A stretch of DNA of 64,000 nucleotides from Escherichia phage phAPEC8, in the sequence record NC_020079.1; one strand, 5' to 3'. The translations under genes were made by a program, and so were the position numbers. Shown here one piece after another: positions 1-64,000 of the stretch. The notes under the pieces were generated by a model. The model made no database searches and had not been told where the DNA came from. It saw only the letters and a list, made by a program, of their open reading frames with translations. Position 1 is the stretch's first letter, and the number at the start of each line of letters is the position of its first letter.

Positions 1-726
1 GAATCTTTCTTTCAACGTGAATGGTTACATAAAATATCTTATAAAGATGTTCCTAACAATCTTAAACTAATGCGAGCATGGGATAAAGCTGTTTCAGTTC
101 CTACAGAAACCTACCGTTATCCAGACTATACAACATCTGTCAAAATGGGTAAAGACCAAGATGGTAATATCTACATCTTTGGCGACTATGATTATGATGC
201 TGTGGATGAGAAAAGTAAAATTTTCGGAAGGTTTAGAAGACTACCTGGGGAAAGGGATAATCTGATTCTTAACCAATGCAAGATTGATGGACCAGAAGTT
301 ACAGTAGTGCTTCCTAAAGACCCATCTGGTGCTGGGACAATAGAATATACAGAGTCTGCAAAAAAACTTATTCTAGAAGGTTTTGTTGTTAAACCAGATG
401 CTATGCCAGGTAACAAGAAAAAGCTTCAGCGTTTTATGCCTTTTAGTAGTGCGTGTCAAAACGGTTTTGTTTATATTGTTGAAGATTCTTTCCCTAATGT
501 GGAAACTCTAACCCACTTTTATAAAGAATTGGAGTCTTTCAATGGTGAAAGATCTACAGCCACTATTAAAGATGACATTCCCGATGCTGCTGCTTCTTGT
601 TTTAATACTCTGTCAAAAGAAAATACTTTCAAGGCAGTAGCTATCCCTGCAACAACAAATGCTCCTACAGGATACAGTAGAATGAACAGTGGATTTCACC
701 AACCGTATAGTGTCCGTAAAAGATAA
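1..726 (+). CDS. terminase large subunit, C-terminal portion (5' end upstream of window)
   Basis: Reading frame of ORF 70..726 is open back to nt 1 with no in-frame stop; sits immediately upstream of the portal/head module. Assigned by synteny only, no motif verified. Confidence 0.4.
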   Translation, partial: ESFFQREWLHKISYKDVPNNLKLMRAWDKAVSVPTETYRYPDYTTSVKMGKDQDGNIYIFGDYDYDAVDEKSKIFGRFRRLPGERDNLILNQCKIDGPEVTVVLPKDPSGAGTIEYTESAKKLILEGFVVKPDAMPGNKKKLQRFMPFSSACQNGFVYIVEDSFPNVETLTHFYKELESFNGERSTATIKDDIPDAAASCFNTLSKENTFKAVAIPATTNAPTGYSRMNSGFHQPYSVRKR

Positions 727-729
727 TTG

Positions 730-758
730 TTGACAAAAGTCACTTTAAAGTGTATTAT
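730..758 (+). promoter_or_regulatory. sigma70-like promoter, TTGACA-N17-TATTAT with TG extended -10
   Basis: TTGACA at 730-735, 17-nt spacer, TGnTATTAT ending 758; lies in the gap between the terminase stop (726) and the portal start (828). Confidence 0.45.
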
Positions 759-827
759 AACTAGATAGGTGAGGTTGTATATAATACAGCCTTGCCTTAA
801 CGATTTTATACCTGACTGGAGGAACAA

Positions 828-2393
828 GTGTCAACAGGAAAAAGAACGTACACTAAAAAGTCAGAATACTGGGACAAAGGTGCTGCAAATAAAGCTGCTC
901 TCTCTCCAACAAAAGAGGCAGAGAAAGAGAAAACGTTACTCCTGTCACCTGAAATAGGAACGATCGGATTAAACTCAATCAAAGCATTTACGAATTTCAT
1001 GCAACCTTATGAGACTCGTTTCCCAGAATGTATTCGCACTTTTAAAGAGATGGGTGAAGACCCTGATGTAGCTACTGCTCTTGACGCTACATATATCTTT
1101 GTAGATAGAGCATTCTTTGATTTCAAGATAAAATACAATGTAAACTCGGCAAAGTCAAGAAAAGCTGCCAAGTTTATTGATTACATGTTACGCAATATGC
1201 AAGCCCCTCTACGTCAATATGTTAGATCACTTTTGACATATAAGCAATATGGTTTTGCATTCGCAGAGAAAGTTTATGAGTTGGATGAAGATCCTAAAAG
1301 TCCTTACTTTGGGTATTGGCGATTGACCAAATTGGCTTTTAGACCACAAGACACTCTTCACATGGCTCAACCTTTTACATATTCGGCAGACGGACGTTCT
1401 ATTCTATCTGTTAACCAGAATATCACCAATACGATGTTAGCTCCAGGTAATACAACTTTAGAAACTGGTATCAAAGAAATTCCTTTCAGTAAAGTTTTAT
1501 TTGTTGGTAGCAACATTACAGAGAATAACCCACTAGGAGTTAGTCCGCTTTTAGCTGTATATCGTAGCTGGCGTGAAAAATCTCTTATTCAGGAATTTGA
1601 GGTTATTGGGGTATCTAAAGATTTAGGCGGTATGCCAGTTCTCAAGGTTCCAAGTGACATTCTAAACAGGGCATCTTTAGATCCTGCTGGGGATGAAGCA
1701 CAATCTCTTCGAGTTCTCCAAGCCAACATCGCTAACCTGCACTCTGGTGAGCAAGCCTACATGGTATTGCCTTCAGACGTTTATGAAGGTACAGTGATGC
1801 GTCAATACGATCTTGTATTCCAAGGTGTTGATGGCACGGGTAAACAGTTTGACACTCAAGCGCTAATCAAACAACGCAAACTGGATATTTATAACCGTTT
1901 TGGTGCGGGTGTGTTGATTATGGGTGATGGTGATGCAGGAAGTTTTGCGCTTTCTGACAACAAACAAACACTATTGTCTCATTTTATTGAGCGAGATGTA
2001 GATATTGTTGTAGAAGCTATAAACTCTCAACTGATCCCTCAAACACTACGATTAAACAATATCTTCCTCTCTGATGAAGATATGCCTAAGTTTGTCAGTG
2101 GTGAAATGGGTGATCCTGATATTGAAGTAAATGCTAAAGCTATTCAGCAGTTGGTAGCCTCTGGTGCAATACCTTTAACCCCAGAAGTTATTAACGAGTT
2201 CCTTGAAAAAATTGGTTTTGAATATCGCATCCCTGATGATATTGTTGCCAACAAAGAGAAATTCTTTGAATTCATGGATAACTATATGCCTGACAAAACT
2301 TCACGATCAGGAGATGGTTTAGCTACAGCAGGAACTGGAACATCTGATAGCATTTCTGCTTTAGATCCTTCAGCACAAAACCTGTCGAATTAA
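828..2393 (+). CDS. portal protein (putative)
   Basis: 521-aa ORF with GTG start preceded by GGAGGA; position between terminase and head assembly genes and size fit a portal. No motif confirmation. Confidence 0.5.
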   Translation: MSTGKRTYTKKSEYWDKGAANKAALSPTKEAEKEKTLLLSPEIGTIGLNSIKAFTNFMQPYETRFPECIRTFKEMGEDPDVATALDATYIFVDRAFFDFKIKYNVNSAKSRKAAKFIDYMLRNMQAPLRQYVRSLLTYKQYGFAFAEKVYELDEDPKSPYFGYWRLTKLAFRPQDTLHMAQPFTYSADGRSILSVNQNITNTMLAPGNTTLETGIKEIPFSKVLFVGSNITENNPLGVSPLLAVYRSWREKSLIQEFEVIGVSKDLGGMPVLKVPSDILNRASLDPAGDEAQSLRVLQANIANLHSGEQAYMVLPSDVYEGTVMRQYDLVFQGVDGTGKQFDTQALIKQRKLDIYNRFGAGVLIMGDGDAGSFALSDNKQTLLSHFIERDVDIVVEAINSQLIPQTLRLNNIFLSDEDMPKFVSGEMGDPDIEVNAKAIQQLVASGAIPLTPEVINEFLEKIGFEYRIPDDIVANKEKFFEFMDNYMPDKTSRSGDGLATAGTGTSDSISALDPSAQNLSN

Positions 2394-2421
2394 AAATATT
2401 TAATATTTTTTAATTTTTCTA

Positions 2422-2450
2422 TTGACAAAACAACAAATATCCTGTAGACT
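2422..2450 (+). promoter_or_regulatory. sigma70-like promoter, TTGACA-N17-TAGACT with TG extended -10
   Basis: TTGACA 2422-2427, 17-nt spacer, TGTAGACT ending 2450; AT-rich intergenic region upstream of ORF 2487. Confidence 0.4.
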
Positions 2451-2486
2451 AAGATTTATGGGATATCTGTTTTTAAGAGGTTTCAA

Positions 2487-2966
2487 ATGGAACTCAATAA
2501 AGATACACTGTGGGAACTCTTCAAAACCTTCGCTGGTTTTAAAGAGAATTCTGAATCCCAACAAGATTCTATACCATCTCAAAAACCTGAAACTCTAGTC
2601 AAACAAAATAAATTTGATGAAGAAAAGATGCAGGTTATTGAGGTCTTGTATTGTCCACCTGAAGAAGACGATCTCCACGGAGAGCGCATGTCTGATTTGG
2701 AAATCAGGAAGATGGTTGACAACTTCAATGAGAATATTACCAACATTAGTGGTAATCTTGGTCACATGAAGAACACCGATAAGTTTTCTCCAATTAAAGC
2801 TTGGGTAAATGAAGTCGATTGTTACATTGGTGACGAACTCGTTGTGGAAGGAACTCCCCTCGTTAAAATCCAATTCAACGACCCTGAATTATATCAAGCT
2901 CGTAAAGACGGCGTTCTTAAAGGTTTGAGTATAGGCGCAATGGGCGTTAAAGTCAAGAAGGACTAA
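2487..2966 (+). CDS. head morphogenesis protein (function unresolved)
   Basis: 159-aa ORF between portal and scaffold-like gene, SD AAGAGG before ATG. Role (protease or assembly factor) not determinable from sequence alone. Confidence 0.35.
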   Translation: MELNKDTLWELFKTFAGFKENSESQQDSIPSQKPETLVKQNKFDEEKMQVIEVLYCPPEEDDLHGERMSDLEIRKMVDNFNENITNISGNLGHMKNTDKFSPIKAWVNEVDCYIGDELVVEGTPLVKIQFNDPELYQARKDGVLKGLSIGAMGVKVKKD

Positions 2967-2968
2967 TC

Positions 2969-4084
2969 GTGGCAAATACATATTTAACTAACGTAGACTT
3001 TTCAGGAAAAGCTACGGAAGAGTCACTAGGTGCTCATATTGCTTACACTTTTGATTTTCAAGGTGGAGCGGCATCTGGTTATAATACCCCCCTTTTATTT
3101 AAGTCAGACGGATCTCCAGACATAACTTTTGAAAAGTTAGAAGCTCTCACTAAAATGGGAGAAGATGTTACAGAGTTACGTAAAAGCTATATTCAACAAG
3201 TGATGGATCGCATTTCTGAAAAAGTGCGTGAAAAATTTGAAGCTGGTTGGGATTGGGTTTACGTTATTGATGCTGACTTCGATGCGAACGTTGCAATTTT
3301 CTGTTCAGATAACGGTATGTTCTCTGTTGGCTTTAAAGTTGACGGACTGAATGTTGAAGTTGAAGAGGTTGCTAAACCTGTTGTTCGTGTTACTGATTAT
3401 CAAGTTGTTGATGGTGATGTAATGATCTCCATTGATTTCTTTGAGGACGTTTTAGACGATGCTTTGAGTAATCTCGTTAAGAGTTCCTTGAAACAAAGTC
3501 AAGTTAAAGATTATTTAGTGAAAGCTCACGCTAAAGCTAATACAAACTCTGTGGATGCAGAGGCTAACCCCGCAGGTGATAAATCTGCAAACACAACTGG
3601 AATCAATAAAGGAGAAACCCCTTTGGAAAATATCAACAAAGAAGAATTCCTGAAATCTGCTGAATTCCAAGAACTGATGAAAGCACAGATTGCTGAAGCT
3701 GTAGAAAAAGCAGCAGCAGATGCACGTGCAGCCGCAGAACTTGAAGCACAGGAAAAAATCGCTAAGGCAGAACAGGAAGCAGAAGAACTTCGTAAAGCTG
3801 AACAAGCTCGTATCGAAGAAGAATATACAACTGTTGTTAAATCCTATTCTTTCGTAGAAGAAGACAAAGTTGAAGCTCTCGTTAAATATCTGGTAGACAA
3901 TAAAGATATCGCTGAAACTATCGTCAAAGCATTCGAAAAAGCACGTGCAGAAGTGGACGCAGTTAAGAAAGAATTTGGAACAGAACGTGGTGTTGACGTG
4001 ATCAATACTCAACCTGTAGCTAAATCTTCTTCTGAACTGATTAGTCAGAAAGCTGCTGAACTTAAAAAAGCCCAGAAACAATAA
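2969..4084 (+). CDS. scaffolding-like protein with Ala/Glu/Lys-rich coiled-coil C-terminal half
   Basis: 371 aa; C-terminal half is low-complexity, e.g. AEAVEKAAADARAAAELEAQEKIAKAEQEAEELRKAEQ, typical of scaffold proteins; located just upstream of decoration-like and major capsid genes. Confidence 0.45.
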   Translation: MANTYLTNVDFSGKATEESLGAHIAYTFDFQGGAASGYNTPLLFKSDGSPDITFEKLEALTKMGEDVTELRKSYIQQVMDRISEKVREKFEAGWDWVYVIDADFDANVAIFCSDNGMFSVGFKVDGLNVEVEEVAKPVVRVTDYQVVDGDVMISIDFFEDVLDDALSNLVKSSLKQSQVKDYLVKAHAKANTNSVDAEANPAGDKSANTTGINKGETPLENINKEEFLKSAEFQELMKAQIAEAVEKAAADARAAAELEAQEKIAKAEQEAEELRKAEQARIEEEYTTVVKSYSFVEEDKVEALVKYLVDNKDIAETIVKAFEKARAEVDAVKKEFGTERGVDVINTQPVAKSSSELISQKAAELKKAQKQ

Positions 4085-4103
4085 TCTTAGGAGATTAAAT
4101 TAA

Positions 4104-4502
4104 ATGGCTAAAGGAATTACTTTATCTAACTCTCGCCAGGAATTCGGACACCTGGTTCTGGGTGGAGTGTTTAGCTCTGACCTTGGACACTGTGTACGTG
4201 AAGTTAACCTGGTTAAAACAGCAACCATGAAAATTGGTTCTATCCTGAAAGCTGACAACACTGAAGCTGCTAAAGCTGAAGCTGCCGATGCTGCTAAAGT
4301 TCTGATTTGGACTGATGCTCTGTTCGGTATTGACGATGTAGCAGTAGGTGACACTTTCACCGCAGTTGTTGGCGTACGTGATCTTACTCTGAACCGCTTT
4401 GCAGTATACTACAAAGATGGCTCCCTGGTAGATGACGCTGGCGTAGCAGCACTGGAAACACATGATCTGAAACTGACCGAAAAAGTCGTTTTCACTTCTT
4501 AA
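4104..4502 (+). CDS. head decoration-like protein (gpD position)
   Basis: 132-aa ORF directly upstream of the major capsid gene; its initiation region TAGGAGATTAAATTAA-ATG is near-identical to that of the capsid gene, suggesting co-abundant expression. Confidence 0.4.
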   Translation: MAKGITLSNSRQEFGHLVLGGVFSSDLGHCVREVNLVKTATMKIGSILKADNTEAAKAEAADAAKVLIWTDALFGIDDVAVGDTFTAVVGVRDLTLNRFAVYYKDGSLVDDAGVAALETHDLKLTEKVVFTS

Positions 4503-4523
4503 TTTTAATAGGAGATTAATATA

Positions 4524-5525
4524 ATGCCAGCAGTAATTTTAGATCAGGTTGTAGATTTCAGCCCTATGATCGAACTTCAGGATTCCCCTGATACACTGAT
4601 TGCCAGCCTGAATCTGTTCAGTGTTGACTATCATTCAACTACCGCTATTGAAATCGGTAAAGAAAAAGCTGAAGATGCTCTGATCTCCGCTCGTGAGCGT
4701 GGTGGTGAGCGTAACTTCCTGACCATGAAAAATCCAGAACTGAAAGCGTTCCGCATTCCGTTCTTCCCTCTGGATAAAAACATCAAAGCTCAAGATATTC
4801 AATCTTTCCGTAGCTTTGCAATGGCAGGAATCAATGACTCTCTGCGCACAGACGCTGAAGTTGTTAACCGCTATATGTCCCAGATTCTGCGTGACGTAGC
4901 AAAAACCAAAGAGAAAATCTTTGCAGAAGCAGTTATGGGTCGTGCCTATAACGGCGTAGGTGGTGCAGCTAACTCTGCATACAACTGGTATACCGAATGG
5001 GGTGCTACCCAGAAATCTGTTGCTGTAGACTTTGCTTCTACCACTGTTTCTCCAGCAGCCACTATCGAACAAGAAGCTCGTGCTTACATCATCGATACTA
5101 AACAAGATGGCTCTACCGCTACCCGTATCGTAGCTCTGTGTTCTCGTGAATTTTTCGCATCTCTGGTTAACTCTCCGTTTGTTCGCCAGGCGTATCAGTA
5201 TTTCCAGGGAACTCCTAACCTTCTGCGTGACCGCCTTAGCGGTAACATGGATGTTCAGGTGTTCGAATGGAATGGTGTAACTTACATTGAAGATATCCAC
5301 GGTAACATCCCTGCTGGTGAAGCATATGTTCTGCCTATGGGTATCGAAGGTATGTTCCAGGCGCACTACGCTCCTGCGGATACTCCAGAACTGGCTAACA
5401 CCCAGGCTCGTGAACTGTATACCTTCATGATCAGCCAGCACCGCACTATTCAGCTTCAGTCTGAATTCTCGCTGCTCGCAGTTAACACCCGTCCAGAACT
5501 GGTAGTTAAACTGACTACGGCTTAA
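4524..5525 (+). CDS. major capsid protein, lambda gpE-like
   Basis: 333 aa; C-terminal region NTQARELYTFMISQ...ELVVKLTTA parallels the lambda gpE C-terminus (NTQARGLRTYG...EFVSVQLA, from memory); strong SD AGGAG; followed by an intrinsic terminator. Confidence 0.7.
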   Translation: MPAVILDQVVDFSPMIELQDSPDTLIASLNLFSVDYHSTTAIEIGKEKAEDALISARERGGERNFLTMKNPELKAFRIPFFPLDKNIKAQDIQSFRSFAMAGINDSLRTDAEVVNRYMSQILRDVAKTKEKIFAEAVMGRAYNGVGGAANSAYNWYTEWGATQKSVAVDFASTTVSPAATIEQEARAYIIDTKQDGSTATRIVALCSREFFASLVNSPFVRQAYQYFQGTPNLLRDRLSGNMDVQVFEWNGVTYIEDIHGNIPAGEAYVLPMGIEGMFQAHYAPADTPELANTQARELYTFMISQHRTIQLQSEFSLLAVNTRPELVVKLTTA

Positions 5526-5545
5526 TAGAACTCTGTTAATATTAG

Positions 5546-5579
5546 AGGCTCGTCCGTGATGGGCGAGCCTTTTCTGTTT
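5546..5579 (+). terminator. rho-independent terminator after major capsid gene
   Basis: Stem AGGCTCG(5546-5552)/CGAGCCT(5564-5570) with extra inner GC pairs, followed by TTTCTGTTT. Confidence 0.55.
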
Positions 5580-5609
5580 ACAATAAGAGTTTACAATGAG
5601 GAGATTGAT

Positions 5610-5954
5610 ATGTCAAACCCAGAATTGAAACGTTACTTTAGTTATCACGAAATGATTCGTGATTTCGAATCGCTTTCACCACTGATTGATGCTGATAAAA
5701 CATTAGTATCTGCGCCACCAATGTCTTTCTATCTGAAAGATGGTCGTATTGCATTAGGTGGAAACTTCATTCACTTCCTCACGCGTTTGAGAGAAGAAAC
5801 AGGTATTCTTGTGCATCCTTTTGCAAGTGAAGAACACATGGGTTACTATCTTGTGAGTTACGAAGACTATGCACCTGTAAAAATCAAAGAAGAAGTTTTA
5901 AAAGTAGAAGCGGTAGACACTCCAGCTAAAAAACGTTCCCTTCGTAAAAAATAA
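5610..5954 (+). CDS. hypothetical head-completion/connector protein
   Basis: Track ORF 5556..5954 begins inside the terminator hairpin; in-frame ATG at 5610 has SD GAGGAG (5598-5603) and gives a 114-aa product. Confidence 0.45.
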   Translation: MSNPELKRYFSYHEMIRDFESLSPLIDADKTLVSAPPMSFYLKDGRIALGGNFIHFLTRLREETGILVHPFASEEHMGYYLVSYEDYAPVKIKEEVLKVEAVDTPAKKRSLRKK

Positions 5955-5963
5955 GGTGGGCTT

Positions 5964-6512
5964 ATGCTGAATGCGGTAGAGTTGGCACCACTGATCCGAA
6001 TTCTTGTTTATAACCCTTCTCAAGAAGTATTGCCAGATGCAATGCTGATTCAGATCATCCAAACTTGGATTGATATTATAGGGAATGAAGATAAGGATAA
6101 GTGTGCAGTATTGTGGAACAGCTTGATTTCTGTTTTAGAGTATTTATGGAACAACGATGTTCTTAACAACAGTACTCAAACAGGGGGAGCTATGTCCCGC
6201 AGAGAAAAGATGGGTGAAGTCGAAGTTGAAGTTAAATTTAACAACGGTCAAATCACTTATAAGTCTCCGTGGGAAGATATCTATCATAACTATTTAAATG
6301 GTCTTATGGTCATTCCTGGGTGCACGGCAGGACGAGGAGCAACCAGTAAAGTTCTTATTGGTGGTGTTGATGCTCGTGAGATTGATCGAGTAAACAGCGA
6401 TCCTAACTCTGTAAATGGTCTTGGTAATGTTGCAAGTGTTGATCGTAATACACGCAACGTTAATTATTTGCGAAATTACGGACCTGTTTCTTTTTATCGT
6501 AGGGACAAATAA
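5964..6512 (+). CDS. hypothetical head-tail joining protein
   Basis: 182-aa ORF tightly packed in the head-to-tail gene block; SD AAGGTGG before ATG. Confidence 0.45.
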   Translation: MLNAVELAPLIRILVYNPSQEVLPDAMLIQIIQTWIDIIGNEDKDKCAVLWNSLISVLEYLWNNDVLNNSTQTGGAMSRREKMGEVEVEVKFNNGQITYKSPWEDIYHNYLNGLMVIPGCTAGRGATSKVLIGGVDAREIDRVNSDPNSVNGLGNVASVDRNTRNVNYLRNYGPVSFYRRDK

Positions 6513-7000
6513 TGGAAAGTGAGATCTTACCAGGGGACGATACAGATTGGGAAACCATTATCAAAAAGATGATGGACCTTGAACAAGTTCAAATCGAAGC
6601 TGGTTTTTTAACAAACAGAAGGCATCCTGAATCAGATCTCACTATTCCTGCAATAGCAGCTATTCAACAATATGGTAATGAAACAAATAACATACCTGCT
6701 CGCCCTTTTATAACAGATGGTGCTGTTATCTCACAGAACAATATCGCTAAAAAGATGAAGCAGGTGTTTGCAAATTACTTAATGCATAATGTTGGGTTAG
6801 CTGTTTTTGAGCCTATAGCGAGAGCCTCTAGAGAAGGAATAGCTCAAGCGATTGCAATGCAACGTTATCGTCCTTTATCTCCTGTGACAATTAAGATACG
6901 ACAAGATAAAGGCAACTATTCTAATCATATCTTAATAGATACGGCACACATGATAAATGCAATCGAAACAAAAATCACAAAAAGCAAGTCTAAAAAATAA
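6512..7000 (+). CDS. hypothetical head-tail joining protein
   Basis: 162-aa ORF; start overlaps the preceding stop (ATGG junction), typical translational coupling in structural operons. Confidence 0.45.
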   Translation: MESEILPGDDTDWETIIKKMMDLEQVQIEAGFLTNRRHPESDLTIPAIAAIQQYGNETNNIPARPFITDGAVISQNNIAKKMKQVFANYLMHNVGLAVFEPIARASREGIAQAIAMQRYRPLSPVTIKIRQDKGNYSNHILIDTAHMINAIETKITKSKSKK

Positions 7001-7001
7001 C

Positions 7002-7030
7002 TTGCATAAACTTTGTTTTTGATGTATACT
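7002..7030 (+). promoter_or_regulatory. sigma70-like promoter, TTGCAT-N17-TATACT with TG extended -10
   Basis: TTGCAT 7002-7007, 17-nt spacer, TGnTATACT ending 7030; followed by SD AAGGAG (7034-7039) and GTG at 7046. Confidence 0.35.
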
Positions 7031-7045
7031 AAAAAGGAGATACAA

Positions 7046-7462
7046 GTGTTACTAGATCAATTTACTCTCCTTGATCTAACTGAATACCAAGGTCGTAGAC
7101 GAGTCTACAAAGAGGCCGTTGGTTCAGTTATTGCTAACTTAGAAAGTAGTGTAGAATATGAACCATTTACTATTGAAGCTGCAAGCTTACAACCGATATC
7201 TGGTAAAACACTGAATGCACTACCTGAAGGTTACAGATCTAAGGCTCAATATAGTTTCTGGACTAAAACAGAAATGAAGGGGTTACAACAAGGAACAGAA
7301 CAGTTATCAGATCAGATATTGATAGATGGTAAATGGTATTCTGTTTATTCCCTTAAAGATTGGACCAGAACATCTTTCTTAGTCCATCATCACTGTGTTG
7401 CAATATTAGATGATCAAAACAACTCCTGGTCTTATGGAACAGAAGGAGGAAATTTTGGCTAA
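7046..7462 (+). CDS. hypothetical neck/tail-completion protein
   Basis: Track ORF 7013..7462; the in-frame GTG at 7046 has a near-perfect SD and lies downstream of the promoter-like element, so it is the preferred start. Confidence 0.45.
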   Translation: MLLDQFTLLDLTEYQGRRRVYKEAVGSVIANLESSVEYEPFTIEAASLQPISGKTLNALPEGYRSKAQYSFWTKTEMKGLQQGTEQLSDQILIDGKWYSVYSLKDWTRTSFLVHHHCVAILDDQNNSWSYGTEGGNFG

Positions 7463-8093
7463 TATTTACCAACAAATAGAAGCATACGAAAATGCCATCT
7501 ACTTAAATATAGGTGGCTTCCTTCAAGAATTAGTGGGGTTGCCAGTCTATGTTATGGATAAGCCATTCATTAAACCGGATACTCCTTACCTAGCACTACG
7601 TATTATCACTTCCAGCGATTCTGGAGGTTGGTCTTACCGAAGCTCTATTCAAAATGATATGTATTCCTACGAGATGGATAATACCTACGAGATTGAACTT
7701 GTAGCCTATCGTGGAAGACCTACCACTTTGATGAGCTATGTTCTGGCTGCTCTCCGTGGTGCAGAGGAATTAAAATACAAACATCTCTATTCTAAAGGTC
7801 TTGGTTTTTTAGGAGCCTCTAATATAGCTCAAGCCAATACAATTGTAGACGGAGATAAGACTGAATTAAGAGCGCGTATGGTTATGACGTTCAACACTCG
7901 TATGAGTATTGAAGATATTGCTACTACACCAATAGAAGCAATCAACATGCACATCCGTTCATTCAGAGATAGTTACAATGATCCTATCCCTTTAGATTTA
8001 ATTCTAAACAGGGTTTATGCAATTACTTTGGTTCCAGGCGAATACTCGTCAGTTAATCAAAATGGATCATTATTTAACAACCCTACCGAATAA
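7434..8093 (+). CDS. hypothetical neck/tail-completion protein
   Basis: Track ORF 7410..8093; start ambiguous (ATG 7410, ATG 7434 or TTG 7455 after GGAGGA); overlaps the 3' end of the upstream gene. Confidence 0.4.
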   Translation: MEQKEEILANIYQQIEAYENAIYLNIGGFLQELVGLPVYVMDKPFIKPDTPYLALRIITSSDSGGWSYRSSIQNDMYSYEMDNTYEIELVAYRGRPTTLMSYVLAALRGAEELKYKHLYSKGLGFLGASNIAQANTIVDGDKTELRARMVMTFNTRMSIEDIATTPIEAINMHIRSFRDSYNDPIPLDLILNRVYAITLVPGEYSSVNQNGSLFNNPTE

Positions 8094-8127
8094 ACTCATT
8101 GGAATTAAGTTTCTAACAGGAGCATAA

Positions 8128-9501
8128 ATGGCAACTTTTCGTGAAAAGGTAGCAACCGTAACTTTACTGTATGGTGCTACATCAATTCGTGAAACCCAGT
8201 TCGATATTCCCCTGATCCTTACAGGTCAGAACGTAACTGGCGAAGCGATTCAATATTACTCTTCTTCCGATGCACTTTTGGAAGCAGGTTATGGATTAAA
8301 TGATCCAGCGTATATTATGGCAGTCAAACTGTTTAACGGTTTGTTCCCACCAGATCAAGTCATGGTTGGTAAGCGTGAAGTTACAAACTTTACTCTAACT
8401 CCAATCGTAGAAGATAGTGCAACTTACACAATTACCATCAAAAATGGTACCAAGAAAAAAGAATTTAAATTCATTGCTGATGACACTGCAACTGCACAAG
8501 AGATTGTAGTTGGTCTGACTGAAATGATCAATGCAGATCTTGTTTATGGCCCACTGTTTACAGTAGCTAACAACGGTGCTGCAATGACTTTCACTCCAGT
8601 AGAAGGTAAGTTTGGTTCTATTGACAGCACAGGTTTCACTCAAGAAACTGTCTATGCTAATGCTATTACGGAAGATATTGCTGCTCTGCATGATATTGAT
8701 AGTAGCTGGTTCTGGACCCTTTCAGATTCCCATGAAACAGAAGATGTTCTAGCTTTGGCTGCATGGGTAGAAGAGAATGATAAAGTTTACTTCTTCTCTA
8801 GCTCTGAACCTGGAATTAAAACGAAAGCAGAAGATAACGTTCTGGAACGACTGAATGACCTCGGTTATAATAACACTTGCTTTGCTTTGTGGATGACCGA
8901 TGCAGATTCTGTATTCCCAGAAGCAGCAGTTGTTGGTGCAATCTGTTCTCGTCAACCTGGTTTAACTACTCTTCACGGTAAAACACTGGTAGGCGTAGAG
9001 ATCGAGAAACTGGATCAGACTTCGGAAAACAATATTGTTCAACAGAACGGTAACATCTATCGTAAAGAGCATGGAACTCTGTTCTATCGTGACGGATTGA
9101 TGGTTAGCGGTTTCTTTGTTGACTATGTTGTTCATGCTTTGTGGTTTAAAGCTCGCACAGAAGAATCACTGTTTACACTGTTTAAACAACAGTCTATGCT
9201 GGGTGGTGGTGTTCGTGCTACTTCAAATGGTCTGGCTTTGATTCGACAAGCTGTTCTGGCTAACCCGATCCAAGTAGGTATCCTCAACGGTTCCATCGCT
9301 AATGAAGTTGTTACTTCTGAAGAGACTGGTTTGCGTGTCGATCTGAAACCTATCGTTTATATTCCTTCTCGTGCCGATATGACTGATGCGCAAATCAATG
9401 CTCGTCTGGTCGATGGGATGAAGATTGAATATGTTTACGCTGGCTTCTTCCATTACGTTAAAGTTCAGGTTAACGTCCTGACTAACCGTACTGCAAACTA
9501 A
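8128..9501 (+). CDS. tail sheath protein (putative)
   Basis: 457-aa ORF immediately upstream of a 159-aa tube-like gene, chaperone pair and tape measure, the canonical contractile-tail order. No motif confirmation. Confidence 0.45.
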   Translation: MATFREKVATVTLLYGATSIRETQFDIPLILTGQNVTGEAIQYYSSSDALLEAGYGLNDPAYIMAVKLFNGLFPPDQVMVGKREVTNFTLTPIVEDSATYTITIKNGTKKKEFKFIADDTATAQEIVVGLTEMINADLVYGPLFTVANNGAAMTFTPVEGKFGSIDSTGFTQETVYANAITEDIAALHDIDSSWFWTLSDSHETEDVLALAAWVEENDKVYFFSSSEPGIKTKAEDNVLERLNDLGYNNTCFALWMTDADSVFPEAAVVGAICSRQPGLTTLHGKTLVGVEIEKLDQTSENNIVQQNGNIYRKEHGTLFYRDGLMVSGFFVDYVVHALWFKARTEESLFTLFKQQSMLGGGVRATSNGLALIRQAVLANPIQVGILNGSIANEVVTSEETGLRVDLKPIVYIPSRADMTDAQINARLVDGMKIEYVYAGFFHYVKVQVNVLTNRTAN

Positions 9502-9504
9502 TAC

Positions 9505-9525
9505 GGCGGGGGTTAAGCCCCCGTT
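9505..9525 (+). terminator. GC-rich stem-loop after sheath gene (weak terminator or stability element)
   Basis: CGGGGG/CCCCCG stem (9507-9512 / 9518-9523) with flanking wobble pairs; downstream U-tract is poor. Confidence 0.3.
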
Positions 9526-9547
9526 ATCAAAATAAAGAGGATCTATA

Positions 9548-10027
9548 ATGGATAAAATGCTTACTGGCGTAATGGCCTACGACCCATCTCAAGTTATCCT
9601 TTCATTAGGTGGTTGGGAACCGTGGGGTTTTGCGGCTGATACTAAAATCGTTATTGCTAAATCTAACGATATTATCAACCCTTATTCAGGGACTGATGGC
9701 GACGTTTCACTAGCTTTGAGTCGTAACCGTTTAGGAACACTCACAATGTCTTTGCAACGCACATCTCCAGCTAACGAAGTACTTGCAACATATGCACAAA
9801 CAATGTATTCTACTCGTCAAGTAGCGTTCAGTGTTTACTTGGAAGACCCACGTGGCTATTACATTAGCACGATTGGATGGATTCAAAGTCAGCCTGAAGA
9901 TACTATTGGCGAAATGATTACAGAGAACCAATGGGTTATTGGTCTTAAAGATGCAAGCCTTCTGCGTAATGAAGTTGGTGTAGGTTTGAGCACCCTTAAC
10001 TCAATCTCTGCTCTGACAATTCAATAA
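9548..10027 (+). CDS. tail tube protein (putative)
   Basis: 159-aa ORF between sheath-like gene and tail chaperone genes; strong SD AAAGAGG; followed by a terminator. Confidence 0.45.
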   Translation: MDKMLTGVMAYDPSQVILSLGGWEPWGFAADTKIVIAKSNDIINPYSGTDGDVSLALSRNRLGTLTMSLQRTSPANEVLATYAQTMYSTRQVAFSVYLEDPRGYYISTIGWIQSQPEDTIGEMITENQWVIGLKDASLLRNEVGVGLSTLNSISALTIQ

Positions 10028-10033
10028 TAAATA

Positions 10034-10060
10034 AAGGGCAGAAATGCCCTTTTTATCATT
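10034..10060 (+). terminator. rho-independent terminator after tube gene
   Basis: Stem AAGGGCA/TGCCCTT with GAAA loop followed by TTTTATCATT. Confidence 0.55.
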
Positions 10061-10072
10061 AGAGAGGAAAAT

Positions 10073-10555
10073 ATGTCACAAGAACAAGATAACACAATTC
10101 AAAAATATGCTCGACCAGAAGAAGTAGTTGAGATTCCGTTAGATGGAAACAGATCTGTTACTTTCCGTATTATGAAGTGGAGTCCATCTAAAGTGTTTGA
10201 CAGGATTCCAGAATTAGGTAGTGTTCTGGTTGTTCCTATGACTATGTATAGCACAGCAACAATGTCCGCAGACGAAGACCTTGAGTCACGTATTGCTATG
10301 GCACTGATCCAACTTTTTGCAGGTTTGGAAGAAAAGAATTTAACTGTCTTTTTGCGTAAAATTTTAGATGAGGTTTATACTCAAGACGGTTATAACGTTG
10401 CAGAAAATTTTGATGAATTATTTATGGCTCACCCAGAACTAGTGTTAGATCTTACGGCTAAAGTTCTGGAGGTAAACTACGGCCCTTTTTTCAAACGAGG
10501 TTTCGGAAAACTGTTCACACAGCTTCAGGCGATGACGAGTTTAGCAGCAAATTAA
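10073..10555 (+). CDS. tail assembly chaperone (G-like, zero-frame product)
   Basis: 160-aa ORF directly upstream of the tape measure gene; contains slippery heptamer T_TTT_TTC near its 3' end with an open -1 frame continuing downstream. Confidence 0.55.
   Translation: MSQEQDNTIQKYARPEEVVEIPLDGNRSVTFRIMKWSPSKVFDRIPELGSVLVVPMTMYSTATMSADEDLESRIAMALIQLFAGLEEKNLTVFLRKILDEVYTQDGYNVAENFDELFMAHPELVLDLTAKVLEVNYGPFFKRGFGKLFTQLQAMTSLAAN
10486..10492 (+). other. programmed -1 ribosomal frameshift slippery site (T_TTT_TTC)
   Basis: Heptamer in X_XXY_YYZ register relative to the 10073 frame (codons CCT TTT TTC AAA); the -1 frame is open from 10462 to the stop at 10819-10821. Confidence 0.5.
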
Positions 10556-10821
10556 CACCTGCGATTGAACATGCTATCGACACAGCAACGAAAACCCTTA
10601 CTTTGAAGTGGTATGAGGTTATTCTTTGCAAAGTCGTTAAAGATACCTCGGAAACACTGAAAACATTGGATAACTACGGTGTAGATTATCTTTTAAAACT
10701 ATATGAGTATTTAACATACGAAGAGTATGTTGAAGCCATGTATGTTAAAGACACTTCAATAAAGAGAAAACATCAAAACCAGACAAATAAAATGTCAGAT
10801 TTGTTTAAGAAACTTGTTTAA
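10489..10821 (+). CDS. tail assembly chaperone -1 frame extension (GT-like fusion, C-terminal part)
   Basis: After a -1 slip at 10486-10492 translation continues ...PFFQTRFRKTVHTASGDDEF... to 10821, giving a fusion of about 250 aa; track ORF 10603..10821 is the tail of this frame. Confidence 0.45.
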   Translation, partial: FQTRFRKTVHTASGDDEFSSKLTPAIEHAIDTATKTLTLKWYEVILCKVVKDTSETLKTLDNYGVDYLLKLYEYLTYEEYVEAMYVKDTSIKRKHQNQTNKMSDLFKKLV

Positions 10822-10841
10822 TCCAACACGAGGAACATACT

Positions 10842-12830
10842 TTGTTAGAAATTAACGCCTCCAAAATTAGTAACGTGGTTACGTTTAAGGTGGACAAGAA
10901 CAGTCTCAAGGAAGCAAAAGATGCCGTGTTGAGTGTTCAGAAGTTTGCAAATAAAATGCAACCCACTATGAACATGACCAAGTTTAGACAGCAAATGAAA
11001 GAGATTGAGCGTGAACTTAAGAAAGCTCAAACTCAAAGTCAAAAACCTATGCGAGCACCTACTCCCGCTGGAGCGGGTGCTCCTGTAGGAGGATCTGGTA
11101 GACCTAGAACTCCTAAAACCCCGCAAGGAAGAGAAGAAGAAAAAGCTCGTAAAGCTGCTGAACGCGAAGCTAAAGCAGCAGCACGTAGGGAAGATTTAGG
11201 TAATCTTCGTTTGCAGAACTTTAACTATCGAGCAAGAGCATTTAGTAAAGCTAGTCCTGGCGCTATGCAAGAAGCTAGAGACGTTATGGGTAAAGCTGTA
11301 GAACAATACAAAAAGGGTGAAATAACTCTTCAACGTATGAACCAAGCTCTTGCTCACCAGTTAGATGCCTTACGCAGATCTCATCGTGAAAAGAATGCTG
11401 AAATAGAAGACGAGGTTCGCGGTCGTCGCCGTATTCGTAGAGAGCTAGAAGCAGAAGCTAAAATGCGTATACGTATGCGAAATCGTGAACTTAGAGATAT
11501 AGAACGCAACCGTAAGCGTGAATTAGCTCAACAAAAACGTGATCGTGATCGTCGATATGGACAATTAAAAGAAGGTGCAGCAGGTCTTAATCCACGCATG
11601 ATTGCATCCTCTTTAATAGGTGCTGGGCTGTTTGCAGGTGGTTCTGTAGTTGGTAACACGTTGATGAATACTAACGAAAGAATTAAACTTGTAAGTCGTG
11701 GTGCTGAAAACGTTCAGACAAACGCCAACGCTATTTTGGCAATGACAGCTTGGGGTGAACAGAACGGTGTAGACTCTGCAAATATTATTAAGTCAATAGA
11801 TAATATTAAAGACGTTCGTGAACGTCTTGGTAATACAGTTTTAGCCTCAAAATGGAATGAGAAAGAAGGGAAGTGGAAAGGCGGTGATAATGGCATAAAT
11901 GACATTATGAACTTGTTTGGATGGAATCCAGAACAGCTTAAACCTTTACAGAACGATCCTTTAGCTTTTATTCAGGCTACTGTTAATGAAGGTGAGCGTC
12001 GAGGTATGAACTCTGCTCAAATCGGGCGACTTCTTGAAAACCTTGGTGATGACCTTATGCACTACCAACGTATGTTTAGTAAAAACGGCGAAGGGTATAA
12101 TGAAGTATTGAAAATGCTTCAAAGAACAGGTGCAACATTAACTCAAGAACAAATAGATGCTTCTAAAGAGTTTACTCGTTTTGCTGCAACAGTTCAGCTT
12201 GTAGGTCAAGGTATGCAGAACCATTTCTTAGAGGGTTTTGTAAAAGCTTTACCTAAAGATGATTCTTGGTTGGATAACGTTAAAGTGCTAGATCAGTTCG
12301 CCAAAGATTTAGGTGAAGAACTTGGTAAAACAACAGTTCAACTTGGTGGTTTTGCTAAAGAATTAGGAGATGGTTTCGGATCTTTTACCAATTGGCTTAA
12401 AGAAACATTCCCAGATACCTTCGGAGACAACACAGATCCTAATAAATCTTTGGCACAAAAAGCATACGAGGCAACGCAAAGTGGAGACAGCAATCCTGTA
12501 GCAGATTGGTTGTACAATTTAACAGGTATTGATACACAAGATATTGGTCGTATGTGGAGAGGAGAAGAAACAAGGACACGTGCTTTTGGATTTGGTAATC
12601 CTCTTGAAGATTTACGTGAATCAGCCTATACACCTAACGTAAGTTTGGCTCGTAATCAACCTGTTGTTGAGAATACGGTAGCAATACCAAGTGATCTTAT
12701 CAAAGTTACGATCAGCCCTTCTTCAGAGTTTGGAAATATTCTTGATGCAAGAATTCAAAATAGCGGAAATAGCATTTTCCAACGTTTGTCTCTTTCAACT
12801 CTAAGTGGACAATCTAACACTGGTGGTTAA
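10842..12830 (+). CDS. tail tape measure protein
   Basis: 662 aa; charged helical repeats (EEKARKAAEREAKAAARRED, RRRIRRELEAEAKMRIRMRNRELRD) and Gly-rich hydrophobic segment; located immediately after the frameshifted chaperone pair; followed by a strong terminator. Confidence 0.7.
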   Translation: MLEINASKISNVVTFKVDKNSLKEAKDAVLSVQKFANKMQPTMNMTKFRQQMKEIERELKKAQTQSQKPMRAPTPAGAGAPVGGSGRPRTPKTPQGREEEKARKAAEREAKAAARREDLGNLRLQNFNYRARAFSKASPGAMQEARDVMGKAVEQYKKGEITLQRMNQALAHQLDALRRSHREKNAEIEDEVRGRRRIRRELEAEAKMRIRMRNRELRDIERNRKRELAQQKRDRDRRYGQLKEGAAGLNPRMIASSLIGAGLFAGGSVVGNTLMNTNERIKLVSRGAENVQTNANAILAMTAWGEQNGVDSANIIKSIDNIKDVRERLGNTVLASKWNEKEGKWKGGDNGINDIMNLFGWNPEQLKPLQNDPLAFIQATVNEGERRGMNSAQIGRLLENLGDDLMHYQRMFSKNGEGYNEVLKMLQRTGATLTQEQIDASKEFTRFAATVQLVGQGMQNHFLEGFVKALPKDDSWLDNVKVLDQFAKDLGEELGKTTVQLGGFAKELGDGFGSFTNWLKETFPDTFGDNTDPNKSLAQKAYEATQSGDSNPVADWLYNLTGIDTQDIGRMWRGEETRTRAFGFGNPLEDLRESAYTPNVSLARNQPVVENTVAIPSDLIKVTISPSSEFGNILDARIQNSGNSIFQRLSLSTLSGQSNTGG

Positions 12831-12837
12831 TAAAATA

Positions 12838-12859
12838 CCTCGCTTCGGCGGGGTTTTTT
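12838..12859 (+). terminator. rho-independent terminator after tape measure gene
   Basis: Stem CCTCGC/GCGGGG with UUCG tetraloop (12838-12853) followed by T6 (12854-12859). Confidence 0.6.
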
Positions 12860-12867
12860 CGTTTCCC

Positions 12868-12897
12868 TTGACACGAAGTTTCTATATGTGTTACAAT
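12868..12897 (+). promoter_or_regulatory. sigma70-like promoter, TTGACA-N18-TACAAT with TG extended -10
   Basis: TTGACA 12868-12873, 18-nt spacer, TGtTACAAT ending 12897; sits between the terminator and the next gene start at 12957. Confidence 0.4.
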
Positions 12898-12956
12898 AAT
12901 CAATATGGGAAGATCTTGCATCTTCCTTTTGGCATTATCATTACTACGAGGTTATC

Positions 12957-13658
12957 ATGGCAGCAATGACTCCACAACAGTCGGTGAGAGCCGTCTATAA
13001 GGCAGAACAGGAAATCAACTCTACCGAGAATAAAAATACCTCGGCATCTACTGTAAAGGGTGATAATGGTTTCTGCATTTTAGCAAGTGTTTATAATAGT
13101 TCAAGTGATCAATATATTCAAAACTTTAAAGCAATTACTTTCGATTCAGTCCCTGAAATAGGTGTAACTCGTGAGGCAGATGTTACAAGTTTTCCAGTAG
13201 AATCAGGATCAGATGTAAGTGACCACGTTCAAATAAAAAACAACAGATTTAAACTTTCAGGTATAATTACCGAAACACCAATTCGGCTTATGCGAGATCA
13301 ACTATACAGCGCAGGTGTAAATGGGGCAAGGATTTCTCAAGCAATAGAATATCTAGATCAAATATTTGAGTCAAGACAACCAATAGTTCTTTTGACAGAA
13401 CACAGGACTTTTGAAAATGTTATTCTGAAAGGCTACTCTTATGATTATAAATCTGAATTTGCTATGCAATTTGATTTAGAGTTCGAACAAATTCGTCTAG
13501 TCTCTAAGGCCACTACTAATGCTATTGCTGTAAAAACAGCACCAAATAAGTCAACTGGTGGTGATGTGAAAGGTCAAGTCGCTTCTAATGGTCCTAAGTC
13601 AGATATTACAGTAAGAACTGCTGAAGCTACTAACACCCCAACAAACAACGGAGGTTAA
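12957..13658 (+). CDS. hypothetical tail/baseplate protein
   Basis: 233-aa ORF, first gene after the tape measure; SD GAGG before ATG. Confidence 0.45.
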   Translation: MAAMTPQQSVRAVYKAEQEINSTENKNTSASTVKGDNGFCILASVYNSSSDQYIQNFKAITFDSVPEIGVTREADVTSFPVESGSDVSDHVQIKNNRFKLSGIITETPIRLMRDQLYSAGVNGARISQAIEYLDQIFESRQPIVLLTEHRTFENVILKGYSYDYKSEFAMQFDLEFEQIRLVSKATTNAIAVKTAPNKSTGGDVKGQVASNGPKSDITVRTAEATNTPTNNGG

Positions 13659-13660
13659 TA

Positions 13661-14074
13661 GTGACAACTTATTCTAAAACAACAAGGTCTACAAGTAATA
13701 CAGGCTACAGTGCAGTTTATCTGGAGGACCATTCTACTTATTTTGCATGGTATCTGAAAACTGAAGAGTACCCTGATCAAACATATACAGTTACATTGGA
13801 TGGAGTTGATTATGACATTCGTTTAAGGTGGAACACTAGGGACGAGTCTTGGCAATGTCAGATCGGATTATCTGGAGATGATCCAAGTATAAGTTTCAAA
13901 GTTACAAATGGTTTAGATCTTCTTAAACCTTATAAATATCTTGAAAGTGTGCCAGATGGTCAATTGTATATAGTAGATACAGTTAAGATTAATGGTCGTC
14001 CTGGGTATACAACTACAGGTCGAGATAAACGTTTTGTATTGGTTTATATTGATAACAAACCTAATCAGGCGTAA
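13661..14074 (+). CDS. hypothetical tail/baseplate protein
   Basis: 137-aa ORF tightly packed downstream of the tape measure. Confidence 0.45.
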   Translation: MTTYSKTTRSTSNTGYSAVYLEDHSTYFAWYLKTEEYPDQTYTVTLDGVDYDIRLRWNTRDESWQCQIGLSGDDPSISFKVTNGLDLLKPYKYLESVPDGQLYIVDTVKINGRPGYTTTGRDKRFVLVYIDNKPNQA

Positions 14075-14083
14075 GGAGATAAT

Positions 14084-15094
14084 ATGGCAGAAAGAGAGTA
14101 TACAAAAGCTCCTGCCCCTAATTTAAACAGGGCATACAAATTATTAATTGGTTCTGCCACAAACACAATACAGAAGAGAACTAAGAACTCGGCATTTAAA
14201 TCTACAGTAGATTTGGATACCAAGTTAGGAACAACAGAAAAATCCTCTTCTAATTTGTATTTGTTGCAAGACCATCAAATAACCTTCAGTATTAAGAAAG
14301 ATAATAACAAAGATCCTAACCAAGCAGAGATTGTAGTTTATAACCTTTCGGATGATACTGTTAACTATATAAACCGTGGTATCCGAAATAACTTGGCTGT
14401 TGCTTTAGCGGTAGGATACGAAGGTGAAGAGTTGGTTATGGTCTTCAAAGGAACTATCCAGTGGGTTAGTGATACTTTTGACTCGGTAGACAGGAAAACC
14501 ACTTTACACTGTTTGGATGGCGGTATTAACATTGCAGAAGCAAGAACAAGCCGCAGTTATCCAAAAGGAACTAAAATCAAACGTGTTGTGACAGATTTGG
14601 TAAAGGATTTAGGAACTACAGAAGGTAATATACACGTAGATAATGATCAAACCTTATCCTCAGCAACAGCTATGTGTGGAAACACTTCACATTACCTAGA
14701 ACATATTTGTAAAAGTATTGATCACAATGTGTCAATACAAGATGGATCTGTTTATGTCACTCCTCGTTCACAAATGTCTAGTGCACGTAGCGCCTACATT
14801 AGCCCTGAAACTGGTCTGATAGGAAGTCCAGAACCATTCCACAACGATATAAAACCTACTAAAAAAGTTACCAAGTCATCTAAGAAGGCAAAGAAACCTA
14901 CAGATGGTGTTAAATTCAAATGCCAAATGAATGGTGCAATATTACCAGAAAAAACAATCTGGTTAAAAAGCCGAGATTATGATGGTCCATTTAAAGTTGT
15001 TTCTGTTTCTCACAATGGTGATAAAGAGGGTAAAGAGTGGGTTACTGAAGTGGAGTGTGTATCCGTGTCTGAAATAATGACTAAGGAGAAATAA
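14084..15094 (+). CDS. baseplate hub-like protein (putative)
   Basis: 336-aa ORF preceding the gpV-like spike gene; assignment by position only. Confidence 0.35.
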   Translation: MAEREYTKAPAPNLNRAYKLLIGSATNTIQKRTKNSAFKSTVDLDTKLGTTEKSSSNLYLLQDHQITFSIKKDNNKDPNQAEIVVYNLSDDTVNYINRGIRNNLAVALAVGYEGEELVMVFKGTIQWVSDTFDSVDRKTTLHCLDGGINIAEARTSRSYPKGTKIKRVVTDLVKDLGTTEGNIHVDNDQTLSSATAMCGNTSHYLEHICKSIDHNVSIQDGSVYVTPRSQMSSARSAYISPETGLIGSPEPFHNDIKPTKKVTKSSKKAKKPTDGVKFKCQMNGAILPEKTIWLKSRDYDGPFKVVSVSHNGDKEGKEWVTEVECVSVSEIMTKEK

Positions 15095-15828
15095 TGGATG
15101 CATTGAATTTTGTCACAGCAATGCGTGGCTTAATGACAGAACAATTAGCAGAAGTCCATACAGCCTTGCCAGTCCGTGTGACTGGCGTTAATTATGGTGC
15201 TAAAACTGTCACTTTAGAATCTATTGTTAAAAACACACGATCTAGTGAAGATGAAATAGATTACCCTACTTTTGAAGATGTTCCTTTTATGGTTAATGGC
15301 GGGGGGACAGGAAGAATCTCATTCCCTATTAAAGCTGGTGATTTAGGAACTGTTATATTTTCTGAAAGAGATCCTTCTAATGCACTGCAAACTAGTGGGG
15401 AAACCTCTTCATCATCCACTTTTATGCAGCCTTGTGGATTATACCCTATTTGTTTTATTCCCAAAATAGCTACAGGAACAGATTCAACAGAAGCTGTAGA
15501 TTCTGAAAAGGTAGTTATTTCTAATAACAAAAACACGTACGCTTCTTTCGACCCTACAGGTAATATTTCAATATGGAATAGTCAAGGGATGAAAATAGAT
15601 ATTACTACCTCTGGTATTACTATTACAGATGGCACAGGGACTTTGGATCTAAAAGGTGGTAATTTAACTTTCAAAGGCGGCGTAGCAGATATTAATGGTC
15701 TTAAAATAGATCAGAACGGTTTGATGACAGATGGTAATGGCATCGGATTCCATACTCACACGCACACGGTTCGTAACATTCAGAGCGGTAGCTCAAGTGC
15801 CGAGTCCTTAAAACCAACAGGAGCCTAA
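15094..15828 (+). CDS. baseplate spike protein, gpV/Mu gp45-like (putative)
   Basis: 244 aa; N-terminal pattern ALPVRVTGVNYGAKTVTL...GRISFPIKAGDLGTVIFSERDP resembles the OB-fold of gpV-type spikes; His-rich HTHTHT near the C-terminus. Confidence 0.5.
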   Translation: MDALNFVTAMRGLMTEQLAEVHTALPVRVTGVNYGAKTVTLESIVKNTRSSEDEIDYPTFEDVPFMVNGGGTGRISFPIKAGDLGTVIFSERDPSNALQTSGETSSSSTFMQPCGLYPICFIPKIATGTDSTEAVDSEKVVISNNKNTYASFDPTGNISIWNSQGMKIDITTSGITITDGTGTLDLKGGNLTFKGGVADINGLKIDQNGLMTDGNGIGFHTHTHTVRNIQSGSSSAESLKPTGA

Positions 15829-15829
15829 C

Positions 15830-16456
15830 ATGGGAATCCCTTTTGACTTAAAACTTGGACCAAACAACGACCTCATCATGGATGATGGGGATTTGGTCCT
15901 CACTACAACCAGAACAGAAATTGCAGCACAAACTCTTGGGATAACTCTGAACACGTATCGTGGGGAGTGGTTTTTAAATACTAACTTCGGTGTTCCTTAC
16001 TTACAAGAGATTATTGGTGTTGCTAGAAAGAAAGATATTGTAGACAGAATATTTTTAGCAGAGATTGCCAAAAACGTTTACATAGATACAATAAACAGTT
16101 ATAAATCTGCTTATGATATGGATCAACGTTATTACTCAATGACAGTTATGGTCACAGTTGGAGCAGATACAGTAACATCTATATTCAATACTCAACCTTC
16201 TGAAGAGTTTATTTACCCTGAAGCTGGTGAAGACAATGCAGCGATCATTTGTGAAGCTTACAGTATTGTTGAGAATTCGAATAGACTTTATCGCTTTATC
16301 AACTTTGTTGGTTTGCCACGTGATACCTACTCTACTTGGTGGAATGAATGGTCTACAGAGTCAGCAGTGGAAAGAATCATGGTTAACGAAAAAGGTGATG
16401 CATTAGCTACAAACAATAATTTCGGTATAACAGCTATGACAGGAGTAGAAGAGTAA
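15830..16456 (+). CDS. baseplate wedge protein, gp25/gpW-like (putative)
   Basis: 208 aa; N-terminal segment DLKLGPNNDL...TLGITLNTYRGEWFLNTNFGVPY resembles the GPW/gp25 signature. Confidence 0.4.
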   Translation: MGIPFDLKLGPNNDLIMDDGDLVLTTTRTEIAAQTLGITLNTYRGEWFLNTNFGVPYLQEIIGVARKKDIVDRIFLAEIAKNVYIDTINSYKSAYDMDQRYYSMTVMVTVGADTVTSIFNTQPSEEFIYPEAGEDNAAIICEAYSIVENSNRLYRFINFVGLPRDTYSTWWNEWSTESAVERIMVNEKGDALATNNNFGITAMTGVEE

Positions 16457-16929
16457 TGGCAGATTTAACTACGATCAAAATTTCTGATCTTACACAAACA
16501 ACCTCTGTGTCTGATACAGATTTCTTTGTAACAGATCAGGCTGGAATAACAAAGAAAACTTCTTTGAAAGTGCTGTTGAGTGGTGCAGGGGTAACTAGAA
16601 ACCGTTTAAATGCACGTGGAACAGTAACTAGCACCTTGGCATTAGATATTAGTTCAGCAGAATATTTTTCGGCAACTTTATCTTCTGCAACATGCACAAT
16701 TAGTTTTACTAATATTCCAGTAGCAACAAATGCAGTTTTAAACTTTACTTTAGCTTTGCGTCAAGGAAGTGGTGCAAATAAAGTTGTATGGCCTTCTTCT
16801 GTAAAATGGAGTTTTGGTCGTTCCCCAGTTTTGAGTTATCGTCAAGGTGCAACAGACACTTTTGAGTTTATCAGTTATGATAATGGTGCAACTTGGACAG
16901 GTAGCTTAGTTTTAGCAGGAGTTATTTAA
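16456..16929 (+). CDS. hypothetical baseplate protein
   Basis: 157-aa ORF; start overlaps the preceding stop (ATGG junction). Confidence 0.45.
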   Translation: MADLTTIKISDLTQTTSVSDTDFFVTDQAGITKKTSLKVLLSGAGVTRNRLNARGTVTSTLALDISSAEYFSATLSSATCTISFTNIPVATNAVLNFTLALRQGSGANKVVWPSSVKWSFGRSPVLSYRQGATDTFEFISYDNGATWTGSLVLAGVI

Positions 16930-19805
16930 TGTCAAGAGTTAAGCACAATATTGACAACACGTTTCAGTTGATTGAAGGGTTGGTTCAGTTTTTGGAAAGA
17001 AATACTGGGCTTACCATAGATCCTACGGTTCAGCATTACATTATCAACCCACAAAACGTATTGGCGAACAACAGACACTTTATTAACTGGACAGCGCAGG
17101 AAGGGCAACCAAACGGTGACGCTACTACCGAAGGTCAATCTGTGCTTATCACTGGTTTTGCCTATGCATATTTGGCTACAGGGGATAAAAAATATCTTGA
17201 ATCTGCCGAGAAGTATTGGCAAGCCTATATAGATCACTTCTTCGGGGGCCAACCTATTCCTGATCCTCCGGCTAAATATCGTCCCAACTGGATCATCAAT
17301 GGTAAAGAACCACGTTTAGCACATTACCCTCTCACAGATGATGGGTATCCTACGCACGGTGGGTTCAAAGGTAGCATGATGACTTGGATTAACGGAAGGA
17401 CTGTTATTCCTAAAGGTGCACCGCATTGGGGGGAATACTTAGATAAAGCTTGGTTTGCTTTCAATGGCAATCTTGGTTGGAACTCCGTTAACGCAACAGT
17501 TTATGCAACTAACCCAGATGGTTCAACCAACTGGAAAGAATATGGAGATCAGTGGGACGTTGAATGGATTATAGACCGTCTAGGACGTAAAGTTGATTGG
17601 GATGGTAACATTTTATCTACTGGTCATAGCTTTGCAGAATATGGAACAGTACAACTTAAAAATGCTTCTGTGAACGGGGACTATAAATTCAACTACGCTA
17701 CATGCAATCCTGTAGAACACGGTGGATATCTGCTTAAGCGTAATGAGATGTGGCATAACCGTCCTGTAAACGTTCCGGTAGAGTTAGGCTATCAAGATAA
17801 TGCTTCCGATGCTGAAACGTGGTGGTGTGATGCAAACTACTTGATGTATCAGATCACAGGAGAGAGAAAATACTGGCTTTGCTGGCAATCTTCTTTATTG
17901 TTGTGTCAAGACTACTCAAACATCGATATGTTTGATAAATTCTTCCGTAGATCTACGACAGCAATAATTCCTTTTACAGATGGTATCTCGTATGATTACT
18001 CATACCCATCTACAGCAATACCTAAATATTCTCGTGACGAATTAGGATACACAGTAATTCGCCAAGATGTTTCAGCACAAACAACTCTAGAACAACAGGC
18101 AGTTTGGTTCAGAGTAGATCAGAATTCAAAACTGCGTATTGAGTTTCAAGGTGTAGATGATGCAGGGGAAGGTGTTCTTTTCCGTCCAGAGCTAGAATTA
18201 AGCAAAACTAAGAGTGAAACAGACACAGTGACATATCGTTGTGGCTTACCTCTTGGTGCAGCTAATATGACTAAGATGGATATACCTTTATCTAGTTTTA
18301 TGCGCACCGAACCTCCTGGAGGTGGTGTATATATTATTGCTGAACCTAGAATTATTGTTGACTGGGGAAGCAATACTGTGATACAATATAAATATGCAAC
18401 TGGTATTGCTGGGACAAATAGTGATCAGATAGTTTCTGCTAATATGGATTCAGATGGTGGTTTTACTGTTGGGTTTTGGTTAACACCAACTAAAACAGCC
18501 AATTTAAAATCTATTACGTATCGTTCATACGCAGATGATTTTAACATCACTATTACGGATTCCGCAGGTTGGAGATGGTGGGCCATGTTAGAAAAAACAA
18601 ATTCTGCATGGGTTACTAAAGCTTTAAGTCCTGCTGATTTCAAATTAAGCACTTGGCAACCCAATCATAACGACACAGAGACAAAACCTTCGTCAATAAA
18701 CCTGACTGCTGTTGATCAGATCAACATTGCATTGGATTCTGAACCTGCAAATGGCTTGACAGGGGCAATCGATTTTTATTGTGTTAACGATATCCCATCT
18801 TTGTATTCTTCAGCCGCTGGTGATGATTACACAATGTATTTCAGGGTTACAGTTTCATCTGAAAATCCTTATACAGCAAAACTTGGAGATTGTACAATAC
18901 TGGACTATAAACTTGACAGTTTGAATTATACTCCAGGAATCATTCCATTTTCCAATATTAGTGATCCTAACACAGCATTATATGACGGTTGGCGTGGTAT
19001 TCCTTACCCAGGTTATCAATACCCATCCTTATATTGTTTTAAAGGGAGAGATATTGACTGGGTTCGTATGAACAACAGTATAGACTTTTTATATGATTCA
19101 CAAATGTGGTTTTATAATAAGTTTGCCCCTGTGATGCCTGGGCCAATGGCACAAGCTTATGTTTGGGATCGTTGGGATGCTCATAAATACGGAAACAAGA
19201 ATGAGTTCACAATGTATCATTGGAACGATAAAGCTTGGGATGGTTATGAAGCACGAGCATTCTTCTGTGCGTGTCATACAGTATACGAACTGAAGCAACG
19301 AGGAGCAGAAGTTCCTGAAAAACTTTTAACAGTTTGTAAAAACTGGATCAATTATCTGAAGTGGTTCCAGGATAACAACGAAGGAAGAACACCAACAATA
19401 TTTTATCCCAACGGAGAAGTGGCTGCGCCTGTAGATGACTTTACAAGTCACATGTCTGCGCTCTTTATGGCGGGATGTGCTATAATGGGGATGGCTGGAT
19501 ATGATTCAGAAATTCCTAACATTAAAATAGTAGCAGATCGCTGTTTTGAACTTATTCAGGAAAATTATATTGTTCTTGGTCCTAATCACGTTATGAATGG
19601 TTGTTGGAGTGCTGCTCCTAGACCAGACAGTGATAACGGAGTCTTCTTTGGCTTCCACGCCGGAGAGTTGTTACGTGGTTTTGGGTTGTATGCCTTATAC
19701 AAAAAACTTAATCCCCAAAATGCATTACCTGTTTTGGATTCGAGCAATATTCCTGCACTTACTGTTTTGACAATGGCAAACATTAGTGTGGACGTTACCG
19801 AGTAA
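16929..19805 (+). CDS. large tail-associated protein, possible glycan-degrading receptor-binding protein
   Basis: 958 aa; Trp/Tyr-rich segments (ITGFAYAYLATGDKKYLESAEKYWQAY, WWCDANYLMYQITGERKYW) reminiscent of alpha/alpha-barrel glycoside hydrolases; first of three consecutive large tail genes. Confidence 0.35.
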   Translation: MSRVKHNIDNTFQLIEGLVQFLERNTGLTIDPTVQHYIINPQNVLANNRHFINWTAQEGQPNGDATTEGQSVLITGFAYAYLATGDKKYLESAEKYWQAYIDHFFGGQPIPDPPAKYRPNWIINGKEPRLAHYPLTDDGYPTHGGFKGSMMTWINGRTVIPKGAPHWGEYLDKAWFAFNGNLGWNSVNATVYATNPDGSTNWKEYGDQWDVEWIIDRLGRKVDWDGNILSTGHSFAEYGTVQLKNASVNGDYKFNYATCNPVEHGGYLLKRNEMWHNRPVNVPVELGYQDNASDAETWWCDANYLMYQITGERKYWLCWQSSLLLCQDYSNIDMFDKFFRRSTTAIIPFTDGISYDYSYPSTAIPKYSRDELGYTVIRQDVSAQTTLEQQAVWFRVDQNSKLRIEFQGVDDAGEGVLFRPELELSKTKSETDTVTYRCGLPLGAANMTKMDIPLSSFMRTEPPGGGVYIIAEPRIIVDWGSNTVIQYKYATGIAGTNSDQIVSANMDSDGGFTVGFWLTPTKTANLKSITYRSYADDFNITITDSAGWRWWAMLEKTNSAWVTKALSPADFKLSTWQPNHNDTETKPSSINLTAVDQINIALDSEPANGLTGAIDFYCVNDIPSLYSSAAGDDYTMYFRVTVSSENPYTAKLGDCTILDYKLDSLNYTPGIIPFSNISDPNTALYDGWRGIPYPGYQYPSLYCFKGRDIDWVRMNNSIDFLYDSQMWFYNKFAPVMPGPMAQAYVWDRWDAHKYGNKNEFTMYHWNDKAWDGYEARAFFCACHTVYELKQRGAEVPEKLLTVCKNWINYLKWFQDNNEGRTPTIFYPNGEVAAPVDDFTSHMSALFMAGCAIMGMAGYDSEIPNIKIVADRCFELIQENYIVLGPNHVMNGCWSAAPRPDSDNGVFFGFHAGELLRGFGLYALYKKLNPQNALPVLDSSNIPALTVLTMANISVDVTE

Positions 19806-19813
19806 GGGGTAAA

Positions 19814-21967
19814 ATGAAACAAGCTATATTTACTGTCACGCGAGACAAGAGAGTAAATGCGAGTTCATTTAACTACACGACTGTTGATGGAACAGCAGTC
19901 GCTGGTAGAGATTATATTGCAAAATCGGGAACACTTGTGTTCCCTGATGATGCTGATTCTGCTACCATTGTGGTTGAAGTATTTGAACGACCAAAGAACT
20001 CAATAGATCTTAACTTCTCCCTCCAAGTTTCAGGGATTAGTCAAAATAATATGATGGTTGAAACAACCATCAATTGTATTATAACTACTATCCAAGAAAA
20101 TACTACTCCAATAACTTGGACTACAAAAGACGTTAAAATGTTCTCTCCTATGTATTGGACAATAGATTCTCAAGCAACGGAAAGTTGTTCTATTGTATCT
20201 CATGGAGACTCTTTTACTGCAAGATTTGTAAACAGAACAACAGCAGGTTTGGCAGGGGTTATCTGGAGCACAGTTGACAAATATGACCATAAAGGTGTTG
20301 GGTATTTACCCCACACAGATTTAAGTTCAGAGAAACTTTGGTTTAAAATGGAAATTAGTCAAAACATGCCAGGTTTTAAAGAAGAACCTTTGGTGCCGAC
20401 TTTGACTGTAACTCTCCTGGATAAAAGTGTTCATTATGTCAGTTTAGGATTCTACGCTTCAGATATTTCAGAAGATGGTAAAACAGCTACAATCAAGTTA
20501 GATTTTGGTAATATCTTTTCTGGCCCTAATAATGATATTCCTTTGGATATGAGTGCTGTAGATAATATTTTCTTCTCTTTGATTACAGCAAGGTATGAAG
20601 AAATAGAAGAGGTTGTACCTATTGACAGTCAAGAGGCTTGGTTTACTTTCACTCTTCTTGAACCTACTTCTGGTTACAGTATGATGAAAGTCAGCAACCT
20701 TGTCCAGCCTGAACATGATATTCGCATGTGCACATCTTATGATGATATGTATAACCTGACTCCAGAGAGAGTTATTTATAATACATATGCACTAGGTTAT
20801 CGTGGGATGATTAACCATTATAACGGAATGTCTCACTATTATGAGTTCTCATGGAATGGAACATCTTGGGCTTTAAATAAATCTGTTTTCCTGAATCCGG
20901 CTACAGAAGCTTGGCTTAACAGCTTTCATTCTATAGCAAACGAGAAGGGCTACACAATAATGAACTCTTTAAGTTTTGAATTGATGAGCACAGTTTGTCC
21001 TGTAGAATGGGTCCAGCATGATTGGAACGATGCTCTTGCAGCAACAGGGTATAAACCTCCTAGTTATGTGTTGTCTCCAACTATTGACGAAGGTATGGAA
21101 TATTTGCAAAATGTTATTAATAAAATAGCATCTATTTCTCAAGCTAACAATATTCCAGTCGTCATTCAAATTGGTGAACCTTGGTGGTGGTATAATACAG
21201 CAAGTAAAATGCCTTGCATATATGATTACACTACCAAACTGGCATTCAACACAGAAACAGGTTTATTTGCACAAGATGCAGGAACAATAGATAATTATAA
21301 AACAGGAACGCCGTTTGACGAATACTATGCATTTTTGTCTCGTAAACTAGGATTAAGAGTTACAAAGTTTGCAACAGATCCCAGAGCAACTTACCCAGGA
21401 GCCAAGGTAACATTGCTTCCGTTCTTGCCATCAATTATCGGCAACGGTTTGATGGAGAAAGTTAACTTTCCGTCTGATTACTACATTCCTGAAACTTTTG
21501 ATTTTTACTGTTCAGAGTGTTACGACTGGCTTCTGGAAGGTAAAATGATGAAAGCATTCGATGCAATTACCATACCACATGAAAAATTAGGTTTTGAATA
21601 TTCTGATATTCACTATCTTTCGGGTTTTGTTCCAGATGCTACTCTTGCACCTTTGTATGGCTTCGATCCTGAATCAAACTACCGAACGTATCTTTGGAAA
21701 ATGATTATAGGCAATATAGTATTGAACGCCAACAAGTTTGACGGACTTACACAATATATATGGGCCTATCCTCAAATAATGCACGATTCCATCACGGTAG
21801 TTAATTCTCAATCTCAAGTTTTCTATATGGGTAACGTGCCTTTGAACGTTTATTTACAGGATATCACTCTTAAACAGGTAAATGTTGAGATTGCCACCAT
21901 AAGTGGAATTACATTAGCCACTAAATCTGGAGAAGATTTGGTAACAACACAAAAATTTTATATATAG
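19814..21967 (+). CDS. tail fibre/spike protein with N-terminal Calx-beta-like segment (putative)
   Basis: 717 aa; N-terminus TTVDGTAVAGRDYIAKSGTLVFPDDADSATIVVEVFERP resembles a Calx-beta motif; lies within the receptor-binding gene block. Confidence 0.35.
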   Translation: MKQAIFTVTRDKRVNASSFNYTTVDGTAVAGRDYIAKSGTLVFPDDADSATIVVEVFERPKNSIDLNFSLQVSGISQNNMMVETTINCIITTIQENTTPITWTTKDVKMFSPMYWTIDSQATESCSIVSHGDSFTARFVNRTTAGLAGVIWSTVDKYDHKGVGYLPHTDLSSEKLWFKMEISQNMPGFKEEPLVPTLTVTLLDKSVHYVSLGFYASDISEDGKTATIKLDFGNIFSGPNNDIPLDMSAVDNIFFSLITARYEEIEEVVPIDSQEAWFTFTLLEPTSGYSMMKVSNLVQPEHDIRMCTSYDDMYNLTPERVIYNTYALGYRGMINHYNGMSHYYEFSWNGTSWALNKSVFLNPATEAWLNSFHSIANEKGYTIMNSLSFELMSTVCPVEWVQHDWNDALAATGYKPPSYVLSPTIDEGMEYLQNVINKIASISQANNIPVVIQIGEPWWWYNTASKMPCIYDYTTKLAFNTETGLFAQDAGTIDNYKTGTPFDEYYAFLSRKLGLRVTKFATDPRATYPGAKVTLLPFLPSIIGNGLMEKVNFPSDYYIPETFDFYCSECYDWLLEGKMMKAFDAITIPHEKLGFEYSDIHYLSGFVPDATLAPLYGFDPESNYRTYLWKMIIGNIVLNANKFDGLTQYIWAYPQIMHDSITVVNSQSQVFYMGNVPLNVYLQDITLKQVNVEIATISGITLATKSGEDLVTTQKFYI

Positions 21968-21975
21968 GAGTAAAA

Positions 21976-24741
21976 ATGTCAACTACAATTACTAATTTAC
22001 CCGAAACATCAAAAGTTAATGGTTCTGATTACCTGGTTTTAGATCAACCTGATAAGACTGTTAAAAGCACAGTTTCCAACTTTCTTACTGACACTGGGGT
22101 GGTTTTAGCCACCCAGCTAAAAGATACTTCTGGAGCTACCAAGTATCCAGAACTTCAAATGTCACGTTGGAGAGATGAAGGTGATCCTAGAGGATGGGGA
22201 GCAGTAGGTGACGGAGCAACAGACGATACTAATGCCATAACACAGCTTCTTGCTGCTATGCCTGATGGATGGATTGTTGATGGGCGTAATCTCACTTTCA
22301 AGGTTACAACACTACCAGATATAAGCAAGTTTAAAAACGCTGCTTTTGTTTACGAGCGTATTGTTGGACAACCCCTTACTTACGTATCTGAGGGTTTCTT
22401 TGATGGAAATCTGACAAAAATTACGGATACACCATTTTACAATGCTTGGACGCAAGATAAGACGTTTGTTTATGACAATGTTATATATGCACCATTTATG
22501 GCTGGCGAACGTCATGGTGTACAAAACCTCCATGTAGCGTGGGTTAAATCAGGAGATGATGGACAAACTTGGTCTATGCCAGAATGGTTAACTCCAATTC
22601 ATCCTGATTATAATGCCTCTTCAGCAAACAAAGTTAACTATCATTGTATGAGTATGGGTGTATGTGGTAATCGCTTATATGCGGTGATCGAAACCCGTTA
22701 CTTATCTAACATGCGATTGAAGAAAGCAGAACTTTGGTCACGTCCAATGCCTTATTATAGAAGGCCAACTGGAGGCATAACAATTAGTTCTGGGTCTACT
22801 ACAGCGACAATTGTTTTAGAAAAGCATGGTCTTAAAGTTGGAGATGCTGTTAACTTTTCCAATTCAGGTGCAACTGGCGTATCTGGAAATATGACTGTTG
22901 CATCTGTAATTAACAAGGATACATTTACTGTTACATTAGCGAGTGCTGCCACATCTAATATAGATAATACAGGAACTACTTGGCATTTTGGAACACGTTT
23001 CTGGGATAGCCCTTGGGAAATTACAGAATTACCAGATGTTGCCTATTCTACTAATGCAGATTTATGTGTTACAGAAACCCATAGTTTTACAGTTATAGAT
23101 GATGATAATTACACTTTTGCTGTTGGTTATCACAATGGTGATGTTTCCCCAAGAAGATTAGGTATTTTGTATTTCAATAATGCTTACTCTGACCCAAGTT
23201 CTTTTACTCGTAGAACAATTAGTCAAGAATATGCTGACAATGCAGCAGAACCCTGCATTAAATATTATGATGGAATTTTATATTTAACTACCAGGGGTAC
23301 TTCAACTTCTGCTGCTGGTTCTACATTAGCAATGAGTACCGACCTTGGAGAAAACTGGAACTACTTAAGATTCCCTAACAACGTTCATCATACAAACTTA
23401 CCATTTGCAAAAGTTGGTAACTACCTTTATATCTTTGGTACAGAACGTTCATTCGGAGAATGGGAAGGAGAAGAACTAGATAATAGATATAAAGGCACGT
23501 ATCCTCGAACGTTTATGTGCAAGATTAATGTATCTTCATGGCCTACATCTTTATCCGATGTTCAATGGTTTAATATCACTGATCAGATGTATCAAGGGCA
23601 TATTGTTAATTCTGCATGTGGTGTTGGTTCGGTATGTGTTAAAGATGGTTGGTTATATTATATCTTTGGAGGCGAAGATTTCTTATCTCCTTGGTCTATT
23701 GGGGATAATAGTAAAAAATTATGGTACAAGCATGATGGTCATCCAGCCGATTTATATAGTTATAGACTAAAGATTACCGAACATGATTTTGTATCACGTG
23801 ATTTCAAATATGGAGCTACGCCAAACCGTACATTGCCTGTATCTATGGGTACAGATGGGGTAAGGCATGTCTCAGCCCCTGTAACTTTTGATAATGATGT
23901 ACAAGTATACTCTTTAACAGTTACTGGCCTTGAGCATGATGGGACACAACAATCTGCCGTTAGAATAAAATTAGATGGTGATTATGGGGTTGTTGCAAAA
24001 AATGTCCCAATAAAAAATCCTTCTAAACAGCGACTAATCCTATGTGGAGGAGAAACTCCTTACGTTACTGATGGATCGCTATTACAACTATATGGTTCAA
24101 ACCATACGTATCCAAACAGAGCAGTTTTATATGCCCCAGGAGGAGCATATACCCAAAATAATTTCATGCCGTATTTAGATGGACAAGTTGCATTAGGCGG
24201 TGCGTCTAACAGATGGTCAGAAGTGTACGCATCTACAGGAACCATTAATACTTCAGATGGAACATTAAAAACTAAACCTACAGAGATTGAAGATATTTTA
24301 CTGAAAGCATGGGAAGATATTCATGTAATCTCTTACCAATGGCTTAGTGCTGTCGCGGAGAAAGGAGATTCTGCGCGTATTCATTTTGGTGTTATAGCTC
24401 AAGATGTAAGAGATATTCTGATTAATTATGGCTTAATGGATGAAAATAGCACTGATTGTAAGTATGCTTTTCTGTGTTATGATGAATACCCTGCTATGTA
24501 CGATAGTGTTGTTACGGGACAAAAAGAAATCCCTTTATTTGATGATGAAGGGAATGTTGTAATTGATGAAGAAGGTAATCCAGTAACAATCGTAGAAGAT
24601 GTTGTAGAAACTATCGAAATAATTCCAGCAGGATCGCGATGGGGTATCCGCGCTGACCAAATGTTTTTTATTGAGATGGCTTATCAACGTAAAAAGTTAA
24701 AAGCTCTTGAAGAAAGACTTGCAACCCTGGAAAGTAAATAA
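21976..24741 (+). CDS. endosialidase-like tailspike with C-terminal intramolecular chaperone (peptidase S74-type)
   Basis: 921 aa; WGAVGDGATDDTNAIT motif, Asp-box repeats (SGDDGQTW, STDLGENW), and a C-terminus (HFGVIAQDV...SRWGIRADQMFFIEMAYQRKKLKALEERLATLESK) typical of the self-cleaving chaperone domain of endosialidases and L-shaped fibres. Confidence 0.6.
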   Translation: MSTTITNLPETSKVNGSDYLVLDQPDKTVKSTVSNFLTDTGVVLATQLKDTSGATKYPELQMSRWRDEGDPRGWGAVGDGATDDTNAITQLLAAMPDGWIVDGRNLTFKVTTLPDISKFKNAAFVYERIVGQPLTYVSEGFFDGNLTKITDTPFYNAWTQDKTFVYDNVIYAPFMAGERHGVQNLHVAWVKSGDDGQTWSMPEWLTPIHPDYNASSANKVNYHCMSMGVCGNRLYAVIETRYLSNMRLKKAELWSRPMPYYRRPTGGITISSGSTTATIVLEKHGLKVGDAVNFSNSGATGVSGNMTVASVINKDTFTVTLASAATSNIDNTGTTWHFGTRFWDSPWEITELPDVAYSTNADLCVTETHSFTVIDDDNYTFAVGYHNGDVSPRRLGILYFNNAYSDPSSFTRRTISQEYADNAAEPCIKYYDGILYLTTRGTSTSAAGSTLAMSTDLGENWNYLRFPNNVHHTNLPFAKVGNYLYIFGTERSFGEWEGEELDNRYKGTYPRTFMCKINVSSWPTSLSDVQWFNITDQMYQGHIVNSACGVGSVCVKDGWLYYIFGGEDFLSPWSIGDNSKKLWYKHDGHPADLYSYRLKITEHDFVSRDFKYGATPNRTLPVSMGTDGVRHVSAPVTFDNDVQVYSLTVTGLEHDGTQQSAVRIKLDGDYGVVAKNVPIKNPSKQRLILCGGETPYVTDGSLLQLYGSNHTYPNRAVLYAPGGAYTQNNFMPYLDGQVALGGASNRWSEVYASTGTINTSDGTLKTKPTEIEDILLKAWEDIHVISYQWLSAVAEKGDSARIHFGVIAQDVRDILINYGLMDENSTDCKYAFLCYDEYPAMYDSVVTGQKEIPLFDDEGNVVIDEEGNPVTIVEDVVETIEIIPAGSRWGIRADQMFFIEMAYQRKKLKALEERLATLESK

Positions 24742-24789
24742 TACAGCTTAGGTGGTATTTCAATCTTTATATCCCACTTAGAGGTACTC

Positions 24790-25053
24790 ATGGCTAAAGA
24801 GAAAAATGGTTTTAAAAAATTTATTCGCGGAATGTTCTGCACTTACCCCGGCAACGGGGTAAGCTCTACGAAAGTCTGGAACGCTGTAGGCATGTCTGTT
24901 ATGACAGGCATGTTTATCTTTTTAGGAATAGAAAAAGAAATTCCTGAATGGATGGGCTGGGCTTTTGTTTTCATGATAACCCCTTCTCGCCTCATGAAAA
25001 ATCTTATTGATTTACGTTGGGGCAGATCACAATCTACCAAAGAGGATGACTAA
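24790..25053 (+). CDS. small two-TM membrane protein (holin-like topology)
   Basis: 87 aa; two hydrophobic helices (VWNAVGMSVMTGMFIFLGI, WMGWAFVFMITP) and a charged C-terminus; embedded between tailspike and baseplate genes. Confidence 0.4.
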   Translation: MAKEKNGFKKFIRGMFCTYPGNGVSSTKVWNAVGMSVMTGMFIFLGIEKEIPEWMGWAFVFMITPSRLMKNLIDLRWGRSQSTKEDD

Positions 25054-26540
25054 TGGACGAATATGGTTTGACAGATGCGGGATTTGTAATCCCGACTTTT
25101 GACGATGTTTTAAACAACTACATGACAGCAGTAAAAAACACATTTGGTGCAGATGCAGCCACTTCGGAAGACACTGTGATCGGGCAACTGTTTAGAATAA
25201 TTGCATACACAGATTACACATTGTGGGAAGGTATGCAAGGTGTTTATAATACTCAAACACTGGATGGTGCAGAAGGTATTTATCTTGACGAAATCTTTTC
25301 TAAACGCGGTTTCTATCGAGCAGGGGCAGCAGCAAGTACAGGTTATGCATATGTTAAGAGCAATAACAAAGCAGCTTGGACTTATGAGCTAGGCACGGAT
25401 ATTTACTTCAACTCTGATAGTGATATGAACTACTATGTTAGCACACCAACTATGTTGAATGCTAAGATTGCAGCTTATCAAATCTCTTGTGCTAATGCAA
25501 CTGCTACAGGTGTTCCAAATATTACTTTTTATGCACAAAGTGCGGTAGATGGAGGACTAAACAGTAAAACACTTGCACCTGGTTCTTCTACATTTATAAC
25601 CGATCTTGAAACTTTTATCAAGGCAAATTTAACAGAAGCTGATCGTAGTCTTGTATTTTCTGATTCAGGTAACTTATCAATTGGTTTTACTTCTTTAACT
25701 AGTGATACTCCAGTGGGACTGGTAACTCCTATTAAATTTTATGCTAGTGTTCCGGTTGGAACCAAGTGGAGTGAGATTCCGGTAGTTGCAGCAGAGAAAG
25801 GATACAACCCTGTTGGCGTGGAGTCTATTACAGGGATATCTTCTACCTTTACAGGTTATCTTGACAGTGGTAACTTTTATTCATTTTCTCCTGGTCGGGA
25901 TGTTGAGACAGACGCAGAATTCCGCTCTCGTTTCAATGACAACGTTGATGAAGCTAACGCAGGGACACGAGCAGCTATTGTGAAAGCTCTGCTACTTACA
26001 GATGGTGTTACTAAGGTGAAGATTTATGATAACCCTACATTACATGATCAAGAACATGCTCCGGCTATGACTTTCCAGACTATAGTTTATGGAGGAAGTG
26101 CTGAAGAAGTTGCTGAAGTTATTTACAAAACTAAACCAATCAACAGTTTGACACATGGAACAACCAACATAACTGTTACAACGGAAGACGGAGGACAAGA
26201 AATTATTCGTTTTTCTCCTGGTGCTTCTGCTACGTATTCCGTAAAACTTGTTTATCAAACTGTCAACGGAACAACTTTAAGTGGAACAGAAAAACAAAAC
26301 ATTGTAGAAGCTTTACAAAACCTGCAAGCTTACTTTGAATTAGGTTCTTCAGTAACGAACGATCAAATCAAAGGTGTTATTTATGCAGCACTTGCTTTTG
26401 GACGCTTGACTTCTCTTCGTGTTTATGTTAAACTTAATACTGAGGATGACAGTAAATATACAGAGAATAATATAGTTCCTGCTTATAATGTTGTCCCTTC
26501 TTTTGACCTTGATAACATTTCTTACGAGTATGGAGTGTAA
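25053..26540 (+). CDS. baseplate J-like protein (putative)
   Basis: 495-aa ORF followed by a 209-aa ORF, a fibre and a fibre-assembly gene, mirroring the P2 J-I-H-G order; N-terminal pattern loosely similar to gpJ. Confidence 0.4.
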   Translation: MDEYGLTDAGFVIPTFDDVLNNYMTAVKNTFGADAATSEDTVIGQLFRIIAYTDYTLWEGMQGVYNTQTLDGAEGIYLDEIFSKRGFYRAGAAASTGYAYVKSNNKAAWTYELGTDIYFNSDSDMNYYVSTPTMLNAKIAAYQISCANATATGVPNITFYAQSAVDGGLNSKTLAPGSSTFITDLETFIKANLTEADRSLVFSDSGNLSIGFTSLTSDTPVGLVTPIKFYASVPVGTKWSEIPVVAAEKGYNPVGVESITGISSTFTGYLDSGNFYSFSPGRDVETDAEFRSRFNDNVDEANAGTRAAIVKALLLTDGVTKVKIYDNPTLHDQEHAPAMTFQTIVYGGSAEEVAEVIYKTKPINSLTHGTTNITVTTEDGGQEIIRFSPGASATYSVKLVYQTVNGTTLSGTEKQNIVEALQNLQAYFELGSSVTNDQIKGVIYAALAFGRLTSLRVYVKLNTEDDSKYTENNIVPAYNVVPSFDLDNISYEYGV

Positions 26541-26542
26541 AA

Positions 26543-27172
26543 ATGGCAGTGAGTGTTGACCATGTAACAACTTGGGCCAGTATCAATGAAGACGTTAAAA
26601 ACCTTCTGATTGAAGATTTTAAATCTTCTCCTAACATTGTCAAGCTCCTCTACATCGTATCCAGTGAAAAGCAAAAGATAGATCAGGCAATGATCTATCT
26701 TGCTAAACACCGCTTGATCTCCACAGCCACAGGCAAATACCTAGATATCTTAGGAGAAGAAATGGGGATCGAACGTAATGGCTCTGATGATGAAGAGTAT
26801 AGAACAATATTAAAAATCAGGGCTTACCGCGTAGCCTCATCGGGGACTCGTGGTGACATAATTGATATCTTCGCCCGTTTCACAGGAACAGAGCGTGAAA
26901 CGCTTAATACTTACGTAGGTTTGAATAAAACCTTTGATGTGTTTTTCTACAACCTGTGTCTTCAATCTGATCAAGCTTTAGAGCAGTTGCTAAGTGTTTT
27001 CCCTATTATTAGTAGCTACCGTCTTGGAGCAAAAGCAGGATCAGCTTTTGGTTTTAGTTCTTATTATGCTACCAAACCGCCTCATGGTATTGGTGGTTTA
27101 GGTTCCCTGTACATGGAATCTACTGGGGATGAAACAGGACGCATGTGTACGCTTCTCAAGCAAATAGATTAA
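26543..27172 (+). CDS. baseplate I-like protein (putative)
   Basis: 209-aa ORF between the J-like gene and the tail fibre gene; synteny only. Confidence 0.3.
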   Translation: MAVSVDHVTTWASINEDVKNLLIEDFKSSPNIVKLLYIVSSEKQKIDQAMIYLAKHRLISTATGKYLDILGEEMGIERNGSDDEEYRTILKIRAYRVASSGTRGDIIDIFARFTGTERETLNTYVGLNKTFDVFFYNLCLQSDQALEQLLSVFPIISSYRLGAKAGSAFGFSSYYATKPPHGIGGLGSLYMESTGDETGRMCTLLKQID

Positions 27173-27181
27173 GGAGTTTAA

Positions 27182-28243
27182 ATGGCGAAGCCAATATATT
27201 ATCCTGACTGGGCTACACAAACTGTAACGCTCCCAGGAACTTTAAACACAAACAAAATTAGACCTAAAGAAACCATCCGCACAATTGGTATGGATTATGG
27301 TCAAATCATGACTTGCGAAGAGATGAACTGGATTCTTAATAATATCGGTTTATGGATTCGCTATTTGGTGGATGATTTTCTTCCAACTTTACCTAATACC
27401 TACTTGCCTTTAGTGGGAACTAAGATTACAATGGCAGGTGATGCTACTGGTGAGGCCACTTGGAACGGTAACAAAGAAGTTACTTTATCTATCCAAGTTC
27501 AAGATAACAGTCATAATCACTTGTCAGCAAACATTACAGATGCTACTAGTTCAACAGTAACACCAAACGTGTTGGTAAAACGTGATGCGGGTGGTGCTAT
27601 TTATGGTGGCGATGTTTATGTTAACGGTACTTCCACAACAGATCCTGCAACACTGTTCTTCAAAAACTTTGCAGGACAAACAAATGGTGAGATTTCTGCC
27701 GAGTATCAAAGCGGAGGTCAGCTTTACATCTATCGTAGAAATCCTAGCACAGGTAGTGTATCGGCAGGTGTTCGTTTATATGATGCAGGTTATGTTCTAA
27801 TAGATAATCCAAGATCGAACAGTGGACAAGATACTTCTAACGGAAATGCTTTAGTTCGTTTAGATTATCTGAACTCTCGTTTGACTTCCCTTCAGAACAC
27901 ATTGCAGACGAATATTAACACTGTTCAAAACAACTTGAATAATGTTAACAACAACCTCTCTTCTCGTATAAACAATGTAGAAAGTAATCATCAAAGTCAG
28001 ATTACAAATAACTACAACTATGCTAACGGAACCTTTGTAAGAGATATTCGTTATACTAGCCAAGGTGTGTATTATCCACCAGGGAACGAGGTTTCTTGGA
28101 CTTATATCTGTTCTTCTGGTTATGTTCTTTCTGGTATTATCGTACAGGAAACAGGACGTAGCTCTGCGGATAACATCGGTGGGGTTTACTTCAAACGCCT
28201 CCAGCGCAACGTTAACGGAAACTGGTACGATATTGGAGGCTAA
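27182..28243 (+). CDS. tail fibre protein (short)
   Basis: 353 aa; Asn/Ser/Thr-rich central region with heptad-like NNLNNVNNNLSSRINNVESN stretch; immediately followed by a tail-fibre-assembly gene. Confidence 0.5.
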   Translation: MAKPIYYPDWATQTVTLPGTLNTNKIRPKETIRTIGMDYGQIMTCEEMNWILNNIGLWIRYLVDDFLPTLPNTYLPLVGTKITMAGDATGEATWNGNKEVTLSIQVQDNSHNHLSANITDATSSTVTPNVLVKRDAGGAIYGGDVYVNGTSTTDPATLFFKNFAGQTNGEISAEYQSGGQLYIYRRNPSTGSVSAGVRLYDAGYVLIDNPRSNSGQDTSNGNALVRLDYLNSRLTSLQNTLQTNINTVQNNLNNVNNNLSSRINNVESNHQSQITNNYNYANGTFVRDIRYTSQGVYYPPGNEVSWTYICSSGYVLSGIIVQETGRSSADNIGGVYFKRLQRNVNGNWYDIGG

Positions 28244-28789
28244 ATGATATTTACAAACTTTAAAAAATATATTCCTGAAGACCCTGAACTAAAAGAATTG
28301 GTAGAAGCAGAGAACATTCTTTTTCTTCGTTGCGATCAAGGTTACGACTGGTATGATTTACGTAGCACAGAATTCAATAACGATAAAATGAAAGTCGTTT
28401 TTGATGATCAAAATCGTATTGTGTTTTGGAATACTGATCCTACACTACTTTGCCCTGAAGATCTTTCTATAGCACAAGTAGATTTTAATATAGATACTTT
28501 TGAGGATATTAGGAACAAGGTTCTGGATTTAGAAACCTTAACTCTTAAGGATAAAGAGTATTCCCGTGAAGAGTTGATGACACAAGCTAGTGCAAAAATT
28601 CGCTCTTTACAAGAAACAGCGGTAGCACTTATAACACCTTTACAGTATGCTAAAGATTTAGAAATGGCTACTGAAGACGAATTAGCTTATCTTAAAAATC
28701 TTCAAGTTTATGTAGTTAAACTAAATCGTGTTCCGCTTCAAAAAGACTATCCTTACGCTATAGATTGGCCTACATTACCGACAGAATAA
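28244..28789 (+). CDS. tail fibre assembly protein (Tfa/gpG-like)
   Basis: 181 aa; C-terminus AYLKNLQVYVVKLNRVPLQKDYPYAIDWPTLPTE matches the conserved Tfa ending (W..YR..LNRVD...P.I.WP..P). Confidence 0.6.
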   Translation: MIFTNFKKYIPEDPELKELVEAENILFLRCDQGYDWYDLRSTEFNNDKMKVVFDDQNRIVFWNTDPTLLCPEDLSIAQVDFNIDTFEDIRNKVLDLETLTLKDKEYSREELMTQASAKIRSLQETAVALITPLQYAKDLEMATEDELAYLKNLQVYVVKLNRVPLQKDYPYAIDWPTLPTE

Positions 28790-28798
28790 GGGATCACT

Positions 28799-29134
28799 AT
28801 GGAATTTCAAGAAGCATGGGGACTTGCAAAGGATGCAATAATCCCTTTAATCGGAGTCATCTGGTTCTTTTTCAAACAAAAAATGGATAAATTCGGCTCT
28901 GATCTTGAGGAAATGGAGGAGAAAAGTCGAGAGCTAGAGAAGAAGTTGGTCTTTGTTGAATCAACTTACGCAACTAAAGCCGAACTTACCCAGATGCTAA
29001 ATCAAATTAACTCTACATTAATGGCAAATAACAACACCCTTGAGCAAAAAATTGAAAAGATTATGGACCTCAAGAATGCGACTATCCAAATGATGCTAGA
29101 TGACATAGTTAAACGTACACAGAATAAGGGGTAA
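28799..29134 (+). CDS. small protein with N-terminal TM helix and coiled coil
   Basis: 111 aa; hydrophobic IIPLIGVIWFFF followed by charged helical region; function unknown. Confidence 0.4.
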   Translation: MEFQEAWGLAKDAIIPLIGVIWFFFKQKMDKFGSDLEEMEEKSRELEKKLVFVESTYATKAELTQMLNQINSTLMANNNTLEQKIEKIMDLKNATIQMMLDDIVKRTQNKG

Positions 29135-29137
29135 TTA

Positions 29138-32100
29138 ATGGCAACATTCCCAACATATCCAGCAACGTCTCTCGAACAGGGCGTAGACCTGGTTATTTTC
29201 TCATCTAACCAACTCCATGATGTTATTAATGGAAGTGCTACAGAGAGTATTGAAACAGAATCAGGGTTGATACCAACCCTGAGAAAAGCCCTTGTTGACA
29301 ACTTTTTCTTTAAAAGTCCATTAGATTGGGCGCAAGGCACAAACGAAACAGTTTTTAACCAACTTCGTTATTTCCAGAACGGGGTGTTGAGTGGTTATTA
29401 CTATGCGCCTAACGCTACACTGGTAAACCCAATTCCTATGCAAGGGACTCCAGTAGGAGATAACAACTGGGTATTGTGGGGACTGAAGACAGAACAACTA
29501 GCAACAGAAGTCACCCCTTGGGTATATTCTGGTGCAACTGGTTATGAAACAGTAATCAGTCCTCCCTACATCTTTGATAGTGCTATTGTTACGATCAATG
29601 GTGTTATTCAGGTTCTGGGAGAAGCTTTCCGCATAGAAGATAGTAAAATCATCTTATCTGAACCTTTGGGACACGATCCTGCAACAGGACTGCCAAACAA
29701 ACTTTTTGCCTATATTGGTAAAATCGTAGCTTCCGCAGATACAGATCCTAACTTAGAAAACCGTCTTGTCAGTTTAGAAACAAAAACTGAAGAACTGACA
29801 GAAAGCATGGATAAAGTACCTTTACAAACTATTGCTCGTAAATACGGTTTGTTGGATGATGAAGTAGCTTACGCAACAGCGGGTCAATCGTTAACAGGGA
29901 TTAAAGCTCTGTATGATCCAGTAGCACAATCTTCCTACACATTGCCTCCTAACATCACAGGGACTTTAACATCCTTGTCTGTTTCTGGAGTAATGACTTA
30001 TTCTGGCGGATCTGTAGATCTTTCTGCATTGGCTGTTGAACGTGGACAGTTTGTTCATTTGCCTACAAGCTTTGGTAATAACGTAACTCTGACAGCTAAA
30101 AATCAGACGATTGGACGTGGTGCTGGTCGTTATCGTTGGGCTGGGAGTTTACCAAAAAGTATTTTGGCCTCAGATACATTGGAGACAAGCGGTGGATTAG
30201 GTCCAAATGCATGGGTTCTGACCAATACAGAAGGACTGTTAACCCCTCGTGGTGGAACATACAACGATTTATTCGATGTTGTCTACTTATCAGAATTTGC
30301 TAACAACACAACAACATATACCACACCAGAAGCAGCTTTCCAAGCGGCACTGTTAGCAGCAAAAGCTTCGAAAAGCAAGATTCTCGATGCTTACGGTTGC
30401 GATATGACTTTCACGACAAGCTCTTTTGATATTCAAGGTATCACTTTGCGTGGGGGTGTGTTCCGTGGTCAACGCGACTATCGTGTGCAAAATGCTACAG
30501 TAGAAGGCACAACTTTCCGTAACTCTCGTGTTATGTATTGGGGTGGTGCTGTGCGCATGTTCGATTGTTTGTGGGACGGTGCTCCTCGCGCAGGTCAAGT
30601 TGGTAGCTTGGTATTCCAAGGCAACCCAATATCAGGTACTTTTGAAATTGATAACTGTACTTTTAAAAACGGGTTGTATGGCATCCTTCAACAAGGAACA
30701 GGGGAACCAGTAACACGTGGTGTCTTCCGTAACCTTACCTTCATGGACATGCAAGGTGATGCAATAGAACTGAACGTCATCAATAAACATTATGACGATG
30801 GTTGTGTGATTGAGAATATTTACCTGTCTAATATCGATGGGACTAACGCTCCTATTCCTCTGTCCAACTGGGGTATCGGTATCGGTGTAGCTGGTAAAGG
30901 ACCATATGGTTACGGAATCCCTGATGATCAATATTGCAAGAATATTACAATTCGTAACGTTTTTGCAAAACGTTGTCGTCAGATTGTCCACGTAGAAGTT
31001 GGTCGTAATATCTCTATCGAAAACATTCATGGCGATCCAGACCAGACCGTATCTGTTGGGACAGGTTTGGCAACTGGCGCAGTTGTAATGTATGGAAGTA
31101 AAGATTTTACGATTGACGGTGTTTACGGAGAGCCTAAAACAGACGGTAGCACACTTGCAAGTAATATCCGTATGATTTATTTGGAGTGGGGAACTAACGC
31201 AGTTCTGGACGAAGAGGGTAATCCGGTAGTTCCGGCACAGGGTAGACCTTCAAACCCATGCTTTAACTATTCTGTTCGTAATATTCACACCAAAACTGGG
31301 CGTGTTTTTGCAGGAGTTTCCGCTGGGCCAGGTTATGAAAACAGAGTTAGCTTTGAAAATATTCGTTGCGCTGCATTGCAGTTATTCGGTATAGCTTCTT
31401 GGCTTTCAATGTCTAACATCACCTGTAATATCTTCGATTGTGTTGGTCAACCTGAATCTGGTCCAGGGACATTTTATGATGGATTCTTCCGTAGAGAAAA
31501 ATCTGTTCTTGAAATGGTTAACGTGAACTGTTACCCAGATGGCAAGACGATGGTTACTGGTCGTCCACAGTGGAGCCGTTGCCGTTACTCGGATATTCAT
31601 CGTGTCAATTGTAATGTTGAAGCTAATATGTATACCAATATCGCAGGTGGTATTGGAGCTATTGTAGGGACAACGGGCAAAGTTTATTACTTAGAGCCTA
31701 ATCCTAGTCGAAACATTGATGGAATGCATTTCCCAACAGGGAAAGAGTTTGACAAAGGTGATATGATAGTCAAGGCGGATAATACGTTCTTCCTTGTAAC
31801 AACAAGTGGGGCATATATTCCAGATATCCCAGCTTTCGGTATTCGAGCTACACAGGCAGGAGATACCTTCCTGACACAGAACTTGACTCCTAACGGGACA
31901 GCAACAAATGCTTCTTGGTTGTATCATTACCCTCTGTCAGCAGGGACACGTATCCGTATTCCTGGCGCTGGTGTAGGTGGAGCAGATTTGGACACAGTTA
32001 TTACTCGTGCACCTTATCAAGATAATGATACGTGGACTAACCCAGTTAAAATAGACATTGCAGATCCAATTGTAACGCCTACAAGTGCTGGAGTTAGAAT

Positions 32101-32191
32101 TAAAACCATACCTAATGATTCCAGTAATGTTTCTGTAGGTAATACTGCGGTTATTCGCCCAACGCCAGTAGTAGATGTGCCAACAACCTAA
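29138..32191 (+). CDS. tailspike protein with right-handed beta-helix (pectate-lyase-like) domain
   Basis: 1017 aa; repeated beta-helix rungs (NCTFKNGLYGILQQG..., NLTFMDMQGDAIELNV..., NITIRNVFAKRC..., NISIENIHGD...) typical of polysaccharide depolymerase tailspikes. Confidence 0.6.
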   Translation: MATFPTYPATSLEQGVDLVIFSSNQLHDVINGSATESIETESGLIPTLRKALVDNFFFKSPLDWAQGTNETVFNQLRYFQNGVLSGYYYAPNATLVNPIPMQGTPVGDNNWVLWGLKTEQLATEVTPWVYSGATGYETVISPPYIFDSAIVTINGVIQVLGEAFRIEDSKIILSEPLGHDPATGLPNKLFAYIGKIVASADTDPNLENRLVSLETKTEELTESMDKVPLQTIARKYGLLDDEVAYATAGQSLTGIKALYDPVAQSSYTLPPNITGTLTSLSVSGVMTYSGGSVDLSALAVERGQFVHLPTSFGNNVTLTAKNQTIGRGAGRYRWAGSLPKSILASDTLETSGGLGPNAWVLTNTEGLLTPRGGTYNDLFDVVYLSEFANNTTTYTTPEAAFQAALLAAKASKSKILDAYGCDMTFTTSSFDIQGITLRGGVFRGQRDYRVQNATVEGTTFRNSRVMYWGGAVRMFDCLWDGAPRAGQVGSLVFQGNPISGTFEIDNCTFKNGLYGILQQGTGEPVTRGVFRNLTFMDMQGDAIELNVINKHYDDGCVIENIYLSNIDGTNAPIPLSNWGIGIGVAGKGPYGYGIPDDQYCKNITIRNVFAKRCRQIVHVEVGRNISIENIHGDPDQTVSVGTGLATGAVVMYGSKDFTIDGVYGEPKTDGSTLASNIRMIYLEWGTNAVLDEEGNPVVPAQGRPSNPCFNYSVRNIHTKTGRVFAGVSAGPGYENRVSFENIRCAALQLFGIASWLSMSNITCNIFDCVGQPESGPGTFYDGFFRREKSVLEMVNVNCYPDGKTMVTGRPQWSRCRYSDIHRVNCNVEANMYTNIAGGIGAIVGTTGKVYYLEPNPSRNIDGMHFPTGKEFDKGDMIVKADNTFFLVTTSGAYIPDIPAFGIRATQAGDTFLTQNLTPNGTATNASWLYHYPLSAGTRIRIPGAGVGGADLDTVITRAPYQDNDTWTNPVKIDIADPIVTPTSAGVRIKTIPNDSSNVSVGNTAVIRPTPVVDVPTT

Positions 32192-32197
32192 TGGAAT

Positions 32198-32217
32198 AGA
32201 GGGGGGATTCCCCCTCT
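32198..32217 (+). terminator. stem-loop after tailspike gene (probable terminator)
   Basis: 8-bp stem AGAGGGGG/CCCCCTCT with GATT loop; downstream tract pyrimidine-rich but not a clean U-run. Confidence 0.4.
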
Positions 32218-32253
32218 TCTTCCAATAGAATGGTCTAATGATAGGAGAGATAA

Positions 32254-34278
32254 ATGAATTTAACAAGACCTAATAGTGCGATAGCCGATCTGGTAGAAGC
32301 TACTTATCGAAAACGTCGCAGCTTTGAGGCAGGTTTTACATTACGTAATTCCCGTGAAGTTTTGCTGTTAGCAGCAGAAGGGAATTATTACCAATGGAAA
32401 GGAACTTTTCCTAAAGTTGTTCCAGCAAACTCTACGCCAGCCACCACAGGTGGTATTTCTTCCCTTGCATGGCAAAGTGTTGGGACCGCTGATGATATAG
32501 CAATTATCAATGCCAAGTTTACGGCAATGCAGCAACAGATTGATGATCTGTCGGAAACAATACCTGAAGCTGGTAAATCGGCTTATCAGATCGCACTTGA
32601 TAATGGTTTTGTTGGAACAGAAGCACAATGGCTTGCTTCTTTGAAAGGGGATACTGGTGCTCAACTTAATATTAAAGGATCATTAGCAAGCACTAGTGAA
32701 CTACCATCCACAGGTAACGTTGCAGGGGATGGTTATATCGTAGGTGATGTAATCTACGCTTGGGATGGTTCTGTTTGGAAACTTATTTCTTCTCTTGGGC
32801 CAGAAGGTAAATCAGCTTACGAGGTATGGTTGGCAGATGGTAATACAGGATCTGTTTATGATTTTCTTACCTCTATAAAAGGTGATAAAGGTGATGTTGG
32901 TCCTACAGGGCCACAGGGAGCACCTGGTGTTAACGCCAACGGTTTTGATTATCGTGGGGATTTGCCTTCTACAAGTAACTTACCACAACCTAACTCTGAA
33001 AACGTAAGCCAAGCTTATTCTATCAATGGTAATCTTTATGTCTCTAATGGGACAGCTTGGGTCAACATGGGTAATATTGTTGGTCCTCAAGGTCCACAAG
33101 GTGAGGCAGGTAAAGACGGTCTTGATGGAACAGATGGAGATGAAGGGAAATCTGCATATCAAAGTTGGCTGGATGCTGGTAATGAAGGGACAGAAGTAGA
33201 TTTTATTGCCTCACTTAAAGGTCCAAAAGGAGACAAGGGTGATCAAGGAGAGCGAGGTCCACAAGGTGAACTAGGTCCACAAGGACCAGTGGGTGCAACA
33301 GGATCAGGCTTAGAGATTATCGGGGTTCTGAACAGTGAAGCTGAACTTCCTCCTACTGGAGAAGTAGGTGATGCATATAAAATTAATAATGATTTGTATG
33401 TTTGGATTCAAGATGCTACGGAATGGATGAATGTTGGCAGTCTTGGAGGAACATCAATTACAGCTAAAGGTCATGTTCCGAACAGTGAAGCTCTCCCTGT
33501 TTATAATAACTATGGCGATGCCTACTTAACTGAAGACACCAGTAATCTTTACATCTATACCTACGATCAAGACACCAATTCCGCATCTTTTGTTGACATG
33601 GGAAGTATTAAAGGCGACAAAGGTGAAAAAGGGGATAAAGGGGATAAGGGTGATCCTGGAACAAATGGAACCAACGGTACTGATGGGACCAACGGTAAGG
33701 ACGGCGCACAGTGGTTTGTAGCAACAACTAATCCAGTCGCAGGAGACGGTGTTATCAATGATTACGCCTTCAATACTACCACTGGAGCAGTGTTTAAGAA
33801 AACAGATTCTTCTACGTGGACACTTATAGGAACTCTTCCTAGTATACCAGAAGCCCCTCAAGACGGCTTGACGTATGGTCGTTCTGATGGAAACTGGATC
33901 GAAATATCAGGATCAGATCCTACAGAAGCTATAACACCAACTAGAGTTACAGCAGGTTTCATGGAACTTGAAACAACTACTGCCAACTCTGGAGCATCTT
34001 GGACTCCTTCTGGAACTTCCAATATGTATGTTGTTACAGTAACTGATGCTCTGACAGTTGGAGCATGGCCTGGTGTCACTGGCTCTACAAAACCTAAAGC
34101 GTTTTCAGCAATGATTTATTTGATTCAAGATACAACGGGACACACGGTTACACTAGATGCGTCTTATGGAGCACTAAATGATACAGAAATAGCAACTACT
34201 GCTAACGCAGTAACAATTTTGCAATTAACGTATCCTGGTGTGGGTGATATCGTGGACATGGTTGTTGTAACACGATAA
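32254..34278 (+). CDS. collagen-like tail fibre protein with phage-fibre repeats
   Basis: 674 aa; three copies of K-SAY-x-(A/W)L-x-GFVGTE/GNTGS...(A/T)SLKG motif and several Gly-X-Y runs (GDKGEKGDKGDKGDPGTNGTNGTDGTNGKDG). Confidence 0.65.
   Translation: MNLTRPNSAIADLVEATYRKRRSFEAGFTLRNSREVLLLAAEGNYYQWKGTFPKVVPANSTPATTGGISSLAWQSVGTADDIAIINAKFTAMQQQIDDLSETIPEAGKSAYQIALDNGFVGTEAQWLASLKGDTGAQLNIKGSLASTSELPSTGNVAGDGYIVGDVIYAWDGSVWKLISSLGPEGKSAYEVWLADGNTGSVYDFLTSIKGDKGDVGPTGPQGAPGVNANGFDYRGDLPSTSNLPQPNSENVSQAYSINGNLYVSNGTAWVNMGNIVGPQGPQGEAGKDGLDGTDGDEGKSAYQSWLDAGNEGTEVDFIASLKGPKGDKGDQGERGPQGELGPQGPVGATGSGLEIIGVLNSEAELPPTGEVGDAYKINNDLYVWIQDATEWMNVGSLGGTSITAKGHVPNSEALPVYNNYGDAYLTEDTSNLYIYTYDQDTNSASFVDMGSIKGDKGEKGDKGDKGDPGTNGTNGTDGTNGKDGAQWFVATTNPVAGDGVINDYAFNTTTGAVFKKTDSSTWTLIGTLPSIPEAPQDGLTYGRSDGNWIEISGSDPTEAITPTRVTAGFMELETTTANSGASWTPSGTSNMYVVTVTDALTVGAWPGVTGSTKPKAFSAMIYLIQDTTGHTVTLDASYGALNDTEIATTANAVTILQLTYPGVGDIVDMVVVTR
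33613..33706 (+). repeat. collagen-like Gly-X-Y coding repeat tract
   Basis: Triplet-periodic GGN-NNN-NNN repeats encoding GDKGEKGDKGDKGDPGTNGTNGTDGTNGKDG within the fibre gene. Confidence 0.6.
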
Positions 34279-34281
34279 CAG

Positions 34282-34306
34282 AAGCCCCGAAAGGGGCTTT
34301 CTTTTT
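34282..34306 (+). terminator. rho-independent terminator after collagen-like fibre gene
   Basis: Stem AAGCCCC/GGGGCTT with GAAA loop followed by TCTTTTT. Confidence 0.6.
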
Positions 34307-34319
34307 ATGGAGGGTTTAA

Positions 34320-36995
34320 ATGTTTCCAATTCCAATATTTACTATTATGACCAGCACTGGTGTCGTTCCTCTGCCAGCAGGTATTGTTAAAAAAGTAATC
34401 ACTTTAGATTACCCAGATAATGCTGGTAATTCTAACAGCAGTTTAGCAATTTTGCTTAATGATGGTAGATTGTTTACTCAAGGCGCAAACCTTTTTGGTG
34501 AGATTGCAGATGGAACTCGTAGTGCACGATTCAATAATTTCCACTTAGCTTCTACTGTAGTAGCGGATGTGTTTACCGCAGATCGTTGTTTTGTTATTAA
34601 AACTAACAGTGGGGGATGGCAATATTCAGGATTGACAGCAGGATTGGTAGGATCTATAGCAGCAGGTGGTACGGACGCATGTGTAACTACTTGGACCAGC
34701 TTTCCATCTGTAATAACAGGGACTATCTCTTTAGCCAATCTTAAAGAGGTTAAGGGAGGATATAACAACACTCTCTGGTTAATGAATAGTGGTGTTCTTT
34801 ACGGATCTGGTCAAAACACAGTAGGCAGTTTAGGTGCAAGTACTACTAACGAAGTTTCTACTCCTCGTCAGATAACAAGTGCAGCAGTTGCTTTTGATGC
34901 AGGTTACAACCAATGCTCTTATGTCAACAATGTGGGAACCTTGCGTGTTTGTGGAGCTAGTAAAGGTTTAGCAGGTAATAATAACACAACAACAGCTTTT
35001 GTCAATGCCAAGATATCCGCTACTGAAACAGTGTATGTCAAAGATTACATCAATACAGTTTCCCAGACAATAGTTGTAGGAGATACCTCCGGTGGCACGG
35101 GTGCAGTAAACTACTTATATGTTAGATCTAATACAGAAACAACCTACACTAAACTGGATACCTTTGCAGCAGGTTTCTCAACATGGAAATTTCCACCAAG
35201 CCGCCACTCTTTTTTCGTTGGGATCAATAATTCCTTGTGGGCTATTGGTAAGAACTACACTGCAAACTTAGGTTTGGGGTATGATTCTGCGAGCGGAGAT
35301 CCACTTCAAGTGGGAAAACCAGTTAAACCTGAAGGAGTGGGTTCCTGGGATATAAACAAGCTCACAAGCGTTCATACGCTGAATATGGATGTTACTAACC
35401 AATTAGGTTATCAAGGAACCTTTTTCGTTTATAATGGAGATATGTATTATTCCGGTATTTGGAAAGATGGAAAAGCCTCGTATCTGTTCAATAGTGGTCT
35501 AAACTATAATAAATTCACACCAATAGCAAGCTCCGTGATTACGGGTGATATTCTGGCAACTGGCTTAACTACGGATTCTTTAGGAATTTGTATTGTAGGT
35601 GGAACTAAACAGTTGACACATTCTGTTAGCCCAGAAGGAGGTAAACTTTTCAATATTAAATATACTTCTTCTGCCCCTGCAAACATGACAATATCGTCTA
35701 CTGGTTTAATGACTTTCCATGCAGAAGGTGGTTTTGATGCAGGTATGACAGCCTTAAACGCTGAAGGAACAACTTTATCAGATACCTCTGGAGGATATGC
35801 TTCAACATTGAGTGTTTACACCCCTAGCTTATCTGCGATGGATGTAGGAACAACACAAACAATGGTAGCAGAAATAACGCCAACAGGAGCAGCAAGCTTA
35901 CCTGGCATGGTTGTTGAGTATTTCTCTAATGACCCTACGGTAGCAACAGTTGACCCCGTTACAGGCGTTATTACAGCGGTTGCTGATGGAGGTTGTCGTA
36001 TCGGTTGTAGAGCAACTTATCAAGGTGTGGTAACTGCCGAAGATAGTTCTTATCTCACAGTGAATGCTGTGGTGATTGTGATGGATTATGATTTGACGCA
36101 AGAAACTATTCCGGCGGATGTAAAGGTCAACAGGAGTAACCGTTATGCCAGGGCTTCTGGAGATATCCTTGTACCTACAGAGAGTTCTGCTCCCGTAGCA
36201 CCTTTAGAATATGTTGGTACAACTCCACAAGGTAGACGTGTTGTAGCAGCCAACCGTACACATATCTTTATCAACAATAACTTGACAACAGCTTCCCCGT
36301 GGTTGAAGACGAACTTGACAGTCACAGCATCAACAATCAACTCTCCGGTTGGAACTACGGCTAACACTTACAAGTTAACACCTTCTACAACTTCAGGACA
36401 ACATATTTTATCAGCAGTGAATACAGCTTCTGATATTACAGCAGGTAAGCACTGGGCGGCATCCGTATTCTTGAAGCCAGATGGGATCACTAAAGTGAAA
36501 CTCAAATTGACTTCAGGAGATGAGATTAACGAAGGGACTTATGATCTTGTAGCTGGAACATTTACAGGTGCAGATGCAAACATAATCGATATGGGGAATG
36601 GTTGGTATCGTGTAATTCTACACAAAGTGACAGTTGCCAAACAAGCATCTATAACCTATGAGATTATAGCTTTGAATGCAAGTGGATCAGACACTTTCGC
36701 AGGAGATGGTACGGCAGGTCTTATTGCTTGGGTTCCACAGCTTGAGATGGGGGATATGACAAATCCAGTTTGGGCGGGGACACCATTTGTTTGTTCTTAT
36801 GCACGAGACACTACCAGTGCTGTTACCTTCACTATTCCTAAGAATGGACATACTGGCGTGGACATTTACCACACTGATGGTACTGTGCAACGAGAGGTCT
36901 TCACTGGTACAGCTACAACTTGGATGTTGACGTTCACCGCCGCAAGTGCGGATTGGGGATCGAAGTTCATTACAGGTTTGAAATATTACGACTAA
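34320..36995 (+). CDS. tail fibre/adhesin protein with Ig-like (Big_2-type) domain
   Basis: 891 aa; segment VVEYFSNDPTVATVDPVTGVITAVADGGCRIGCRATYQGVVTAEDSSYLTVNAVV resembles a bacterial Ig-like group 2 domain; last gene of the plus-strand arm. Confidence 0.5.
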   Translation: MFPIPIFTIMTSTGVVPLPAGIVKKVITLDYPDNAGNSNSSLAILLNDGRLFTQGANLFGEIADGTRSARFNNFHLASTVVADVFTADRCFVIKTNSGGWQYSGLTAGLVGSIAAGGTDACVTTWTSFPSVITGTISLANLKEVKGGYNNTLWLMNSGVLYGSGQNTVGSLGASTTNEVSTPRQITSAAVAFDAGYNQCSYVNNVGTLRVCGASKGLAGNNNTTTAFVNAKISATETVYVKDYINTVSQTIVVGDTSGGTGAVNYLYVRSNTETTYTKLDTFAAGFSTWKFPPSRHSFFVGINNSLWAIGKNYTANLGLGYDSASGDPLQVGKPVKPEGVGSWDINKLTSVHTLNMDVTNQLGYQGTFFVYNGDMYYSGIWKDGKASYLFNSGLNYNKFTPIASSVITGDILATGLTTDSLGICIVGGTKQLTHSVSPEGGKLFNIKYTSSAPANMTISSTGLMTFHAEGGFDAGMTALNAEGTTLSDTSGGYASTLSVYTPSLSAMDVGTTQTMVAEITPTGAASLPGMVVEYFSNDPTVATVDPVTGVITAVADGGCRIGCRATYQGVVTAEDSSYLTVNAVVIVMDYDLTQETIPADVKVNRSNRYARASGDILVPTESSAPVAPLEYVGTTPQGRRVVAANRTHIFINNNLTTASPWLKTNLTVTASTINSPVGTTANTYKLTPSTTSGQHILSAVNTASDITAGKHWAASVFLKPDGITKVKLKLTSGDEINEGTYDLVAGTFTGADANIIDMGNGWYRVILHKVTVAKQASITYEIIALNASGSDTFAGDGTAGLIAWVPQLEMGDMTNPVWAGTPFVCSYARDTTSAVTFTIPKNGHTGVDIYHTDGTVQREVFTGTATTWMLTFTAASADWGSKFITGLKYYD

Positions 36996-36996
36996 T

Positions 36997-37031
36997 AAAA
37001 AAGGGAACCCGCAAAGGTTCCCTTTTCTTTT
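36997..37031. terminator. bidirectional intrinsic terminator at the convergence of plus and minus transcription arms
   Basis: A6 (36997-37002), stem GGGAACC/GGTTCCC (37003-37022), then TTTTCTTTT; flanked by U/A tracts on both sides so it can serve either strand. Confidence 0.65.
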
Positions 37032-37058
37032 ATAAAAACTCTTTATAAATCAATAAGA

Positions 37059-37946
37059 TTAGAATGGGATATCATCGTCGAAGTCCATTGGAGGTTCTTC
37101 TTGATTGCTTGGAGTTGGTTCTGGTTGTGGTTCAGGTTTCTTCTCTTCTTTCTTCTCTTCTTTCTTAGGTTGTTCTGCGGAACCACGAATGGCAGCAGCA
37201 ACTTTATCAGACAGAGCCAGAACTTTACGAGCAGAGTCAATCAGATCTTCTACAGATACAGTCTTAATGGTATGGTCTTTACAAGCATTGAGAATAGCGT
37301 GACCAACAGATGCCCCAAGATCATAATCATTAATATCAACGCCACGAGATTCAGCAATTTCAGATTTCAGCGTGACAGTTGCAGATTGAACAACCCCAGC
37401 GATATCGAAAGCATCGCCTTTAACACCATTACGAATCAGTTCCAGTGCACCATTTACTGCGTGACCAGTTTCCAGACCTACAGTATCACGTTTTTTATAG
37501 GACTGCTTAGGAGCAGCATCGTTGGAACCTTTATTGCCAGAAGATTTGTTAGACTTCTGAACACCATCGGTAGACAATACTGTAATACGAGATTTTTTAG
37601 TATTGTAGTAAGTCTTACCGCCTTTATTATCAACGCGATCAATATCAATACTTACTTCTACACCTTTTTCAATAGTGATCCAATTATCACCTTCTTTGAC
37701 TTGCAGGTTTTCATAACCTTCTTTCAGTTCAATGTCACCAAGAGAAATCCAAACACCTTTCTCATCTGGTTTAGCACCTTTCTCTTTCAGAACAAGAGAA
37801 GCTCGGTGAGTTGAAACAATCGTTTTCCCTTCCCAATGAAAAGTTTTAGGTTCAGCGAATTTATCCAGTTTAACGTAGTCTACGATACCAGTTGCATAAG
37901 TTACGGTTTTGCCTTTACGATCAGTTTCAGTATTAATTACGGACAT
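37059..37946 (-). CDS. ssb: single-stranded DNA-binding protein with E. coli SSB-type C-terminal tip
   Basis: 295 aa; C-terminus ...SNQEEPPMDFDDDIPF matches the acidic protein-interaction tip of E. coli SSB (PMDFDDDIPF, from memory); disordered Lys/Glu/Pro-rich linker precedes it. Confidence 0.6.
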   Translation of the reverse strand: MSVINTETDRKGKTVTYATGIVDYVKLDKFAEPKTFHWEGKTIVSTHRASLVLKEKGAKPDEKGVWISLGDIELKEGYENLQVKEGDNWITIEKGVEVSIDIDRVDNKGGKTYYNTKKSRITVLSTDGVQKSNKSSGNKGSNDAAPKQSYKKRDTVGLETGHAVNGALELIRNGVKGDAFDIAGVVQSATVTLKSEIAESRGVDINDYDLGASVGHAILNACKDHTIKTVSVEDLIDSARKVLALSDKVAAAIRGSAEQPKKEEKKEEKKPEPQPEPTPSNQEEPPMDFDDDIPF

Positions 37947-37962
37947 TATTATCTCCTCTACA

Positions 37963-38355
37963 TTACATTAATTTTGCACAGAAAGAGCGGAGTCTTTCCA
38001 TATCATCTTGCTCTAACAGGTATTTACCTTTACCTATTCCAACTCCAATTTCACCATTAGGAAAATGAACTATTTGCACTGGGAAACCTCCGAGTTTAAT
38101 TGTGGCAGCTTTGCCTTCTTCGTCTATAACGTTTCGGATTGTATCTTGCAGTGAAATGAATTCTTTGTTTGTAACAGTGGTTTCAATTATTTCAGATGTT
38201 TCGACACGAGCAGTTAGCTTCTTGTTTCCACCTTGAATAACCAAAATTTGAAAATAAAAAGAGTTGTCAAGACCTACAACATTTTTCTCAACTAGTGTCA
38301 AACTGGTATAGTTTCCATAAACAGTTTCAACAGCTATCTTAGAACGTTCAGTCAT
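37963..38355 (-). CDS. hypothetical protein
   Basis: 130-aa ORF between the SSB and nucleotidyltransferase genes; no recognisable motif. Confidence 0.45.
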   Translation of the reverse strand: MTERSKIAVETVYGNYTSLTLVEKNVVGLDNSFYFQILVIQGGNKKLTARVETSEIIETTVTNKEFISLQDTIRNVIDEEGKAATIKLGGFPVQIVHFPNGEIGVGIGKGKYLLEQDDMERLRSFCAKLM

Positions 38356-38400
38356 TGAATGCTATCCTATCATAAAATGTTTAATATTGTCAAGCTTTAA

Positions 38401-38994
38401 TTACCAAGGAATATCATCTTCTTCCAATCTGGTATCTACTTGAGGTGGACGTGGAACCTTAACCTCTTTCACAAAACGAAGATATGGGAAACGTGTAGCA
38501 ATTTTAATAACATGTTTGGCATCTTCTCTAACATCTTTGTGCAAGAAGCAGATCCCTGTTTCCAAGGTTGTTTCAAAATCTTTAGAATAATAACAGTCCT
38601 TCCCATCAAATGCAGCCTGGCAGATGGACAGATCGAACTCATTTAGAAAGGTTGTCATTACGCTTGGTTCCATAATCATAAGGTTGCAAAGCTGACCATC
38701 ACGTTCAAACTCAAAAACGTGTTTAAGACCAGTAACACCTTCATAATTGTCAGAAGCCTCTTTGTTCCCTAGTTTACGAATATTGGTTCCCATTAAAGCA
38801 GATGCAATTAATCCTTGTATTTGTTCTTCAGTCCGATGTGCAGGAAGGGATGTATAGAAATCCAGATCACGTCCAGCAATATCAAGAATACGCCAATCAC
38901 GAACAGCACCGCCAGCCAAGACAGAATTAGGATCAGCGATCTTTAATATGGTAAGAATTTCTTTGGCAATATTGATTTGTTTTGATTTAGTCAT
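38401..38994 (-). CDS. minimal Pol-beta-type nucleotidyltransferase (CCA-adding / poly(A) polymerase head-domain-like)
   Basis: 197 aa; N-terminal GGAVRDW...DLDF matches the GGAVRD + DxD catalytic signature of class II tRNA nucleotidyltransferases; no body/tail domains present. Confidence 0.5.
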   Translation of the reverse strand: MTKSKQINIAKEILTILKIADPNSVLAGGAVRDWRILDIAGRDLDFYTSLPAHRTEEQIQGLIASALMGTNIRKLGNKEASDNYEGVTGLKHVFEFERDGQLCNLMIMEPSVMTTFLNEFDLSICQAAFDGKDCYYSKDFETTLETGICFLHKDVREDAKHVIKIATRFPYLRFVKEVKVPRPPQVDTRLEEDDIPW

Positions 38995-39205
38995 TGATAC
39001 GCTCCACAGTTACTTTTACAACATCGTCCATATTAATCTCATCCCCCAAGACCTCAATAACACCTTCCTCATAAAGTCGAGCACATTCTTCCCACACTTC
39101 AGCTTCCGTCATTCCACCTGCAATCTTATTTGCAAGACCTTTAATAACATCTTCATTTTGTTCATCAACAAGAATTGAAACATTAAAGCTCACTAATTTA
39201 CGCAT
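38987..39205 (-). CDS. hypothetical small acidic protein
   Basis: 72-aa ORF; start overlaps the stop of the upstream gene. Confidence 0.4.
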   Translation of the reverse strand: MRKLVSFNVSILVDEQNEDVIKGLANKIAGGMTEAEVWEECARLYEEGVIEVLGDEINMDDVVKVTVERIND

Positions 39206-39215
39206 TGTTTTCTCC

Positions 39216-39368
39216 TTATACTTCTAAACGGAAAGTTTCTTTAGATACAAAATCGTATCCACCTTTTTCAAGCCAATCGTTGTAAACCTCATCGGCTTGA
39301 GACTCTATCATAAAATACCGAGTGGTAACTTCGTCTCCGACAATACGCACAATTTTATAGCAAATCAT
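39216..39368 (-). CDS. hypothetical small protein (50 aa, below ORF-track cutoff)
   Basis: Hand-translated ATG..TAA ORF (MICYKIVRIVGDEVTTRYFMIESQADEVYNDWLEKGGYDFVSKETFRLEV) filling an otherwise empty intergenic gap; weak SD. Confidence 0.3.
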   Translation of the reverse strand: MICYKIVRIVGDEVTTRYFMIESQADEVYNDWLEKGGYDFVSKETFRLEV

Positions 39369-39382
39369 GATACCATTTCCCA

Positions 39383-39574
39383 TTAATCTTCCTCCAGATC
39401 AATTTCATTATAACAATGTATACAGAAACCATCATTGTGCATATGTTGTTCATAAGACATATCTTTACCACAAGACCAACAACGGATATCCCCATCGTCC
39501 CATTCACGTTCTTCTTCACCTTCAAATTCATCTGGTAGGTAAGGCATACCAAAATAATCTAAATCGTAACTCAT
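39383..39574 (-). CDS. small acidic Cys-rich (zinc-ribbon-like) protein
   Basis: Track ORF 39383..39679 overlaps the polymerase 3' end; internal ATG at 39574 has SD AGGAG and gives a 63-aa product with CWSCG...CIHC. Confidence 0.4.
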   Translation of the reverse strand: MSYDLDYFGMPYLPDEFEGEEEREWDDGDIRCWSCGKDMSYEQHMHNDGFCIHCYNEIDLEED

Positions 39575-39587
39575 ATCTTCTCCTATA

Positions 39588-39605
39588 AAGGGGCAGAAGC
39601 CCCTT
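39588..39605 (-). other. GC-rich stem-loop between polymerase and small downstream gene
   Basis: Perfect 7-bp stem AAGGGGC/GCCCCTT with 4-nt loop; lacks a U-tract, so more likely a processing/stability element than a terminator. Confidence 0.35.
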
Positions 39606-39623
39606 ATAAAACAATACGTTAGA

Positions 39624-42221
39624 TCAATGACAGGATGCCCAGGAATTACCCACATCATATCCGGCAGTAAGCTGAACATTAAGATTGTAAAATTCTCCAG
39701 CCTTAGTAACAGCTAAGGCAGCAAGTTCACCTGCCCGACTATAGGCTGTAAACCATCCACCTTTGGGAGATTCATGAATGTTAGCCCAAATTTGTCCCGT
39801 CTCTTTTTCCTTATTATGCTTCCATTCTTCAACTTTAGCAAGGCATTCTTTATCAATTTTCTTTTGTTCTTCAGGATCGTCTACTTTCTTCCAACCTAAC
39901 GATTCAGGTGAAAACCATTTGAATTCTACAAGGTTACGAGAAACTTCAAGCTGGGCTTCATCGTGATATGCGATCATTTGTTGCACGAAGTCTTTATTCT
40001 TCCAGTCATCTTTAAAGAAGTCAACACTTAGTCCTTCTTCTTCGATCATGTCGTCATAAATAACCATTGCACGTTTAGCACAGATAACCCCACCACTTTG
40101 GAACAGAGAGTTAAGAATCGCGTGAGCAGAACGAGTAGGAACCTTACGACCGTCAATACCCAAAACATATTGTTTACCAGTCTTAACCCAGAAATCGTTT
40201 AAACGTTCTTTAAGACGCGCCAATGGGAATGCAGCTTCCCAGAAAGCATCGAACACCAATTGACCTGTAAACTTATCGCTACCAATTGTTTTAGCAACCT
40301 TGTCGGCTTGTGCACCATAGGTAATACCATACTTAACAGATTTAGCAGGACTACGTTCAAATTTACGTCCAATAGTTTCAGTGATACGTTTTGCCATCAT
40401 TGTGTGAACATCATTAGGTTTCTCTAACAGCAGAGCGTTACAATATTCGTGTGGCTCCGGCTCGTACCGCCAACAGTAGTGTGATTCAATTTTTGCTTCC
40501 AAAGAGTCGAAGTCGTAGCCGATCTGGAAGTATTTAGGAACCTCTACACCAAACAAGTTACGCATCTCCCATCCAAACAAAGATGTGACACGAGGAATAT
40601 TAGCTACAGATCTATGCTTCATACGAGAGGTTGCAGCATCACATGTAGCGGCTGGTGTAGGAATACGCCCATCCGCCCTTACTGCGGCTAAGAAACCTTT
40701 ATCGTATTCTTGATCTTCTTCGTCTTCTTCCCAATCAGCACCGCCACCTAAAATAGAGTTCCTACGATGCTTATACGTTAAGTATTCTACAATCTGTGTA
40801 GCATAAGGGAATTTCTCACCCAAAGCTTGCAGGTTAGGACAGATTTCTTTTTCCTGACCTTTGGTAAAACATGGGTTAGTCAATACTTTAAGACCGCGAC
40901 CTTTACCTTTTGCTATACGCTCTTGAATCTTCCTTTCCAAGGTTTCCGGTGTGCACTCCAGATGATCACAACGGTCCTGACAAAAATTAGAAGATAGAGT
41001 TTGCTCAACGTAAGCTCGAATACCTTTCTGAAGTTCTTCCTCGCTCTTTTTAATCTTGGTGCCAGATTTAAGAGTCAAGTCTTTATCTTTATATTCAGAC
41101 GGTACCCAACCTAATCCTACAAGCCAGTTTTTAATATGGGTTGTATCGTTCAATGTTGCAGGGATGTTAGGATCACACAGAGGCTCATCTGCTGCAACTG
41201 GCAGTTTCCACTCTTTCCCCAACATAACTAACCACCAATCGCCATCCCTCTCTTCCAAATGACCATCATGTTTCTTAGCAAAATTGATCATATGGTTAGT
41301 TGGCTCTAAGTTCTTTTTAATTTGCAACTTAGGTGGAATAAAAGCTTTAAGATAACCTTTTGTTGCTGGTTTAGGTGGCAAAATAGGCTCAACGAGTAAA
41401 CGAAGACGCTCCATTTCTGCATCCAAAAAAGCAAGGTTCTCTTCTGCTTGTTTCATGTTAAAAGCAAACCCACGGTGTTCCTGGCGTGTAATAATGTCTG
41501 CTACACGTTGTTCAAGTTCAAATGGACCTTCCCATTTATCATAATCACCCCATTCTTCCATAAGGTAATTATATACGCTCGTATTGGCTTTGTTGTCATA
41601 GATACAGTAATAAAGCATATCCGCAGCAAAAGTCTTAAATCGATCTTCTTCTGGAATCTCTTTACGGAAATCTATTTTTACATCACCACCTGCTTTTCGA
41701 GAAAGTGCTGCCAAGCTATGTCCTGATTTGCCCTCAATCTTTCGATCTGGGTTTAACACTTTACTCAAAATCAAGGAGTCAATAAGTTTTACCTTATTTT
41801 TGCCCCACGTATTATATTTAACACTGTAATCTAATCCATAAAACAGTTTTGTAGCCAACCAGTCGTAGTTGATACCGTTGTGAGCCACAGCCATTTCAAC
41901 CAGATATTCAGGCTTGTCTTTAAAATAACCTTCATGATTAATAAAATCTGGGAAATCTTTTAGTTGAAAATGTGTGTAATCTTGTGCCACATACTCTTTA
42001 AGAACATATGTGTATTTACCATCTGACTCTTCATAAGGACGCCCATCAAAGATGTATTTAGGGCCATCGTGGAAAGCTACTATTTCTCCTGTTTCATGGT
42101 TCTCTAAGACAATACAGTGCATTTGAAATGTGTCTTTGAGACGATAAGGACTAGCTAAATAATCAATAGTGTCATTATTCAACAATCCGTTTGCTTCAAT
42201 ATCCCATGTAAACTTACTCAC
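39624..42221 (-). CDS. DNA polymerase, family A (PolA/T7-like) with 3'-5' exonuclease domain
   Basis: 865 aa; Exo I motif WDIEANGL at N-terminus; motif B-like RSPAKSVKYGITYGAQ and motif C-like AYHDEAQLEV; GTG start overlapping the methyltransferase stop, with SD AAGGAGG. Confidence 0.8.
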   Translation of the reverse strand: MSKFTWDIEANGLLNNDTIDYLASPYRLKDTFQMHCIVLENHETGEIVAFHDGPKYIFDGRPYEESDGKYTYVLKEYVAQDYTHFQLKDFPDFINHEGYFKDKPEYLVEMAVAHNGINYDWLATKLFYGLDYSVKYNTWGKNKVKLIDSLILSKVLNPDRKIEGKSGHSLAALSRKAGGDVKIDFRKEIPEEDRFKTFAADMLYYCIYDNKANTSVYNYLMEEWGDYDKWEGPFELEQRVADIITRQEHRGFAFNMKQAEENLAFLDAEMERLRLLVEPILPPKPATKGYLKAFIPPKLQIKKNLEPTNHMINFAKKHDGHLEERDGDWWLVMLGKEWKLPVAADEPLCDPNIPATLNDTTHIKNWLVGLGWVPSEYKDKDLTLKSGTKIKKSEEELQKGIRAYVEQTLSSNFCQDRCDHLECTPETLERKIQERIAKGKGRGLKVLTNPCFTKGQEKEICPNLQALGEKFPYATQIVEYLTYKHRRNSILGGGADWEEDEEDQEYDKGFLAAVRADGRIPTPAATCDAATSRMKHRSVANIPRVTSLFGWEMRNLFGVEVPKYFQIGYDFDSLEAKIESHYCWRYEPEPHEYCNALLLEKPNDVHTMMAKRITETIGRKFERSPAKSVKYGITYGAQADKVAKTIGSDKFTGQLVFDAFWEAAFPLARLKERLNDFWVKTGKQYVLGIDGRKVPTRSAHAILNSLFQSGGVICAKRAMVIYDDMIEEEGLSVDFFKDDWKNKDFVQQMIAYHDEAQLEVSRNLVEFKWFSPESLGWKKVDDPEEQKKIDKECLAKVEEWKHNKEKETGQIWANIHESPKGGWFTAYSRAGELAALAVTKAGEFYNLNVQLTAGYDVGNSWASCH

Positions 42222-43015
42222 TATCCCTCCTTTCTAATGTTCTCCAGAACCCACTGAAGTTCTTTTAAACTTAAACTTCTTACTCCCGCAGTTTTACTAG
42301 CTTCAGCTTTAAGTAACGGGTAAGCCTCAATGATACGCGTTTTAAGATCAGAAGTCAAGGCTTTTAAAAAATAGGTAGATGCTTCAGATAAAGAATCCTC
42401 TTCTGATAACACTTTACCTGCACTTGCTCCCGCTCTCCTAACGGCTATGTCGTAGTCTTTACTGTTGCCTAATACGAATAGTCGATTTTCTCCTAAAACA
42501 ACGGGAGAACGCTTCTCGTTGCGTTTAATCCATATCTGGAATACACAAGGAACATCCCAAGGTTCTCCATGAAGAATAAAAGATCCTTTTGGACATTCTT
42601 CTTCGTAAAGAAGATGCATGTGGGGATTTAGTTTGTGTGCAAAAAAGATTTTTTGAAATGTGCGAGGCAAGATAAAACAAATACCACCTTCGTTATCCAG
42701 CATTTCAGCACAATGGTTAAAGAATTTAATGGCAAGACTAGCATTTTTTCCAAACGGAGGATTACCGACAAAAGCAGTTACACTGCCAACAGACTCAACA
42801 GATTGAGCTAAAAAATCTGCCTCAATACAATCTTCAAACTTAGGGTCAATATCAAAAGAAGTTATGTTTTTAAAACAAGAAGAGAAAGCTCCTTCTCCCG
42901 CAGATGGTTCTACGTAGTTAGCTTCCTCTCCAAAAATTTCTTTGATCTTATCACATAAGAACCCCGCATAAGCGGGGTTAGTGTAATATTGATCAAGTGT
43001 GTTCAACTTGCTCAA
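42221..43015 (-). CDS. SAM-dependent methyltransferase, N6-adenine/N4-cytosine DNA MTase-like (NPPF motif)
   Basis: 264 aa; motif I-like VEPSAGEGAF and motif IV VGNPPFG; translationally coupled to the DNA polymerase gene. Confidence 0.55.
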   Translation of the reverse strand: MSKLNTLDQYYTNPAYAGFLCDKIKEIFGEEANYVEPSAGEGAFSSCFKNITSFDIDPKFEDCIEADFLAQSVESVGSVTAFVGNPPFGKNASLAIKFFNHCAEMLDNEGGICFILPRTFQKIFFAHKLNPHMHLLYEEECPKGSFILHGEPWDVPCVFQIWIKRNEKRSPVVLGENRLFVLGNSKDYDIAVRRAGASAGKVLSEEDSLSEASTYFLKALTSDLKTRIIEAYPLLKAEASKTAGVRSLSLKELQWVLENIRKEG

Positions 43016-43024
43016 TAGTCCTCC

Positions 43025-43456
43025 TTAGTTGTTAGCGAACTCAATAGTGAGGTCAACTTTACCATCGTCAGAAATAACCATGTTTTTGGTATTTTTAAAG
43101 ATGATATCTACTTTACCTTCACTTACACGACAGAATGCAACACCATCTGCAACTTTATCGATATAATATTTGTAAGAAAGAATACCCACTTTACTACGAC
43201 CAGCACCTTTTGTGAAAGAAGGGCTTACATCGAAACGGAAACCTTTAGAAGAAACAACACGGTAAGAACGTCCAGTTGGAAGATGTTCAATAACAGAGAC
43301 ATTATTCTCAACAACTTTTACAGCAAACTCTTCAGGATGATCCTCAACAATCATATGTGGGATGGCAAATGCCAACGCTTGTTTGTGTTTAATAACACCA
43401 GCACCCAGAGCACCAGCAGCTTTAACTTTTGCATTCAGATCGATTGTCATACGCAT
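43025..43456 (-). CDS. hypothetical protein
   Basis: 143-aa ORF with SD GAGGAG and its own consensus promoter upstream. Confidence 0.5.
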   Translation of the reverse strand: MRMTIDLNAKVKAAGALGAGVIKHKQALAFAIPHMIVEDHPEEFAVKVVENNVSVIEHLPTGRSYRVVSSKGFRFDVSPSFTKGAGRSKVGILSYKYYIDKVADGVAFCRVSEGKVDIIFKNTKNMVISDDGKVDLTIEFANN

Positions 43457-43489
43457 TTTTACTTCTCCTCTTGTTTGGTTGATGAGACA

Positions 43490-43518
43490 AGTATAAGTCT
43501 CTTCCGTAAAGTTGTCAA
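43490..43518 (-). promoter_or_regulatory. sigma70 consensus-like promoter on minus strand (TTGACA-N17-TATACT)
   Basis: Minus-strand TTGACA (43513-43518), 17-nt spacer, TATACT (43490-43495); 34 nt upstream of the ATG at 43456. Confidence 0.5.
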
Positions 43519-43534
43519 CAGGTATTTTTAATAA

Positions 43535-43550
43535 AAGGGCCGAAGCCCTT
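43535..43550 (-). terminator. stem-loop at primase-helicase stop (probable terminator)
   Basis: Stem AAGGGC/GCCCTT with 4-nt loop overlapping the stop codon; minus-strand downstream sequence begins UUAUU. Confidence 0.4.
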
Positions 43551-45327
43551 AATAGTTGCTATCCGTAGGCAAATTAGCAGGATTGTTGAAATACTGCTCT
43601 TTGTCATGCAGAGTTGCAGTTCTAATGTCATAGTAAAACTGCCCTGCCGGACCAGTTTCTGAGAACTCACGGTTTTTTAGGATAAAGCAATGAGTCGTAT
43701 TGCGTTCTACAGGGTCTTCAGCGGCTTTATCTCGTTCCAAAGCCAAGGTAATACCAGCACCTTTAGCCAAGAAACTACTACCCATTGCATCGTCCTCTGT
43801 TAAGTGTTCATTGCCACCATTAGCCGATTTCTTAACGTGTGAGATGACAATAATAGTTATAGCATACTCTTTCATGATGCGCTTCAACCATGTTGCTAAC
43901 TCTTCCTGGGCTTGAACATCCATACCAGAAAGCAAATCAGAATAAGGGTCGATAACAAGAATTGTTACTCCAAAATAGATGATCATCTCCAAAACTTTTT
44001 CTTTGATAGACTCCACATCTGCTCCACGATCATCACACACATAAAAACGTGGTGATCCATCTTCTCTTTCGTAAAAATCTAGGATTTTTTCTTTATTCTC
44101 TTCCAAGATTTGAAATTTCTCTTCCGGTGTTTTCCTGTGTAGAGGAATATGCAGGAACGAGGACAACAGGTTACGAGAATATTTCTTATAAGTTGCTTCC
44201 AAGGACAGAATACCTAGGGTATGTTCTGGGTGCGCAACAATAATATGTTTGGTGATCTCGTTCACCATCAAAGTTTTACCGATACTGGTCTTTGCCAGGA
44301 TAACTGTAATCTCTTCCTCTACTAAACCACCACCCAGCATATTTGCAGCAACACGCATAAAAGGAGGCAAGGTAATCATCTTGGATTCCAAGCATTCTAA
44401 TGCAGCTTCATACAAGACATTAGAAGCATAAACACCTGCTGGGGTGTATAGACGAGCACTCCAAAAAGCTTTTACGAAATCTTTTGCACGACCTTCTTCC
44501 AGATACTGATTGGCATCCTTAAGATCCATCTGCATACGGTAGACTTTGTTACGAGGCAACACCTTAACAATATTTTCAAATGCCTCATTACCTGCTTTGT
44601 CATTATCCATGCAAACAATAATCTTCTTAAATTTTTCAAAGAAAGGATATTGTGCCTGAACTTGTTTATACATACTGGTTTCACCAGTTGTGCCACTAAC
44701 TACTGCTGGAAGTTCATATTTGTTGTCCAAGTTTTCAGACAGCATTTGATAAGCTGCCAGAGCATCGTGTTCACCACCTGTAATTACCACAGTATGAGAA
44801 CGGTCTGCAAAACGAATTTGTCCAAAAAGATCTACATCTTTACCTACTTGACCAATAGGTTTACTGAAATCTTTAGGATGAATACGACGCTTAAAACCAA
44901 CCAATTCTTTACCGATAGTAGTTGGATATAAACAACTTTCTACTACCATCTGATCCCCTTCCTGGCGGTATTCATAACGAACACCATAGAAAGATGAAAC
45001 TTTTTCTTTAATGCCTCGATAACCACGTGGGTTGGTTGATGTTTCTTGAACAATTTTACGATGAATCTGTTTATTAAATTCCGAACCCACAATCTCCTCC
45101 TCTTCTTCTAAAACTTCACCATTTTCTCGTAACCATTCTACGCTAGGAATAGTGTATTCACACGCAAAGCACTTAGCACCTTTATGCTCTCCATTAGAAT
45201 CTAATCCATAAACCATCAGGTTATTACGAGAGCGATCCTTGCCATTTTTCATGCAGCGCGGACAACCTGTATGTCCTTCCTTGCTAAGATCAACATCAAA
45301 TCCATATTTAGTTATAATGTGCGACAC
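43549..45327 (-). CDS. DNA primase-helicase (T7 gp4-like: zinc finger, TOPRIM, DnaB-type helicase)
   Basis: 592 aa; N-terminal CxxC...CxxC zinc ribbon (CPRCMKNG...CFACEY), TOPRIM motifs (ITGGEHDALAAY, CMDNDKAGNEAF), Walker A AKTSIGKT and Walker B ILVIDPYSDL. Confidence 0.8.
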   Translation of the reverse strand: MSHIITKYGFDVDLSKEGHTGCPRCMKNGKDRSRNNLMVYGLDSNGEHKGAKCFACEYTIPSVEWLRENGEVLEEEEEIVGSEFNKQIHRKIVQETSTNPRGYRGIKEKVSSFYGVRYEYRQEGDQMVVESCLYPTTIGKELVGFKRRIHPKDFSKPIGQVGKDVDLFGQIRFADRSHTVVITGGEHDALAAYQMLSENLDNKYELPAVVSGTTGETSMYKQVQAQYPFFEKFKKIIVCMDNDKAGNEAFENIVKVLPRNKVYRMQMDLKDANQYLEEGRAKDFVKAFWSARLYTPAGVYASNVLYEAALECLESKMITLPPFMRVAANMLGGGLVEEEITVILAKTSIGKTLMVNEITKHIIVAHPEHTLGILSLEATYKKYSRNLLSSFLHIPLHRKTPEEKFQILEENKEKILDFYEREDGSPRFYVCDDRGADVESIKEKVLEMIIYFGVTILVIDPYSDLLSGMDVQAQEELATWLKRIMKEYAITIIVISHVKKSANGGNEHLTEDDAMGSSFLAKGAGITLALERDKAAEDPVERNTTHCFILKNREFSETGPAGQFYYDIRTATLHDKEQYFNNPANLPTDSNY

Positions 45328-45339
45328 TTTGTTCTCCTG

Positions 45340-45618
45340 TTAAAATGGTTCGTTAGTCTCCATCATATATTCTGCTTCTAGTTCTTCCATATGCTTTCTA
45401 AATTGGAAAGCAATTTCTGCTACAGTTACATTTAAATCTTTTTCAAAAACTTCTGTAGAGCCTTCATAAAAACGAATACCGTCAATTAAAAGCCCTCCGT
45501 GGTAATCCCAATCACTTTCACGAGAAAGCGGGTTAGGCTCTTCATAATAGTAATCCACCTCCACGACTAAAGCTTTCCCGTTACGAGCGGTGTATTCAAA
45601 ATCAAAAGTGTTAATCAT
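45340..45618 (-). CDS. hypothetical protein
   Basis: 92-aa ORF between the primase-helicase and glycosyltransferase genes. Confidence 0.45.
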   Translation of the reverse strand: MINTFDFEYTARNGKALVVEVDYYYEEPNPLSRESDWDYHGGLLIDGIRFYEGSTEVFEKDLNVTVAEIAFQFRKHMEELEAEYMMETNEPF

Positions 45619-46562
45619 TATAGCTCCTCAAATAAAAGTCTACGACGCTCATTCAACACATCAATGTGATAATGAGTCCTGACATACTTAGCTAATGCTA
45701 ATCCTTTCTCCATGCAAACATCGGGAGCACTTAATAAGTATTCCGTAATATCTTTCCACTCGGAAGGTGTTTCAGCAAAGAATAACAAATCTTTAAACTC
45801 TTGTGTATGATAATTCTCACGAGGAGAACAGATCAAAGGTAAACCCTTAGCACCTGCCTCAAGAATTTTAAGATTGCTTTTTGCATTATTAAACACGTTA
45901 TCAATCAATGGCGCAAGACTGATTTGATGACCATCGTAAGATTCCATGTAGTTGGCATATGGTCTTACACCTTCATAAACACAAGTTGGTGCTACATTTT
46001 CTCTGATTACAGACCATTCACGACTACTTAAAACTTCAGAATCCCTACGAAAACCACATATTGTAAGATCTTTACCAAAATCGGGCAAGATAGCCAAGTC
46101 TTGTTTATGTGTTTCACTTCCAGCCCAGACTAATGGAGTTTTGGAGTAGCGATCACGGGTCAACACAAATTGACCTTCATCGTAAGGAAGTCCATTAGGG
46201 ATTATGTGCACATTATCATTGTATTGTGAAAGTTCAACTTGCAAAGCAGGTGTCGTAGTTGTAACGAGATCGCTGTGCTCTAAAAACCATTTTAAATGTT
46301 CACGAATACCTGATTCAAAAATACCTTCTAACATGTGTCCTTTTGGAATAACTAAAGAGTCATCCAAATCCATAACCATTTTAAAGCCTAGGTTTTTAAG
46401 GGCTAAAAAGCCCTCTTTACCTTTTGTTGGCACCCCGTTAAAAACGAAAACGTTGTGTTTAGGTTGTGAAGAGAACTGCCTTGAGTAAGGCAGCACTACT
46501 CTATGGAAATCGCAGACACTATAATTGATTCCGTTACGATTGTCAAGAATTATTTGTCCCAT
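45618..46562 (-). CDS. glycosyltransferase, GT-B fold (GT4-like), paralog 2
   Basis: 314 aa; shares extended identity with ORF 46570..47520 (e.g. FNNAKSNLKILEAGAKGLPLICS vs FNNCKSNLKILEAGAKGIPIVCS); K-x-LEAGA-x-G-x-P motif typical of retaining GT-B enzymes. Confidence 0.5.
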   Translation of the reverse strand: MGQIILDNRNGINYSVCDFHRVVLPYSRQFSSQPKHNVFVFNGVPTKGKEGFLALKNLGFKMVMDLDDSLVIPKGHMLEGIFESGIREHLKWFLEHSDLVTTTTPALQVELSQYNDNVHIIPNGLPYDEGQFVLTRDRYSKTPLVWAGSETHKQDLAILPDFGKDLTICGFRRDSEVLSSREWSVIRENVAPTCVYEGVRPYANYMESYDGHQISLAPLIDNVFNNAKSNLKILEAGAKGLPLICSPRENYHTQEFKDLLFFAETPSEWKDITEYLLSAPDVCMEKGLALAKYVRTHYHIDVLNERRRLLFEEL

Positions 46563-46569
46563 ACTTCAC

Positions 46570-47520
46570 CTACAAACTTTCAATAACCTGGCGTCGCAAC
46601 TCGTTTGCATCTGCCAGATTATAATGTGTTCGAACATGTTCAGCCAAGAACAAGCCACGATCTTCCCGATAGTTTGGATTGCGAAGAAGCTTAACAATTT
46701 CGTAATGCCATTCTGCTTTATTCTCTGCGTAAGCAACAGCGCGAGCATCTACAGGGTTAAAATAAGGTAATACCTTAGAACAAACAATTGGAATACCTTT
46801 TGCTCCAGCTTCCAGGATTTTGAGATTACTTTTACAATTATTAAAATCGTTATCTACCAAAGGAGCTATAGCAATAGCATGACTTTCGTAAACACTCATG
46901 TAATTATCTAAATCTTTTACAGCGGCTTTATATTTGGCATTTGGTAAATTTCTGCGAATCTTAATCCACTCTTGTCCTGTGATGCTTTGTGATGCTTCAT
47001 ATCCCGCAATAGTAAGAAGTTCATCATCGAAAGTATTAGAGACTAGTCGTAAATCGGGTTCGTGACTAGCACCGCCAGCCCATACAACAGGGGTACCGGA
47101 TGAACGATCATTTGACAAAGTGAATTGTCCGCTATCAAAAGGAAGTGCATTTCGGATCACAACAACATTCCTATTTAAGTGGCGGATCTTATATGCCAAA
47201 TATTCCGTAGTCACAATAACCACATCAGCAAGCTTAACCATAGCTACAATAGCATGAGTGTTTGACTCGTATAGACTTGCTAAATAATGTTCTGGATTGA
47301 GTTGGTAGAAATCATCTAAATCTACAACAATCTTAACACCTTGACGTTTCAAAGATAAAACGTATTCTGCACCTTTAGAGTGGATACGGTTAAACACAAC
47401 AACATCTTTCTTAGGTTGAATATTATTGTTGTTAAAGGGCATAACAATACGATGATAGTCACAACCGCTATGAGGTTTTGCATCAATTTTTAGTTTAGAC
47501 CATTTTTTTTTATTTGACAT
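46570..47520 (-). CDS. glycosyltransferase, GT-B fold (GT4-like), paralog 1
   Basis: 316 aa; tandem paralog of ORF 45618..46562 with the same conserved blocks (CDYHR, VDLDD, TPVVWAGG, KILEAGAKG). Confidence 0.5.
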   Translation of the reverse strand: MSNKKKWSKLKIDAKPHSGCDYHRIVMPFNNNNIQPKKDVVVFNRIHSKGAEYVLSLKRQGVKIVVDLDDFYQLNPEHYLASLYESNTHAIVAMVKLADVVIVTTEYLAYKIRHLNRNVVVIRNALPFDSGQFTLSNDRSSGTPVVWAGGASHEPDLRLVSNTFDDELLTIAGYEASQSITGQEWIKIRRNLPNAKYKAAVKDLDNYMSVYESHAIAIAPLVDNDFNNCKSNLKILEAGAKGIPIVCSKVLPYFNPVDARAVAYAENKAEWHYEIVKLLRNPNYREDRGLFLAEHVRTHYNLADANELRRQVIESL

Positions 47521-48193
47521 GTGCTAGTGCCTCCTCATAGGAAATTCGGATTTTCCCATTTTTAATATCCTCTAAAGATGCTTTATATTCTTCCCAGTTA
47601 ATCCCAATAGCAGCTTCTTTCTCTTCTTTTGTCAGATTAGCAAAAGGCATAGGATTGTTTCCAAAAACATCGTCTGGGTGGATATAAGCCATGATACGAA
47701 GTGGACAAGGTGTTGCCTGAATACCATGATTCAAACCAGCAGCTTGCAAACGGTGTCCCCATTCAGCATCTTCAAAACCATAACCGTGAGTGTAAGGACG
47801 GAAATAACCCATCTTCTCAACAACGGCACGAGAATACATTGCAAATTGACACATTGCAAGTTCCCAGAGAATAACTTCTCCTTTGCTTCCAACAACTTTA
47901 TCTTTGAAATACTCCGGCATACCAAAGAAATCCCATCCTCCAGAGACAGCTTGATCTACAAAGTATGTTTCCCATCCCTCCATGACTGGGTAGCAATCGT
48001 CGTCAAAAATAAACCAATAATCATAACCTTCTTCATAAAACTGGTGCATAAGTTCATTCCTGGCATAAGCTACACCTTTACGATCTGGATCGTTGAATAC
48101 TCGAAAATCTGCACGTGGATCTGTTACAAGGTAGTCTTTAAGTGGACGGACACCTACAGTGATAACACCCACTCCGATTTTAATATTTTCCAT
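47510..48193 (-). CDS. glycosyltransferase, GT-A fold-like (DxD motif)
   Basis: 227 aa; N-terminal IGVGVITVGVRP and acidic FIFDDDCYP motif resembling the DXD nucleotide-sugar-binding motif. Confidence 0.45.
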   Translation of the reverse strand: MENIKIGVGVITVGVRPLKDYLVTDPRADFRVFNDPDRKGVAYARNELMHQFYEEGYDYWFIFDDDCYPVMEGWETYFVDQAVSGGWDFFGMPEYFKDKVVGSKGEVILWELAMCQFAMYSRAVVEKMGYFRPYTHGYGFEDAEWGHRLQAAGLNHGIQATPCPLRIMAYIHPDDVFGNNPMPFANLTKEEKEAAIGINWEEYKASLEDIKNGKIRISYEEALAHVK

Positions 48194-48201
48194 TTTCTCT
48201 C

Positions 48202-48765
48202 CTAAATAGTTTTACTGTGATCATGACAGTGTAATAAATGATGTATAGACCGTTGAGGATTTGTTTGACCTAATCTGTAAATGTGAAACAGATACATTCC
48301 CCGCATCAATCCTAACCTCTTTCCTTTTTCATGTAAAGTGCGAGAGAAAATTAAGTCGAATTGGATAGATTTTTCTTCGAAAGGAATTTCATTCCACAAT
48401 GATTTTCTAAAAAGCAAAAAGAAACCTGCCAGAGGTGTTCCGAAAGGAACTTCTTCAACATTTACTTTATGATATTCTCTTGCAATCTTAGCATATTCTA
48501 TATGGTTTAGAATATCGGGATCATCGTTAATTTGGTTAGAGAAAAGCTGATAACCACTACCTAACCTGTTACAAGTTGCACCTATTACATCAAAAGGCGG
48601 GTTTGACATAACAAGCTCTTCAAGCATAGATGGTTGATCAGGTAGGAGGAACATTGTATCGGTATCTCTTAAACACACCCAACTATCATCTGGAAGAACG
48701 GCAATGGCTTCATTGATAGCCTTGCCGATATTTCCTGTCAGATAGGGAGTAATATAATAAATCAT
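48202..48765 (-). CDS. glycosyltransferase-like protein (GT-A-like N-terminus)
   Basis: 187 aa; N-terminal IYYITPYLTGNIGKAINEAI and CLRDTDTMF (DxD-like); weaker assignment than the three upstream GT genes. Confidence 0.35.
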   Translation of the reverse strand: MIYYITPYLTGNIGKAINEAIAVLPDDSWVCLRDTDTMFLLPDQPSMLEELVMSNPPFDVIGATCNRLGSGYQLFSNQINDDPDILNHIEYAKIAREYHKVNVEEVPFGTPLAGFFLLFRKSLWNEIPFEEKSIQFDLIFSRTLHEKGKRLGLMRGMYLFHIYRLGQTNPQRSIHHLLHCHDHSKTI

Positions 48766-48781
48766 TCTCCCCTCCGTTATA

Positions 48782-48973
48782 TTAACTGTCGGCTACAATC
48801 CCGCGTTTAATCATTTCCTGTTGGATTTGGATGACACGATCTCGTGCTTCCATGTATTCTTTAAAAGATTCTTGAAGATGGTCACGAGCTACGTCTCGTA
48901 GCTTAATCAGTTTGTCGTTTGTCACTTCTTGAAGAGAGATTTCGCCAGTTTCATTGGTCCCAAGCGTTTTCAT
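48782..48973 (-). CDS. hypothetical small protein
   Basis: 63-aa ORF, helical and charged. Confidence 0.4.
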   Translation of the reverse strand: MKTLGTNETGEISLQEVTNDKLIKLRDVARDHLQESFKEYMEARDRVIQIQQEMIKRGIVADS

Positions 48974-49181
48974 TTACAACCTCCTTAATAGCTACTGCAC
49001 AGTTCTTACAAATACATTGACCTTTGTTCTTAGAAATTTCAATGTAAGGTTCATTTTCGTTTTCTCCGCGTCGTGAGTCGTATATTACTGTATTGAAGCA
49101 GACAACGCAAATGTTTTTAATAACGACATATTTTTGCACTTTCTGTTTAGTGCGAAAATTGACTTCAATGACTTCTCCCAT
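48951..49181 (-). CDS. small Cys-rich zinc-ribbon-like protein
   Basis: Track ORF 48951..49229 trimmed to the internal ATG (MGEVIEVNF...) that abuts the upstream gene; contains CVVCF...CICKNC. Confidence 0.4.
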   Translation of the reverse strand: MGEVIEVNFRTKQKVQKYVVIKNICVVCFNTVIYDSRRGENENEPYIEISKNKGQCICKNCAVAIKEVVNENAWDQ

Positions 49182-49465
49182 CAATGAATCTCCCCTAAAA
49201 TGTTGTTTTGAGACATTACTGCGGAGCATTCTACAGCATCATGAGTCCTTGCAAAACGCTCCCACAACACAGCATCTACTTTAAGAACCATACAAGGATA
49301 AATACTGTCGTTGATCATGTCAATGCTATATTTATCTACATCCTTTTCATCTTCCATAAACAAAGTAGCGTATGCTTCTAAATGCTTACGGGTGTAGTAT
49401 ACATCCTCTTCAGTAAGACCGACAACCAGGTAACTTGCTACAACAACAGTATTATCTTCTTGCAT
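49181..49465 (-). CDS. hypothetical protein
   Basis: Track ORF 49181..49528 trimmed to the internal ATG (MQEDNTVVV...) immediately after the stop of the hydrolase gene. Confidence 0.4.
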   Translation of the reverse strand: MQEDNTVVVASYLVVGLTEEDVYYTRKHLEAYATLFMEDEKDVDKYSIDMINDSIYPCMVLKVDAVLWERFARTHDAVECSAVMSQNNILGEIH

Positions 49466-49466
49466 T

Positions 49467-49988
49467 TTAACTCCCCTTTGGTAGATAGAAACCATGCACT
49501 TTATCTCGATAAACAAGACGCATATCACGTTCCCAGTGTGTCCTTATATTCCGTTTCTTGAAGTATAGAGCACCTTTAGTAACATCTAAAACAGACCGCA
49601 ATTCAGGAAAATGTTTCTCTAAATAAAGTAAACGCTCCGCTATTGCTTTTGCTTCCTGCCACTTATCTTTCTCTGTTACGTTAAAAGTTTTCGCATATGA
49701 GAATTGCCCTTTCTGGAACAAGACTCCTCTGACTGTGTTAGGGAAGTAGGTATCATTTCTTCTGTTGATTACCACATTCCCAACGGCATTCATTCCTTTT
49801 TTACCCAGACCGCGACCTTCTGCGTAAATTGCACAAGCTAATAGAATTTTATCATTATATTGCTTTGTACATTTGTGAACTACTTTAGCGGTTTTTACGT
49901 TTGCAGCTTCGGCTTTCGCCACAACAGGTGTAAATGTAAAAGCAGTTAAGGATAGTAACGCAACTGTTACAAAGTTTTTTATCAGCAA
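49467..49988 (-). CDS. secreted cell wall hydrolase, SleB/Hydrolase_2-like (endolysin candidate)
   Basis: 173 aa; N-terminal signal peptide (LLSLTAFTFTPVVAKAEA) and core ACAIYAEGRGLGKKGMNAVGNVVINRRN...FPNTVRGVLFQKGQFS matching the SleB-type signature; TTG start with SD AGGAGG and its own promoter. Confidence 0.55.
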   Translation of the reverse strand: MLIKNFVTVALLSLTAFTFTPVVAKAEAANVKTAKVVHKCTKQYNDKILLACAIYAEGRGLGKKGMNAVGNVVINRRNDTYFPNTVRGVLFQKGQFSYAKTFNVTEKDKWQEAKAIAERLLYLEKHFPELRSVLDVTKGALYFKKRNIRTHWERDMRLVYRDKVHGFYLPKGS

Positions 49989-50020
49989 ATTTTGCCTCCT
50001 TTTTAAGTTAACGAACTTCT

Positions 50021-50049
50021 AGTATAACACGATAGAGGCTTTATTGCAA
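50021..50049 (-). promoter_or_regulatory. sigma70-like promoter on minus strand (TTGCAA-N17-TATACT)
   Basis: Minus-strand TTGCAA (50044-50049), 17-nt spacer, TATACT (50021-50026), 32 nt upstream of the TTG start at 49988. Confidence 0.45.
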
Positions 50050-50069
50050 GAGGGGGATTTCTCCCCCTC
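50050..50069 (-). terminator. stem-loop downstream of TerD-like gene (possible terminator, weak U-tract)
   Basis: Perfect stem GAGGGGGA/TCCCCCTC with TTTC loop; minus-strand downstream is UUGCAAUAAA. Confidence 0.3.
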
Positions 50070-50087
50070 AAAATCATTTGTTAATTA

Positions 50088-50690
50088 TTATGGACATTCA
50101 TACCATTCTTTTTTACCACCAAAGGCCATCACCACATCGCAAATATCCAGACCAGCTTTACCTACACCATATGCTTTCAGCTTCCATTCCCCATCTTCAC
50201 GAACCAGCGAAGCCACGTGGCAGATTGTGTTGCCAGCTACTTCAGGAGCCAGGAAGTCAAAATCCAGAATTTCCACATTGCGCTCGGAGTCGAAGATTTT
50301 AAGCATACCTTCAGAAGCATGACCAAAACGTTTCAGACCTGTATCATCATCAATGGTCAGAACAAAGGCAATCTCTTGTGCATCAGGAGAGATTTTAGCC
50401 AGAGTAATATCAATCTGCTCCATGCTGCCAGTTCCATCACGAACATCGTCACCAGCGAAGGTAGAACGTTCAGGATCAAACTTGTTAGCATAGCAAACCA
50501 GATGACGTGCAGACAGCATTTCAGGATTGCCAGCGGCATTATGACGACAAACCAGTGCACTTACATCCAGATCCAGTTTAGAATCAGATTTCCAAGAGAA
50601 TTCCAGGCGCAGTTCTTTCAGAGCCGGAGCAACTTTCTTCAGGGAAATTTTTTCGCTAGAACCTTTTTTCAGGGAAATTTTATCAGTCAT
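50088..50690 (-). CDS. TerD-family protein (tellurium-resistance TerD/TerZ/TerE-like)
   Basis: 200 aa; alignable block-by-block with E. coli TerD as recalled: ISLKKG..ISLKK, LDLDVSAL, AGDDVRDGTGS, IAFVLTIDD, FG...G, GEWKLKAYGVGKAGL. Confidence 0.8.
   Translation of the reverse strand: MTDKISLKKGSSEKISLKKVAPALKELRLEFSWKSDSKLDLDVSALVCRHNAAGNPEMLSARHLVCYANKFDPERSTFAGDDVRDGTGSMEQIDITLAKISPDAQEIAFVLTIDDDTGLKRFGHASEGMLKIFDSERNVEILDFDFLAPEVAGNTICHVASLVREDGEWKLKAYGVGKAGLDICDVVMAFGGKKEWYECP
50638..50681 (-). repeat. 14-bp direct repeat (TTCAGGGAAATTTT x2, 30-bp period) at the 5' end of the TerD-like gene
   Basis: Two identical copies at 50638-50651 and 50668-50681 encode the duplicated KISLKK peptide at the TerD N-terminus; a similar sequence opens the vWA gene. 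Confidence 0.5.
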
Positions 50691-50705
50691 CTTTTGTCTC
50701 CTCTA

Positions 50706-50975
50706 TTATTTAAGTGTAATACCAGTTACAGTCAATTCTACTTCCAAAAGCTTAGATGTGTTTTGGATTGATACTAATTGTGCATGATGGTTTAGTTCTA
50801 CAGCAGAATAATCATTTTCCCCATCATCTACTTTTAAATAAACAATGATTTCACTAAGGTCTAAACCATTTTCGTCAAATGCATTTTCATAGACGAAAGT
50901 ATCTCCTACATCCAAATCTTTAATGGTAAGGCATCGTTTATTTACTTTTTGCTCATCAATTTCGAAGTTTAACAC
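50706..50975 (-). CDS. small protein, paralog B of a duplicated family preceding Ter-type genes
   Basis: 89 aa; GTG start with SD AGGAGG overlapping the upstream gene end; paralogous to ORF 51997..52275 (shared DLDVG.TF...Y, ...VE(V/L)(D/E)L(E/T)VT(N/G)ITLK). Confidence 0.45.
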   Translation of the reverse strand: MLNFEIDEQKVNKRCLTIKDLDVGDTFVYENAFDENGLDLSEIIVYLKVDDGENDYSAVELNHHAQLVSIQNTSKLLEVELTVTGITLK

Positions 50976-51204
50976 TTCTTCCTCCTAATGTTATCTCCGG
51001 TTTGTATATACGAAGAATTATAGCATTTTCATTTTCTTTGTCAACCCATTCTTCATAATCGGGCCATACATGAATCTCTACTCTACTTACAATATCTTCC
51101 ATCCGCACAATCCCAATGAAATACTCTTTGAGACTGCGCATAATGAAAGCTTCTCTCTCGCGCCAATAATTTTCTACGACTTGAGAGGCAAGCTCGTCGA
51201 TCAT
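50956..51204 (-). CDS. hypothetical small protein
   Basis: 82-aa ORF between the vWA and paralog B genes; start overlaps the vWA stop. Confidence 0.4.
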   Translation of the reverse strand: MIDELASQVVENYWREREAFIMRSLKEYFIGIVRMEDIVSRVEIHVWPDYEEWVDKENENAIILRIYKPEITLGGRSVKLRN

Positions 51205-51995
51205 TTTTTAGCACCTACTTTAACAACCCACTCTCCGAACTCTTCAGATAAGAGTTTGTCATAAAGCTCTGAATCTGTCAAGTCTAAATCTTTAATGCCA
51301 ATGAAACCAACATTATCATAAGCATTTGCCAGTTCTTTCAGGAAGCCAAACTTCTCATTACCAACGCCAACCATGAACCAATAAATAGGTTTATTCTTAT
51401 TCTCTTCGATAAGACGACGAACAGCACTAGGATCACCATTCTCACCATCCGTTTGGAAGAATACAACACCAGGGGTAACGTCAGCACCTGGTTCAGATAC
51501 AGCTACAACCTTTTCACGCTCTACAGATACTGTTTCAGTTTTACCAAGCAGACGATTAAAGAAGCCTTTCTTTGGAGCCTCCTCTTGTACCACTTGTTTA
51601 GTGGTAATATATTTGGTAACAGTGCCAAAATACTCGTCGTAGATATCTGCCATTACAGGGGCGTAGTTTGTTCCACCTCCGATACGAACATTACGCATAC
51701 ATTTACCAACATAATCATCGTAAACGTCTGCTGTTGCTGGGGTAAGCTCTTGAGAACTCGTATTAAAGGCCCACATATCAATTTGTTCATTATCGTCGAA
51801 CAGCATACCAAAAGGAAGCAGTTTACCTACAAAATCACTCACTACCCCACTAGCATATAGACCATGCATACTACCAGAAATATCTAGAGCACATGCTACA
51901 CGAAGAACAATCTTACCTTCATTCAGGTTCTTATTCTTTTTCAGAGAGAAAGCAAGGTTTTCTTGACGTTTTTTCAGGCTGATTTTCTCGGACAT
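51201..51995 (-). CDS. von Willebrand factor A domain protein (TerY-like context) with TerD-like N-terminal peptide
   Basis: 264 aa; MIDAS motif DISGSM, GGTNYAP and TDGENGD; N-terminus MSEKISLKK...FSLKK echoes the TerD N-terminal repeat. Confidence 0.65.
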   Translation of the reverse strand: MSEKISLKKRQENLAFSLKKNKNLNEGKIVLRVACALDISGSMHGLYASGVVSDFVGKLLPFGMLFDDNEQIDMWAFNTSSQELTPATADVYDDYVGKCMRNVRIGGGTNYAPVMADIYDEYFGTVTKYITTKQVVQEEAPKKGFFNRLLGKTETVSVEREKVVAVSEPGADVTPGVVFFQTDGENGDPSAVRRLIEENKNKPIYWFMVGVGNEKFGFLKELANAYDNVGFIGIKDLDLTDSELYDKLLSEEFGEWVVKVGAKK

Positions 51996-51996
51996 A

Positions 51997-52275
51997 TTAT
52001 TTCTCCTTCTTAAGTGTAATGTTGGTAACTTCTAAATCTACTTCCACCATCTTTGTATCTGGTGGGATGCAATGAGTATAGCCTCGTTGTGCTAGTGATC
52101 CATTAATACAGATCGCACTGTTTGTGGAATTTTTAATGAACACCAAGTTACGGTAGGTATCCAACCCTGCGTCTTCATAGGCATCATAATACATGAATGT
52201 GGCCCCTACGTCAAGATCTTCGAAAGCAATAGGTAAATCCTGACTTTTTTCTTCTTGAATATTGAATCTAAACAC
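51997..52275 (-). CDS. small protein, paralog A of a duplicated family preceding Ter-type genes
   Basis: Track ORF 51997..52341 trimmed to a GTG with SD GAGGAGG that overlaps the upstream gene end, the same arrangement as paralog B. Confidence 0.4.
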   Translation of the reverse strand: MFRFNIQEEKSQDLPIAFEDLDVGATFMYYDAYEDAGLDTYRNLVFIKNSTNSAICINGSLAQRGYTHCIPPDTKMVEVDLEVTNITLKKEK

Positions 52276-52831
52276 GCATACCTCCTCTACCAATTTTGAA
52301 GCCCAAATCGTAAGCTTCCTTAGTGATCTTTTGTAACTCACTTATAGGAAGTGTTACAAGAGGATCATCTTCTTCAATTTCCATCTTGTCATCTTCTGTT
52401 TCAATGAGAGTATTATGCACTTTGTGATAAGGGTTGTCAACACGTTTAAACTTATTCTTTTCTGTGCTGAAAAAACAATCTGGATCTTCTTCACCATCAC
52501 CCCAACCTTGGTTAGGATCTCCGTCAGATTGTTCTGTAGGGATTTCACCTGTAAAGTACTCTTCCAGCACCATAGCGATACCGTCCCTTGGATTTGAGGA
52601 ATGCATCAAATCACAAACCTTACTCCAATCCATAGCCCATTCAAATCGTTCACGAACACCATTTTCATCCTCCTTTCCAGAGAAAACACAACCATAACTA
52701 TCATAGTTGCCATACATCTCTTCAATAACAACACCGTCCTTCAAAAGAAAGAGATAACAAGGTGATCCGTCGAAAGAAGTAGAAAGGGCAGCTTTGCCCG
52801 ATTCTTTGCACAAAAAGCTAAAACAACCCAT
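52268..52831 (-). CDS. hypothetical acidic protein
   Basis: 187 aa; Asp/Glu-rich central region (EQSDGDPNQGWGDGEEDPDCFF, ETEDDKMEIEEDDP). Confidence 0.45.
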   Translation of the reverse strand: MGCFSFLCKESGKAALSTSFDGSPCYLFLLKDGVVIEEMYGNYDSYGCVFSGKEDENGVRERFEWAMDWSKVCDLMHSSNPRDGIAMVLEEYFTGEIPTEQSDGDPNQGWGDGEEDPDCFFSTEKNKFKRVDNPYHKVHNTLIETEDDKMEIEEDDPLVTLPISELQKITKEAYDLGFKIGRGGMRV

Positions 52832-53229
52832 TACAAACCCTCCTTCAGATTATCAAGAGCTACAGTGGTTTCACAAAATTCTCCATAAGCTTTATGATGT
52901 TCCAGAAAAGCTTCGGGTCCACCCCAGTCATTATCTTGTGTATTCCAGCCATCAATAAAAGCATCTTCAATGATTGTGATCAGTTCCTGTCGAGTCAACG
53001 TAATGGTATCAGGTTTCTGCGTAGTTTCCACACGGAACCCTGGTTCTTCATAAAAACCTTTAGTTACAATGGATTCTAACTCTTCTGCATCACAGAGGAA
53101 GTAGCCACAAAGATAACACCCACCGTCATCATCTTTCATTACTTCATAAACTTCACCACTTGCTAACTTGATGAAAAGAGTAGGGTCTGTTACTGTAAGT
53201 TTTAAAAGAATACCTGTTGGATTATACAT
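52831..53229 (-). CDS. hypothetical protein
   Basis: 132-aa ORF; ATG overlaps the 3' end of the small acidic ORF upstream. Confidence 0.45.
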   Translation of the reverse strand: MYNPTGILLKLTVTDPTLFIKLASGEVYEVMKDDDGGCYLCGYFLCDAEELESIVTKGFYEEPGFRVETTQKPDTITLTRQELITIIEDAFIDGWNTQDNDWGGPEAFLEHHKAYGEFCETTVALDNLKEGL

Positions 53230-53395
53230 CTTCTTCCTCCTCTAAGATATGGAACCCGTAATTACAATAATCCTGAAAGGTTTCGTGTGCAAGATCTTCT
53301 ATATCTTCTTGAGACATATCATCTTCAATTTCGATATCTACAACCTCATTGCATCCACACCAAGCCGTTTCAATATTCACTCGTAATATTTTCAT
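53222..53395 (-). CDS. small highly acidic protein (57 aa, below ORF-track cutoff)
   Basis: Hand-translated ORF MKILRVNIETAWCGCNEVVDIEIEDDMSQEDIEDLAHETFQDYCNYGFHILEEEEDV; preceded by GGAGGAGGAGGAG; its ATG shares a nucleotide with the upstream stop (TAATG). Confidence 0.4.
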   Translation of the reverse strand: MKILRVNIETAWCGCNEVVDIEIEDDMSQEDIEDLAHETFQDYCNYGFHILEEEEDV

Positions 53396-53595
53396 TACTC
53401 CTCCTCCTCCTCATTGAAGTCAATATCTGCAAGGAGTTCGAATTTACGGAAGTTACGACAACCTTCATAAATATAACAATCACGACAAACTGCTAGAACA
53501 CTTGGGGGATATATGCCTCCCATCGGTGCGAATCGTTTTTCGTCATCATAACGGACACCAATGTCTTCATCAATTATATAGATACGGATTCTCAT
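53395..53595 (-). CDS. small acidic Cys-containing protein
   Basis: 66 aa ending in NEEEEE; start overlaps the upstream gene stop. Confidence 0.4.
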   Translation of the reverse strand: MRIRIYIIDEDIGVRYDDEKRFAPMGGIYPPSVLAVCRDCYIYEGCRNFRKFELLADIDFNEEEEE

Positions 53596-54704
53596 TTACC
53601 AAGCCCTCGTTTCACAGCAGCTACCATCCCGTCTTCCAGAGATTGAACTTCATTAATATAATCAACACGAGCAGCACGGGCTTCCGTATTGATGCGGTTA
53701 GTTTCTTCCAACATCTTAACCAAGTTTTCCTGATCGTGACGCAGAGTTTCAATATCCAACACTTGACGGTTAGCCAGTGCTGCTGCTTCGATCTGATTCT
53801 GTGTGGCAAGATCGCTACCCAGTTTAATTGCCAGGTTAAATTCATCAAGAACGTTATTCTGCGTCTCTGCTGCTTTCATTTGACGTAAGCTCTCGATATA
53901 CATTGAGAAGTTAGCAGAGTAAGCAGGAATAACATTATTTACTATGTTACGCGCAGATCGCATTAAGCTTGCAGAAACTTTTTGCATACCTTGTACACGC
54001 GGTCCCATTTGGACACACAGTAGGCGCAATGCTTTTAAATCTGCAATACGAATCTCCAGAAGATCCAAAGTATCTCGGATCACTTGTCGCTGTTCTACTG
54101 CATCTTCTGGAAGAGCAGCCAAAGCTTGTTCTTCTTTTTCATAGGTTGCTGTTAGAAGCTGCATATCTCGGTTCAAACTTGCAGCATATTGTCCAATAGC
54201 TTGATGTAGCTTTTCAAGATATACCAAGGAATCTTCTTCTTTGCGAATATCCATTTGAAGGTTCTTTACCAACTCTTCAATACGGTTATTAACATTATCA
54301 AACTCCCCAAACAGATCTTCTTTCATACCCATAACTTTTTTAATGAGTTTAGTAATACCCTTGCTTTGTTTAATAGAGTTTGGATCAAGTTGTTTTGCCT
54401 GTTTAATCAAAGCTGTGAGTCGTTCACTCATCTGATCGCCTTGATTACTACGTTGATGTTTTAATACCTCGGCATTCAAGGAACGCAAGGTTGTTCCTGC
54501 CTCTGCCCCAATCTCTTCAATCTCTTGTCGGGTCATAGAAGGCAAAACTGGAACTTCTTGCGGTGCCGCTGGTGCATAAACAGGACTGGCATCTAACACG
54601 CTTGGAGCGAATACAGATTTACTTGCATCGGTTGTTGCAGCAAATACGCTCATTTCAGGCTTCTTCTGACCACCAGTAGCTGCTTTTAAAAATGGACTTG
54701 TCAT
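53592..54704 (-). CDS. coiled-coil protein, TelA-like (toxic anion resistance family) candidate
   Basis: 370 aa, predominantly helical/coiled-coil; TelA assignment rests on size, composition and proximity to TerD/TerC/vWA genes, not on a verified signature. Confidence 0.35.
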   Translation of the reverse strand: MTSPFLKAATGGQKKPEMSVFAATTDASKSVFAPSVLDASPVYAPAAPQEVPVLPSMTRQEIEEIGAEAGTTLRSLNAEVLKHQRSNQGDQMSERLTALIKQAKQLDPNSIKQSKGITKLIKKVMGMKEDLFGEFDNVNNRIEELVKNLQMDIRKEEDSLVYLEKLHQAIGQYAASLNRDMQLLTATYEKEEQALAALPEDAVEQRQVIRDTLDLLEIRIADLKALRLLCVQMGPRVQGMQKVSASLMRSARNIVNNVIPAYSANFSMYIESLRQMKAAETQNNVLDEFNLAIKLGSDLATQNQIEAAALANRQVLDIETLRHDQENLVKMLEETNRINTEARAARVDYINEVQSLEDGMVAAVKRGLGK

Positions 54705-55291
54705 TCTTCATTCTCCTCTTCTGCATCTCTTATATATGGTGAAACACCGTACTCTTTAGCTACTTTAACCCAATCGTCCCATTTATACAACCATAATTTT
54801 CCTTCGGTCCCTTCTTTATCTGATTTCAACCACATATTAGGTTGCTTACCTGGGTACATGCGATTAGGTTTACGATTATAACCTCTAACACATCTTGTCG
54901 CAAACCCATCTACCAGAACAAGAACATATTTATATTCGTGGTTCAACGGCTCTTTGGAAGTGGCTTTAGGATTAGCCCCTAATTCTGCTGCCAGTTTTTG
55001 CCAATGAGCACCGTGCCTACTAAACTTACCCATACAACCATCAATAGCATGAGCAATTTCGTGCTTCATTGTGTCCACGATCATATCTCTTGTGGAGTTC
55101 TTATGCAAGTGCCAATTTACAACAACAATTTTATCTCGGTAGTTGCACCAACCGAAAGAGTTATTCACTTTGTTTCTAACACAAGCTTTATATCCTGCTT
55201 CACGTAACATGTTGTAGTAAACAGGAAAATCTTCTTTTATTTCCTGCATCACTTCCCACCACAAGAGTTGCAAGTCTCTCTCGGTATGCAT
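54701..55291 (-). CDS. SprT-like zinc metalloprotease domain protein
   Basis: 196 aa; HEIAHAIDG (HExxH) followed 8 residues later by HGAHW, the SprT-family pair of motifs. Confidence 0.6.
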   Translation of the reverse strand: MHTERDLQLLWWEVMQEIKEDFPVYYNMLREAGYKACVRNKVNNSFGWCNYRDKIVVVNWHLHKNSTRDMIVDTMKHEIAHAIDGCMGKFSRHGAHWQKLAAELGANPKATSKEPLNHEYKYVLVLVDGFATRCVRGYNRKPNRMYPGKQPNMWLKSDKEGTEGKLWLYKWDDWVKVAKEYGVSPYIRDAEEENEE

Positions 55292-55294
55292 AAC

Positions 55295-55888
55295 TTACAC
55301 CTTAAAAGCGAAATGCGTGGTCGTGGCTTCAAAATCAGGGCCAGATAAACTTGCACTGAAATCTGAAATATTTGTAATTAAAAAGCTTTTATGCATACCT
55401 AACACAGCCACGCTTTCAATATCTTCTACTAACATTTCAATCATGTTAGAAACATGGCTGAACGTATAGTTTTGTTTTTTGATGGTGTAGAAAGAAAGAC
55501 TCCCACCTGCTGTATAAGATACCTCTTCAAAATCTTTAATCGTATATTGTGTACCATCAGTAAAGAAAATGGTAGCTTTATTAGTAGCACGTTTCTTGTT
55601 TTTTGGTCCTTTTTTACGTTTACTGCGAGTAGGCAAACCGTTTGGGAACACCGTAGCTACAAATTCTTCAGGGGAAACCTCCTTACCGAAATCATAATCG
55701 TAAGAAACAGCGTCTATACACTCGTCGTCTTCATTTTTAAAATAATGAAAATAGGGCCAATTTGAGAGATTATCGAGCATCTTATGCGCATCCACAACAG
55801 AGAACGTATCCCTCAAAGCACGTGTGATTTGCAAAGCATTAGGCAAACTTTTAACACCTGTAATGGAAGTACGAATAGAAATTGTCAT
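55295..55888 (-). CDS. hypothetical protein
   Basis: 197-aa ORF with a basic central patch (RSKRKKGPKNKKRATNK). Confidence 0.45.
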   Translation of the reverse strand: MTISIRTSITGVKSLPNALQITRALRDTFSVVDAHKMLDNLSNWPYFHYFKNEDDECIDAVSYDYDFGKEVSPEEFVATVFPNGLPTRSKRKKGPKNKKRATNKATIFFTDGTQYTIKDFEEVSYTAGGSLSFYTIKKQNYTFSHVSNMIEMLVEDIESVAVLGMHKSFLITNISDFSASLSGPDFEATTTHFAFKV

Positions 55889-55902
55889 TGTTTTTCTCCT
55901 TA

Positions 55903-56355
55903 TTAACGTCGCTTGCTACGAGATGAACTCTTTTTACTTAAAGGGCTATTGTAAGATTTACGAGTTGTATAGCTACTATTTGTTTTAAAAGTTTGTCTCG
56001 GCTTTTCATAAGTTTTTATCTCTTGTTTAGGCTTACCATAAAAATTAGTTTTCGGTTTAGGTGTATTATAATGCTTATTAATAATCGTTCTGTTATCGTT
56101 ATAATCCCCACTGCTACGATTACTACCACCACTCATCATATGCCCTAACAACATACCTGTAGCAAACTCACCAACACCGCTACTACTAGAACCGCCACCA
56201 TTGTTGATAATAGTTGTATCTCCGTCAGATCCTTGTTGAGCGTATTGTTGAGGAGGTTGTTGGTATTGTGCAGGATTTGTTTCATCCTCGCAAGCTGTTA
56301 AAAAGATACAACCAATTAAAATCAGGGCTAGTTTTTTCATATTTGCTTTCCTCAT
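55903..56355 (-). CDS. lipoprotein (signal peptide + lipobox LTAC), Gly/Ser/Gln-rich
   Basis: Track ORF 55903..56415 trimmed to MRKANMKKLALILIGCIFLTAC; classic n-h-c signal region with lipobox Cys; alternative start at 56340. Confidence 0.5.
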   Translation of the reverse strand: MRKANMKKLALILIGCIFLTACEDETNPAQYQQPPQQYAQQGSDGDTTIINNGGGSSSSGVGEFATGMLLGHMMSGGSNRSSGDYNDNRTIINKHYNTPKPKTNFYGKPKQEIKTYEKPRQTFKTNSSYTTRKSYNSPLSKKSSSRSKRR

Positions 56356-56527
56356 TTTGACTATTAATACATCTGTGTTTGAAATCTCCAGAGAAGCAAT
56401 AAAGTTGCTCTCCATCTCGGTATAAACTCACTTTACTGCCGTTGATTACGCTTGTCAATACAAAAATTACAACAAACAACCCTATTGCAAAACAAATATT
56501 TTCAAACACAACCAACAAGTATTTCAT
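56282..56527 (-). CDS. small membrane protein overlapping the lipoprotein gene start
   Basis: 81-aa ORF with N-terminal TM helix (LLVVFENICFAIGLFVVIFVL); its 3' part overlaps the lipoprotein gene in another frame, so true extent is uncertain. Confidence 0.3.
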   Translation of the reverse strand: MKYLLVVFENICFAIGLFVVIFVLTSVINGSKVSLYRDGEQLYCFSGDFKHRCINSQNEESKYEKTSPDFNWLYLFNSLRG

Positions 56528-56874
56528 TTTAAAAATACCTCATCATCAGTCTCATTATCCCAGAAGAACAAATCCCAACCATTCGGATCATTCCATTTGG
56601 CTGCTGGAGAAGTCCATATTTGTTCGATATCAATATTCAAAACTTCACCGTTTCGTTTTGAAACAGCTTTAGTTAATTCCCAACGAGATACAGGCTCTAC
56701 TTCCCCTGAACCACTCCCACAACAAGCTACCACGTTAGGAGGCAAATTAATTGGATCTTTGGTCACGATCATAACGCTTACCCCAGGGTAAACTTTTGAA
56801 AGATAATCTAAAACGTAATCCACATCACCAGATAAATCCCAAACAAGTTCTTGAATTTCATCAAAATTATTCAT
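56524..56874 (-). CDS. hypothetical protein
   Basis: 116-aa acidic ORF immediately downstream of the TerC-like gene. Confidence 0.45.
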   Translation of the reverse strand: MNNFDEIQELVWDLSGDVDYVLDYLSKVYPGVSVMIVTKDPINLPPNVVACCGSGSGEVEPVSRWELTKAVSKRNGEVLNIDIEQIWTSPAAKWNDPNGWDLFFWDNETDDEVFLK

Positions 56875-56916
56875 AAGTCTCTCCTATAAAATAGCCTCCC
56901 GAAGGAGGCTCATCTA

Positions 56917-57891
56917 TTAAACAGCAGCTTCTTCTTTTTCAGGGAAGATAAAGCTTGCAATAACACCAAGAGCTAATGTGCCTAGAACAATCATCAGACT
57001 TACGTTAGGGGAAATATCATGCGGGAGGAATGACCACTTGGCATGAAGTGTTTCACCGAACGGGTGATACATAAGTTTAGCACCGACAAATACCAGAACC
57101 ACAGCAACAGCTTTCTCTAAGTGAACCAGATATTTCACAGCCACACTTAACACAAAGAAAAGTGCACGTAAACCAAGAACAGCCATCAGCATTGCAGAAT
57201 AAACTAGCAGAGGTTCTTGTGTCACACCGATCACAGCCGGAACTGAATCAAAAGAGAAGACAATATCTGTAAGCTCAATAACAAACACACAAAGAAGAGC
57301 AGGAGTTGCATATTTAATACCATTCTTAATGGTGATGAACTTTTCACCATCTAGTGCATTGTGCACAGGCAGAACTTTACCTACTAAACGAACAGCCCAA
57401 TGCTTAGAGTAATCAATATCCTCTTCTTCGTCACCACCTTTGATGATAGCCACGGCAGACCAAGCTACAATCAAACCGAACAACACTTGGACCGACCAAT
57501 GAAGGTTAAACAAAGCGGTCCCTGCTGCAACAAAAATACCTCGGAAGACAATGGCTCCTGCAATCCCCCAAAGTAAAATCTTATGTTGGAGATGTGTGCT
57601 CTTAATTCCAAAGCTTGCAAAAATTGCCATGAACACCATCAAGTTATCTACAGAAAGACTCTTTTCCAACACATAGCCACTTAGGAAAAGCGCGGCAAAC
57701 TCTTTACCATGTTCTACCCAAATGAATGCGTAATATCCTAAAGCTAAAGCAATCCAAAAAACAGACCAAAGCAAAGCAGATTTAATTCCAATTTCTTTAT
57801 TCTCTTTATGACCAAAGAAATCGATACCAATAGACAATGCTAAAATACCAACCAAAACAACTACATCAATAATGGGGAAACCAAGTTGCAT
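56917..57891 (-). CDS. TerC-family integral membrane protein
   Basis: 324 aa, multi-pass hydrophobic; contains EKSLSVDNLMVF and ELTDIVFSFDSVPAVIG, matching the two conserved TerC blocks (SxDN and ExxDxxFxxDSxPA). Confidence 0.6.
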   Translation of the reverse strand: MQLGFPIIDVVVLVGILALSIGIDFFGHKENKEIGIKSALLWSVFWIALALGYYAFIWVEHGKEFAALFLSGYVLEKSLSVDNLMVFMAIFASFGIKSTHLQHKILLWGIAGAIVFRGIFVAAGTALFNLHWSVQVLFGLIVAWSAVAIIKGGDEEEDIDYSKHWAVRLVGKVLPVHNALDGEKFITIKNGIKYATPALLCVFVIELTDIVFSFDSVPAVIGVTQEPLLVYSAMLMAVLGLRALFFVLSVAVKYLVHLEKAVAVVLVFVGAKLMYHPFGETLHAKWSFLPHDISPNVSLMIVLGTLALGVIASFIFPEKEEAAV

Positions 57892-57910
57892 TATTTTCTC
57901 CTTTCTCTTT

Positions 57911-57929
57911 GCGGGGAACCACTCCCCGC
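57911..57929 (-). promoter_or_regulatory. 5'-UTR stem-loop upstream of the TerC-like gene
   Basis: Stem GCGGGGA/TCCCCGC with 5-nt loop, 20 nt upstream of the ATG at 57891 and downstream of a promoter-like element; no U-tract. Confidence 0.3.
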
Positions 57930-57941
57930 CTCATGTGATAC

Positions 57942-57969
57942 ATCTTACTCTATTCTAAAACTTTGTCAA
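57942..57969 (-). promoter_or_regulatory. possible sigma70-like promoter (TTGACA-N16-TAAGAT) upstream of the TerC-like gene
   Basis: Consensus -35 TTGACA (57964-57969) with a weak -10 TAAGAT (57942-57947). Confidence 0.3.
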
Positions 57970-57972
57970 CAC

Positions 57973-58194
57973 TTATTTTGAAGAACTTGAGGAAAAGATC
58001 CCACGTAGTACAGCCATGATAAATGCCACACACACCACAGTCCAGAAGGTGACAGGAACAGTGATATCTGTGTGACCCATCATTTCAACAACGTAGTTAT
58101 AAGCCAGCAGCAGAAGCCATGCTGGAATCATACTAATCAGAAAAGCAATAACAAACACAATAATCACTGCAAGAATACCTGCTAAAACGCCCAT
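57973..58194 (-). CDS. small hydrophobic membrane protein (3 predicted TM segments)
   Basis: 73 aa, almost entirely hydrophobic (ILAVIIVFVIAFLISMI, WLLLLAYNYVV, VTFWTVVCVAFIMAVL). Confidence 0.45.
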   Translation of the reverse strand: MGVLAGILAVIIVFVIAFLISMIPAWLLLLAYNYVVEMMGHTDITVPVTFWTVVCVAFIMAVLRGIFSSSSSK

Positions 58195-58207
58195 AATATT
58201 TCTCCTC

Positions 58208-58681
58208 TTAAAGTTTATAAATAGTCACATCGTGACCTGTTTTTACTAAAGTTTCTTCAATCATCACTTGGATGATAGCCCAATTACCTCCAGCATGTCC
58301 AGCGCCAATCATAGGTAAGCCGATCTTACATTTTTGGTCACGGAGAAGCAAATCGTTAGCCATAGCTATTAGTGCATCGTAAAGTGCATCATAGTCCAAC
58401 TGACGACCTTTAGCATTGTATCCGTAACGGTATTGCCCGTATAGATTATATACCAAAGGGTCTGATTGTTCGTCTGGCACTCCTAAACTAAAACAACCTA
58501 GTTTACTTTGATCACCAGCCATTGTGTCTAAGTCTGCTGCATATGCGTAAGGAAATGCTCGTTTGATTTGTGGGGCAATACCTGCCCCCATATTACACAT
58601 ACAGTTGCAACAATGAGCAATAACAGTTACTTCACCTGCTTTAGCGGCATCAATAAGATTACCTGTTTTCATTTTAAGCAT
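58208..58681 (-). CDS. macro domain protein, TARG1/DarG-like (ADP-ribose-processing hydrolase)
   Basis: Track ORF 58208..58786 trimmed to the ATG with SD AAGGAG just after the upstream stop; motifs VIAHCCNCMCNMGAGIA and GLPMIGAGHAGGNW...VTIYKL parallel human TARG1 (AHCISEDCRMGAGIA, MPRIGCGLDRLQW...ITVYTL, from memory). Confidence 0.65.
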   Translation of the reverse strand: MLKMKTGNLIDAAKAGEVTVIAHCCNCMCNMGAGIAPQIKRAFPYAYAADLDTMAGDQSKLGCFSLGVPDEQSDPLVYNLYGQYRYGYNAKGRQLDYDALYDALIAMANDLLLRDQKCKIGLPMIGAGHAGGNWAIIQVMIEETLVKTGHDVTIYKL

Positions 58682-58694
58682 TTTTAGCTCCTTA

Positions 58695-59522
58695 TTACAG
58701 AATGTGTTGTTTTGTGTAACGATCCAAGAATTCAAAGTTTTCAGCATACTTTGAAATTCGGTTGTAACCTTCTCCCAAGCATCCAAAGAAAAGTTGCTCT
58801 ACATAGTAATGTGGCAATTGGCTAAGAATGATTTTGAAGTCTTCATGATTTTGGCCCATAAGATACTTAATAGGACGAACAAGACACTGTGCATCACGTT
58901 CTTCATTAATCATTTTAACAAACGCTTCCGGTGTATTAATGTAGTTAAAATTCAGTTTAGCTTCGGTATCTGCTTGATTACCTTCATATTTTGCAAAATA
59001 CAGGAAGTAAACATCATTTTTAACTTGATTTTCATTAAGGATCTCAATCAGTTTGTCTTCATGCGTTCCAGTGATATTTACATCATCAATGAATACAAGC
59101 TTCTTATCACCCCAGAATTCTTTGTTACAGTAGAATGTATCCCCATCAATAAGTTTCTTACGACTAGCTTTATCCAAGAAACCATAATCGTTGATATAGC
59201 TAACTTTACGATGAATAATGTCCAGTTCTGCTGAACGACCTTGATCATATTGTGATTGCAACATATTAAAGTAATTAATAAAATGATCTGTCATCATTGT
59301 TGCAGCATTATGCACATGGTTGTAAGGAGAAGGAATGATAACAAATTGTTCCCCAATATGTTTCATTGCCACTTGAGCAAAAAACTGAAGTGCCAATTCT
59401 TTACCCATACGACGCGCGGCTTGGTTACTACCAAATTTCAATTTTGAATAATCTTGGATATCAAAAGTAGCAGTTTCCAGGTCATCAAATTTATTTGCAA
59501 AAATTTGAGTTTGATTACGCAT
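58695..59522 (-). CDS. type I phosphoribosyltransferase-fold protein (PRPP-binding loop)
   Basis: 275 aa; KKLVFIDDVNITGTHEDK matches the PRPP-binding motif (hydrophobic-DD-x-x-TG-x-T) of type I PRTases and PRPP synthetase homologues. Confidence 0.5.
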   Translation of the reverse strand: MRNQTQIFANKFDDLETATFDIQDYSKLKFGSNQAARRMGKELALQFFAQVAMKHIGEQFVIIPSPYNHVHNAATMMTDHFINYFNMLQSQYDQGRSAELDIIHRKVSYINDYGFLDKASRKKLIDGDTFYCNKEFWGDKKLVFIDDVNITGTHEDKLIEILNENQVKNDVYFLYFAKYEGNQADTEAKLNFNYINTPEAFVKMINEERDAQCLVRPIKYLMGQNHEDFKIILSQLPHYYVEQLFFGCLGEGYNRISKYAENFEFLDRYTKQHIL

Positions 59523-60171
59523 TTACAATTTCTCCTCTTTTAAGTTTCTCTAGTAAGTCGTTAGGGTTCTTAATATGACAGAAGTTAAATCCTAAGTCAA
59601 CACATTTTCCATCATATTCTTCACTATCGCCTACGTGCAATACTTCGTGCCCTAACAGAGGGATCGGAGAATACGTGAGCGTGCGAGCAAAGAATCGCGG
59701 ATCTGGTTTACAAAGTAAAGCTTCATCCGAGAAATGGGTGAACTCAAAACAATTCCAACTATCAAACTTACAAGCACGACGCAGGATATCCCCTGATATA
59801 AAGTTGGTATTGCTCTTAATACTCAAATCATAACGTCCCGAAAGATACAGCAAGTACATCGGCAGATCCACGGCTACGTGTGGTGGAAACTTAAGGAACC
59901 ACTGTTCACACTCGAAACGAAGCTTTGCAGACTTCCAAGGTGTTATCCCAAGTTCAGAACCAAGTCTTTCCCAGGCGTATGCTGCACACTCGGCTTTGCC
60001 TTGAAGTGCTGCATTATCCAGTTCCTTTTTGATCTTCTTATAAGCTGCTCTTGCTTCCACTTCCGTAATATCTCCATATTTTGCGATAGTCCAGGCTCGC
60101 ATGTCTGCGTAATTGGAGTTTGCTGTGATCAGTGTGTTCCATACATCAAAAGAGATATGTTTAATAGTCAT
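59515..60171 (-). CDS. HAD-superfamily hydrolase-like protein (putative phosphatase)
   Basis: 218 aa; N-terminal ISFDVWNTLI (motif I-like, Dx(W)xT) and C-terminal LHVGDSEEYD (motif IV GDxxxD); second Asp of motif I is replaced, so assignment is tentative. Confidence 0.4.
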   Translation of the reverse strand: MTIKHISFDVWNTLITANSNYADMRAWTIAKYGDITEVEARAAYKKIKKELDNAALQGKAECAAYAWERLGSELGITPWKSAKLRFECEQWFLKFPPHVAVDLPMYLLYLSGRYDLSIKSNTNFISGDILRRACKFDSWNCFEFTHFSDEALLCKPDPRFFARTLTYSPIPLLGHEVLHVGDSEEYDGKCVDLGFNFCHIKNPNDLLEKLKRGEIVNA

Positions 60172-60172
60172 A

Positions 60173-60778
60173 TTAAGCCCACCATGCGTCTAAGTTAAGA
60201 TTACTGTCCACTACCACTTGTTCTATGTGGTAGCCTTTTATCTGTATCCCACTGTTCAAGAGCATATCATACGCTTCATTGAAACGCAACTTATCTTCTG
60301 CGGAATATAAGCGAGCATTATAAAATCGGTAATCAATTTCTTCAGCATTAGAAGAAATACGGAAGAAGTTTGTTTCTACTTCGGGATCACTTGCTGAAGT
60401 CTTAATGTGAACTTCTCCGTAATTTTCTTTACTTAGATCCATGAAAAGAACACAGGCAACATGTTTAAACATTCGTTCCAGTTTGTAACGAACAACATTG
60501 AAACCTGCATTCTCAAGTTTTTCTACACACTGCAACATTAAAGTAGTGTCGAGATCGCTTTGATACTTTGTTAACATACGATCACGTTGAGACTTTGTAT
60601 CCCGATGTAAATCAATTGTTGTGCATTTGGCACCAATAATCTTAGCTGCTTTCATCAACTCTTCAGAACTAACGTTAGATAAAGTAAGATGAAAGTGGGC
60701 TTTCCACACTTTTTTAGCAGGGACACCAAAAGATTTATCCCCACTATTCGGCATGTTGACTACTACACTATGTTGCAT
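60173..60778 (-). CDS. hypothetical protein (one HxTx motif, possible 2H-phosphoesterase relative)
   Basis: 201 aa; contains HFHLTL but a clean second HxT/Sx motif is missing. Confidence 0.4.
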   Translation of the reverse strand: MQHSVVVNMPNSGDKSFGVPAKKVWKAHFHLTLSNVSSEELMKAAKIIGAKCTTIDLHRDTKSQRDRMLTKYQSDLDTTLMLQCVEKLENAGFNVVRYKLERMFKHVACVLFMDLSKENYGEVHIKTSASDPEVETNFFRISSNAEEIDYRFYNARLYSAEDKLRFNEAYDMLLNSGIQIKGYHIEQVVVDSNLNLDAWWA

Positions 60779-60793
60779 TACTTATCTCCTCAC

Positions 60794-60985
60794 TTAAAAT
60801 GGAAGTCTTTGAAGTTCATCTCCTCCGATATCAAGTAATTTAGCAACATCTCGATCAGAAAGCAACTCTTTTCTTTGTAAAATATCCACAAGGGTTGCAA
60901 GAATGTCCTTAACGTCCCGATCACTGTTCTTCAAAAGTTCTCCTGCCGTCCCTACTCTATCTCCTACAGCAAAATATGTAACCAT
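60794..60985 (-). CDS. hypothetical small protein
   Basis: 63-aa ORF between nrdG and the downstream metabolic genes. Confidence 0.4.
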   Translation of the reverse strand: MVTYFAVGDRVGTAGELLKNSDRDVKDILATLVDILQRKELLSDRDVAKLLDIGGDELQRLPF

Positions 60986-60997
60986 GAAACCTCCTAG

Positions 60998-61468
60998 TTA
61001 ATCTGATTGCCAACCACTTGCCGTTTTGGTCCATAATCTTTGATTATCTGACCCTCTGAAAGGTTTTGTAGTTGGATTGTTTATTTCATACTTTCCGTCT
61101 ACAATAATGTCAACAAGATTTTTAATATACAAAGGCACTTCCTCAAAAGTATACCCTGTATACACCATTATATCTTTGCTTGACCCATAAACGTCTCTAA
61201 CCTTTTCTATAAGGTTTTTAACATTGTAAATATTCTGTGGATCTAATGGCTCTCCTCCTAAAATTGTTAAACCTTTTACAAACGGTCTTGACAAATCTTT
61301 TAAAACTTGCTCTACATTTTCGTGAGTAAACGGTTTCCCATAAGAATAAGACCAGGCTTTTTGGTTAAAACAGCCACGACAACCGTGGCTACAACCACTA
61401 ACCCAGAGGGAGCACCTAACTCCCTCACCATTAATAAGATCTACAGGTTCGTATCCTGCAAAATTCAA
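60998..61468 (-). CDS. nrdG: anaerobic ribonucleotide reductase activating protein (radical SAM)
   Basis: 156 aa; VDLINGEGVRCSLWVSGCSHGCRGCFN parallels E. coli NrdG (VDIVNGPGTRCTLFVSGCVHECPGCYN, from memory); start overlaps the nrdD stop. Confidence 0.85.
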   Translation of the reverse strand: MNFAGYEPVDLINGEGVRCSLWVSGCSHGCRGCFNQKAWSYSYGKPFTHENVEQVLKDLSRPFVKGLTILGGEPLDPQNIYNVKNLIEKVRDVYGSSKDIMVYTGYTFEEVPLYIKNLVDIIVDGKYEINNPTTKPFRGSDNQRLWTKTASGWQSD

Positions 61469-63279
61469 AAATGTTTCTCCCTTTGCAAAACTTCCTGCAT
61501 TTTACCTTTGTTGTAAGGCCGTGAATTAGGGGCAGAAAGATACCCTGATACACGTCTAACTACAGAAATAGTTTCTTCTTCATGGTTGCCACAATCAGGA
61601 CACTCAAACCCTTTAGCCGTTGCCTTAAATTCTCCATGAAAACCACACTTAAAGCATTGATCCACGGGCTGATTAATACCAAAATAGTGAATATGTTCAT
61701 AAGCGTAGTCTACTAAAGTCTCCAAAGCTTCTAAGTTATTCTTTAAGTTTGGTGTTTCGACATAACTTATGTTACCACCATTACTAATCTGTGCAAAACC
61801 TGCTTCATAATCCCATTTTTCAAAAGGATTTGTTACCAACCACACAGGTTGATGAAAAGAGTTAGTAAGATAATCTCTTTCTACCAAACCTGGGTATTTT
61901 TCATTTAAAGCTGTTGCAAACTTATAGCACAAGGATTCTGCTGGAGTTCCATAGAGACTAAACGCCAAATTAGATCGTTCTTTAAACACAGCACACACAT
62001 CTTTCATATGTTGCAGAATGTTTTTACCAAGTTCCTTTTTATCTTTTTCTTCTGGATAAAGGATTTCCAAAGCTTCGGCAAGACCTACATAACCAATACT
62101 AATAGAAGCATAACCACCTTCAAACAAAACACCAATTTCATCGTTGGCATTTAAACGCGCTAAAGCCCCTTCCATGAAAAGAATAGGGTTTTCAGATGCT
62201 TTGGTATGTCTGATACGGTTTACACGTAGCATGTGAGCATCGTAGGCTATCTCCATATGTTTATTAAGAAGATCGGTGAAAGATTCTCCTTTACTTCTCG
62301 CTTCCGCAGCGATCAGAGGTAAGTTGATAGAAACTACTCCAAGGTTGAATCGTCCATCGTATTTTTCTCCTTGTTCTGTGGCATAGTACGACAAAAAGGA
62401 ACGACAACCCATACTCGTAACAGTGCCATCTGCTGATCCCGTAACTTCTTTGTTCAAAGGAACAGAAATAAAATCTGGATAAATACGATCAGCACAACAT
62501 GCCAAAGCTTGTTGCTTAAGGTCATAGTTAGGATCACTAGGTTTCATGTTAACACCTTCTTGTAAAAAGAAAATAACTTTAGGGAATACAGGCGTTACAT
62601 GATCTTTGCCTAGACCATTACTATGCACTTTAAGATAGTTAGCTGTGATCATTCTGCCAAAAACAGAGGTATCCAGACCCATACTGATTGTAATAAAAGG
62701 AGATTGTCCATTAACACTCATTAAAGTATTAACCTGATACAAGAGAGTTTGCATAGCATCATATACATCTTGTTCGGTCATTTCTAGGGCTTCTTTCCTT
62801 GCATAACAACCGTAGCGACGTTTGGTTATCTCCATGTTTTTAAGGAAACTAGCTTCAACATAAGGACTAAGACCTTTATCAATGTGCGCACACGTCTGAC
62901 CTCCATACTGACTGGAGGCAACAGCTTGGATGATTTGAGTTAGCACTGTGGTAGCTACTCCAATAGATTTTGGTTTTTCTATCTGTGCGGCACCGATTTT
63001 AAAACCATTTTCTAACATATCTTGATAATTAACAAGACAACAGTTTGTAAGAGGAGAGAGCAGATAATCCAAGTCGTGAATATGTCCAAAACCTTCTGTA
63101 TGCCACTCTGACAAGTTTTTTGGCAGTATCTGTGTCATTGCCATATGTTTGCTTAAAATCCCCGCCAAGAGATCCCTATGCGTGTTAACGAGGTGGGAAG
63201 GTTTGTTTGCATTCTCTCTAGTGTATGTTTCTGAAGTACGATCTAAAAAAGAAAAAACATCTTGGTACAAATCTTTCAT
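61465..63279 (-). CDS. nrdD: anaerobic ribonucleoside-triphosphate reductase (glycyl-radical enzyme)
   Basis: 604 aa; C-terminal zinc ribbon CFKCGFHG...CPDCGN followed by glycyl-radical motif RRVSGYL; gene pair order nrdD-nrdG. Confidence 0.85.
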   Translation of the reverse strand: MKDLYQDVFSFLDRTSETYTRENANKPSHLVNTHRDLLAGILSKHMAMTQILPKNLSEWHTEGFGHIHDLDYLLSPLTNCCLVNYQDMLENGFKIGAAQIEKPKSIGVATTVLTQIIQAVASSQYGGQTCAHIDKGLSPYVEASFLKNMEITKRRYGCYARKEALEMTEQDVYDAMQTLLYQVNTLMSVNGQSPFITISMGLDTSVFGRMITANYLKVHSNGLGKDHVTPVFPKVIFFLQEGVNMKPSDPNYDLKQQALACCADRIYPDFISVPLNKEVTGSADGTVTSMGCRSFLSYYATEQGEKYDGRFNLGVVSINLPLIAAEARSKGESFTDLLNKHMEIAYDAHMLRVNRIRHTKASENPILFMEGALARLNANDEIGVLFEGGYASISIGYVGLAEALEILYPEEKDKKELGKNILQHMKDVCAVFKERSNLAFSLYGTPAESLCYKFATALNEKYPGLVERDYLTNSFHQPVWLVTNPFEKWDYEAGFAQISNGGNISYVETPNLKNNLEALETLVDYAYEHIHYFGINQPVDQCFKCGFHGEFKATAKGFECPDCGNHEEETISVVRRVSGYLSAPNSRPYNKGKMQEVLQREKHF

Positions 63280-63350
63280 TATTAATCCTTATTTTGTGAG
63301 TAGAACTATTATTCTACCTCTTCCAACCGAAAAAAGCTTTGAGGAAAATC

Positions 63351-63374
63351 AAAAAAGGCGCAAAGTGCGCCTTT
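63351..63374 (-). terminator. rho-independent terminator upstream of nrdD
   Basis: Stem GGCGCA/TGCGCC (63357-63371); on the minus strand it is followed by U6 (plus-strand A6 at 63351-63356). Confidence 0.6.
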
Positions 63375-63379
63375 AAGTT

Positions 63380-64000
63380 TTATCGTTTGGAGAGGAATTG
63401 TCTTCCCATGATCTTACCGTTCTTTACAGCGGTCCCATCGTGTCCATTATAATCCCAAGTTCCATCAATGTTACGCAAGAAGCTATCACGAACAGTGTAG
63501 GCTTTACCGTTCTCTACTTTACTTTCTTCAACAATGATTGCCATAACAAGCTTATTTTCAATTTCGGTAGTAACCGATTCTTTAATACCCTCTGTAACTT
63601 CACGATCATATTGGATATAAACTCGCTCCTCGGTTACTTGCACATCAACCACATTTTTAAATGTGTATGTCTGTTGTGTAGTGTAGAGGACACGAACGAC
63701 ACTCTTCTTACCTACCGGAGGCTTCTTACGAGGCTTACGGTAACGTGGTTTAGGGTTGTTAGTTGGAAGCCAACCAACAATATCCCGATCATATCCAACA
63801 TGACCCCAAGTGAAATGCGTAGCCGATCCACTATCCGTAGTTCCGTCACGAAAGAGAACTTCTACGTGACCACCACAAGGGCGGTGTCCACCATTATTAT
63901 AGTTGTATTTTGCCGTGCGCGGGAGAATGAAGTATTCTTTAATCGCCCACTCTTCCAGATTGTCGATATTCCAAGTGAATACTGTTCCCTTAGCAACATC
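63380..64000 (-). CDS. partial ORF (N-terminus beyond window), possible M15-like peptidoglycan peptidase domain
   Basis: Track ORF 63380..63652 is the 3' end of a frame that stays open to nt 64000; in-window part includes NYNNGGHRPCGGHVEV, loosely resembling the GGHVE ending of L-Ala-D-Glu peptidase endolysins. Confidence 0.3.
   Translation of the reverse strand, partial: DVAKGTVFTWNIDNLEEWAIKEYFILPRTAKYNYNNGGHRPCGGHVEVLFRDGTTDSGSATHFTWGHVGYDRDIVGWLPTNNPKPRYRKPRKKPPVGKKSVVRVLYTTQQTYTFKNVVDVQVTEERVYIQYDREVTEGIKESVTTEIENKLVMAIIVEESKVENGKAYTVRDSFLRNIDGTWDYNGHDGTAVKNGKIMGRQFLSKR

Follow-up and report, generated by a model that had tools for sequence, protein, structure and literature searches.

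A virus-encoded Ter-type gene block with two arms in Escherichia phage phAPEC8 and its putative role

It was found that Escherichia phage phAPEC8 encodes a Ter-type system, which is kept across the subfamily Stephanstirmvirinae and has two arms. The envelope arm consists of TerC, TelA, a stand-alone TerF-type vWA protein with a MIDAS motif, and a divergent TerD. The small-molecule arm is an obligatory pair of a HAD hydrolase and a PRTase_3, while the macro-domain gene and the 201-aa gene next to it are local accessories. In the infected cell, the block would most likely act as a self-sufficient system for membrane protection and exclusion. The window analysed here is a stretch of 64,000 nucleotides of NC_020079.1, and it carries the following features.

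50050..50069, minus strand: terminator-like hairpin 3' of terD, GAGGGGGA-GAAA-TCCCCCTC, read from the sequence
50088..50690, minus strand: TerD-family protein, 200 aa, divergent acidic loop (Pfam TerD PF02342)
50706..50975, minus strand: 89-aa ORF 5' of terD (paralogous to 51997..52341)
50956..51204, minus strand: small ORF, 82 aa (open reading frame)
51201..51995, minus strand: stand-alone TerF-type vWA protein, 264 aa, intact MIDAS (Pfam vWA-TerF-like)
51997..52341, minus strand: small ORF 5' of the vWA gene (paralogous to the 89-aa ORF)
52268..53595, minus strand: four ORFs of 187, 132, 57, and 66 aa (open reading frames)
53592..54704, minus strand: TelA-family protein, 370 aa (Pfam TelA PF05816)
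54701..55291, minus strand: SprT-like zinc metalloprotease, accessory (Pfam SprT-like, 4.2e-9; HEIAH at residue 77)
55295..56527, minus strand: 197-aa ORF, lipoprotein-like ORF, and overlapping 81-aa ORF (ORFs and motifs)
56524..56874, minus strand: 116-aa ORF, variable among relatives (locus comparison)
56893..56910, minus strand: intrinsic terminator directly 3' of terC, AGCCTCCTTCGGGAGGCT and then a T-rich tail (sequence)
56917..57891, minus strand: TerC membrane protein, 324 aa, 9 hydrophobic segments (Pfam TerC)
57911..57969, minus strand: sigma-70-like terC promoter (57942-57969), then a 5'-UTR hairpin (57911-57929) (sequence)
57973..58194, minus strand: 73-aa protein with two TM segments (locus comparison and motifs)
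58208..58681, minus strand: macro-domain protein of the TARG1/DarG type, 157 aa from the annotated ATG (Pfam Macro, 1.3e-4)
58695..59522, minus strand: PRTase_3, a ComF-like phosphoribosyltransferase (Pfam PF15610, 1.3e-41)
59515..60171, minus strand: HAD-superfamily hydrolase (PHROG 14393, 3e-117)
60173..60778, minus strand: 201-aa protein of an uncharacterised phage family, accessory (invariant HxHxT and ExHxK)

The envelope arm

The window shares 98.9% identity with Escherichia phage vB_Ec-G1 (Phapecoctavirus, Stephanstirmvirinae) and has terminase, portal, capsid, and tail genes at positions 1-36 kb; thus, the block is phage-borne, as a sequence-only reading had proposed. That reading had listed four co-oriented ORFs for TerD, vWA, TelA, and TerC between 50088 and 57891. 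All four are found there on the minus strand, and its claim that the phage has its own Ter-type module is upheld by Pfam and NCBIfam matches and by locus comparison. With the curated Pfam cut-offs as the pass criterion, all four ORFs pass, and their scores are far beyond chance expectation. However, the end at 57891 was too short. A macro-domain gene, a Ter-type PRTase_3, a HAD hydrolase, and the 201-aa gene follow at 58.2-60.8 kb; the unit reaches at least 60171 (HAD) and the functional unit probably reaches 60778 (201-aa gene). The block sits in the genome arm for replication and nucleotide metabolism, in the same orientation as the primase/helicase, DNA polymerase, and NrdDG genes, and its GC content of 0.39-0.40 equals that of the rest of the phage. 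On motif inspection, the MIDAS, the PRPP loop, HAD motifs I-IV, and the TerC repeats are all intact.

The TerD assignment was confirmed by a profile-HMM match to PF02342 (E 3.2e-28, 98.9 bits with a cut-off of 25.3, profile 3-177 of 187), and residues 5-183 align with Klebsiella TerD 2KXT (E 1.5e-15). More than 60 phage records contain an identical protein (100%), and phi92 gp172 shares 81% identity with it; several phage TerDs carry the annotation 'general stress protein 16U / YceD'. In the alignment with 2KXT, the acidic loop GDN-RTGEGDGDDE is replaced in the phage by GDD-VRDGT--GSM-E, with three Asp residues lost and a 2-residue deletion. This loop is said in the 2KXT paper to bind Ca2+. 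Because of these losses, the metal-sensing step may differ in the phage. A terminator is annotated in phage ASO2A at the place matching the hairpin after terD. The 89-aa ORF, which is confined to Phapecoctavirus-type loci, shares 34% identity (BLASTP, E 4e-14) with the ORF at 51997-52341, which is annotated elsewhere as 92 aa (51997-52275) and is kept in phi92-like loci. Inside the 82-aa ORF lies a perfect sigma-70 consensus promoter (51017-51044, TTGACA-16-TATAAT, with TG preceding the second hexamer).

The vWA protein was correctly described as having an intact MIDAS motif (D38-x-S-x-S42 in DISGS at 38, T109 in GGTN at 107, and D183 in TDG at 182), but 'TerY-like' was a mislabel. It is of the TerF type, since it aligns to residues 182-408 of plasmid TerF with 28% identity, while no PADLOC TerY-P model matches it. 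It passes the vWA-TerF-like model PF10138 (E 2.1e-37, 129.7 bits, cut-off 29.4), whereas the generic VWA model PF00092, which had been suggested for the check, gives only 17.9 bits, under the cut-off. The N-terminal peptide KISLKK had been taken as TerD-like; it corresponds instead to the linker between the TerD and vWA domains of TerF (ISLEKK...VSLAKK). A TerD remnant was rejected, and the peptide is regarded as the counterpart of that linker and as part of the vWA-TerF-like family.

TelA had been called the weakest link. On the contrary, the call is strong: its Pfam match covers nearly the full profile (PF05816, E 3.2e-33, 115.7 bits, profile 13-327 of 332), and it matches PHROG 5890 'tellurite resistance' at 1.5e-139. 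The stop of the SprT-like gene overlaps the telA start; this gene is missing from the phi92-like loci L009 and L013. A Pfam search of the 187-, 132-, 57-, and 66-aa ORFs (52268..53595) gave no matches. Of these, the 132-aa ORF is present in all five Stephanstirmvirinae loci, and the 187-aa one varies. Across the loci of the subfamily, the 197-aa and 170-aa ORFs are kept; the lipoprotein-like ORF (55903-56415) has the lipobox LTAC, and the overlapping 81-aa ORF has one TM segment.

Both signature blocks of TerC are present as had been noted (E76-KSLSVDN and E206-LTDIVFSFDS), with a PF03741 match at E 3e-40 and an NCBIfam TIGR03718 (TerC/Alx) score of 319 bits with a cut-off of 246. A 2024 paper on phi92-like phages records an 'alx-like ter cluster' of phi92 (PMC11162368). 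This name is imprecise, because the phage TerC, an inner-membrane protein of ter-operon type, is nearer to the TerC of an Enterobacter plasmid ter operon (48% identity) than to Alx of E. coli K-12 (33%). In phage ASO2A, a promoter is annotated at the matching place before terC and a terminator after it. The 73-aa protein always adjoins terC in Stephanstirmvirinae.

The small-molecule arm and its neighbours

The HAD gene overlaps the PRTase start by 8 nt. The PRPP loop of the PRTase_3 is intact (DDVNITGT at 146), and its homologues occur in 155 phage records, with 65% identity to those of phi92-like phages. TIGR02252/02254 and Pfam matches of the HAD ORF are weak, while its motifs are present (D9 in FDVWNT, S120-N-T-N, K155, and D182...D187); FDVWNTL is also found in PDB 2om6. 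In 19 of 19 viral loci, the HAD gene lies directly before the PRTase_3 gene, and TerD, TerC, vWA, TelA, or TerB is encoded within 10 kb in 13 of them. The Ter-linked loci belong to several unrelated phage lineages with shuffled gene order (e.g. L021 and L022; TelA-vWA-...-TerC-HAD-PRTase-TerD in L014 and L018). The pair belongs to the phage Ter set. In the other 6 of the 19 loci, no Ter gene is encoded within 10 kb, so that the small-molecule arm may function alone as well. The macro protein matches PHROG 335 (1e-54), PADLOC DarG (2.7e-10), and the structures PDB 5e3b (1.9e-12), DarG 5m31, and OARD1. In the locus comparison, the macro and 201-aa genes are unlinked to Ter genes outside Stephanstirmvirinae.

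Relation to known Ter systems

The novelty implied by the sequence-only reading did not hold, as the genes are already named TerD, TelA, TerC, and vWA-TerF-like in GenBank. More than 100 phage genomes carry annotations of the Ter cluster, and it has been treated in publications. Over 11 kb, dozens of Phapecoctavirus genomes are 96-99% identical to the block; the deposited annotation of phAPEC8/phi92-like phages also includes SprT-like, macro, phosphoribosyltransferase, and HAD genes and differs in nothing substantial. A 2021 jumbo-phage review described phage Ter systems with PRTase and HAD and proposed superinfection exclusion (PMC7824862), and the Ter genes of Klebsiella phage phiKp34 have been discussed (PMC8386662); in both, the proposed role is likewise competition with superinfecting phages. 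phiKp34 shares Ter families with the present block, and PRTase and HAD are present or absent among such phage systems. TerD, TerC, TerF-vWA, and TelA are shared with the systems of Acinetobacter phage ME3 and Caulobacter jumbo phages (Iyer, Anantharaman, Krishnan, Burroughs, Aravind 2021). Caulobacter and Brevundimonas phage homologues were recovered here, and cluster relatives were found in phages of these two genera, Xanthomonas, and Rhizobium. In contrast to the jumbo phages, the present phage is a 150-kb E. coli myovirus, whose proteins are only 25-37% identical to the jumbo-phage versions; everything lies within 10 kb, while the PRTase of CcrColossus is ~27 kb from TerD.

The bacterial terZABCDEF operon with its upstream biosynthetic module (IncHI2 R478, O157 OI-43/48, and the Enterobacter plasmid locus L008) is likewise linked to a PRTase and a HAD-like gene. 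Identity to the plasmid operon is 48% for TerC, 30% for TerD/TerE, and 28% for the vWA half of TerF. Where the operon encodes four or five TerD paralogues, the phage has a single TerD; the TerD domain at the N-terminus of plasmid TerF has no counterpart in the phage vWA protein; and TelA, which is missing from the classical operon, is present. The phage block has none of the classical operon's TerB, TerZ/A/E, ATP-grasp, HpcH, and StiP genes, and the phage PRTase_3 is of a different family from the plasmid PRTase, with no BLASTP match between them. The yceCDEFGH stress operon of Bacillus subtilis encodes three TerDs, TerC, YceG, and the TelA-like YceH in one transcription direction; it is not known to have a vWA, PRTase, or HAD gene.

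Proposed role and alternatives

Bacterial ter operons confer phage inhibition and colicin resistance, and a Klebsiella terC deletion gives larger plaques and lower Zn, Mn, and Te resistance (PMC12054061). As a whole, the block is best, though tentatively, explained as a two-arm system in which a PRTase/HAD-to-membrane mechanism would have a protective net effect. The mechanism is modelled after the Anantharaman/Iyer/Aravind scheme. After infection, the PRTase would join PRPP to a base-like acceptor, and the HAD would take off the 5'-phosphate to give a nucleoside-like compound. TerD may be a sensor or adaptor, possibly metal-dependent, while TerC, TelA, and the vWA protein may form a membrane-associated complex that changes ion flux and stabilises the inner membrane. 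The infected cell would likely stay energised until the phage's own lysis programme and resist secondary insults, such as DNA injection by superinfecting phages, pore-forming colicins, and premature lysis. The timing of expression I infer from genome position only. No PADLOC defence model matches TerD, vWA, TelA, TerC, PRTase, or HAD.

The system would be independent of host Ter genes. Many isolates of such phages were obtained or propagated on E. coli K-12 MG1655, terZABCDEF is missing from K-12 and located in O-island 43/48 (PMC8565820), and terC-terD is found in only 1011 of 5426 complete E. coli genomes. Manipulation of a host Ter-dependent response is therefore less likely as the main role. 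For the same reason, it is rather improbable that the block is a counter-defence set, in which the PRTase, HAD, macro, and 201-aa proteins undo ADP-ribosylation or act on the nucleotide signals of host immunity by destroying, sequestering, or mimicking them, and the Ter proteins inhibit the Ter or envelope-stress responses of the host or serve as decoys for them: most hosts, K-12 included, have no Ter system to oppose. The macro protein is indeed similar to ADP-ribosyl hydrolases of the DarG and TARG1 types, fusions with NUDIX and HD_4 nucleotide hydrolases occur among relatives of the 201-aa family, and an Acb3 anti-CBASS gene lies near one related locus. However, the macro and 201-aa genes may be independent neighbours, given their lack of linkage outside the subfamily, and the catalytic and binding motifs of the phage proteins are intact, unlike those of decoys.

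That these are auxiliary genes for metal homeostasis seems equally unlikely. TerC would export Mn2+/Zn2+ (or Ca2+) or act as a metalation factor, TerD and the MIDAS vWA would bind divalent cations, and metal levels in the infected cell would be tuned to the needs of phage metalloenzymes, for example the ribonucleotide reductases encoded nearby. The NCBIfam model that TerC passes is named 'TerC/Alx family metal homeostasis membrane protein', Mn2+ export is the annotated function of E. coli Alx, Klebsiella terC aids Zn and Mn resistance (PMC12054061), and nrdD/nrdG and another RNR gene lie just upstream in the same transcriptional direction. On the other hand, the tight linkage to TelA, vWA, and HAD-PRTase_3 across unrelated phages is left unexplained, neither a Mn riboswitch nor another Rfam element was found in the terC 5' region, TerC is the closer relative of ter-operon TerC than of Alx, and the acidic loop of TerD is degenerate. 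That the block is no functional unit and only a chance neighbourhood of separately acquired accessory genes (morons) is very improbable. In the style of a moron cassette, terC has its own promoter and terminator, and about a dozen unrelated small ORFs are interspersed, several of them variable among relatives. Nevertheless, the same six families are grouped within 10 kb in phages of several unrelated lineages, in differing gene orders, and co-occur in bacterial ter loci too, and these co-occurrence data already largely refute a chance neighbourhood.

Setting and extent of the phage Ter block

The sequence-only reading had described a phage-borne set of TerD, TerY-like vWA, TelA-like, and TerC genes at 50088-57891, and the four ORFs were found at these coordinates, all on the minus strand. 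The description as phage-borne is correct, since 11 kb around the Ter block shares 98.9% identity with Escherichia phage vB_Ec-G1 and 96-99% with dozens of further Phapecoctavirus genomes (subfamily Stephanstirmvirinae), and since the window has a phage gene layout. As taken from the annotated twin genome, the plus strand of 1-36 kb carries the structural module, from the terminase to the tail fibres. The minus strand of 36-64 kb forms an arm for replication and nucleotide metabolism. It encodes SSB, DNA polymerase I, a methyltransferase, primase/helicase, four glycosyltransferases, and a SleB-type endolysin, and it also holds the Ter region, past which NrdG/NrdD lie. The GC content of the Ter block (0.39-0.40) is that of the remaining phage. 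The place of the block was right, but its end at 57891 was not; five further genes lie upstream of terC on the same strand.

Genes of the Ter block and its upstream extension
50088-50690, minus strand: TerD
51201-51995, minus strand: vWA protein
53592-54704, minus strand: TelA
54701-55291, minus strand: SprT-like zinc metalloprotease (HEIAH), its stop codon overlapping the telA start
56917-57891, minus strand: TerC
upstream of terC, minus strand: 73-aa protein with two TM segments
58208-58681, minus strand: macro-domain protein of the TARG1/DarG type, nearest to the ADP-ribosyl hydrolases SCO6735, DarG, and human TARG1/OARD1
58695-59522, minus strand: PRTase_3
59515-60171, minus strand: HAD hydrolase
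60173-60778, minus strand: 201-aa protein of a mostly phage-borne family, directly upstream of HAD-PRTase

In Stephanstirmvirinae, the conserved order is (orf201)-HAD-PRTase-Macro-orf73-TerC-(orf116)-orf170-orf197-(SprT)-TelA-orf132-(orf187)-orf114-vWA-(orf82, orf89)-TerD, where numbers are lengths in amino acids and brackets denote variable genes. The SprT-like gene is present in Phapecoctavirus and missing from the loci of the phi92-like relatives. Several transcription signals were found on the same strand.

Transcription signals of the block
57942-57969, minus strand: sigma-70-like promoter of terC, followed by a short leader hairpin
56893-56910, minus strand: clean intrinsic terminator of terC
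51017-51044, minus strand: perfect sigma-70 consensus promoter (TTGACA-16 nt-TATAAT) preceded by TG
50050-50069, minus strand: hairpin terminator after terD

The consensus promoter lies inside the 82-aa ORF and is placed to drive the 89-aa ORF and terD. The terC promoter and both terminators were independently annotated in phage ASO2A. Three transcription units are predicted, running from nrdD to orf73, over terC, and from orf116 to terD. Two small minus-strand ORFs specific to the phage subfamily are paralogues of each other (34% identity, E = 4e-14); 50706-50975 lies upstream of terD, and 51997-52341 immediately precedes the vWA gene. Another minus-strand ORF (55903-56415) is conserved beside terC across Stephanstirmvirinae; it encodes a signal of the lipoprotein type, MKKLALILIGCIFLTAC, and after it a low-complexity tail rich in Gly/Ser and in Lys, and its 5′ end is overlapped by an 81-aa ORF with one TM segment.

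Assignment of the Ter proteins

In Pfam searches, the TerD, vWA-TerF-like, TelA, and TerC matches all exceeded the curated cut-offs by wide margins. TelA had been regarded as the weakest link of the set. It is instead a strong call, with a near full-length match to PF05816 (E = 3.2e-33, 115.7 bits against a cut-off of 30, profile positions 13-327 of 332) and a match to PHROG 5890 at 1.5e-139. A PDB sequence search with TelA gave no match and no solved relative.

The TerC protein matches PF03741 (E = 3e-40, 138 bits) and passes the NCBIfam model TIGR03718 "TerC/Alx" (319 bits against a cut-off of 246). Both of the signature repeats claimed for it are present, EKSLSVDN at residue 76 and ELTDIVFSFDS at 206, along with nine hydrophobic segments. 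Since its sequence identity is 48% to TerC of a classical ter locus on an Enterobacter plasmid but just 33% to Alx of E. coli K-12, the phage protein is assigned as a ter-type TerC, and the literature label "alx-like" is imprecise. Capture of terC from a host alx gene is ruled out by the same two identities together with the phage-like GC content. No Rfam family reached the gathering score anywhere in the window, and no riboswitch or structured RNA was found upstream of terC. The yybP-ykoY Mn2+ riboswitch leader, which is typical of alx and ykoY and is not a requirement for a ter-operon TerC, is absent there; the terC leader is about 50 nt with a simple hairpin.

The vWA protein matches the vWA-TerF-like family (PF10138; E = 2.1e-37, 129.7 bits against a cut-off of 29.4), and its MIDAS (DxSxS, T, D) is intact, as had been claimed, with DISGS, GGTN, and TDG. 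However, the TerY-like label was wrong. The protein aligns at 28% identity to residues 182-408, the C-terminal half, of the plasmid TerF, the generic VWA profile scores under its cut-off, and no PADLOC model, TerY-P included, matches it; thus, it is of the TerF type. The TerY-P triad consists of a vWA protein, a PP2C phosphatase, and a Ser/Thr kinase, and no kinase or PP2C domain was found among the Pfam-matching ORFs of 49-61 kb. It was also revealed that the peptide KISLKK, previously taken as a TerD-like N-terminal peptide, aligns with the TerD-vWA linker of TerF and thus belongs to the vWA-TerF-like family itself.

TerD matches PF02342 (E = 3.2e-28, 98.9 bits against a cut-off of 25.3, profile positions 3-177 of 187) and can be aligned to the solved TerD structures 2KXT and 3IBZ. 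It is about 30% identical to plasmid TerD/TerE, 81% identical to the phi92 protein, and identical (100%) across more than 60 records. The reference used for comparison was the acidic loop GDN(R/L)TG(E/A)GDGDDE plus the DLD motif. The phage protein retains DLD (residue 40) and GDD (residue 80), while the loop after GDD reads VRDGT--GSM-E, with three Asp residues substituted and a two-residue gap. Klebsiella TerD and most other phage TerDs have GDNxTGxGxGxDE; the form GDD-VRDGT--GSM-E is that of this subfamily. According to the 2KXT paper, the acidic loop of TerD reportedly binds Ca2+. Since this loop is degenerate here, metal binding by the subfamily TerD may be altered.

The HAD-PRTase_3 pair and the accessory genes

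The block also includes a pair of enzyme genes that overlap each other. The PRTase matches PRTase_3 (PF15610; E = 1.3e-41, 143 bits against a cut-off of 28.7), and its PRPP loop, FIDDVNITGTHE, is intact and invariant in an 18-sequence alignment. The identity is 65% in phi92-like phages, and a PDB search with the PRTase_3 profile gave no match. In the HAD hydrolase, motifs I-IV are conserved (D9, S120/T122, K155, and D182/D187), and Trp occupies D+2 (FDVWNT), a feature shared with PDB 2om6. These motifs place the protein in the HAD superfamily; whole-protein Pfam and TIGRFAM scores are under the curated cut-offs, and placement in subfamily IA is thus tentative.

Is the pair linked with Ter genes in other viruses? 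Eighteen viral loci with PRTase_3 relatives and one NCBI contig (19 loci) were scanned with phage, plasmid, and metagenomic homologues. HAD lies immediately upstream of PRTase_3 in all 19 loci, and 13 of them have one or more Ter genes within 10 kb of the pair. TelA, vWA, TerC, HAD, PRTase, and TerD occur together in several unrelated lineages (for example, the viral loci L014/L018, L019, L021, and L022). The same families recur there in different orders, and this recurrence speaks for a functional unit and against a neighbourhood that arose by chance. More distant homologues were found in Xanthomonas XaC1, Rhizobium RHph, Caulobacter CcrColossus/CcrPW, and Brevundimonas jumbo phages.

A Ter-type system, as defined by Anantharaman, Iyer, and Aravind (2012) and relayed in a passage of PMC7824862, co-localizes a TerD/TerB sensor, TerC, TelA and/or TerF-vWA, and PRTase plus HAD. 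The phage block has every one of these components within 10 kb except TerB. In contrast, it has homologues of only TerC, TerD/E, and the C-terminal half of TerF from the classical terZABCDE(F) operon, and in another gene order. The plasmid locus consists of TerZ-A-B-C-D-E-F and a divergent ATP-grasp/PRTase/HAD-like/StiP/HpcH module; compared with it, TerB, TerA, TerZ, ATP-grasp, HpcH, and StiP are absent from the phage set. BLASTP gave no match between the phage PRTase and HAD and the plasmid PRTase and HAD-like genes, and the phage enzymes thus belong to different families. No PADLOC defence model matches TerD, vWA, TelA, TerC, PRTase, or HAD; the only PADLOC matches in the block are a DarG-like model for the macro protein and "AbiEi"-named models for the 201-aa protein.

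The 201-aa protein matches these "AbiEi" models at 5e-13, while no Pfam AbiEi family matches it. A word-based search gave only phage-like relatives, and an exhaustive profile search gave 253 representative clusters, including several fusions with an N-terminal NUDIX domain and one with an HD_4 domain, in phage-like contexts. The motifs HxHxT and ExHxK are invariant in the family. The AlphaFold model is confident (pLDDT 82) and had no informative fold match in the PDB. The protein is probably a nucleotide-directed enzyme or binding domain, and its gene is accessory to the Ter set, to judge from its lack in phi92-like loci. For the macro gene, ORF calling gives a TTG start at 58786, overlapping the PRTase gene, while deposited genomes use an ATG at 58681.

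Proposed function of the phage Ter genes

Neither the kind of system nor this particular instance is new. The earlier identification holds in its essentials, the exceptions being the TerY label and the too short extent, and GenBank already uses the names TerD family, vWA-TerF-like, TelA/toxic anion resistance, TerC, phosphoribosyltransferase, and HAD; more than 100 deposited genomes carry annotations of these genes. A passage of PMC11162368 cites the phi92 ter cluster back to 2012, and a phiKp34 cluster of terC, terF-vWA, terD, and telA was described in 2021 (PMC8386662). A jumbo-phage review (PMC7824862) discusses phage-borne Ter systems that include PRTase and HAD, also names "certain other related smaller tailed phages", and puts forward superinfection exclusion. 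As a result of a genome scan, the block is not a system of a new kind, and both idea and hypothesis have been published. The incremental additions here are the obligatory HAD-PRTase_3 pairing, the TerC-versus-Alx assignment, the degenerate TerD loop, the transcription-unit structure, and the observation of the 201-aa family.

The published phage Ter model (PMC7824862) is the explanation with the best support. In this model, PRTase and HAD would make a nucleoside-like compound, TerD would be a sensor or adaptor, and TerC, TelA, and vWA at the inner membrane would keep out competing phages or xenobiotics. The model fits the bacterial precedent, as bacterial ter operons bring about phage inhibition and colicin resistance, and Klebsiella terC mutants show larger plaques and greater sensitivity to Zn, Mn, and Te (PMC12054061). 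A literature search for experiments on any phage-encoded Ter gene found none, the single phi92 and TerC match being a spurious one to a grant number. One rival explanation is metal homeostasis. Another is counter-defence through nucleotide or ADP-ribose processing; the macro gene, judged by its domain type, could be an independent anti-DarT (ADP-ribosylation) counter-defence gene and not a Ter component. An accidental neighbourhood is largely excluded by the recurrence across the 19-locus comparison.

The sequence-only reading had also offered manipulation of a host Ter response. According to GenBank records, K-12 MG1655 was the isolation host of many of these phages, while K-12 has no ter genes, ter being located in O-island 43/48 (PMC8565820), and I found terC-terD in only 1011 of 5426 complete E. 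coli genomes. Thus, the phage Ter system must be autonomous, and the scarcity of host ter genes weakens the manipulation alternative. A bolder version of the published Ter model, which I consider rather improbable, is that the six-gene core (TerD, TerF-vWA, TelA, TerC, HAD, and PRTase_3) is a minimal self-sufficient Ter machine active in ter-less K-12, in which HAD-PRTase_3 would make a nucleoside-like messenger in infected cells only and thereby switch on a TerC/TelA/vWA membrane complex. If it were true, a tractable coliphage would open the biochemistry of the Ter mechanism, a question since the 1990s, and give access to a new phage-made signalling molecule. The ter operon occurs widely among pathogens, O157 and Klebsiella included, and a compact phage version functioning in K-12 could be a clean model for Ter proteins. 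Phapecoctavirus phages are frequent phage-therapy candidates; the cluster would be relevant to this use, since it may affect superinfection, lysis timing, or metal tolerance.

Directly downstream of terD, past the terminator and a promoter-like site, lies a gene for a SleB-type cell-wall hydrolase (endolysin; 49467-49988, minus strand). It has a TTG start and an N-terminal hydrophobic signal-like segment, MLIKNFVTVALLSLTAFTFTPVVAKAEA, which suggests that the endolysin is secreted or signal-anchored. Speculatively, premature membrane damage might lead a Sec-exported endolysin to early lysis, which would be a reason for the phage to stabilise the membrane. Records named "Campylobacter phage" B15, A110a, and A145, "Acinetobacter phage vB_AbaM_ABPW7", "Klebsiella phage ZCKP1", and "Pseudomonas phage PsgM04F" share 78-99% identity with these coliphages over the region, and some host labels of these non-coliphage-named records may be unreliable. 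Four consecutive glycosyltransferase genes (45618-48765, minus strand) lie between the primase/helicase and the endolysin, and their products might modify the host surface polysaccharide or phage DNA.

Follow-up and report, generated by a model that had tools for sequence, protein, structure and literature searches.

Two paralogous small genes in the Ter-type cluster of Escherichia phage phAPEC8: duplication of a small gene alone beside vWA-TerF-like and TerD genes

The genome of Escherichia phage phAPEC8 (NC_020079.1) carries two similar small genes, one directly ahead of a vWA gene and one directly ahead of a TerD gene. A sequence-only reading had proposed that a segmental duplication generated two units here, each composed of a small partner and a TerD-like gene, and the question raised by this locus is whether such a unit was copied or whether the small gene was duplicated on its own. 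The window analyzed is a 64,000-nucleotide stretch of this genome, to which all coordinates refer. Its source is a Phapecoctavirus, a phAPEC8-like coliphage in the Stephanstirmvirinae, and positions 50000-54800 show 99% identity to Escherichia phage PNJ1809-36 and to about 60 further records. The genes of interest all lie on the minus strand and are given below from upstream to downstream, together with the sites discussed in the text.

53592-54704, minus strand: TelA-family protein, the upstream member of the conserved TelA...vWA-TerD module
53395-53595, minus strand: 66-aa gene
53222-53395, minus strand: 57-aa gene with a weak DUF7167 match (23.2 bits, slightly below the 24.4 cut-off)
52831-53229, minus strand: 132-aa gene
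52268-52831, minus strand: 187-aa gene, phrog_14928, no assigned function
52281-52286, minus strand: Shine-Dalgarno sequence AGGAGG of paralog A, within the 3'-terminal part of the 187-aa gene
51997-52275, minus strand: small paralog A, 92 aa, GTG start, phrog_11278, predicted SH3-like beta-barrel
51201-51995, minus strand: vWA-TerF-like protein, 264 aa, PF10138, MIDAS motif D-I-S-G-S
51936-51986, minus strand: vWA codons for the N-terminal double motif KISLKK...FSLKK
50956-51204, minus strand: 82-aa gene, phrog_22387, no assigned function
50981-50986, minus strand: Shine-Dalgarno sequence AGGAGG of paralog B
50706-50975, minus strand: small paralog B, 89 aa, GTG start, phrog_11278
50088-50690, minus strand: TerD-family protein, 200 aa, PF02342
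50638-50681, minus strand: TerD 14-bp repeat pair, encoding K-I-S-L-K twice

Upstream of these genes lies an extended Ter-type cluster, at 54701-60171 of the window, with the following members.

59515-60171: HAD-like hydrolase
58695-59522: PRTase_3
58208-58786: Macro domain
56917-57891: TerC
54701-55291: SprT-like protein

The presence of the SprT-like, TerC, Macro, PRTase_3, and HAD-like genes upstream indicates that the region is a phage-borne Ter-type cluster. Anantharaman, Iyer, and Aravind are said to have set out in 2012 that Ter systems consist of terZABCDEF and telA, with abbreviated TerC-TelA-TerF(vWA)-TerD sets in phages. The TerC, TelA, vWA-TerF-like, TerD, PRTase_3, HAD-like hydrolase, and Macro proteins of the window correspond to the components known from Ter systems carried by phages, whereas ~90-aa SH3-like proteins beside vWA/TerD are absent from the described components. 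Phage-borne Ter-type clusters of such composition have been described, and a membrane-associated response to stress or superinfection has been proposed for the Ter module (Iyer et al. 2021, PMC7824862). A Ter-type cluster has also been noted in phage phiKp34 (PMC8386662). Both the Ter cluster and the PHROG family phrog_11278 are already known, and what is new here is that the small family is strictly linked to vWA/TerD and has been duplicated recurrently. The gene next after TerD encodes a Hydrolase_2 cell-wall hydrolase (49467-49988), and the same is seen in nearly all related loci.

The two small proteins align end to end with 35% identity (E = 3e-15), and both match phrog_11278, a profile of 92 positions, over their full lengths (A, residues 1-92, E = 3.1e-51; B, residues 1-89, E = 7e-45). 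The PHROGs entry gives neither function nor context; the strict vWA/TerD linkage and the copy-number pattern of the family were worked out here. Each small gene starts at a GTG exactly 5 nt after its AGGAGG and overlaps the 3' end of the gene upstream, A by 8 nt with the 187-aa gene and B by 20 nt with the 82-aa gene. The alignment and the coordinates thereby bear out what had been read from the letters alone, namely, that the two ORFs are similar, that A precedes the vWA gene and B precedes TerD, and that both begin at a GTG behind AGGAGG within the end of another gene. Homologs in other phages begin with an ATG at the position aligned to these GTG codons, in support of the starts chosen here. 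In all comparisons, pN is well below pS, with dN/dS of approximately 0.2 to 0.5 and dS saturated, indicating that both small ORFs are under purifying selection. A and B are true, anciently diverged paralogs and real genes.

The small protein is predicted to fold as a compact SH3-like beta-barrel, on the basis of an AlphaFold2 model of paralog A built from a 24-sequence alignment (pLDDT 81.5, pTM 0.70) and of paralog B in a fusion model with TerD (pLDDT >90 over residues ~20-80). This likeness, which concerns the predicted fold only, would be to small SH3-like/Tudor/KOW-type beta-barrels, such as the uL2 C-domain, the DtxR/IdeR C-terminal SH3 domain, FeoA, EF-P domain I, and HspQ. A Foldseek search of BFVD matched only the family itself and generic uncharacterized phage barrels. 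Pfam, NCBIfam, and PADLOC gave no match with the A, B, 82-aa, or 187-aa proteins, and the family profile, when searched against PDB sequences, had no hit below an E value of 0.87. A family search of 5.8 billion clustered proteins yielded 22 clusters, and an HMM scan of 1.84 billion representatives yielded 20 hits, all of 54 to 93 aa except for one 1191-aa hit (P0093), which is an fn3-repeat protein and was rejected as spurious. No bacterial homologs of the ~90-aa protein were detectable by HMMER in either set, and the family appears to be confined to phages of the phAPEC8/phi92-like (Stephanstirmvirinae) type and of a related ~120- to 150-kb type.

The genes that follow A and B belong to different families and are not paralogs. 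The 264-aa protein matches PF10138 (vWA-TerF-like) with an E value of 2e-37 (129.7 bits; cut-off, 29.4). TerD matches PF02342 over residues 5-179 with an E value of 3e-28 (98.9 bits; cut-off, 25.3) and also matches the solved TerD structures 2KXT (1.5e-15) and 3IBZ (2.9e-14). The vWA MIDAS motif, D38-I-S-G-S42 (D-x-S-x-S), is kept in all four phage orthologs and in 58 of 59 homologs. In the phage TerD, FAGDDVRDGTG aligns to HTGDNRTGEGDG of 2KXT, an acidic G-D-D/N...G putative Ca-binding loop. The vWA protein has no PF02342 match up to an E value of 0.1, and thus no trace of a degraded TerD domain is detected in it; the name "TerD-type gene," which had been applied to both downstream genes, has to be replaced by PF10138 in this case. 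When the vWA protein and the phage TerD are compared by BLASTP, only the N-terminal 20 to 57 residues match (E = 0.008), and the likeness beyond residue ~20 is not significant. In the ter operon of E. coli and Serratia, TerF is a fusion protein in which a vWA domain follows the TerD domain at the C-terminal end. The phage vWA protein is like TerF in matching the vWA-TerF-like model, and its h-S-L-x-K motifs ahead of the MIDAS strand are those found in the linkers of TerD-vWA fusions, but it is without a TerD domain, TerD being encoded by a separate gene.

Both downstream genes open with KISLKK (vWA, MSEKISLKK; TerD, MTDKISLKKGSSEKISLKK), as had been noticed earlier, and the TerD peptide is indeed encoded by a 14-bp direct repeat, TTCAGGGAAATTTT, which the 64-kb window contains exactly twice (50638-50651 and 50668-50681; chance expectation, 0.08). 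All but one of the 59 vWA-TerF-like homologs (58) have an h-[SDN]-L-x-K motif just ahead of the MIDAS strand, and in 51 it is doubled; the motif-bearing set takes in a Neobacillus protein and TerD-vWA fusions, in which the motif lies in the linker. The phage TerD has the doubled N-terminal [IV]-S-L-x-K strands, and its ISLKKGSSEKISLKK aligns to the N-terminal VSLSKGG--NVSLSK of 2KXT, a solved TerD structure from Klebsiella. A single small gene is present in phi92 and in Klebsiella phage 05F01, yet the vWA and TerD proteins of both phages carry the same N-termini. The KISLKK openings are ancient signatures of the vWA-TerF-like and TerD families, unrelated to the small-gene duplication, and the 14-bp repeat encodes the canonical two-strand TerD N-terminus and is not a by-product of duplication. 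This corrects an appealing misreading, in which a family signature is taken as a sign of a recent two-gene duplication.

The copy number of the small gene was surveyed by tblastn against a phage collection, and gene orders were read locus by locus. Both copies were found in ~63 phapecoctavirus records, and an A-type copy only, with 60 to 80% identity to A, was found in ~56 phi92-like (Justusliebigvirus) records. The phages phiWec179, phiWec186, and phiWec190 have both copies, and 05F01 has one, upstream of vWA. The gene orders, with L numbers for individual loci, are as follows.

phi92: TelA ... 187 aa-small-vWA-TerD
phiWec190, L008: small-vWA-81/82 aa-small-TerD
L010, L011, L013, L014, L017: vWA-small-TerD, without the 82-aa gene
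L012: small-TerD only, the contig ending just before the small gene
L015, L016: vWA-small-small-TerD, with a tandem pair that is 31% identical
L004/5, L006, L007: vWA and TerD adjacent or nearly so, without a small-family member

The comparison of related phages gives zero, one, or two small genes per locus, and all members with a readable context (the window, L001-L003, and L008-L017) adjoin vWA-TerF and/or TerD. Since related phages keep vWA-TerD without the small gene, the core module can do without the small protein, and the family is a dispensable accessory of variable copy number. Small genes at the equivalent positions in L006 (110 and 129 aa), L007 (116 aa), and L004 (228 aa) were considered as hidden distant homologs and rejected, with hhalign probabilities of <1%. 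The tandem pairs (L015:1180-1725 and L016:3001-3546) belong to a separate metagenomic phage lineage, in which the small gene alone seems to have been duplicated independently or at an earlier time. The 82-aa gene is present only in lineages with both small copies.

In a neighbor-joining tree of ~90 aligned residues, in which most deep nodes have <70% bootstrap support, the copies located upstream of vWA form one clade (80% bootstrap) nested among the copies located upstream of TerD. The tree and the gene orders suggest that the vWA-small-TerD order is probably ancestral, with the A copy as a derived clade, and that the likely direction of duplication was from B to A; the support for this direction is modest because the alignment has only ~90 columns. 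In the most economical scenario, the starting point was vWA-small-TerD, and the ancestral phage of the E. coli/Klebsiella Stephanstirmvirinae would have acquired a second copy of the small gene ahead of vWA. B would later have been lost in the phi92-like and 05F01-like lineages, and the phAPEC8/phiWec lineage would have gained the 82-aa gene between vWA and B.

Other explanations of the locus have to be weighed against this account. The small ORFs might not be genuine coding genes but overlapping-frame artifacts, or leaders regulating the downstream Ter genes, and their GTG starts, their overlaps with the upstream genes, and the absence of Pfam and NCBIfam matches would fit such a view. It is nevertheless scarcely credible, given that the amino acid sequences are conserved over their full lengths across phages saturated at synonymous sites, that relatives use ATG at the same start position, that the Shine-Dalgarno sequences are strong and ideally spaced, that the AlphaFold fold is confident, and that both ORFs belong to a PHROG family. 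A segmental duplication that copied the small gene together with a TerD-like gene, leaving vWA and TerD as diverged copies or as genes that share a duplicated 5' end, is in turn very unlikely. Both genes do start with M-[ST]-[DE]-K-I-S-L-K-K, and the DNA around the small-gene stop, the Shine-Dalgarno sequence, the ATG, and the KISLKK codons aligns well between the two units, but this junction likeness is explained by the shared Shine-Dalgarno sequence, the ATG, and the identical coding of the peptide. In addition, the two genes fall into different Pfam families that are alike only in the first ~20 residues, the motif is general among vWA-TerF-like homologs and present in solved TerD, the single-copy phages phi92 and 05F01 have the same N-termini on both genes, and in L015 and L016 the small gene alone was duplicated. 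The occurrence of vWA-small-TerD and vWA-small-small-TerD in distant phages indicates that the small gene duplicates on its own. The genes upstream of A and B, of 187 and 82 aa, show no significant similarity to each other (E = 0.085), and a share of theirs in the duplication was ruled out. The duplication was confined to the small gene. Of the proposal of two duplicated partner-plus-TerD-like units, the paralogy of the small genes and the tight coupling of each to the next gene stand, and the copying of a two-gene unit does not, which suggests that the two "units" are units in organization and not in origin. Unequal crossing-over at the KISLKK-coding microhomology, by tandem duplication of vWA plus small gene and loss of the first vWA copy, would in principle give the observed gene order; with A and B at 35% identity, this route is set aside here.

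The polarity of the small-gene duplication can also be read the other way, with A as the ancestral copy and with B and the 82-aa gene as a cassette inserted between vWA and TerD in the phAPEC8/phiWec lineage, B being a copy of A or an acquisition from another phage. Phi92 and the more divergent 05F01 hold only the A-position copy, with TerD directly after vWA; within this group the 82-aa gene occurs only where B does; and the phi92 spacer at the insertion site is promoter-like. We regard this polarity as unlikely but worth bearing in mind, since five to seven more distant lineages lack the 82-aa gene and have family members in no other position than that between vWA and TerD, and since the A copies form the derived clade while the B-position copies are paraphyletic. 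The account that we prefer is that A and B are old paralogs of the phage-restricted family phrog_11278 within the TelA...vWA-TerD module, that the small gene alone was duplicated, that B occupies the ancestral position, and that the small proteins have an accessory role; taken as a whole, we consider this account likely.

The spacing of the genes and the signals around them bear on how A and B are expressed. The stop codon of A lies 1 nt from the ATG of vWA, and the last codons of A, AAG GAG AAA TAA, contain the vWA Shine-Dalgarno sequence. The vWA stop and the start of the 82-aa gene share ATGA, and the stop of B lies 15 nt from the TerD ATG. From this spacing we infer that translation of A is coupled to that of vWA and translation of B to that of TerD. 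The K-K-E-K tail of the A-type copies (AAGGAGAAATAA, 51997-52008) is accounted for by this encoding of the vWA Shine-Dalgarno sequence in the last codons, likewise in L001, L002, and L008; the B-type copies are without the K-K-E-K tail, and there the Shine-Dalgarno sequence lies after the stop codon. Two promoter-like sites were found upstream of the small genes.

52440->52412, minus strand: promoter-like TTGACA-17-CATAAT (11/12 consensus match) inside the 187-aa gene, 136 nt before A
51044->51017, minus strand: match to the sigma-70 consensus, TTGACA-16-TGcTATAAT, inside the 82-aa gene, 41 nt before B

The site inside the 82-aa gene matches at 12/12 positions with an extended -10, and its hexamers are invariant in phiWec190 and the metagenomic L008, in which the flanking codons vary. 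The block at 52412-52440 is kept in phi92 and phiWec190. The conserved promoter-like sites, together with the coupling, suggest two co-expressed pairs, A with vWA and B with TerD. In phi92, a 72-nt spacer between vWA and TerD (L001:5067-5138) replaces the 82-aa gene and B and contains a promoter-like TTGACT-16-TAAAAT, and TerD seems to keep a private putative promoter with or without B. Directly after the TerD stop lies a GC-rich hairpin without a T-run, GAGGGGGA-TTTC-TCCCCCTC (50050-50069), followed by a promoter-like site on the minus strand (50049->50021); the hairpin may mark a transcript end or boundary.

The small protein would most likely serve the phage Ter module as an accessory or adaptor subunit. 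The barrels could act as soluble subunits in a Ter-like module that responds to membrane stress or superinfection, and A may have become specialized toward vWA and B toward TerD. When B and TerD were co-folded as one chain joined by a linker, from a shallow paired alignment and without PAE or contacts, the pTM was 0.56, as expected for two independent domains; this weak test lends no support to a fixed complex. A bolder idea, which we hold to be distinctly improbable, is that the barrels are dedicated, previously unrecognized phage Ter subunits that dock on the N-terminal h-S-L-x-K hairpin common to TerD and vWA-TerF. Such docking, if true, would explain both the place of the small gene directly upstream of a gene that opens with the motif and the existence of two specialized copies, and during infection the barrels could then tune or redirect the Ter complex of the host or of the phage, superinfection exclusion being one example. 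Ter systems occur widely in both bacteria and phages, and a small family of variable copy number beside vWA/TerD offers a cheap experimental handle on the interactions of Ter components.

Some related records have features that call for care. Campylobacter phages B15 (MG065650), A150 (MG065639), and C3 (MG065656), Acinetobacter phage ABPW7 (OP562383), and Klebsiella phage ZCKP1 (MH252123) carry host labels that look doubtful: B15 and ZCKP1 show ~98 to 99% protein identity to A and B of the window, ABPW7 shows 98.8% DNA identity over the 4.8-kb region, and A150 and C3 match paralog A at 63%, the same as phi92-like E. coli phages. The vWA-TerF-like gene of Escherichia phage KKP 3954 (P0054) is annotated with 158 aa, about half of the 264-aa protein, which may reflect a frameshift, a pseudogene, or an annotation error. 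In Escherichia phage EF1-1 (PQ571289.1), the B-type copy matches at one place only, under an "RNA ligase" annotation, which reflects either an unusual gene arrangement or a fault in the annotation.

Follow-up and report, generated by a model that had tools for sequence, protein, structure and literature searches.

A predicted early promoter and leader-hairpin cassette upstream of the TerC-family gene of Escherichia phage phAPEC8

Host TerC/Alx genes are commonly controlled by riboswitches, and the occurrence in Escherichia phage phAPEC8 of a TerC-family gene preceded by a promoter-like sequence and a stem-loop raises the question of whether the phage gene has a regulatory leader of its own and what such a leader would do. 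We analysed the locus within a 64,000-nucleotide stretch of the phAPEC8 genome (NC_020079.1), referred to here as the window. The original prediction had proposed a promoter followed by a 5′ hairpin, too short for a known riboswitch, which might modulate translation or stability in a manner reminiscent of the leaders of host TerC-family genes.

Anatomy of the TerC unit

All of the elements flagged earlier were recovered at their expected positions on the minus strand (Table 1), where positions 57985-57880 read 5′ to 3′ as ttcttcaaaaTAAgtgTTGACAaagttttagaatagagTAAGATgtatcacatgagGCGGGGAgtggtTCCCCGCaaagagaaAGGAGaaaataATG. The combination of a consensus -35 with a weak -10 was confirmed, the arrangement TTGACA-N16-TAAGAT scoring 10/12 with the promoter scanner, and the 15 nt located 5′ of this -35 are 73% A+T. 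The perfect 7-bp stem-loop placed about 20 nt before the start codon also stands: its stem consists of six G-C pairs and one A-U pair, the loop is 5 nt long, the isolated hairpin folds with a free energy of -12.9 kcal/mol (RNAfold) and 19 nt containing the Shine-Dalgarno (SD) sequence AGGAG separate it from the ATG at 57891. The gap is fully occupied, with the stop codon of a 73-aa upstream ORF (57975-57973) ending 3 nt before the -35, the cassette running from 57970 to 57892 and the ATG following directly. No Pfam match was obtained for the 73-aa ORF. From the usual distance of 6-8 nt to the -10, transcription is predicted to start at about 57936-57934, and since in the sequences compared 8-12 nt lie between the -10 and the stem, which places the stem beyond the usual start window, the hairpin would be part of the cassette's own transcript.

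Table 1. Features of the TerC locus of phAPEC8, in window coordinates
Feature	Position	Strand	Evidence and remarks
TerC/Alx-family membrane protein gene, 324 aa	56917..57891	-	Pfam PF03741, E = 3e-40; TerC/Alx label in related phages
Hydrophobic ORF upstream of TerC, 73 aa	57973..58194	-	Hypothetical protein in ASO2A; stop codon 57975-57973
Intrinsic terminator AGCCUCC-UUCG-GGAGGCU followed by AUUUUAU, closing the TerC unit	56883..56910 (hairpin 56910-56893)	-	TransTermHP and WebGeSTer in ASO2A; terminator scan
Whole promoter-hairpin-leader cassette	57890..57970	-	Copy of a repeated early-cassette family; HMM match
-35 hexamer TTGACA (consensus)	57969-57964	-	Promoter scanner; TTGAC invariant in 8 orthologues and nearly so in 22 family copies
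-10 hexamer TAAGAT	57947-57942	-	4/6 match to TATAAT; 16-nt spacer; T1, A2 and T6 invariant
Conserved block GTATCACATGAG between -10 and stem	57930..57941	-	Family consensus GTATCACATAG
Leader hairpin GCGGGGA-GUGGU-UCCCCGC	57929-57911 (arms 57929-57923 and 57917-57911)	-	Folding and covariation
Linker AAAGAGAAAGGAGAAAAUA, purine-rich, unstructured	57892..57910	-	SD AGGAG at 57902-57898; unpaired in all folds of the TerC copy

TerC was present in all Stephanstirmvirinae genomes examined and has a G+C content of 40.2% versus 39.3% for the genome and the window; relatives annotate the gene as Alx-like (TIGR03718). At its 3′ end a hairpin with a short T run (2-5 T in a row, of varying quality) was found in 9/9 of the Stephanstirmvirinae lineages examined. 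Judging by the annotation of the closely related Escherichia phage vB_EcoM_ASO2A, no terminator lies between the upstream nrdD-nrdG-HAD-PRTase-macro genes and TerC, so that read-through from them would contribute to transcription of TerC. With the cassette in front and the terminator just behind, TerC would form a self-contained unit supplemented by this read-through.

We compared both elements with chance expectation. Eleven promoter-like sites occur in 3 kb, against 9.4 ± 3.3 expected from shuffled sequences, and because such matches appear in this region at chance frequency the hexamers by themselves are no proof of a promoter. The hairpin is far above chance: the window holds five perfect stems that reach 7 bp or more and include six or more G-C pairs, against 0.37 ± 0.66 in dinucleotide shuffles, and the chance rate of such GC-rich 7-bp stems is about 5e-4 per 80-nt spacer. 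At the level of sequence it is conservation, beyond these counts, that settles the reality of the predicted promoter and hairpin.

Conservation at TerC and a family of repeated cassettes

TerC upstream regions gathered from relatives in GenBank and IMG/VR gave eight distinct sequences with six stem variants, namely GCGGGGA/UCCCCGC, GCGGGGAA/UUCCCCGC, AGGGAGAG/CUCUCCCU, AGAGGGAG/CUCCCUCU, GCGGAGG/CCUCCGC and AGAGGGGG/CUCCCUCU, the last with one G-U pair. TTGAC and TAnnnT were invariant in 8/8 sequences and the spacer, divergent in sequence, was always 16 nt long; invariant hexamers around a spacer of fixed length and variable sequence are the signature of a functional promoter. The core stem was likewise maintained, with 7/7 pairs paired in every orthologue and compensatory double changes in 5/7, and pairing fell to 50-59% in slid controls in which the 3′ partner was moved by 1-3 columns. 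The sole wobble, in Klebsiella phage phi1_175008, is a G-U pair on the sense strand which would read as a C-A mismatch on the antisense strand, and this fits an RNA structure within the mRNA. Klebsiella-type orthologues keep the hairpin while its sequence is wholly replaced (AGAGGGAG/CUCCCUCU) and the distance from -10 to stem is cut to 8 nt; within the loop, U2 and G4 are the same in every TerC orthologue. Promoter and hairpin were both present in six lineages and both missing in two (Klebsiella phage FBKp34 and an IMG/VR contig, L022), which indicates that the two travel together. The conserved hexamers and pairing make a promoter followed by a transcribed leader hairpin, as originally proposed, the best reading of the anatomy. 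TerC genes of other phage families (Grimontviridae, Schitoviridae, Ounavirinae-like) have no such leader and either adjoin the preceding gene or follow an ordinary terminator.

The region is 99.7% identical to that of ASO2A (Phapecoctavirus, Stephanstirmvirinae) and 94-99% identical to that of about 50 other phAPEC8-like phages, and blastn with a 96-nt query from it matched 2-6 places per Stephanstirmvirinae genome, including two further copies in phi92, 5′ of gp226 and gp227. In ASO2A 21 full copies, every one plus-stranded and ahead of a small ORF, occupy 146.6-151.6 kb and 0.2-4.7 kb; the left and right ends of the genome there make up one uninterrupted run of small plus-strand ORFs, nearly each of which is preceded by a cassette. 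One additional copy lies at TerC and none elsewhere within 50-66 kb. The TerC copy thus stands outside the early-region cluster of ASO2A, and in phAPEC8 it is the sole copy in the window, inside a minus-strand block of metabolic genes; local blastn and nhmmer found no further copies within the 64 kb, where the one resemblance seen, at 43528-43482, was confined to the promoter part.

The family consensus is TTGACA-N16/17-TA(A/T)nAT-GTATCACATAG-G(G)CGG...loop...CCGC(C/U)-(C)ACAACAGAAGAGAGAnnAUC-AUG. An HMM of 22 copies, the source of the count of 21 for ASO2A, gave a single match in the window, at 57970-57890 (nhmmer, E = 9.3e-13). Circularity was removed by two reciprocal checks: an HMM confined to 20 non-TerC copies again gave a single window match (57970-57891, E = 5.1e-11, model positions 2-83 of 85), and a covariance model trained on the TerC orthologues alone picked up the early copies at E values down to 2e-9. 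Among the rV5-type Vequintavirinae, FV3 carries a copy (E = 3e-18), as does CR9, where the stem-loop, GGCGGGGAGUGGUUCCCCGC, matches that of the TerC copy exactly. The exact 15-mer TATCACATAGGGCGG occurs at 26 loci in viral contigs, which is about the chance level, and only about ten of these have an HMM-supported cassette, a support biased by the seed. With high confidence, the TerC element is one copy of a cassette family of about 85 nt used ahead of early genes.

Each copy folds to a hairpin, the core stem-loops ranging from -6.4 to about -15 kcal/mol and extended stems reaching -20 kcal/mol. Across the family the stem starts 10-12 nt after the -10 and ends 17-27 nt before the ATG, and the 15 nt located 5′ of the -35 average 77% A+T, compared with 61% for the genome. 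RNAalifold on a MAFFT family alignment returned a poor consensus because stem lengths vary among copies, and was replaced by per-copy folding and an alignment guided by the covariance model. In the latter, comprising 27 sequences, 95% of cells were paired and 8/8 pairs showed compensatory changes, a count that leans towards structure as the alignment is fitted to the model. The GCG and CCGC at the base of the stem are invariant or nearly so, and the GTATCACATAG block is conserved in 22 copies spanning Stephanstirmvirinae and Vequintavirinae. This conservation of GCGG/CCGC and of the block exceeds the needs of a purely structural stabiliser and could reflect recognition by a factor or gene conversion between paralogues.

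Likeness to known elements and coincidence with recombination joints

In T7 a phage promoter is directly followed by a purine-then-pyrimidine stem, and in the gene-10 leader the stem-loop at the 5′ end gives way to an unstructured A-rich linker and then the SD. The TerC leader resembles this and the ompA and papA leaders in having a stable hairpin near its predicted 5′ end, an unstructured A-rich linker and a strong, unmasked SD. Protection of the ompA type tolerates fewer than about 7 unpaired 5′ nucleotides, and the likeness is limited by the predicted single-stranded 5′ tail of the TerC copy, which at 3-7 nt may exceed the protective length; a start 6 nt after the -10 would leave a tail of about 7 nt, possibly too long for protection.

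The closest parallel among composite elements is with the promoter-early stem-loop (PeSL) cassettes of the T4-like phages RB49/phi1, PST and nt-1 (Arbiol et al. 2010, PMC2839356; Comeau et al. 2014, PMC4122927). PeSLs are units of about 100 bp in which A+T-rich DNA, a consensus sigma-70 promoter and a polyG/polyC stem-loop are combined with the SD of the next gene; they are repeated around ORFans in hyperplastic regions and mediate modular shuffling (PMC2839356; PMC4122927). The phAPEC8-type cassette is likewise a composite unit filling the gap from an upstream stop codon to the next SD and ATG, in which A+T-rich sequence leads into a near-consensus sigma-70 promoter accompanied by a stable G-then-C stem-loop, and is present in many copies clustered among small ORFans at the joints of indels and replacements between close relatives. 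It differs in occurring in Stephanstirmvirinae and Vequintavirinae rather than in T4-like phages, to whose cassettes we detected no sequence similarity, and in carrying the conserved GTATCACATAG block before the stem. Its stem also lies almost uniformly 10-12 nt after the -10, whereas that of RB49/phi1 is mostly between or over the hexamers; the RB49/phi1 stem has been read as a terminator of upstream transcription, while the phAPEC8-type stem would, given its predicted start site, be transcribed from its own promoter. In the literature on phAPEC8-, phi92- and rV5-type phages we found no transcript maps and no description of the cassette.

As a host-like accessory gene held between its own predicted promoter and an intrinsic terminator in a co-oriented gene block, TerC also recalls a moron in the sense of the Hendrix model. 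Unlike a moron it is universal in the Stephanstirmvirinae examined and similar to the genome in G+C content, rather than patchy or deviant; the phage is virulent, with no prophage expression, and the promoter is a generic phage cassette that was not brought with the gene.

Two TerC alleles with about 72% protein identity circulate among otherwise near-identical Phapecoctavirus genomes, and pairwise comparisons place the joints of allele exchange close to the cassette. Over 57999-57860, a stretch taking in the whole cassette plus 32 nt at the start of TerC, phAPEC8 matches contig L005 without a mismatch and then diverges densely, whereas the comparison with Schickermooser yields 47 mismatches within the 73-aa gene, 12 more within the cassette up to 57893 and only two over the following 100 nt. 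The joints thus fall within 57999-57860 and 57893-57874, respectively, in what are few pairwise comparisons. TerC is also divergent in tuntematon, with identity returning to at least 90-95% near the 3′ end of the gene and the terminator. These mismatch patterns show that the cassette and the terminator coincide with recombination joints. The cassette repeat would then sit where TerC alleles were exchanged by homologous recombination, and the coincidence suggests that the cassette may have played a part in that exchange.

Candidate functions of the hairpin

On balance we lean towards reading the element as an early sigma-70 promoter and 5′ leader cassette, PeSL-like in organisation, with a stabilising hairpin close to the 5′ end and located at a recombination joint. 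In order, the unit comprises an A+T-rich stretch, the -35 TTGACA, a spacer of 16-17 nt, a TAnnnT -10, the GTATCACATAG block and G+C-rich hairpin, a purine/CA-rich linker of 17-27 nt with the SD, and the ATG. Judged from these sequence features the cassette would be an active early promoter, and unmodified host sigma-70 RNA polymerase would transcribe TerC from the onset of infection. With the predicted start, about 3-7 nt would precede the hairpin in transcripts of the TerC copy and 0-2 nt in those of Klebsiella-type variants. Secondary structure at the 5′ end stabilises mRNAs in E. coli, as both RppH and RNase E require 5′ ends that are single-stranded (PMC3997798), which makes a stabiliser the most economical reading; by analogy, the effect on mRNA stability raised in the original prediction is plausible, and the hairpin would most likely act by limiting 5′-end-dependent decay by the two enzymes. 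We hold this particular mechanism tentatively, at somewhat less than even confidence. A further role of the hairpin may be to shield the ribosome-binding site from the sequence that precedes it, as in the stem-loops of the ompA and T7 gene-10 leaders.

Modulation of translation by masking of the SD, the other effect suggested at the outset, appears unlikely. The hairpin was the dominant structure in leader folds of all six variants, with the SD and AUG unpaired in the centroid of 5/6; only the fold of Schickermooser (L002) paired the GGAG of the SD. Sequestration of the SD, or its alternative pairing with the pyrimidine-rich 3′ arm, was rejected on these folds. The comparison with host TerC/Alx leaders fared no better. 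A sensory leader specific to TerC, whether a miniature riboswitch or a pH/Mn-responsive element like alx/yybP-ykoY, would be in keeping with the control of the host genes and with the Alx-like label of the gene in relatives. The leader is only about 45 nt long with a single hairpin, and Rfam searches at E <= 10 over 56500-58700 gave no relevant match, yybP-ykoY included, but only snoRNA and csRNA fragment noise, bearing out the view that this is no known riboswitch; among 20 other phage TerC loci Rfam detected only tRNAs and no yybP-ykoY, and in the early region nothing. The same unit also precedes about 21 unrelated ORFs in ASO2A and is found in phi92, FV3 and CR9, and TerC occurs in other phage families without it. 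Membership of the family effectively refutes a TerC-specific sensor, to which we assign next to no probability.

The main rival to the stabiliser is a terminator or attenuator acting on upstream transcripts as in the PeSL model, in which read-through is kept from TerC by the hairpin and transcription begins afresh at the promoter. We retain it in this position because a PeSL stem-loop of RB49/phi1, when inserted between promoter and lacZ, cut expression as strongly as rrnB T1 (PMC2839356), and it gains from the lack, in the early region, of any other hairpin separating successive cassette-driven genes. The TerC-leader hairpin shares with intrinsic terminators a G+C-rich 7-bp stem, a short loop and an intergenic position, and the ASO2A GenBank record labels both sites, the promoter as 'TTGACA(N15-18)TATAAT' with a 2 bp mismatch and the hairpin as a rho-independent terminator by WebGeSTer; these labels are purely computational calls (PMC10612097). 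TransTermHP made no call on this hairpin in ASO2A, where both predictors call the terminator after TerC, and it was absent from the output of our terminator scan. The sequence after the stem, AAAGAGAA, has 0 T in 8 nt, the family mean over this interval is 1.3 with at least 5 T in only 1/22 copies, and the orthologous variants have at most 2-3 U; a U-tract is thus missing from the TerC copy, from 21/22 copies and from 6/6 variants, whereas several other predicted terminators of the phage do carry T-tracts. A stem 10-12 nt after the -10 would equally stop transcripts from its own promoter, and an efficient terminator in the leader is improbable since it would defeat that promoter; nor does a terminator require so tight a distance from the -10. 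A canonical intrinsic terminator was ruled out by the missing U-tract and the position 3′ of the promoter, and termination or attenuation in the wider sense we consider unlikely.

The conservation that exceeds structure is what a recognition site would predict. The GTATCACATAG block and GCGG...CCGC hairpin might form an RNA or DNA site for a phage or host factor on early transcripts, possible roles including nut/put-like antitermination, early shut-off, an early-mRNA-specific nuclease or translational operator, and transcript protection. The near-invariant GCG and CCGC base and initial-transcribed block in 22 copies of two subfamilies, the invariant U2 and G4 of the loop in TerC orthologues and the fixed position relative to the promoter speak for such a site. 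Klebsiella-type orthologues nonetheless tolerate complete replacement of the hairpin sequence and a distance of 8 nt from -10 to stem, homogenisation of paralogues by recombination could account for the sequence conservation, antitermination would hardly be needed with about 20 promoters in 10 kb, no Rfam family was matched, and no candidate for a binding protein emerged; we judge a factor site to be quite improbable. Were it true, the element would be no generic stabilising hairpin but a phage regulatory RNA/DNA element of a class not yet described, and a signal common to the early promoters of Stephanstirmvirinae, Vequintavirinae and possibly Sortsne/IME279-type and Vibrio siphoviruses. Very unlikely in our view is that the hairpin has no RNA function and that the cassette is a DNA repeat for homologous recombination and gene shuffling with the stem-loop as a DNA-level site. 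The joints at the boundary between cassette and ATG agree with it, but compensatory changes preserve pairing where sequence has been replaced, and recombination needs identity rather than pairing; the tolerated G-U wobble on the sense strand and the constrained spacing to the -10 and ATG also count against it.

If, as we favour, TerC is under a generic early-promoter cassette with a stabilising leader hairpin, it would be expressed from the first minutes of infection and would not be governed by metal or pH sensing as in the host. The result bears on annotation, as about 20 hairpins in phAPEC8-type genomes have been deposited as rho-independent terminators despite having no U-tract and being sited after promoters. 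It would widen the PeSL idea from T4-like phages to two more groups of large coliphages, including several obtained with therapy or biocontrol in view. Phage engineering could draw on the cassette as a naturally compact unit of promoter, leader and RBS, and mobile promoter/stem-loop cassettes of this kind point to a general route for the shuffling of accessory genes.

Promoter-hairpin units of ASO2A

Using a covariance model built from TerC orthologues only, we identified (E = 8e-4) a second dispersed promoter-hairpin unit in Escherichia phage vB_EcoM_ASO2A, situated directly after the thymidylate synthase gene and upstream of ASO2A_111. Its promoter, TTGACT-N16-TATAAT, lies 13 nt before the stem of a GGGAGGA-ggtgag-TCCTCCC hairpin, which is followed by an A-rich linker, AGGAG and ATG. 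Within the early region, one copy of the cassette carries a stem that spans the -10 element TTATAAT rather than coming after it, a layout that is typical of the promoter-early stem-loop cassettes (PeSLs) of the T4-like phages RB49 and phi1.

Coordinates of promoter-like sites, hairpins, repeats and exchange joints (L-numbers are handles for retrieved sequences, with coordinates counted within each)
Feature	Location	Strand	Basis or context
Second dispersed promoter-hairpin unit	L057 45292-45385 (ASO2A 45.3 kb)	minus	outside early region
Early cassette with displaced hairpin	L058 20717-20774 (ASO2A ~150.7 kb)		stem ATAGCGCC/GGCGCTAT
Promoter-like TTGACA-N18-TAGGAT	window 38355-38400	minus	ahead of 130-aa ORF
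Perfect 8-bp G+C hairpin AACCCCGC-ataa-GCGGGGTT	window 42960-42979		
Hairpin GAGGGGGA-gaaa-TCCCCCTC	window 50050-50069	minus	no U-tract
TerC terminator, UUCG tetraloop	window 56883-56910	minus	
TerC allele-exchange joint 1	window 57860-57999		at cassette/ATG boundary
TerC allele-exchange joint 2	window ~56930-57000		close to TerC 3' end and terminator
PVP52 repeats and TerC-leader-like segment	L061 905-1045 and 1497-1554		1-kb non-coding gap
TATCACATAGGGCGG loci	L079 3132-3194, L087, L063, L072		IMG/VR contigs; Klebsiella phage IME279, E. coli phages sortkaff/Sortsne

Possible relatives in other phages

TerC preceded by a G+C hairpin is also found in phage families other than that of phAPEC8, the hairpin lying shortly 5′ of the TerC SD in Vibrio phage PhiImVa-1 and Pectobacterium phage Wc4. 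The Wc4 hairpin has a T-tract and resembles an ordinary terminator. TerC lies amid terB/terD-like genes in several phages from these other families.

Vibrio phage PVP52 contains, in a 1-kb non-coding gap, six direct repeats of ~23 nt, cctagg(cac/agg)tttgaaaaatttt, and in the same gap a TAATAT-GTATCACATGG-hairpin segment with 85% identity to the TerC leader across 40 nt; as the blastn E-value is only 0.07, this likeness may be a chance match. In ~42-kb siphoviruses, too, the TATCACATAGGGCGG motif stands ahead of a weak hairpin, an SD and an ATG; these loci were picked up via an exact 15-mer seed, so any kinship they suggest is weakly supported.

Other elements of the window and the TerC locus

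The ATG of a 130-aa ORF lies just 8 nt past the TAGGAT hexamer, which suggests either a near-leaderless transcript or that TAGGAT is merely the SD of a read-through message. Directly downstream of the hairpin lacking a U-tract is a promoter-like TTGCAA-N17-TATACT, the reverse of the order in the TerC cassette. The 8-bp hairpin has its arms reversed relative to those of the TerC-leader stem and lies within an apparent minus-strand coding region with a TTG start at ~43013.

Two TerC alleles, with ~72% protein identity, are swapped between Phapecoctavirus genomes that are near-identical elsewhere. The SD of the gene following TerC lies ≤3 nt past the terminator U-tract, and expression of the downstream genes would therefore need terminator read-through or an unrecognised promoter.
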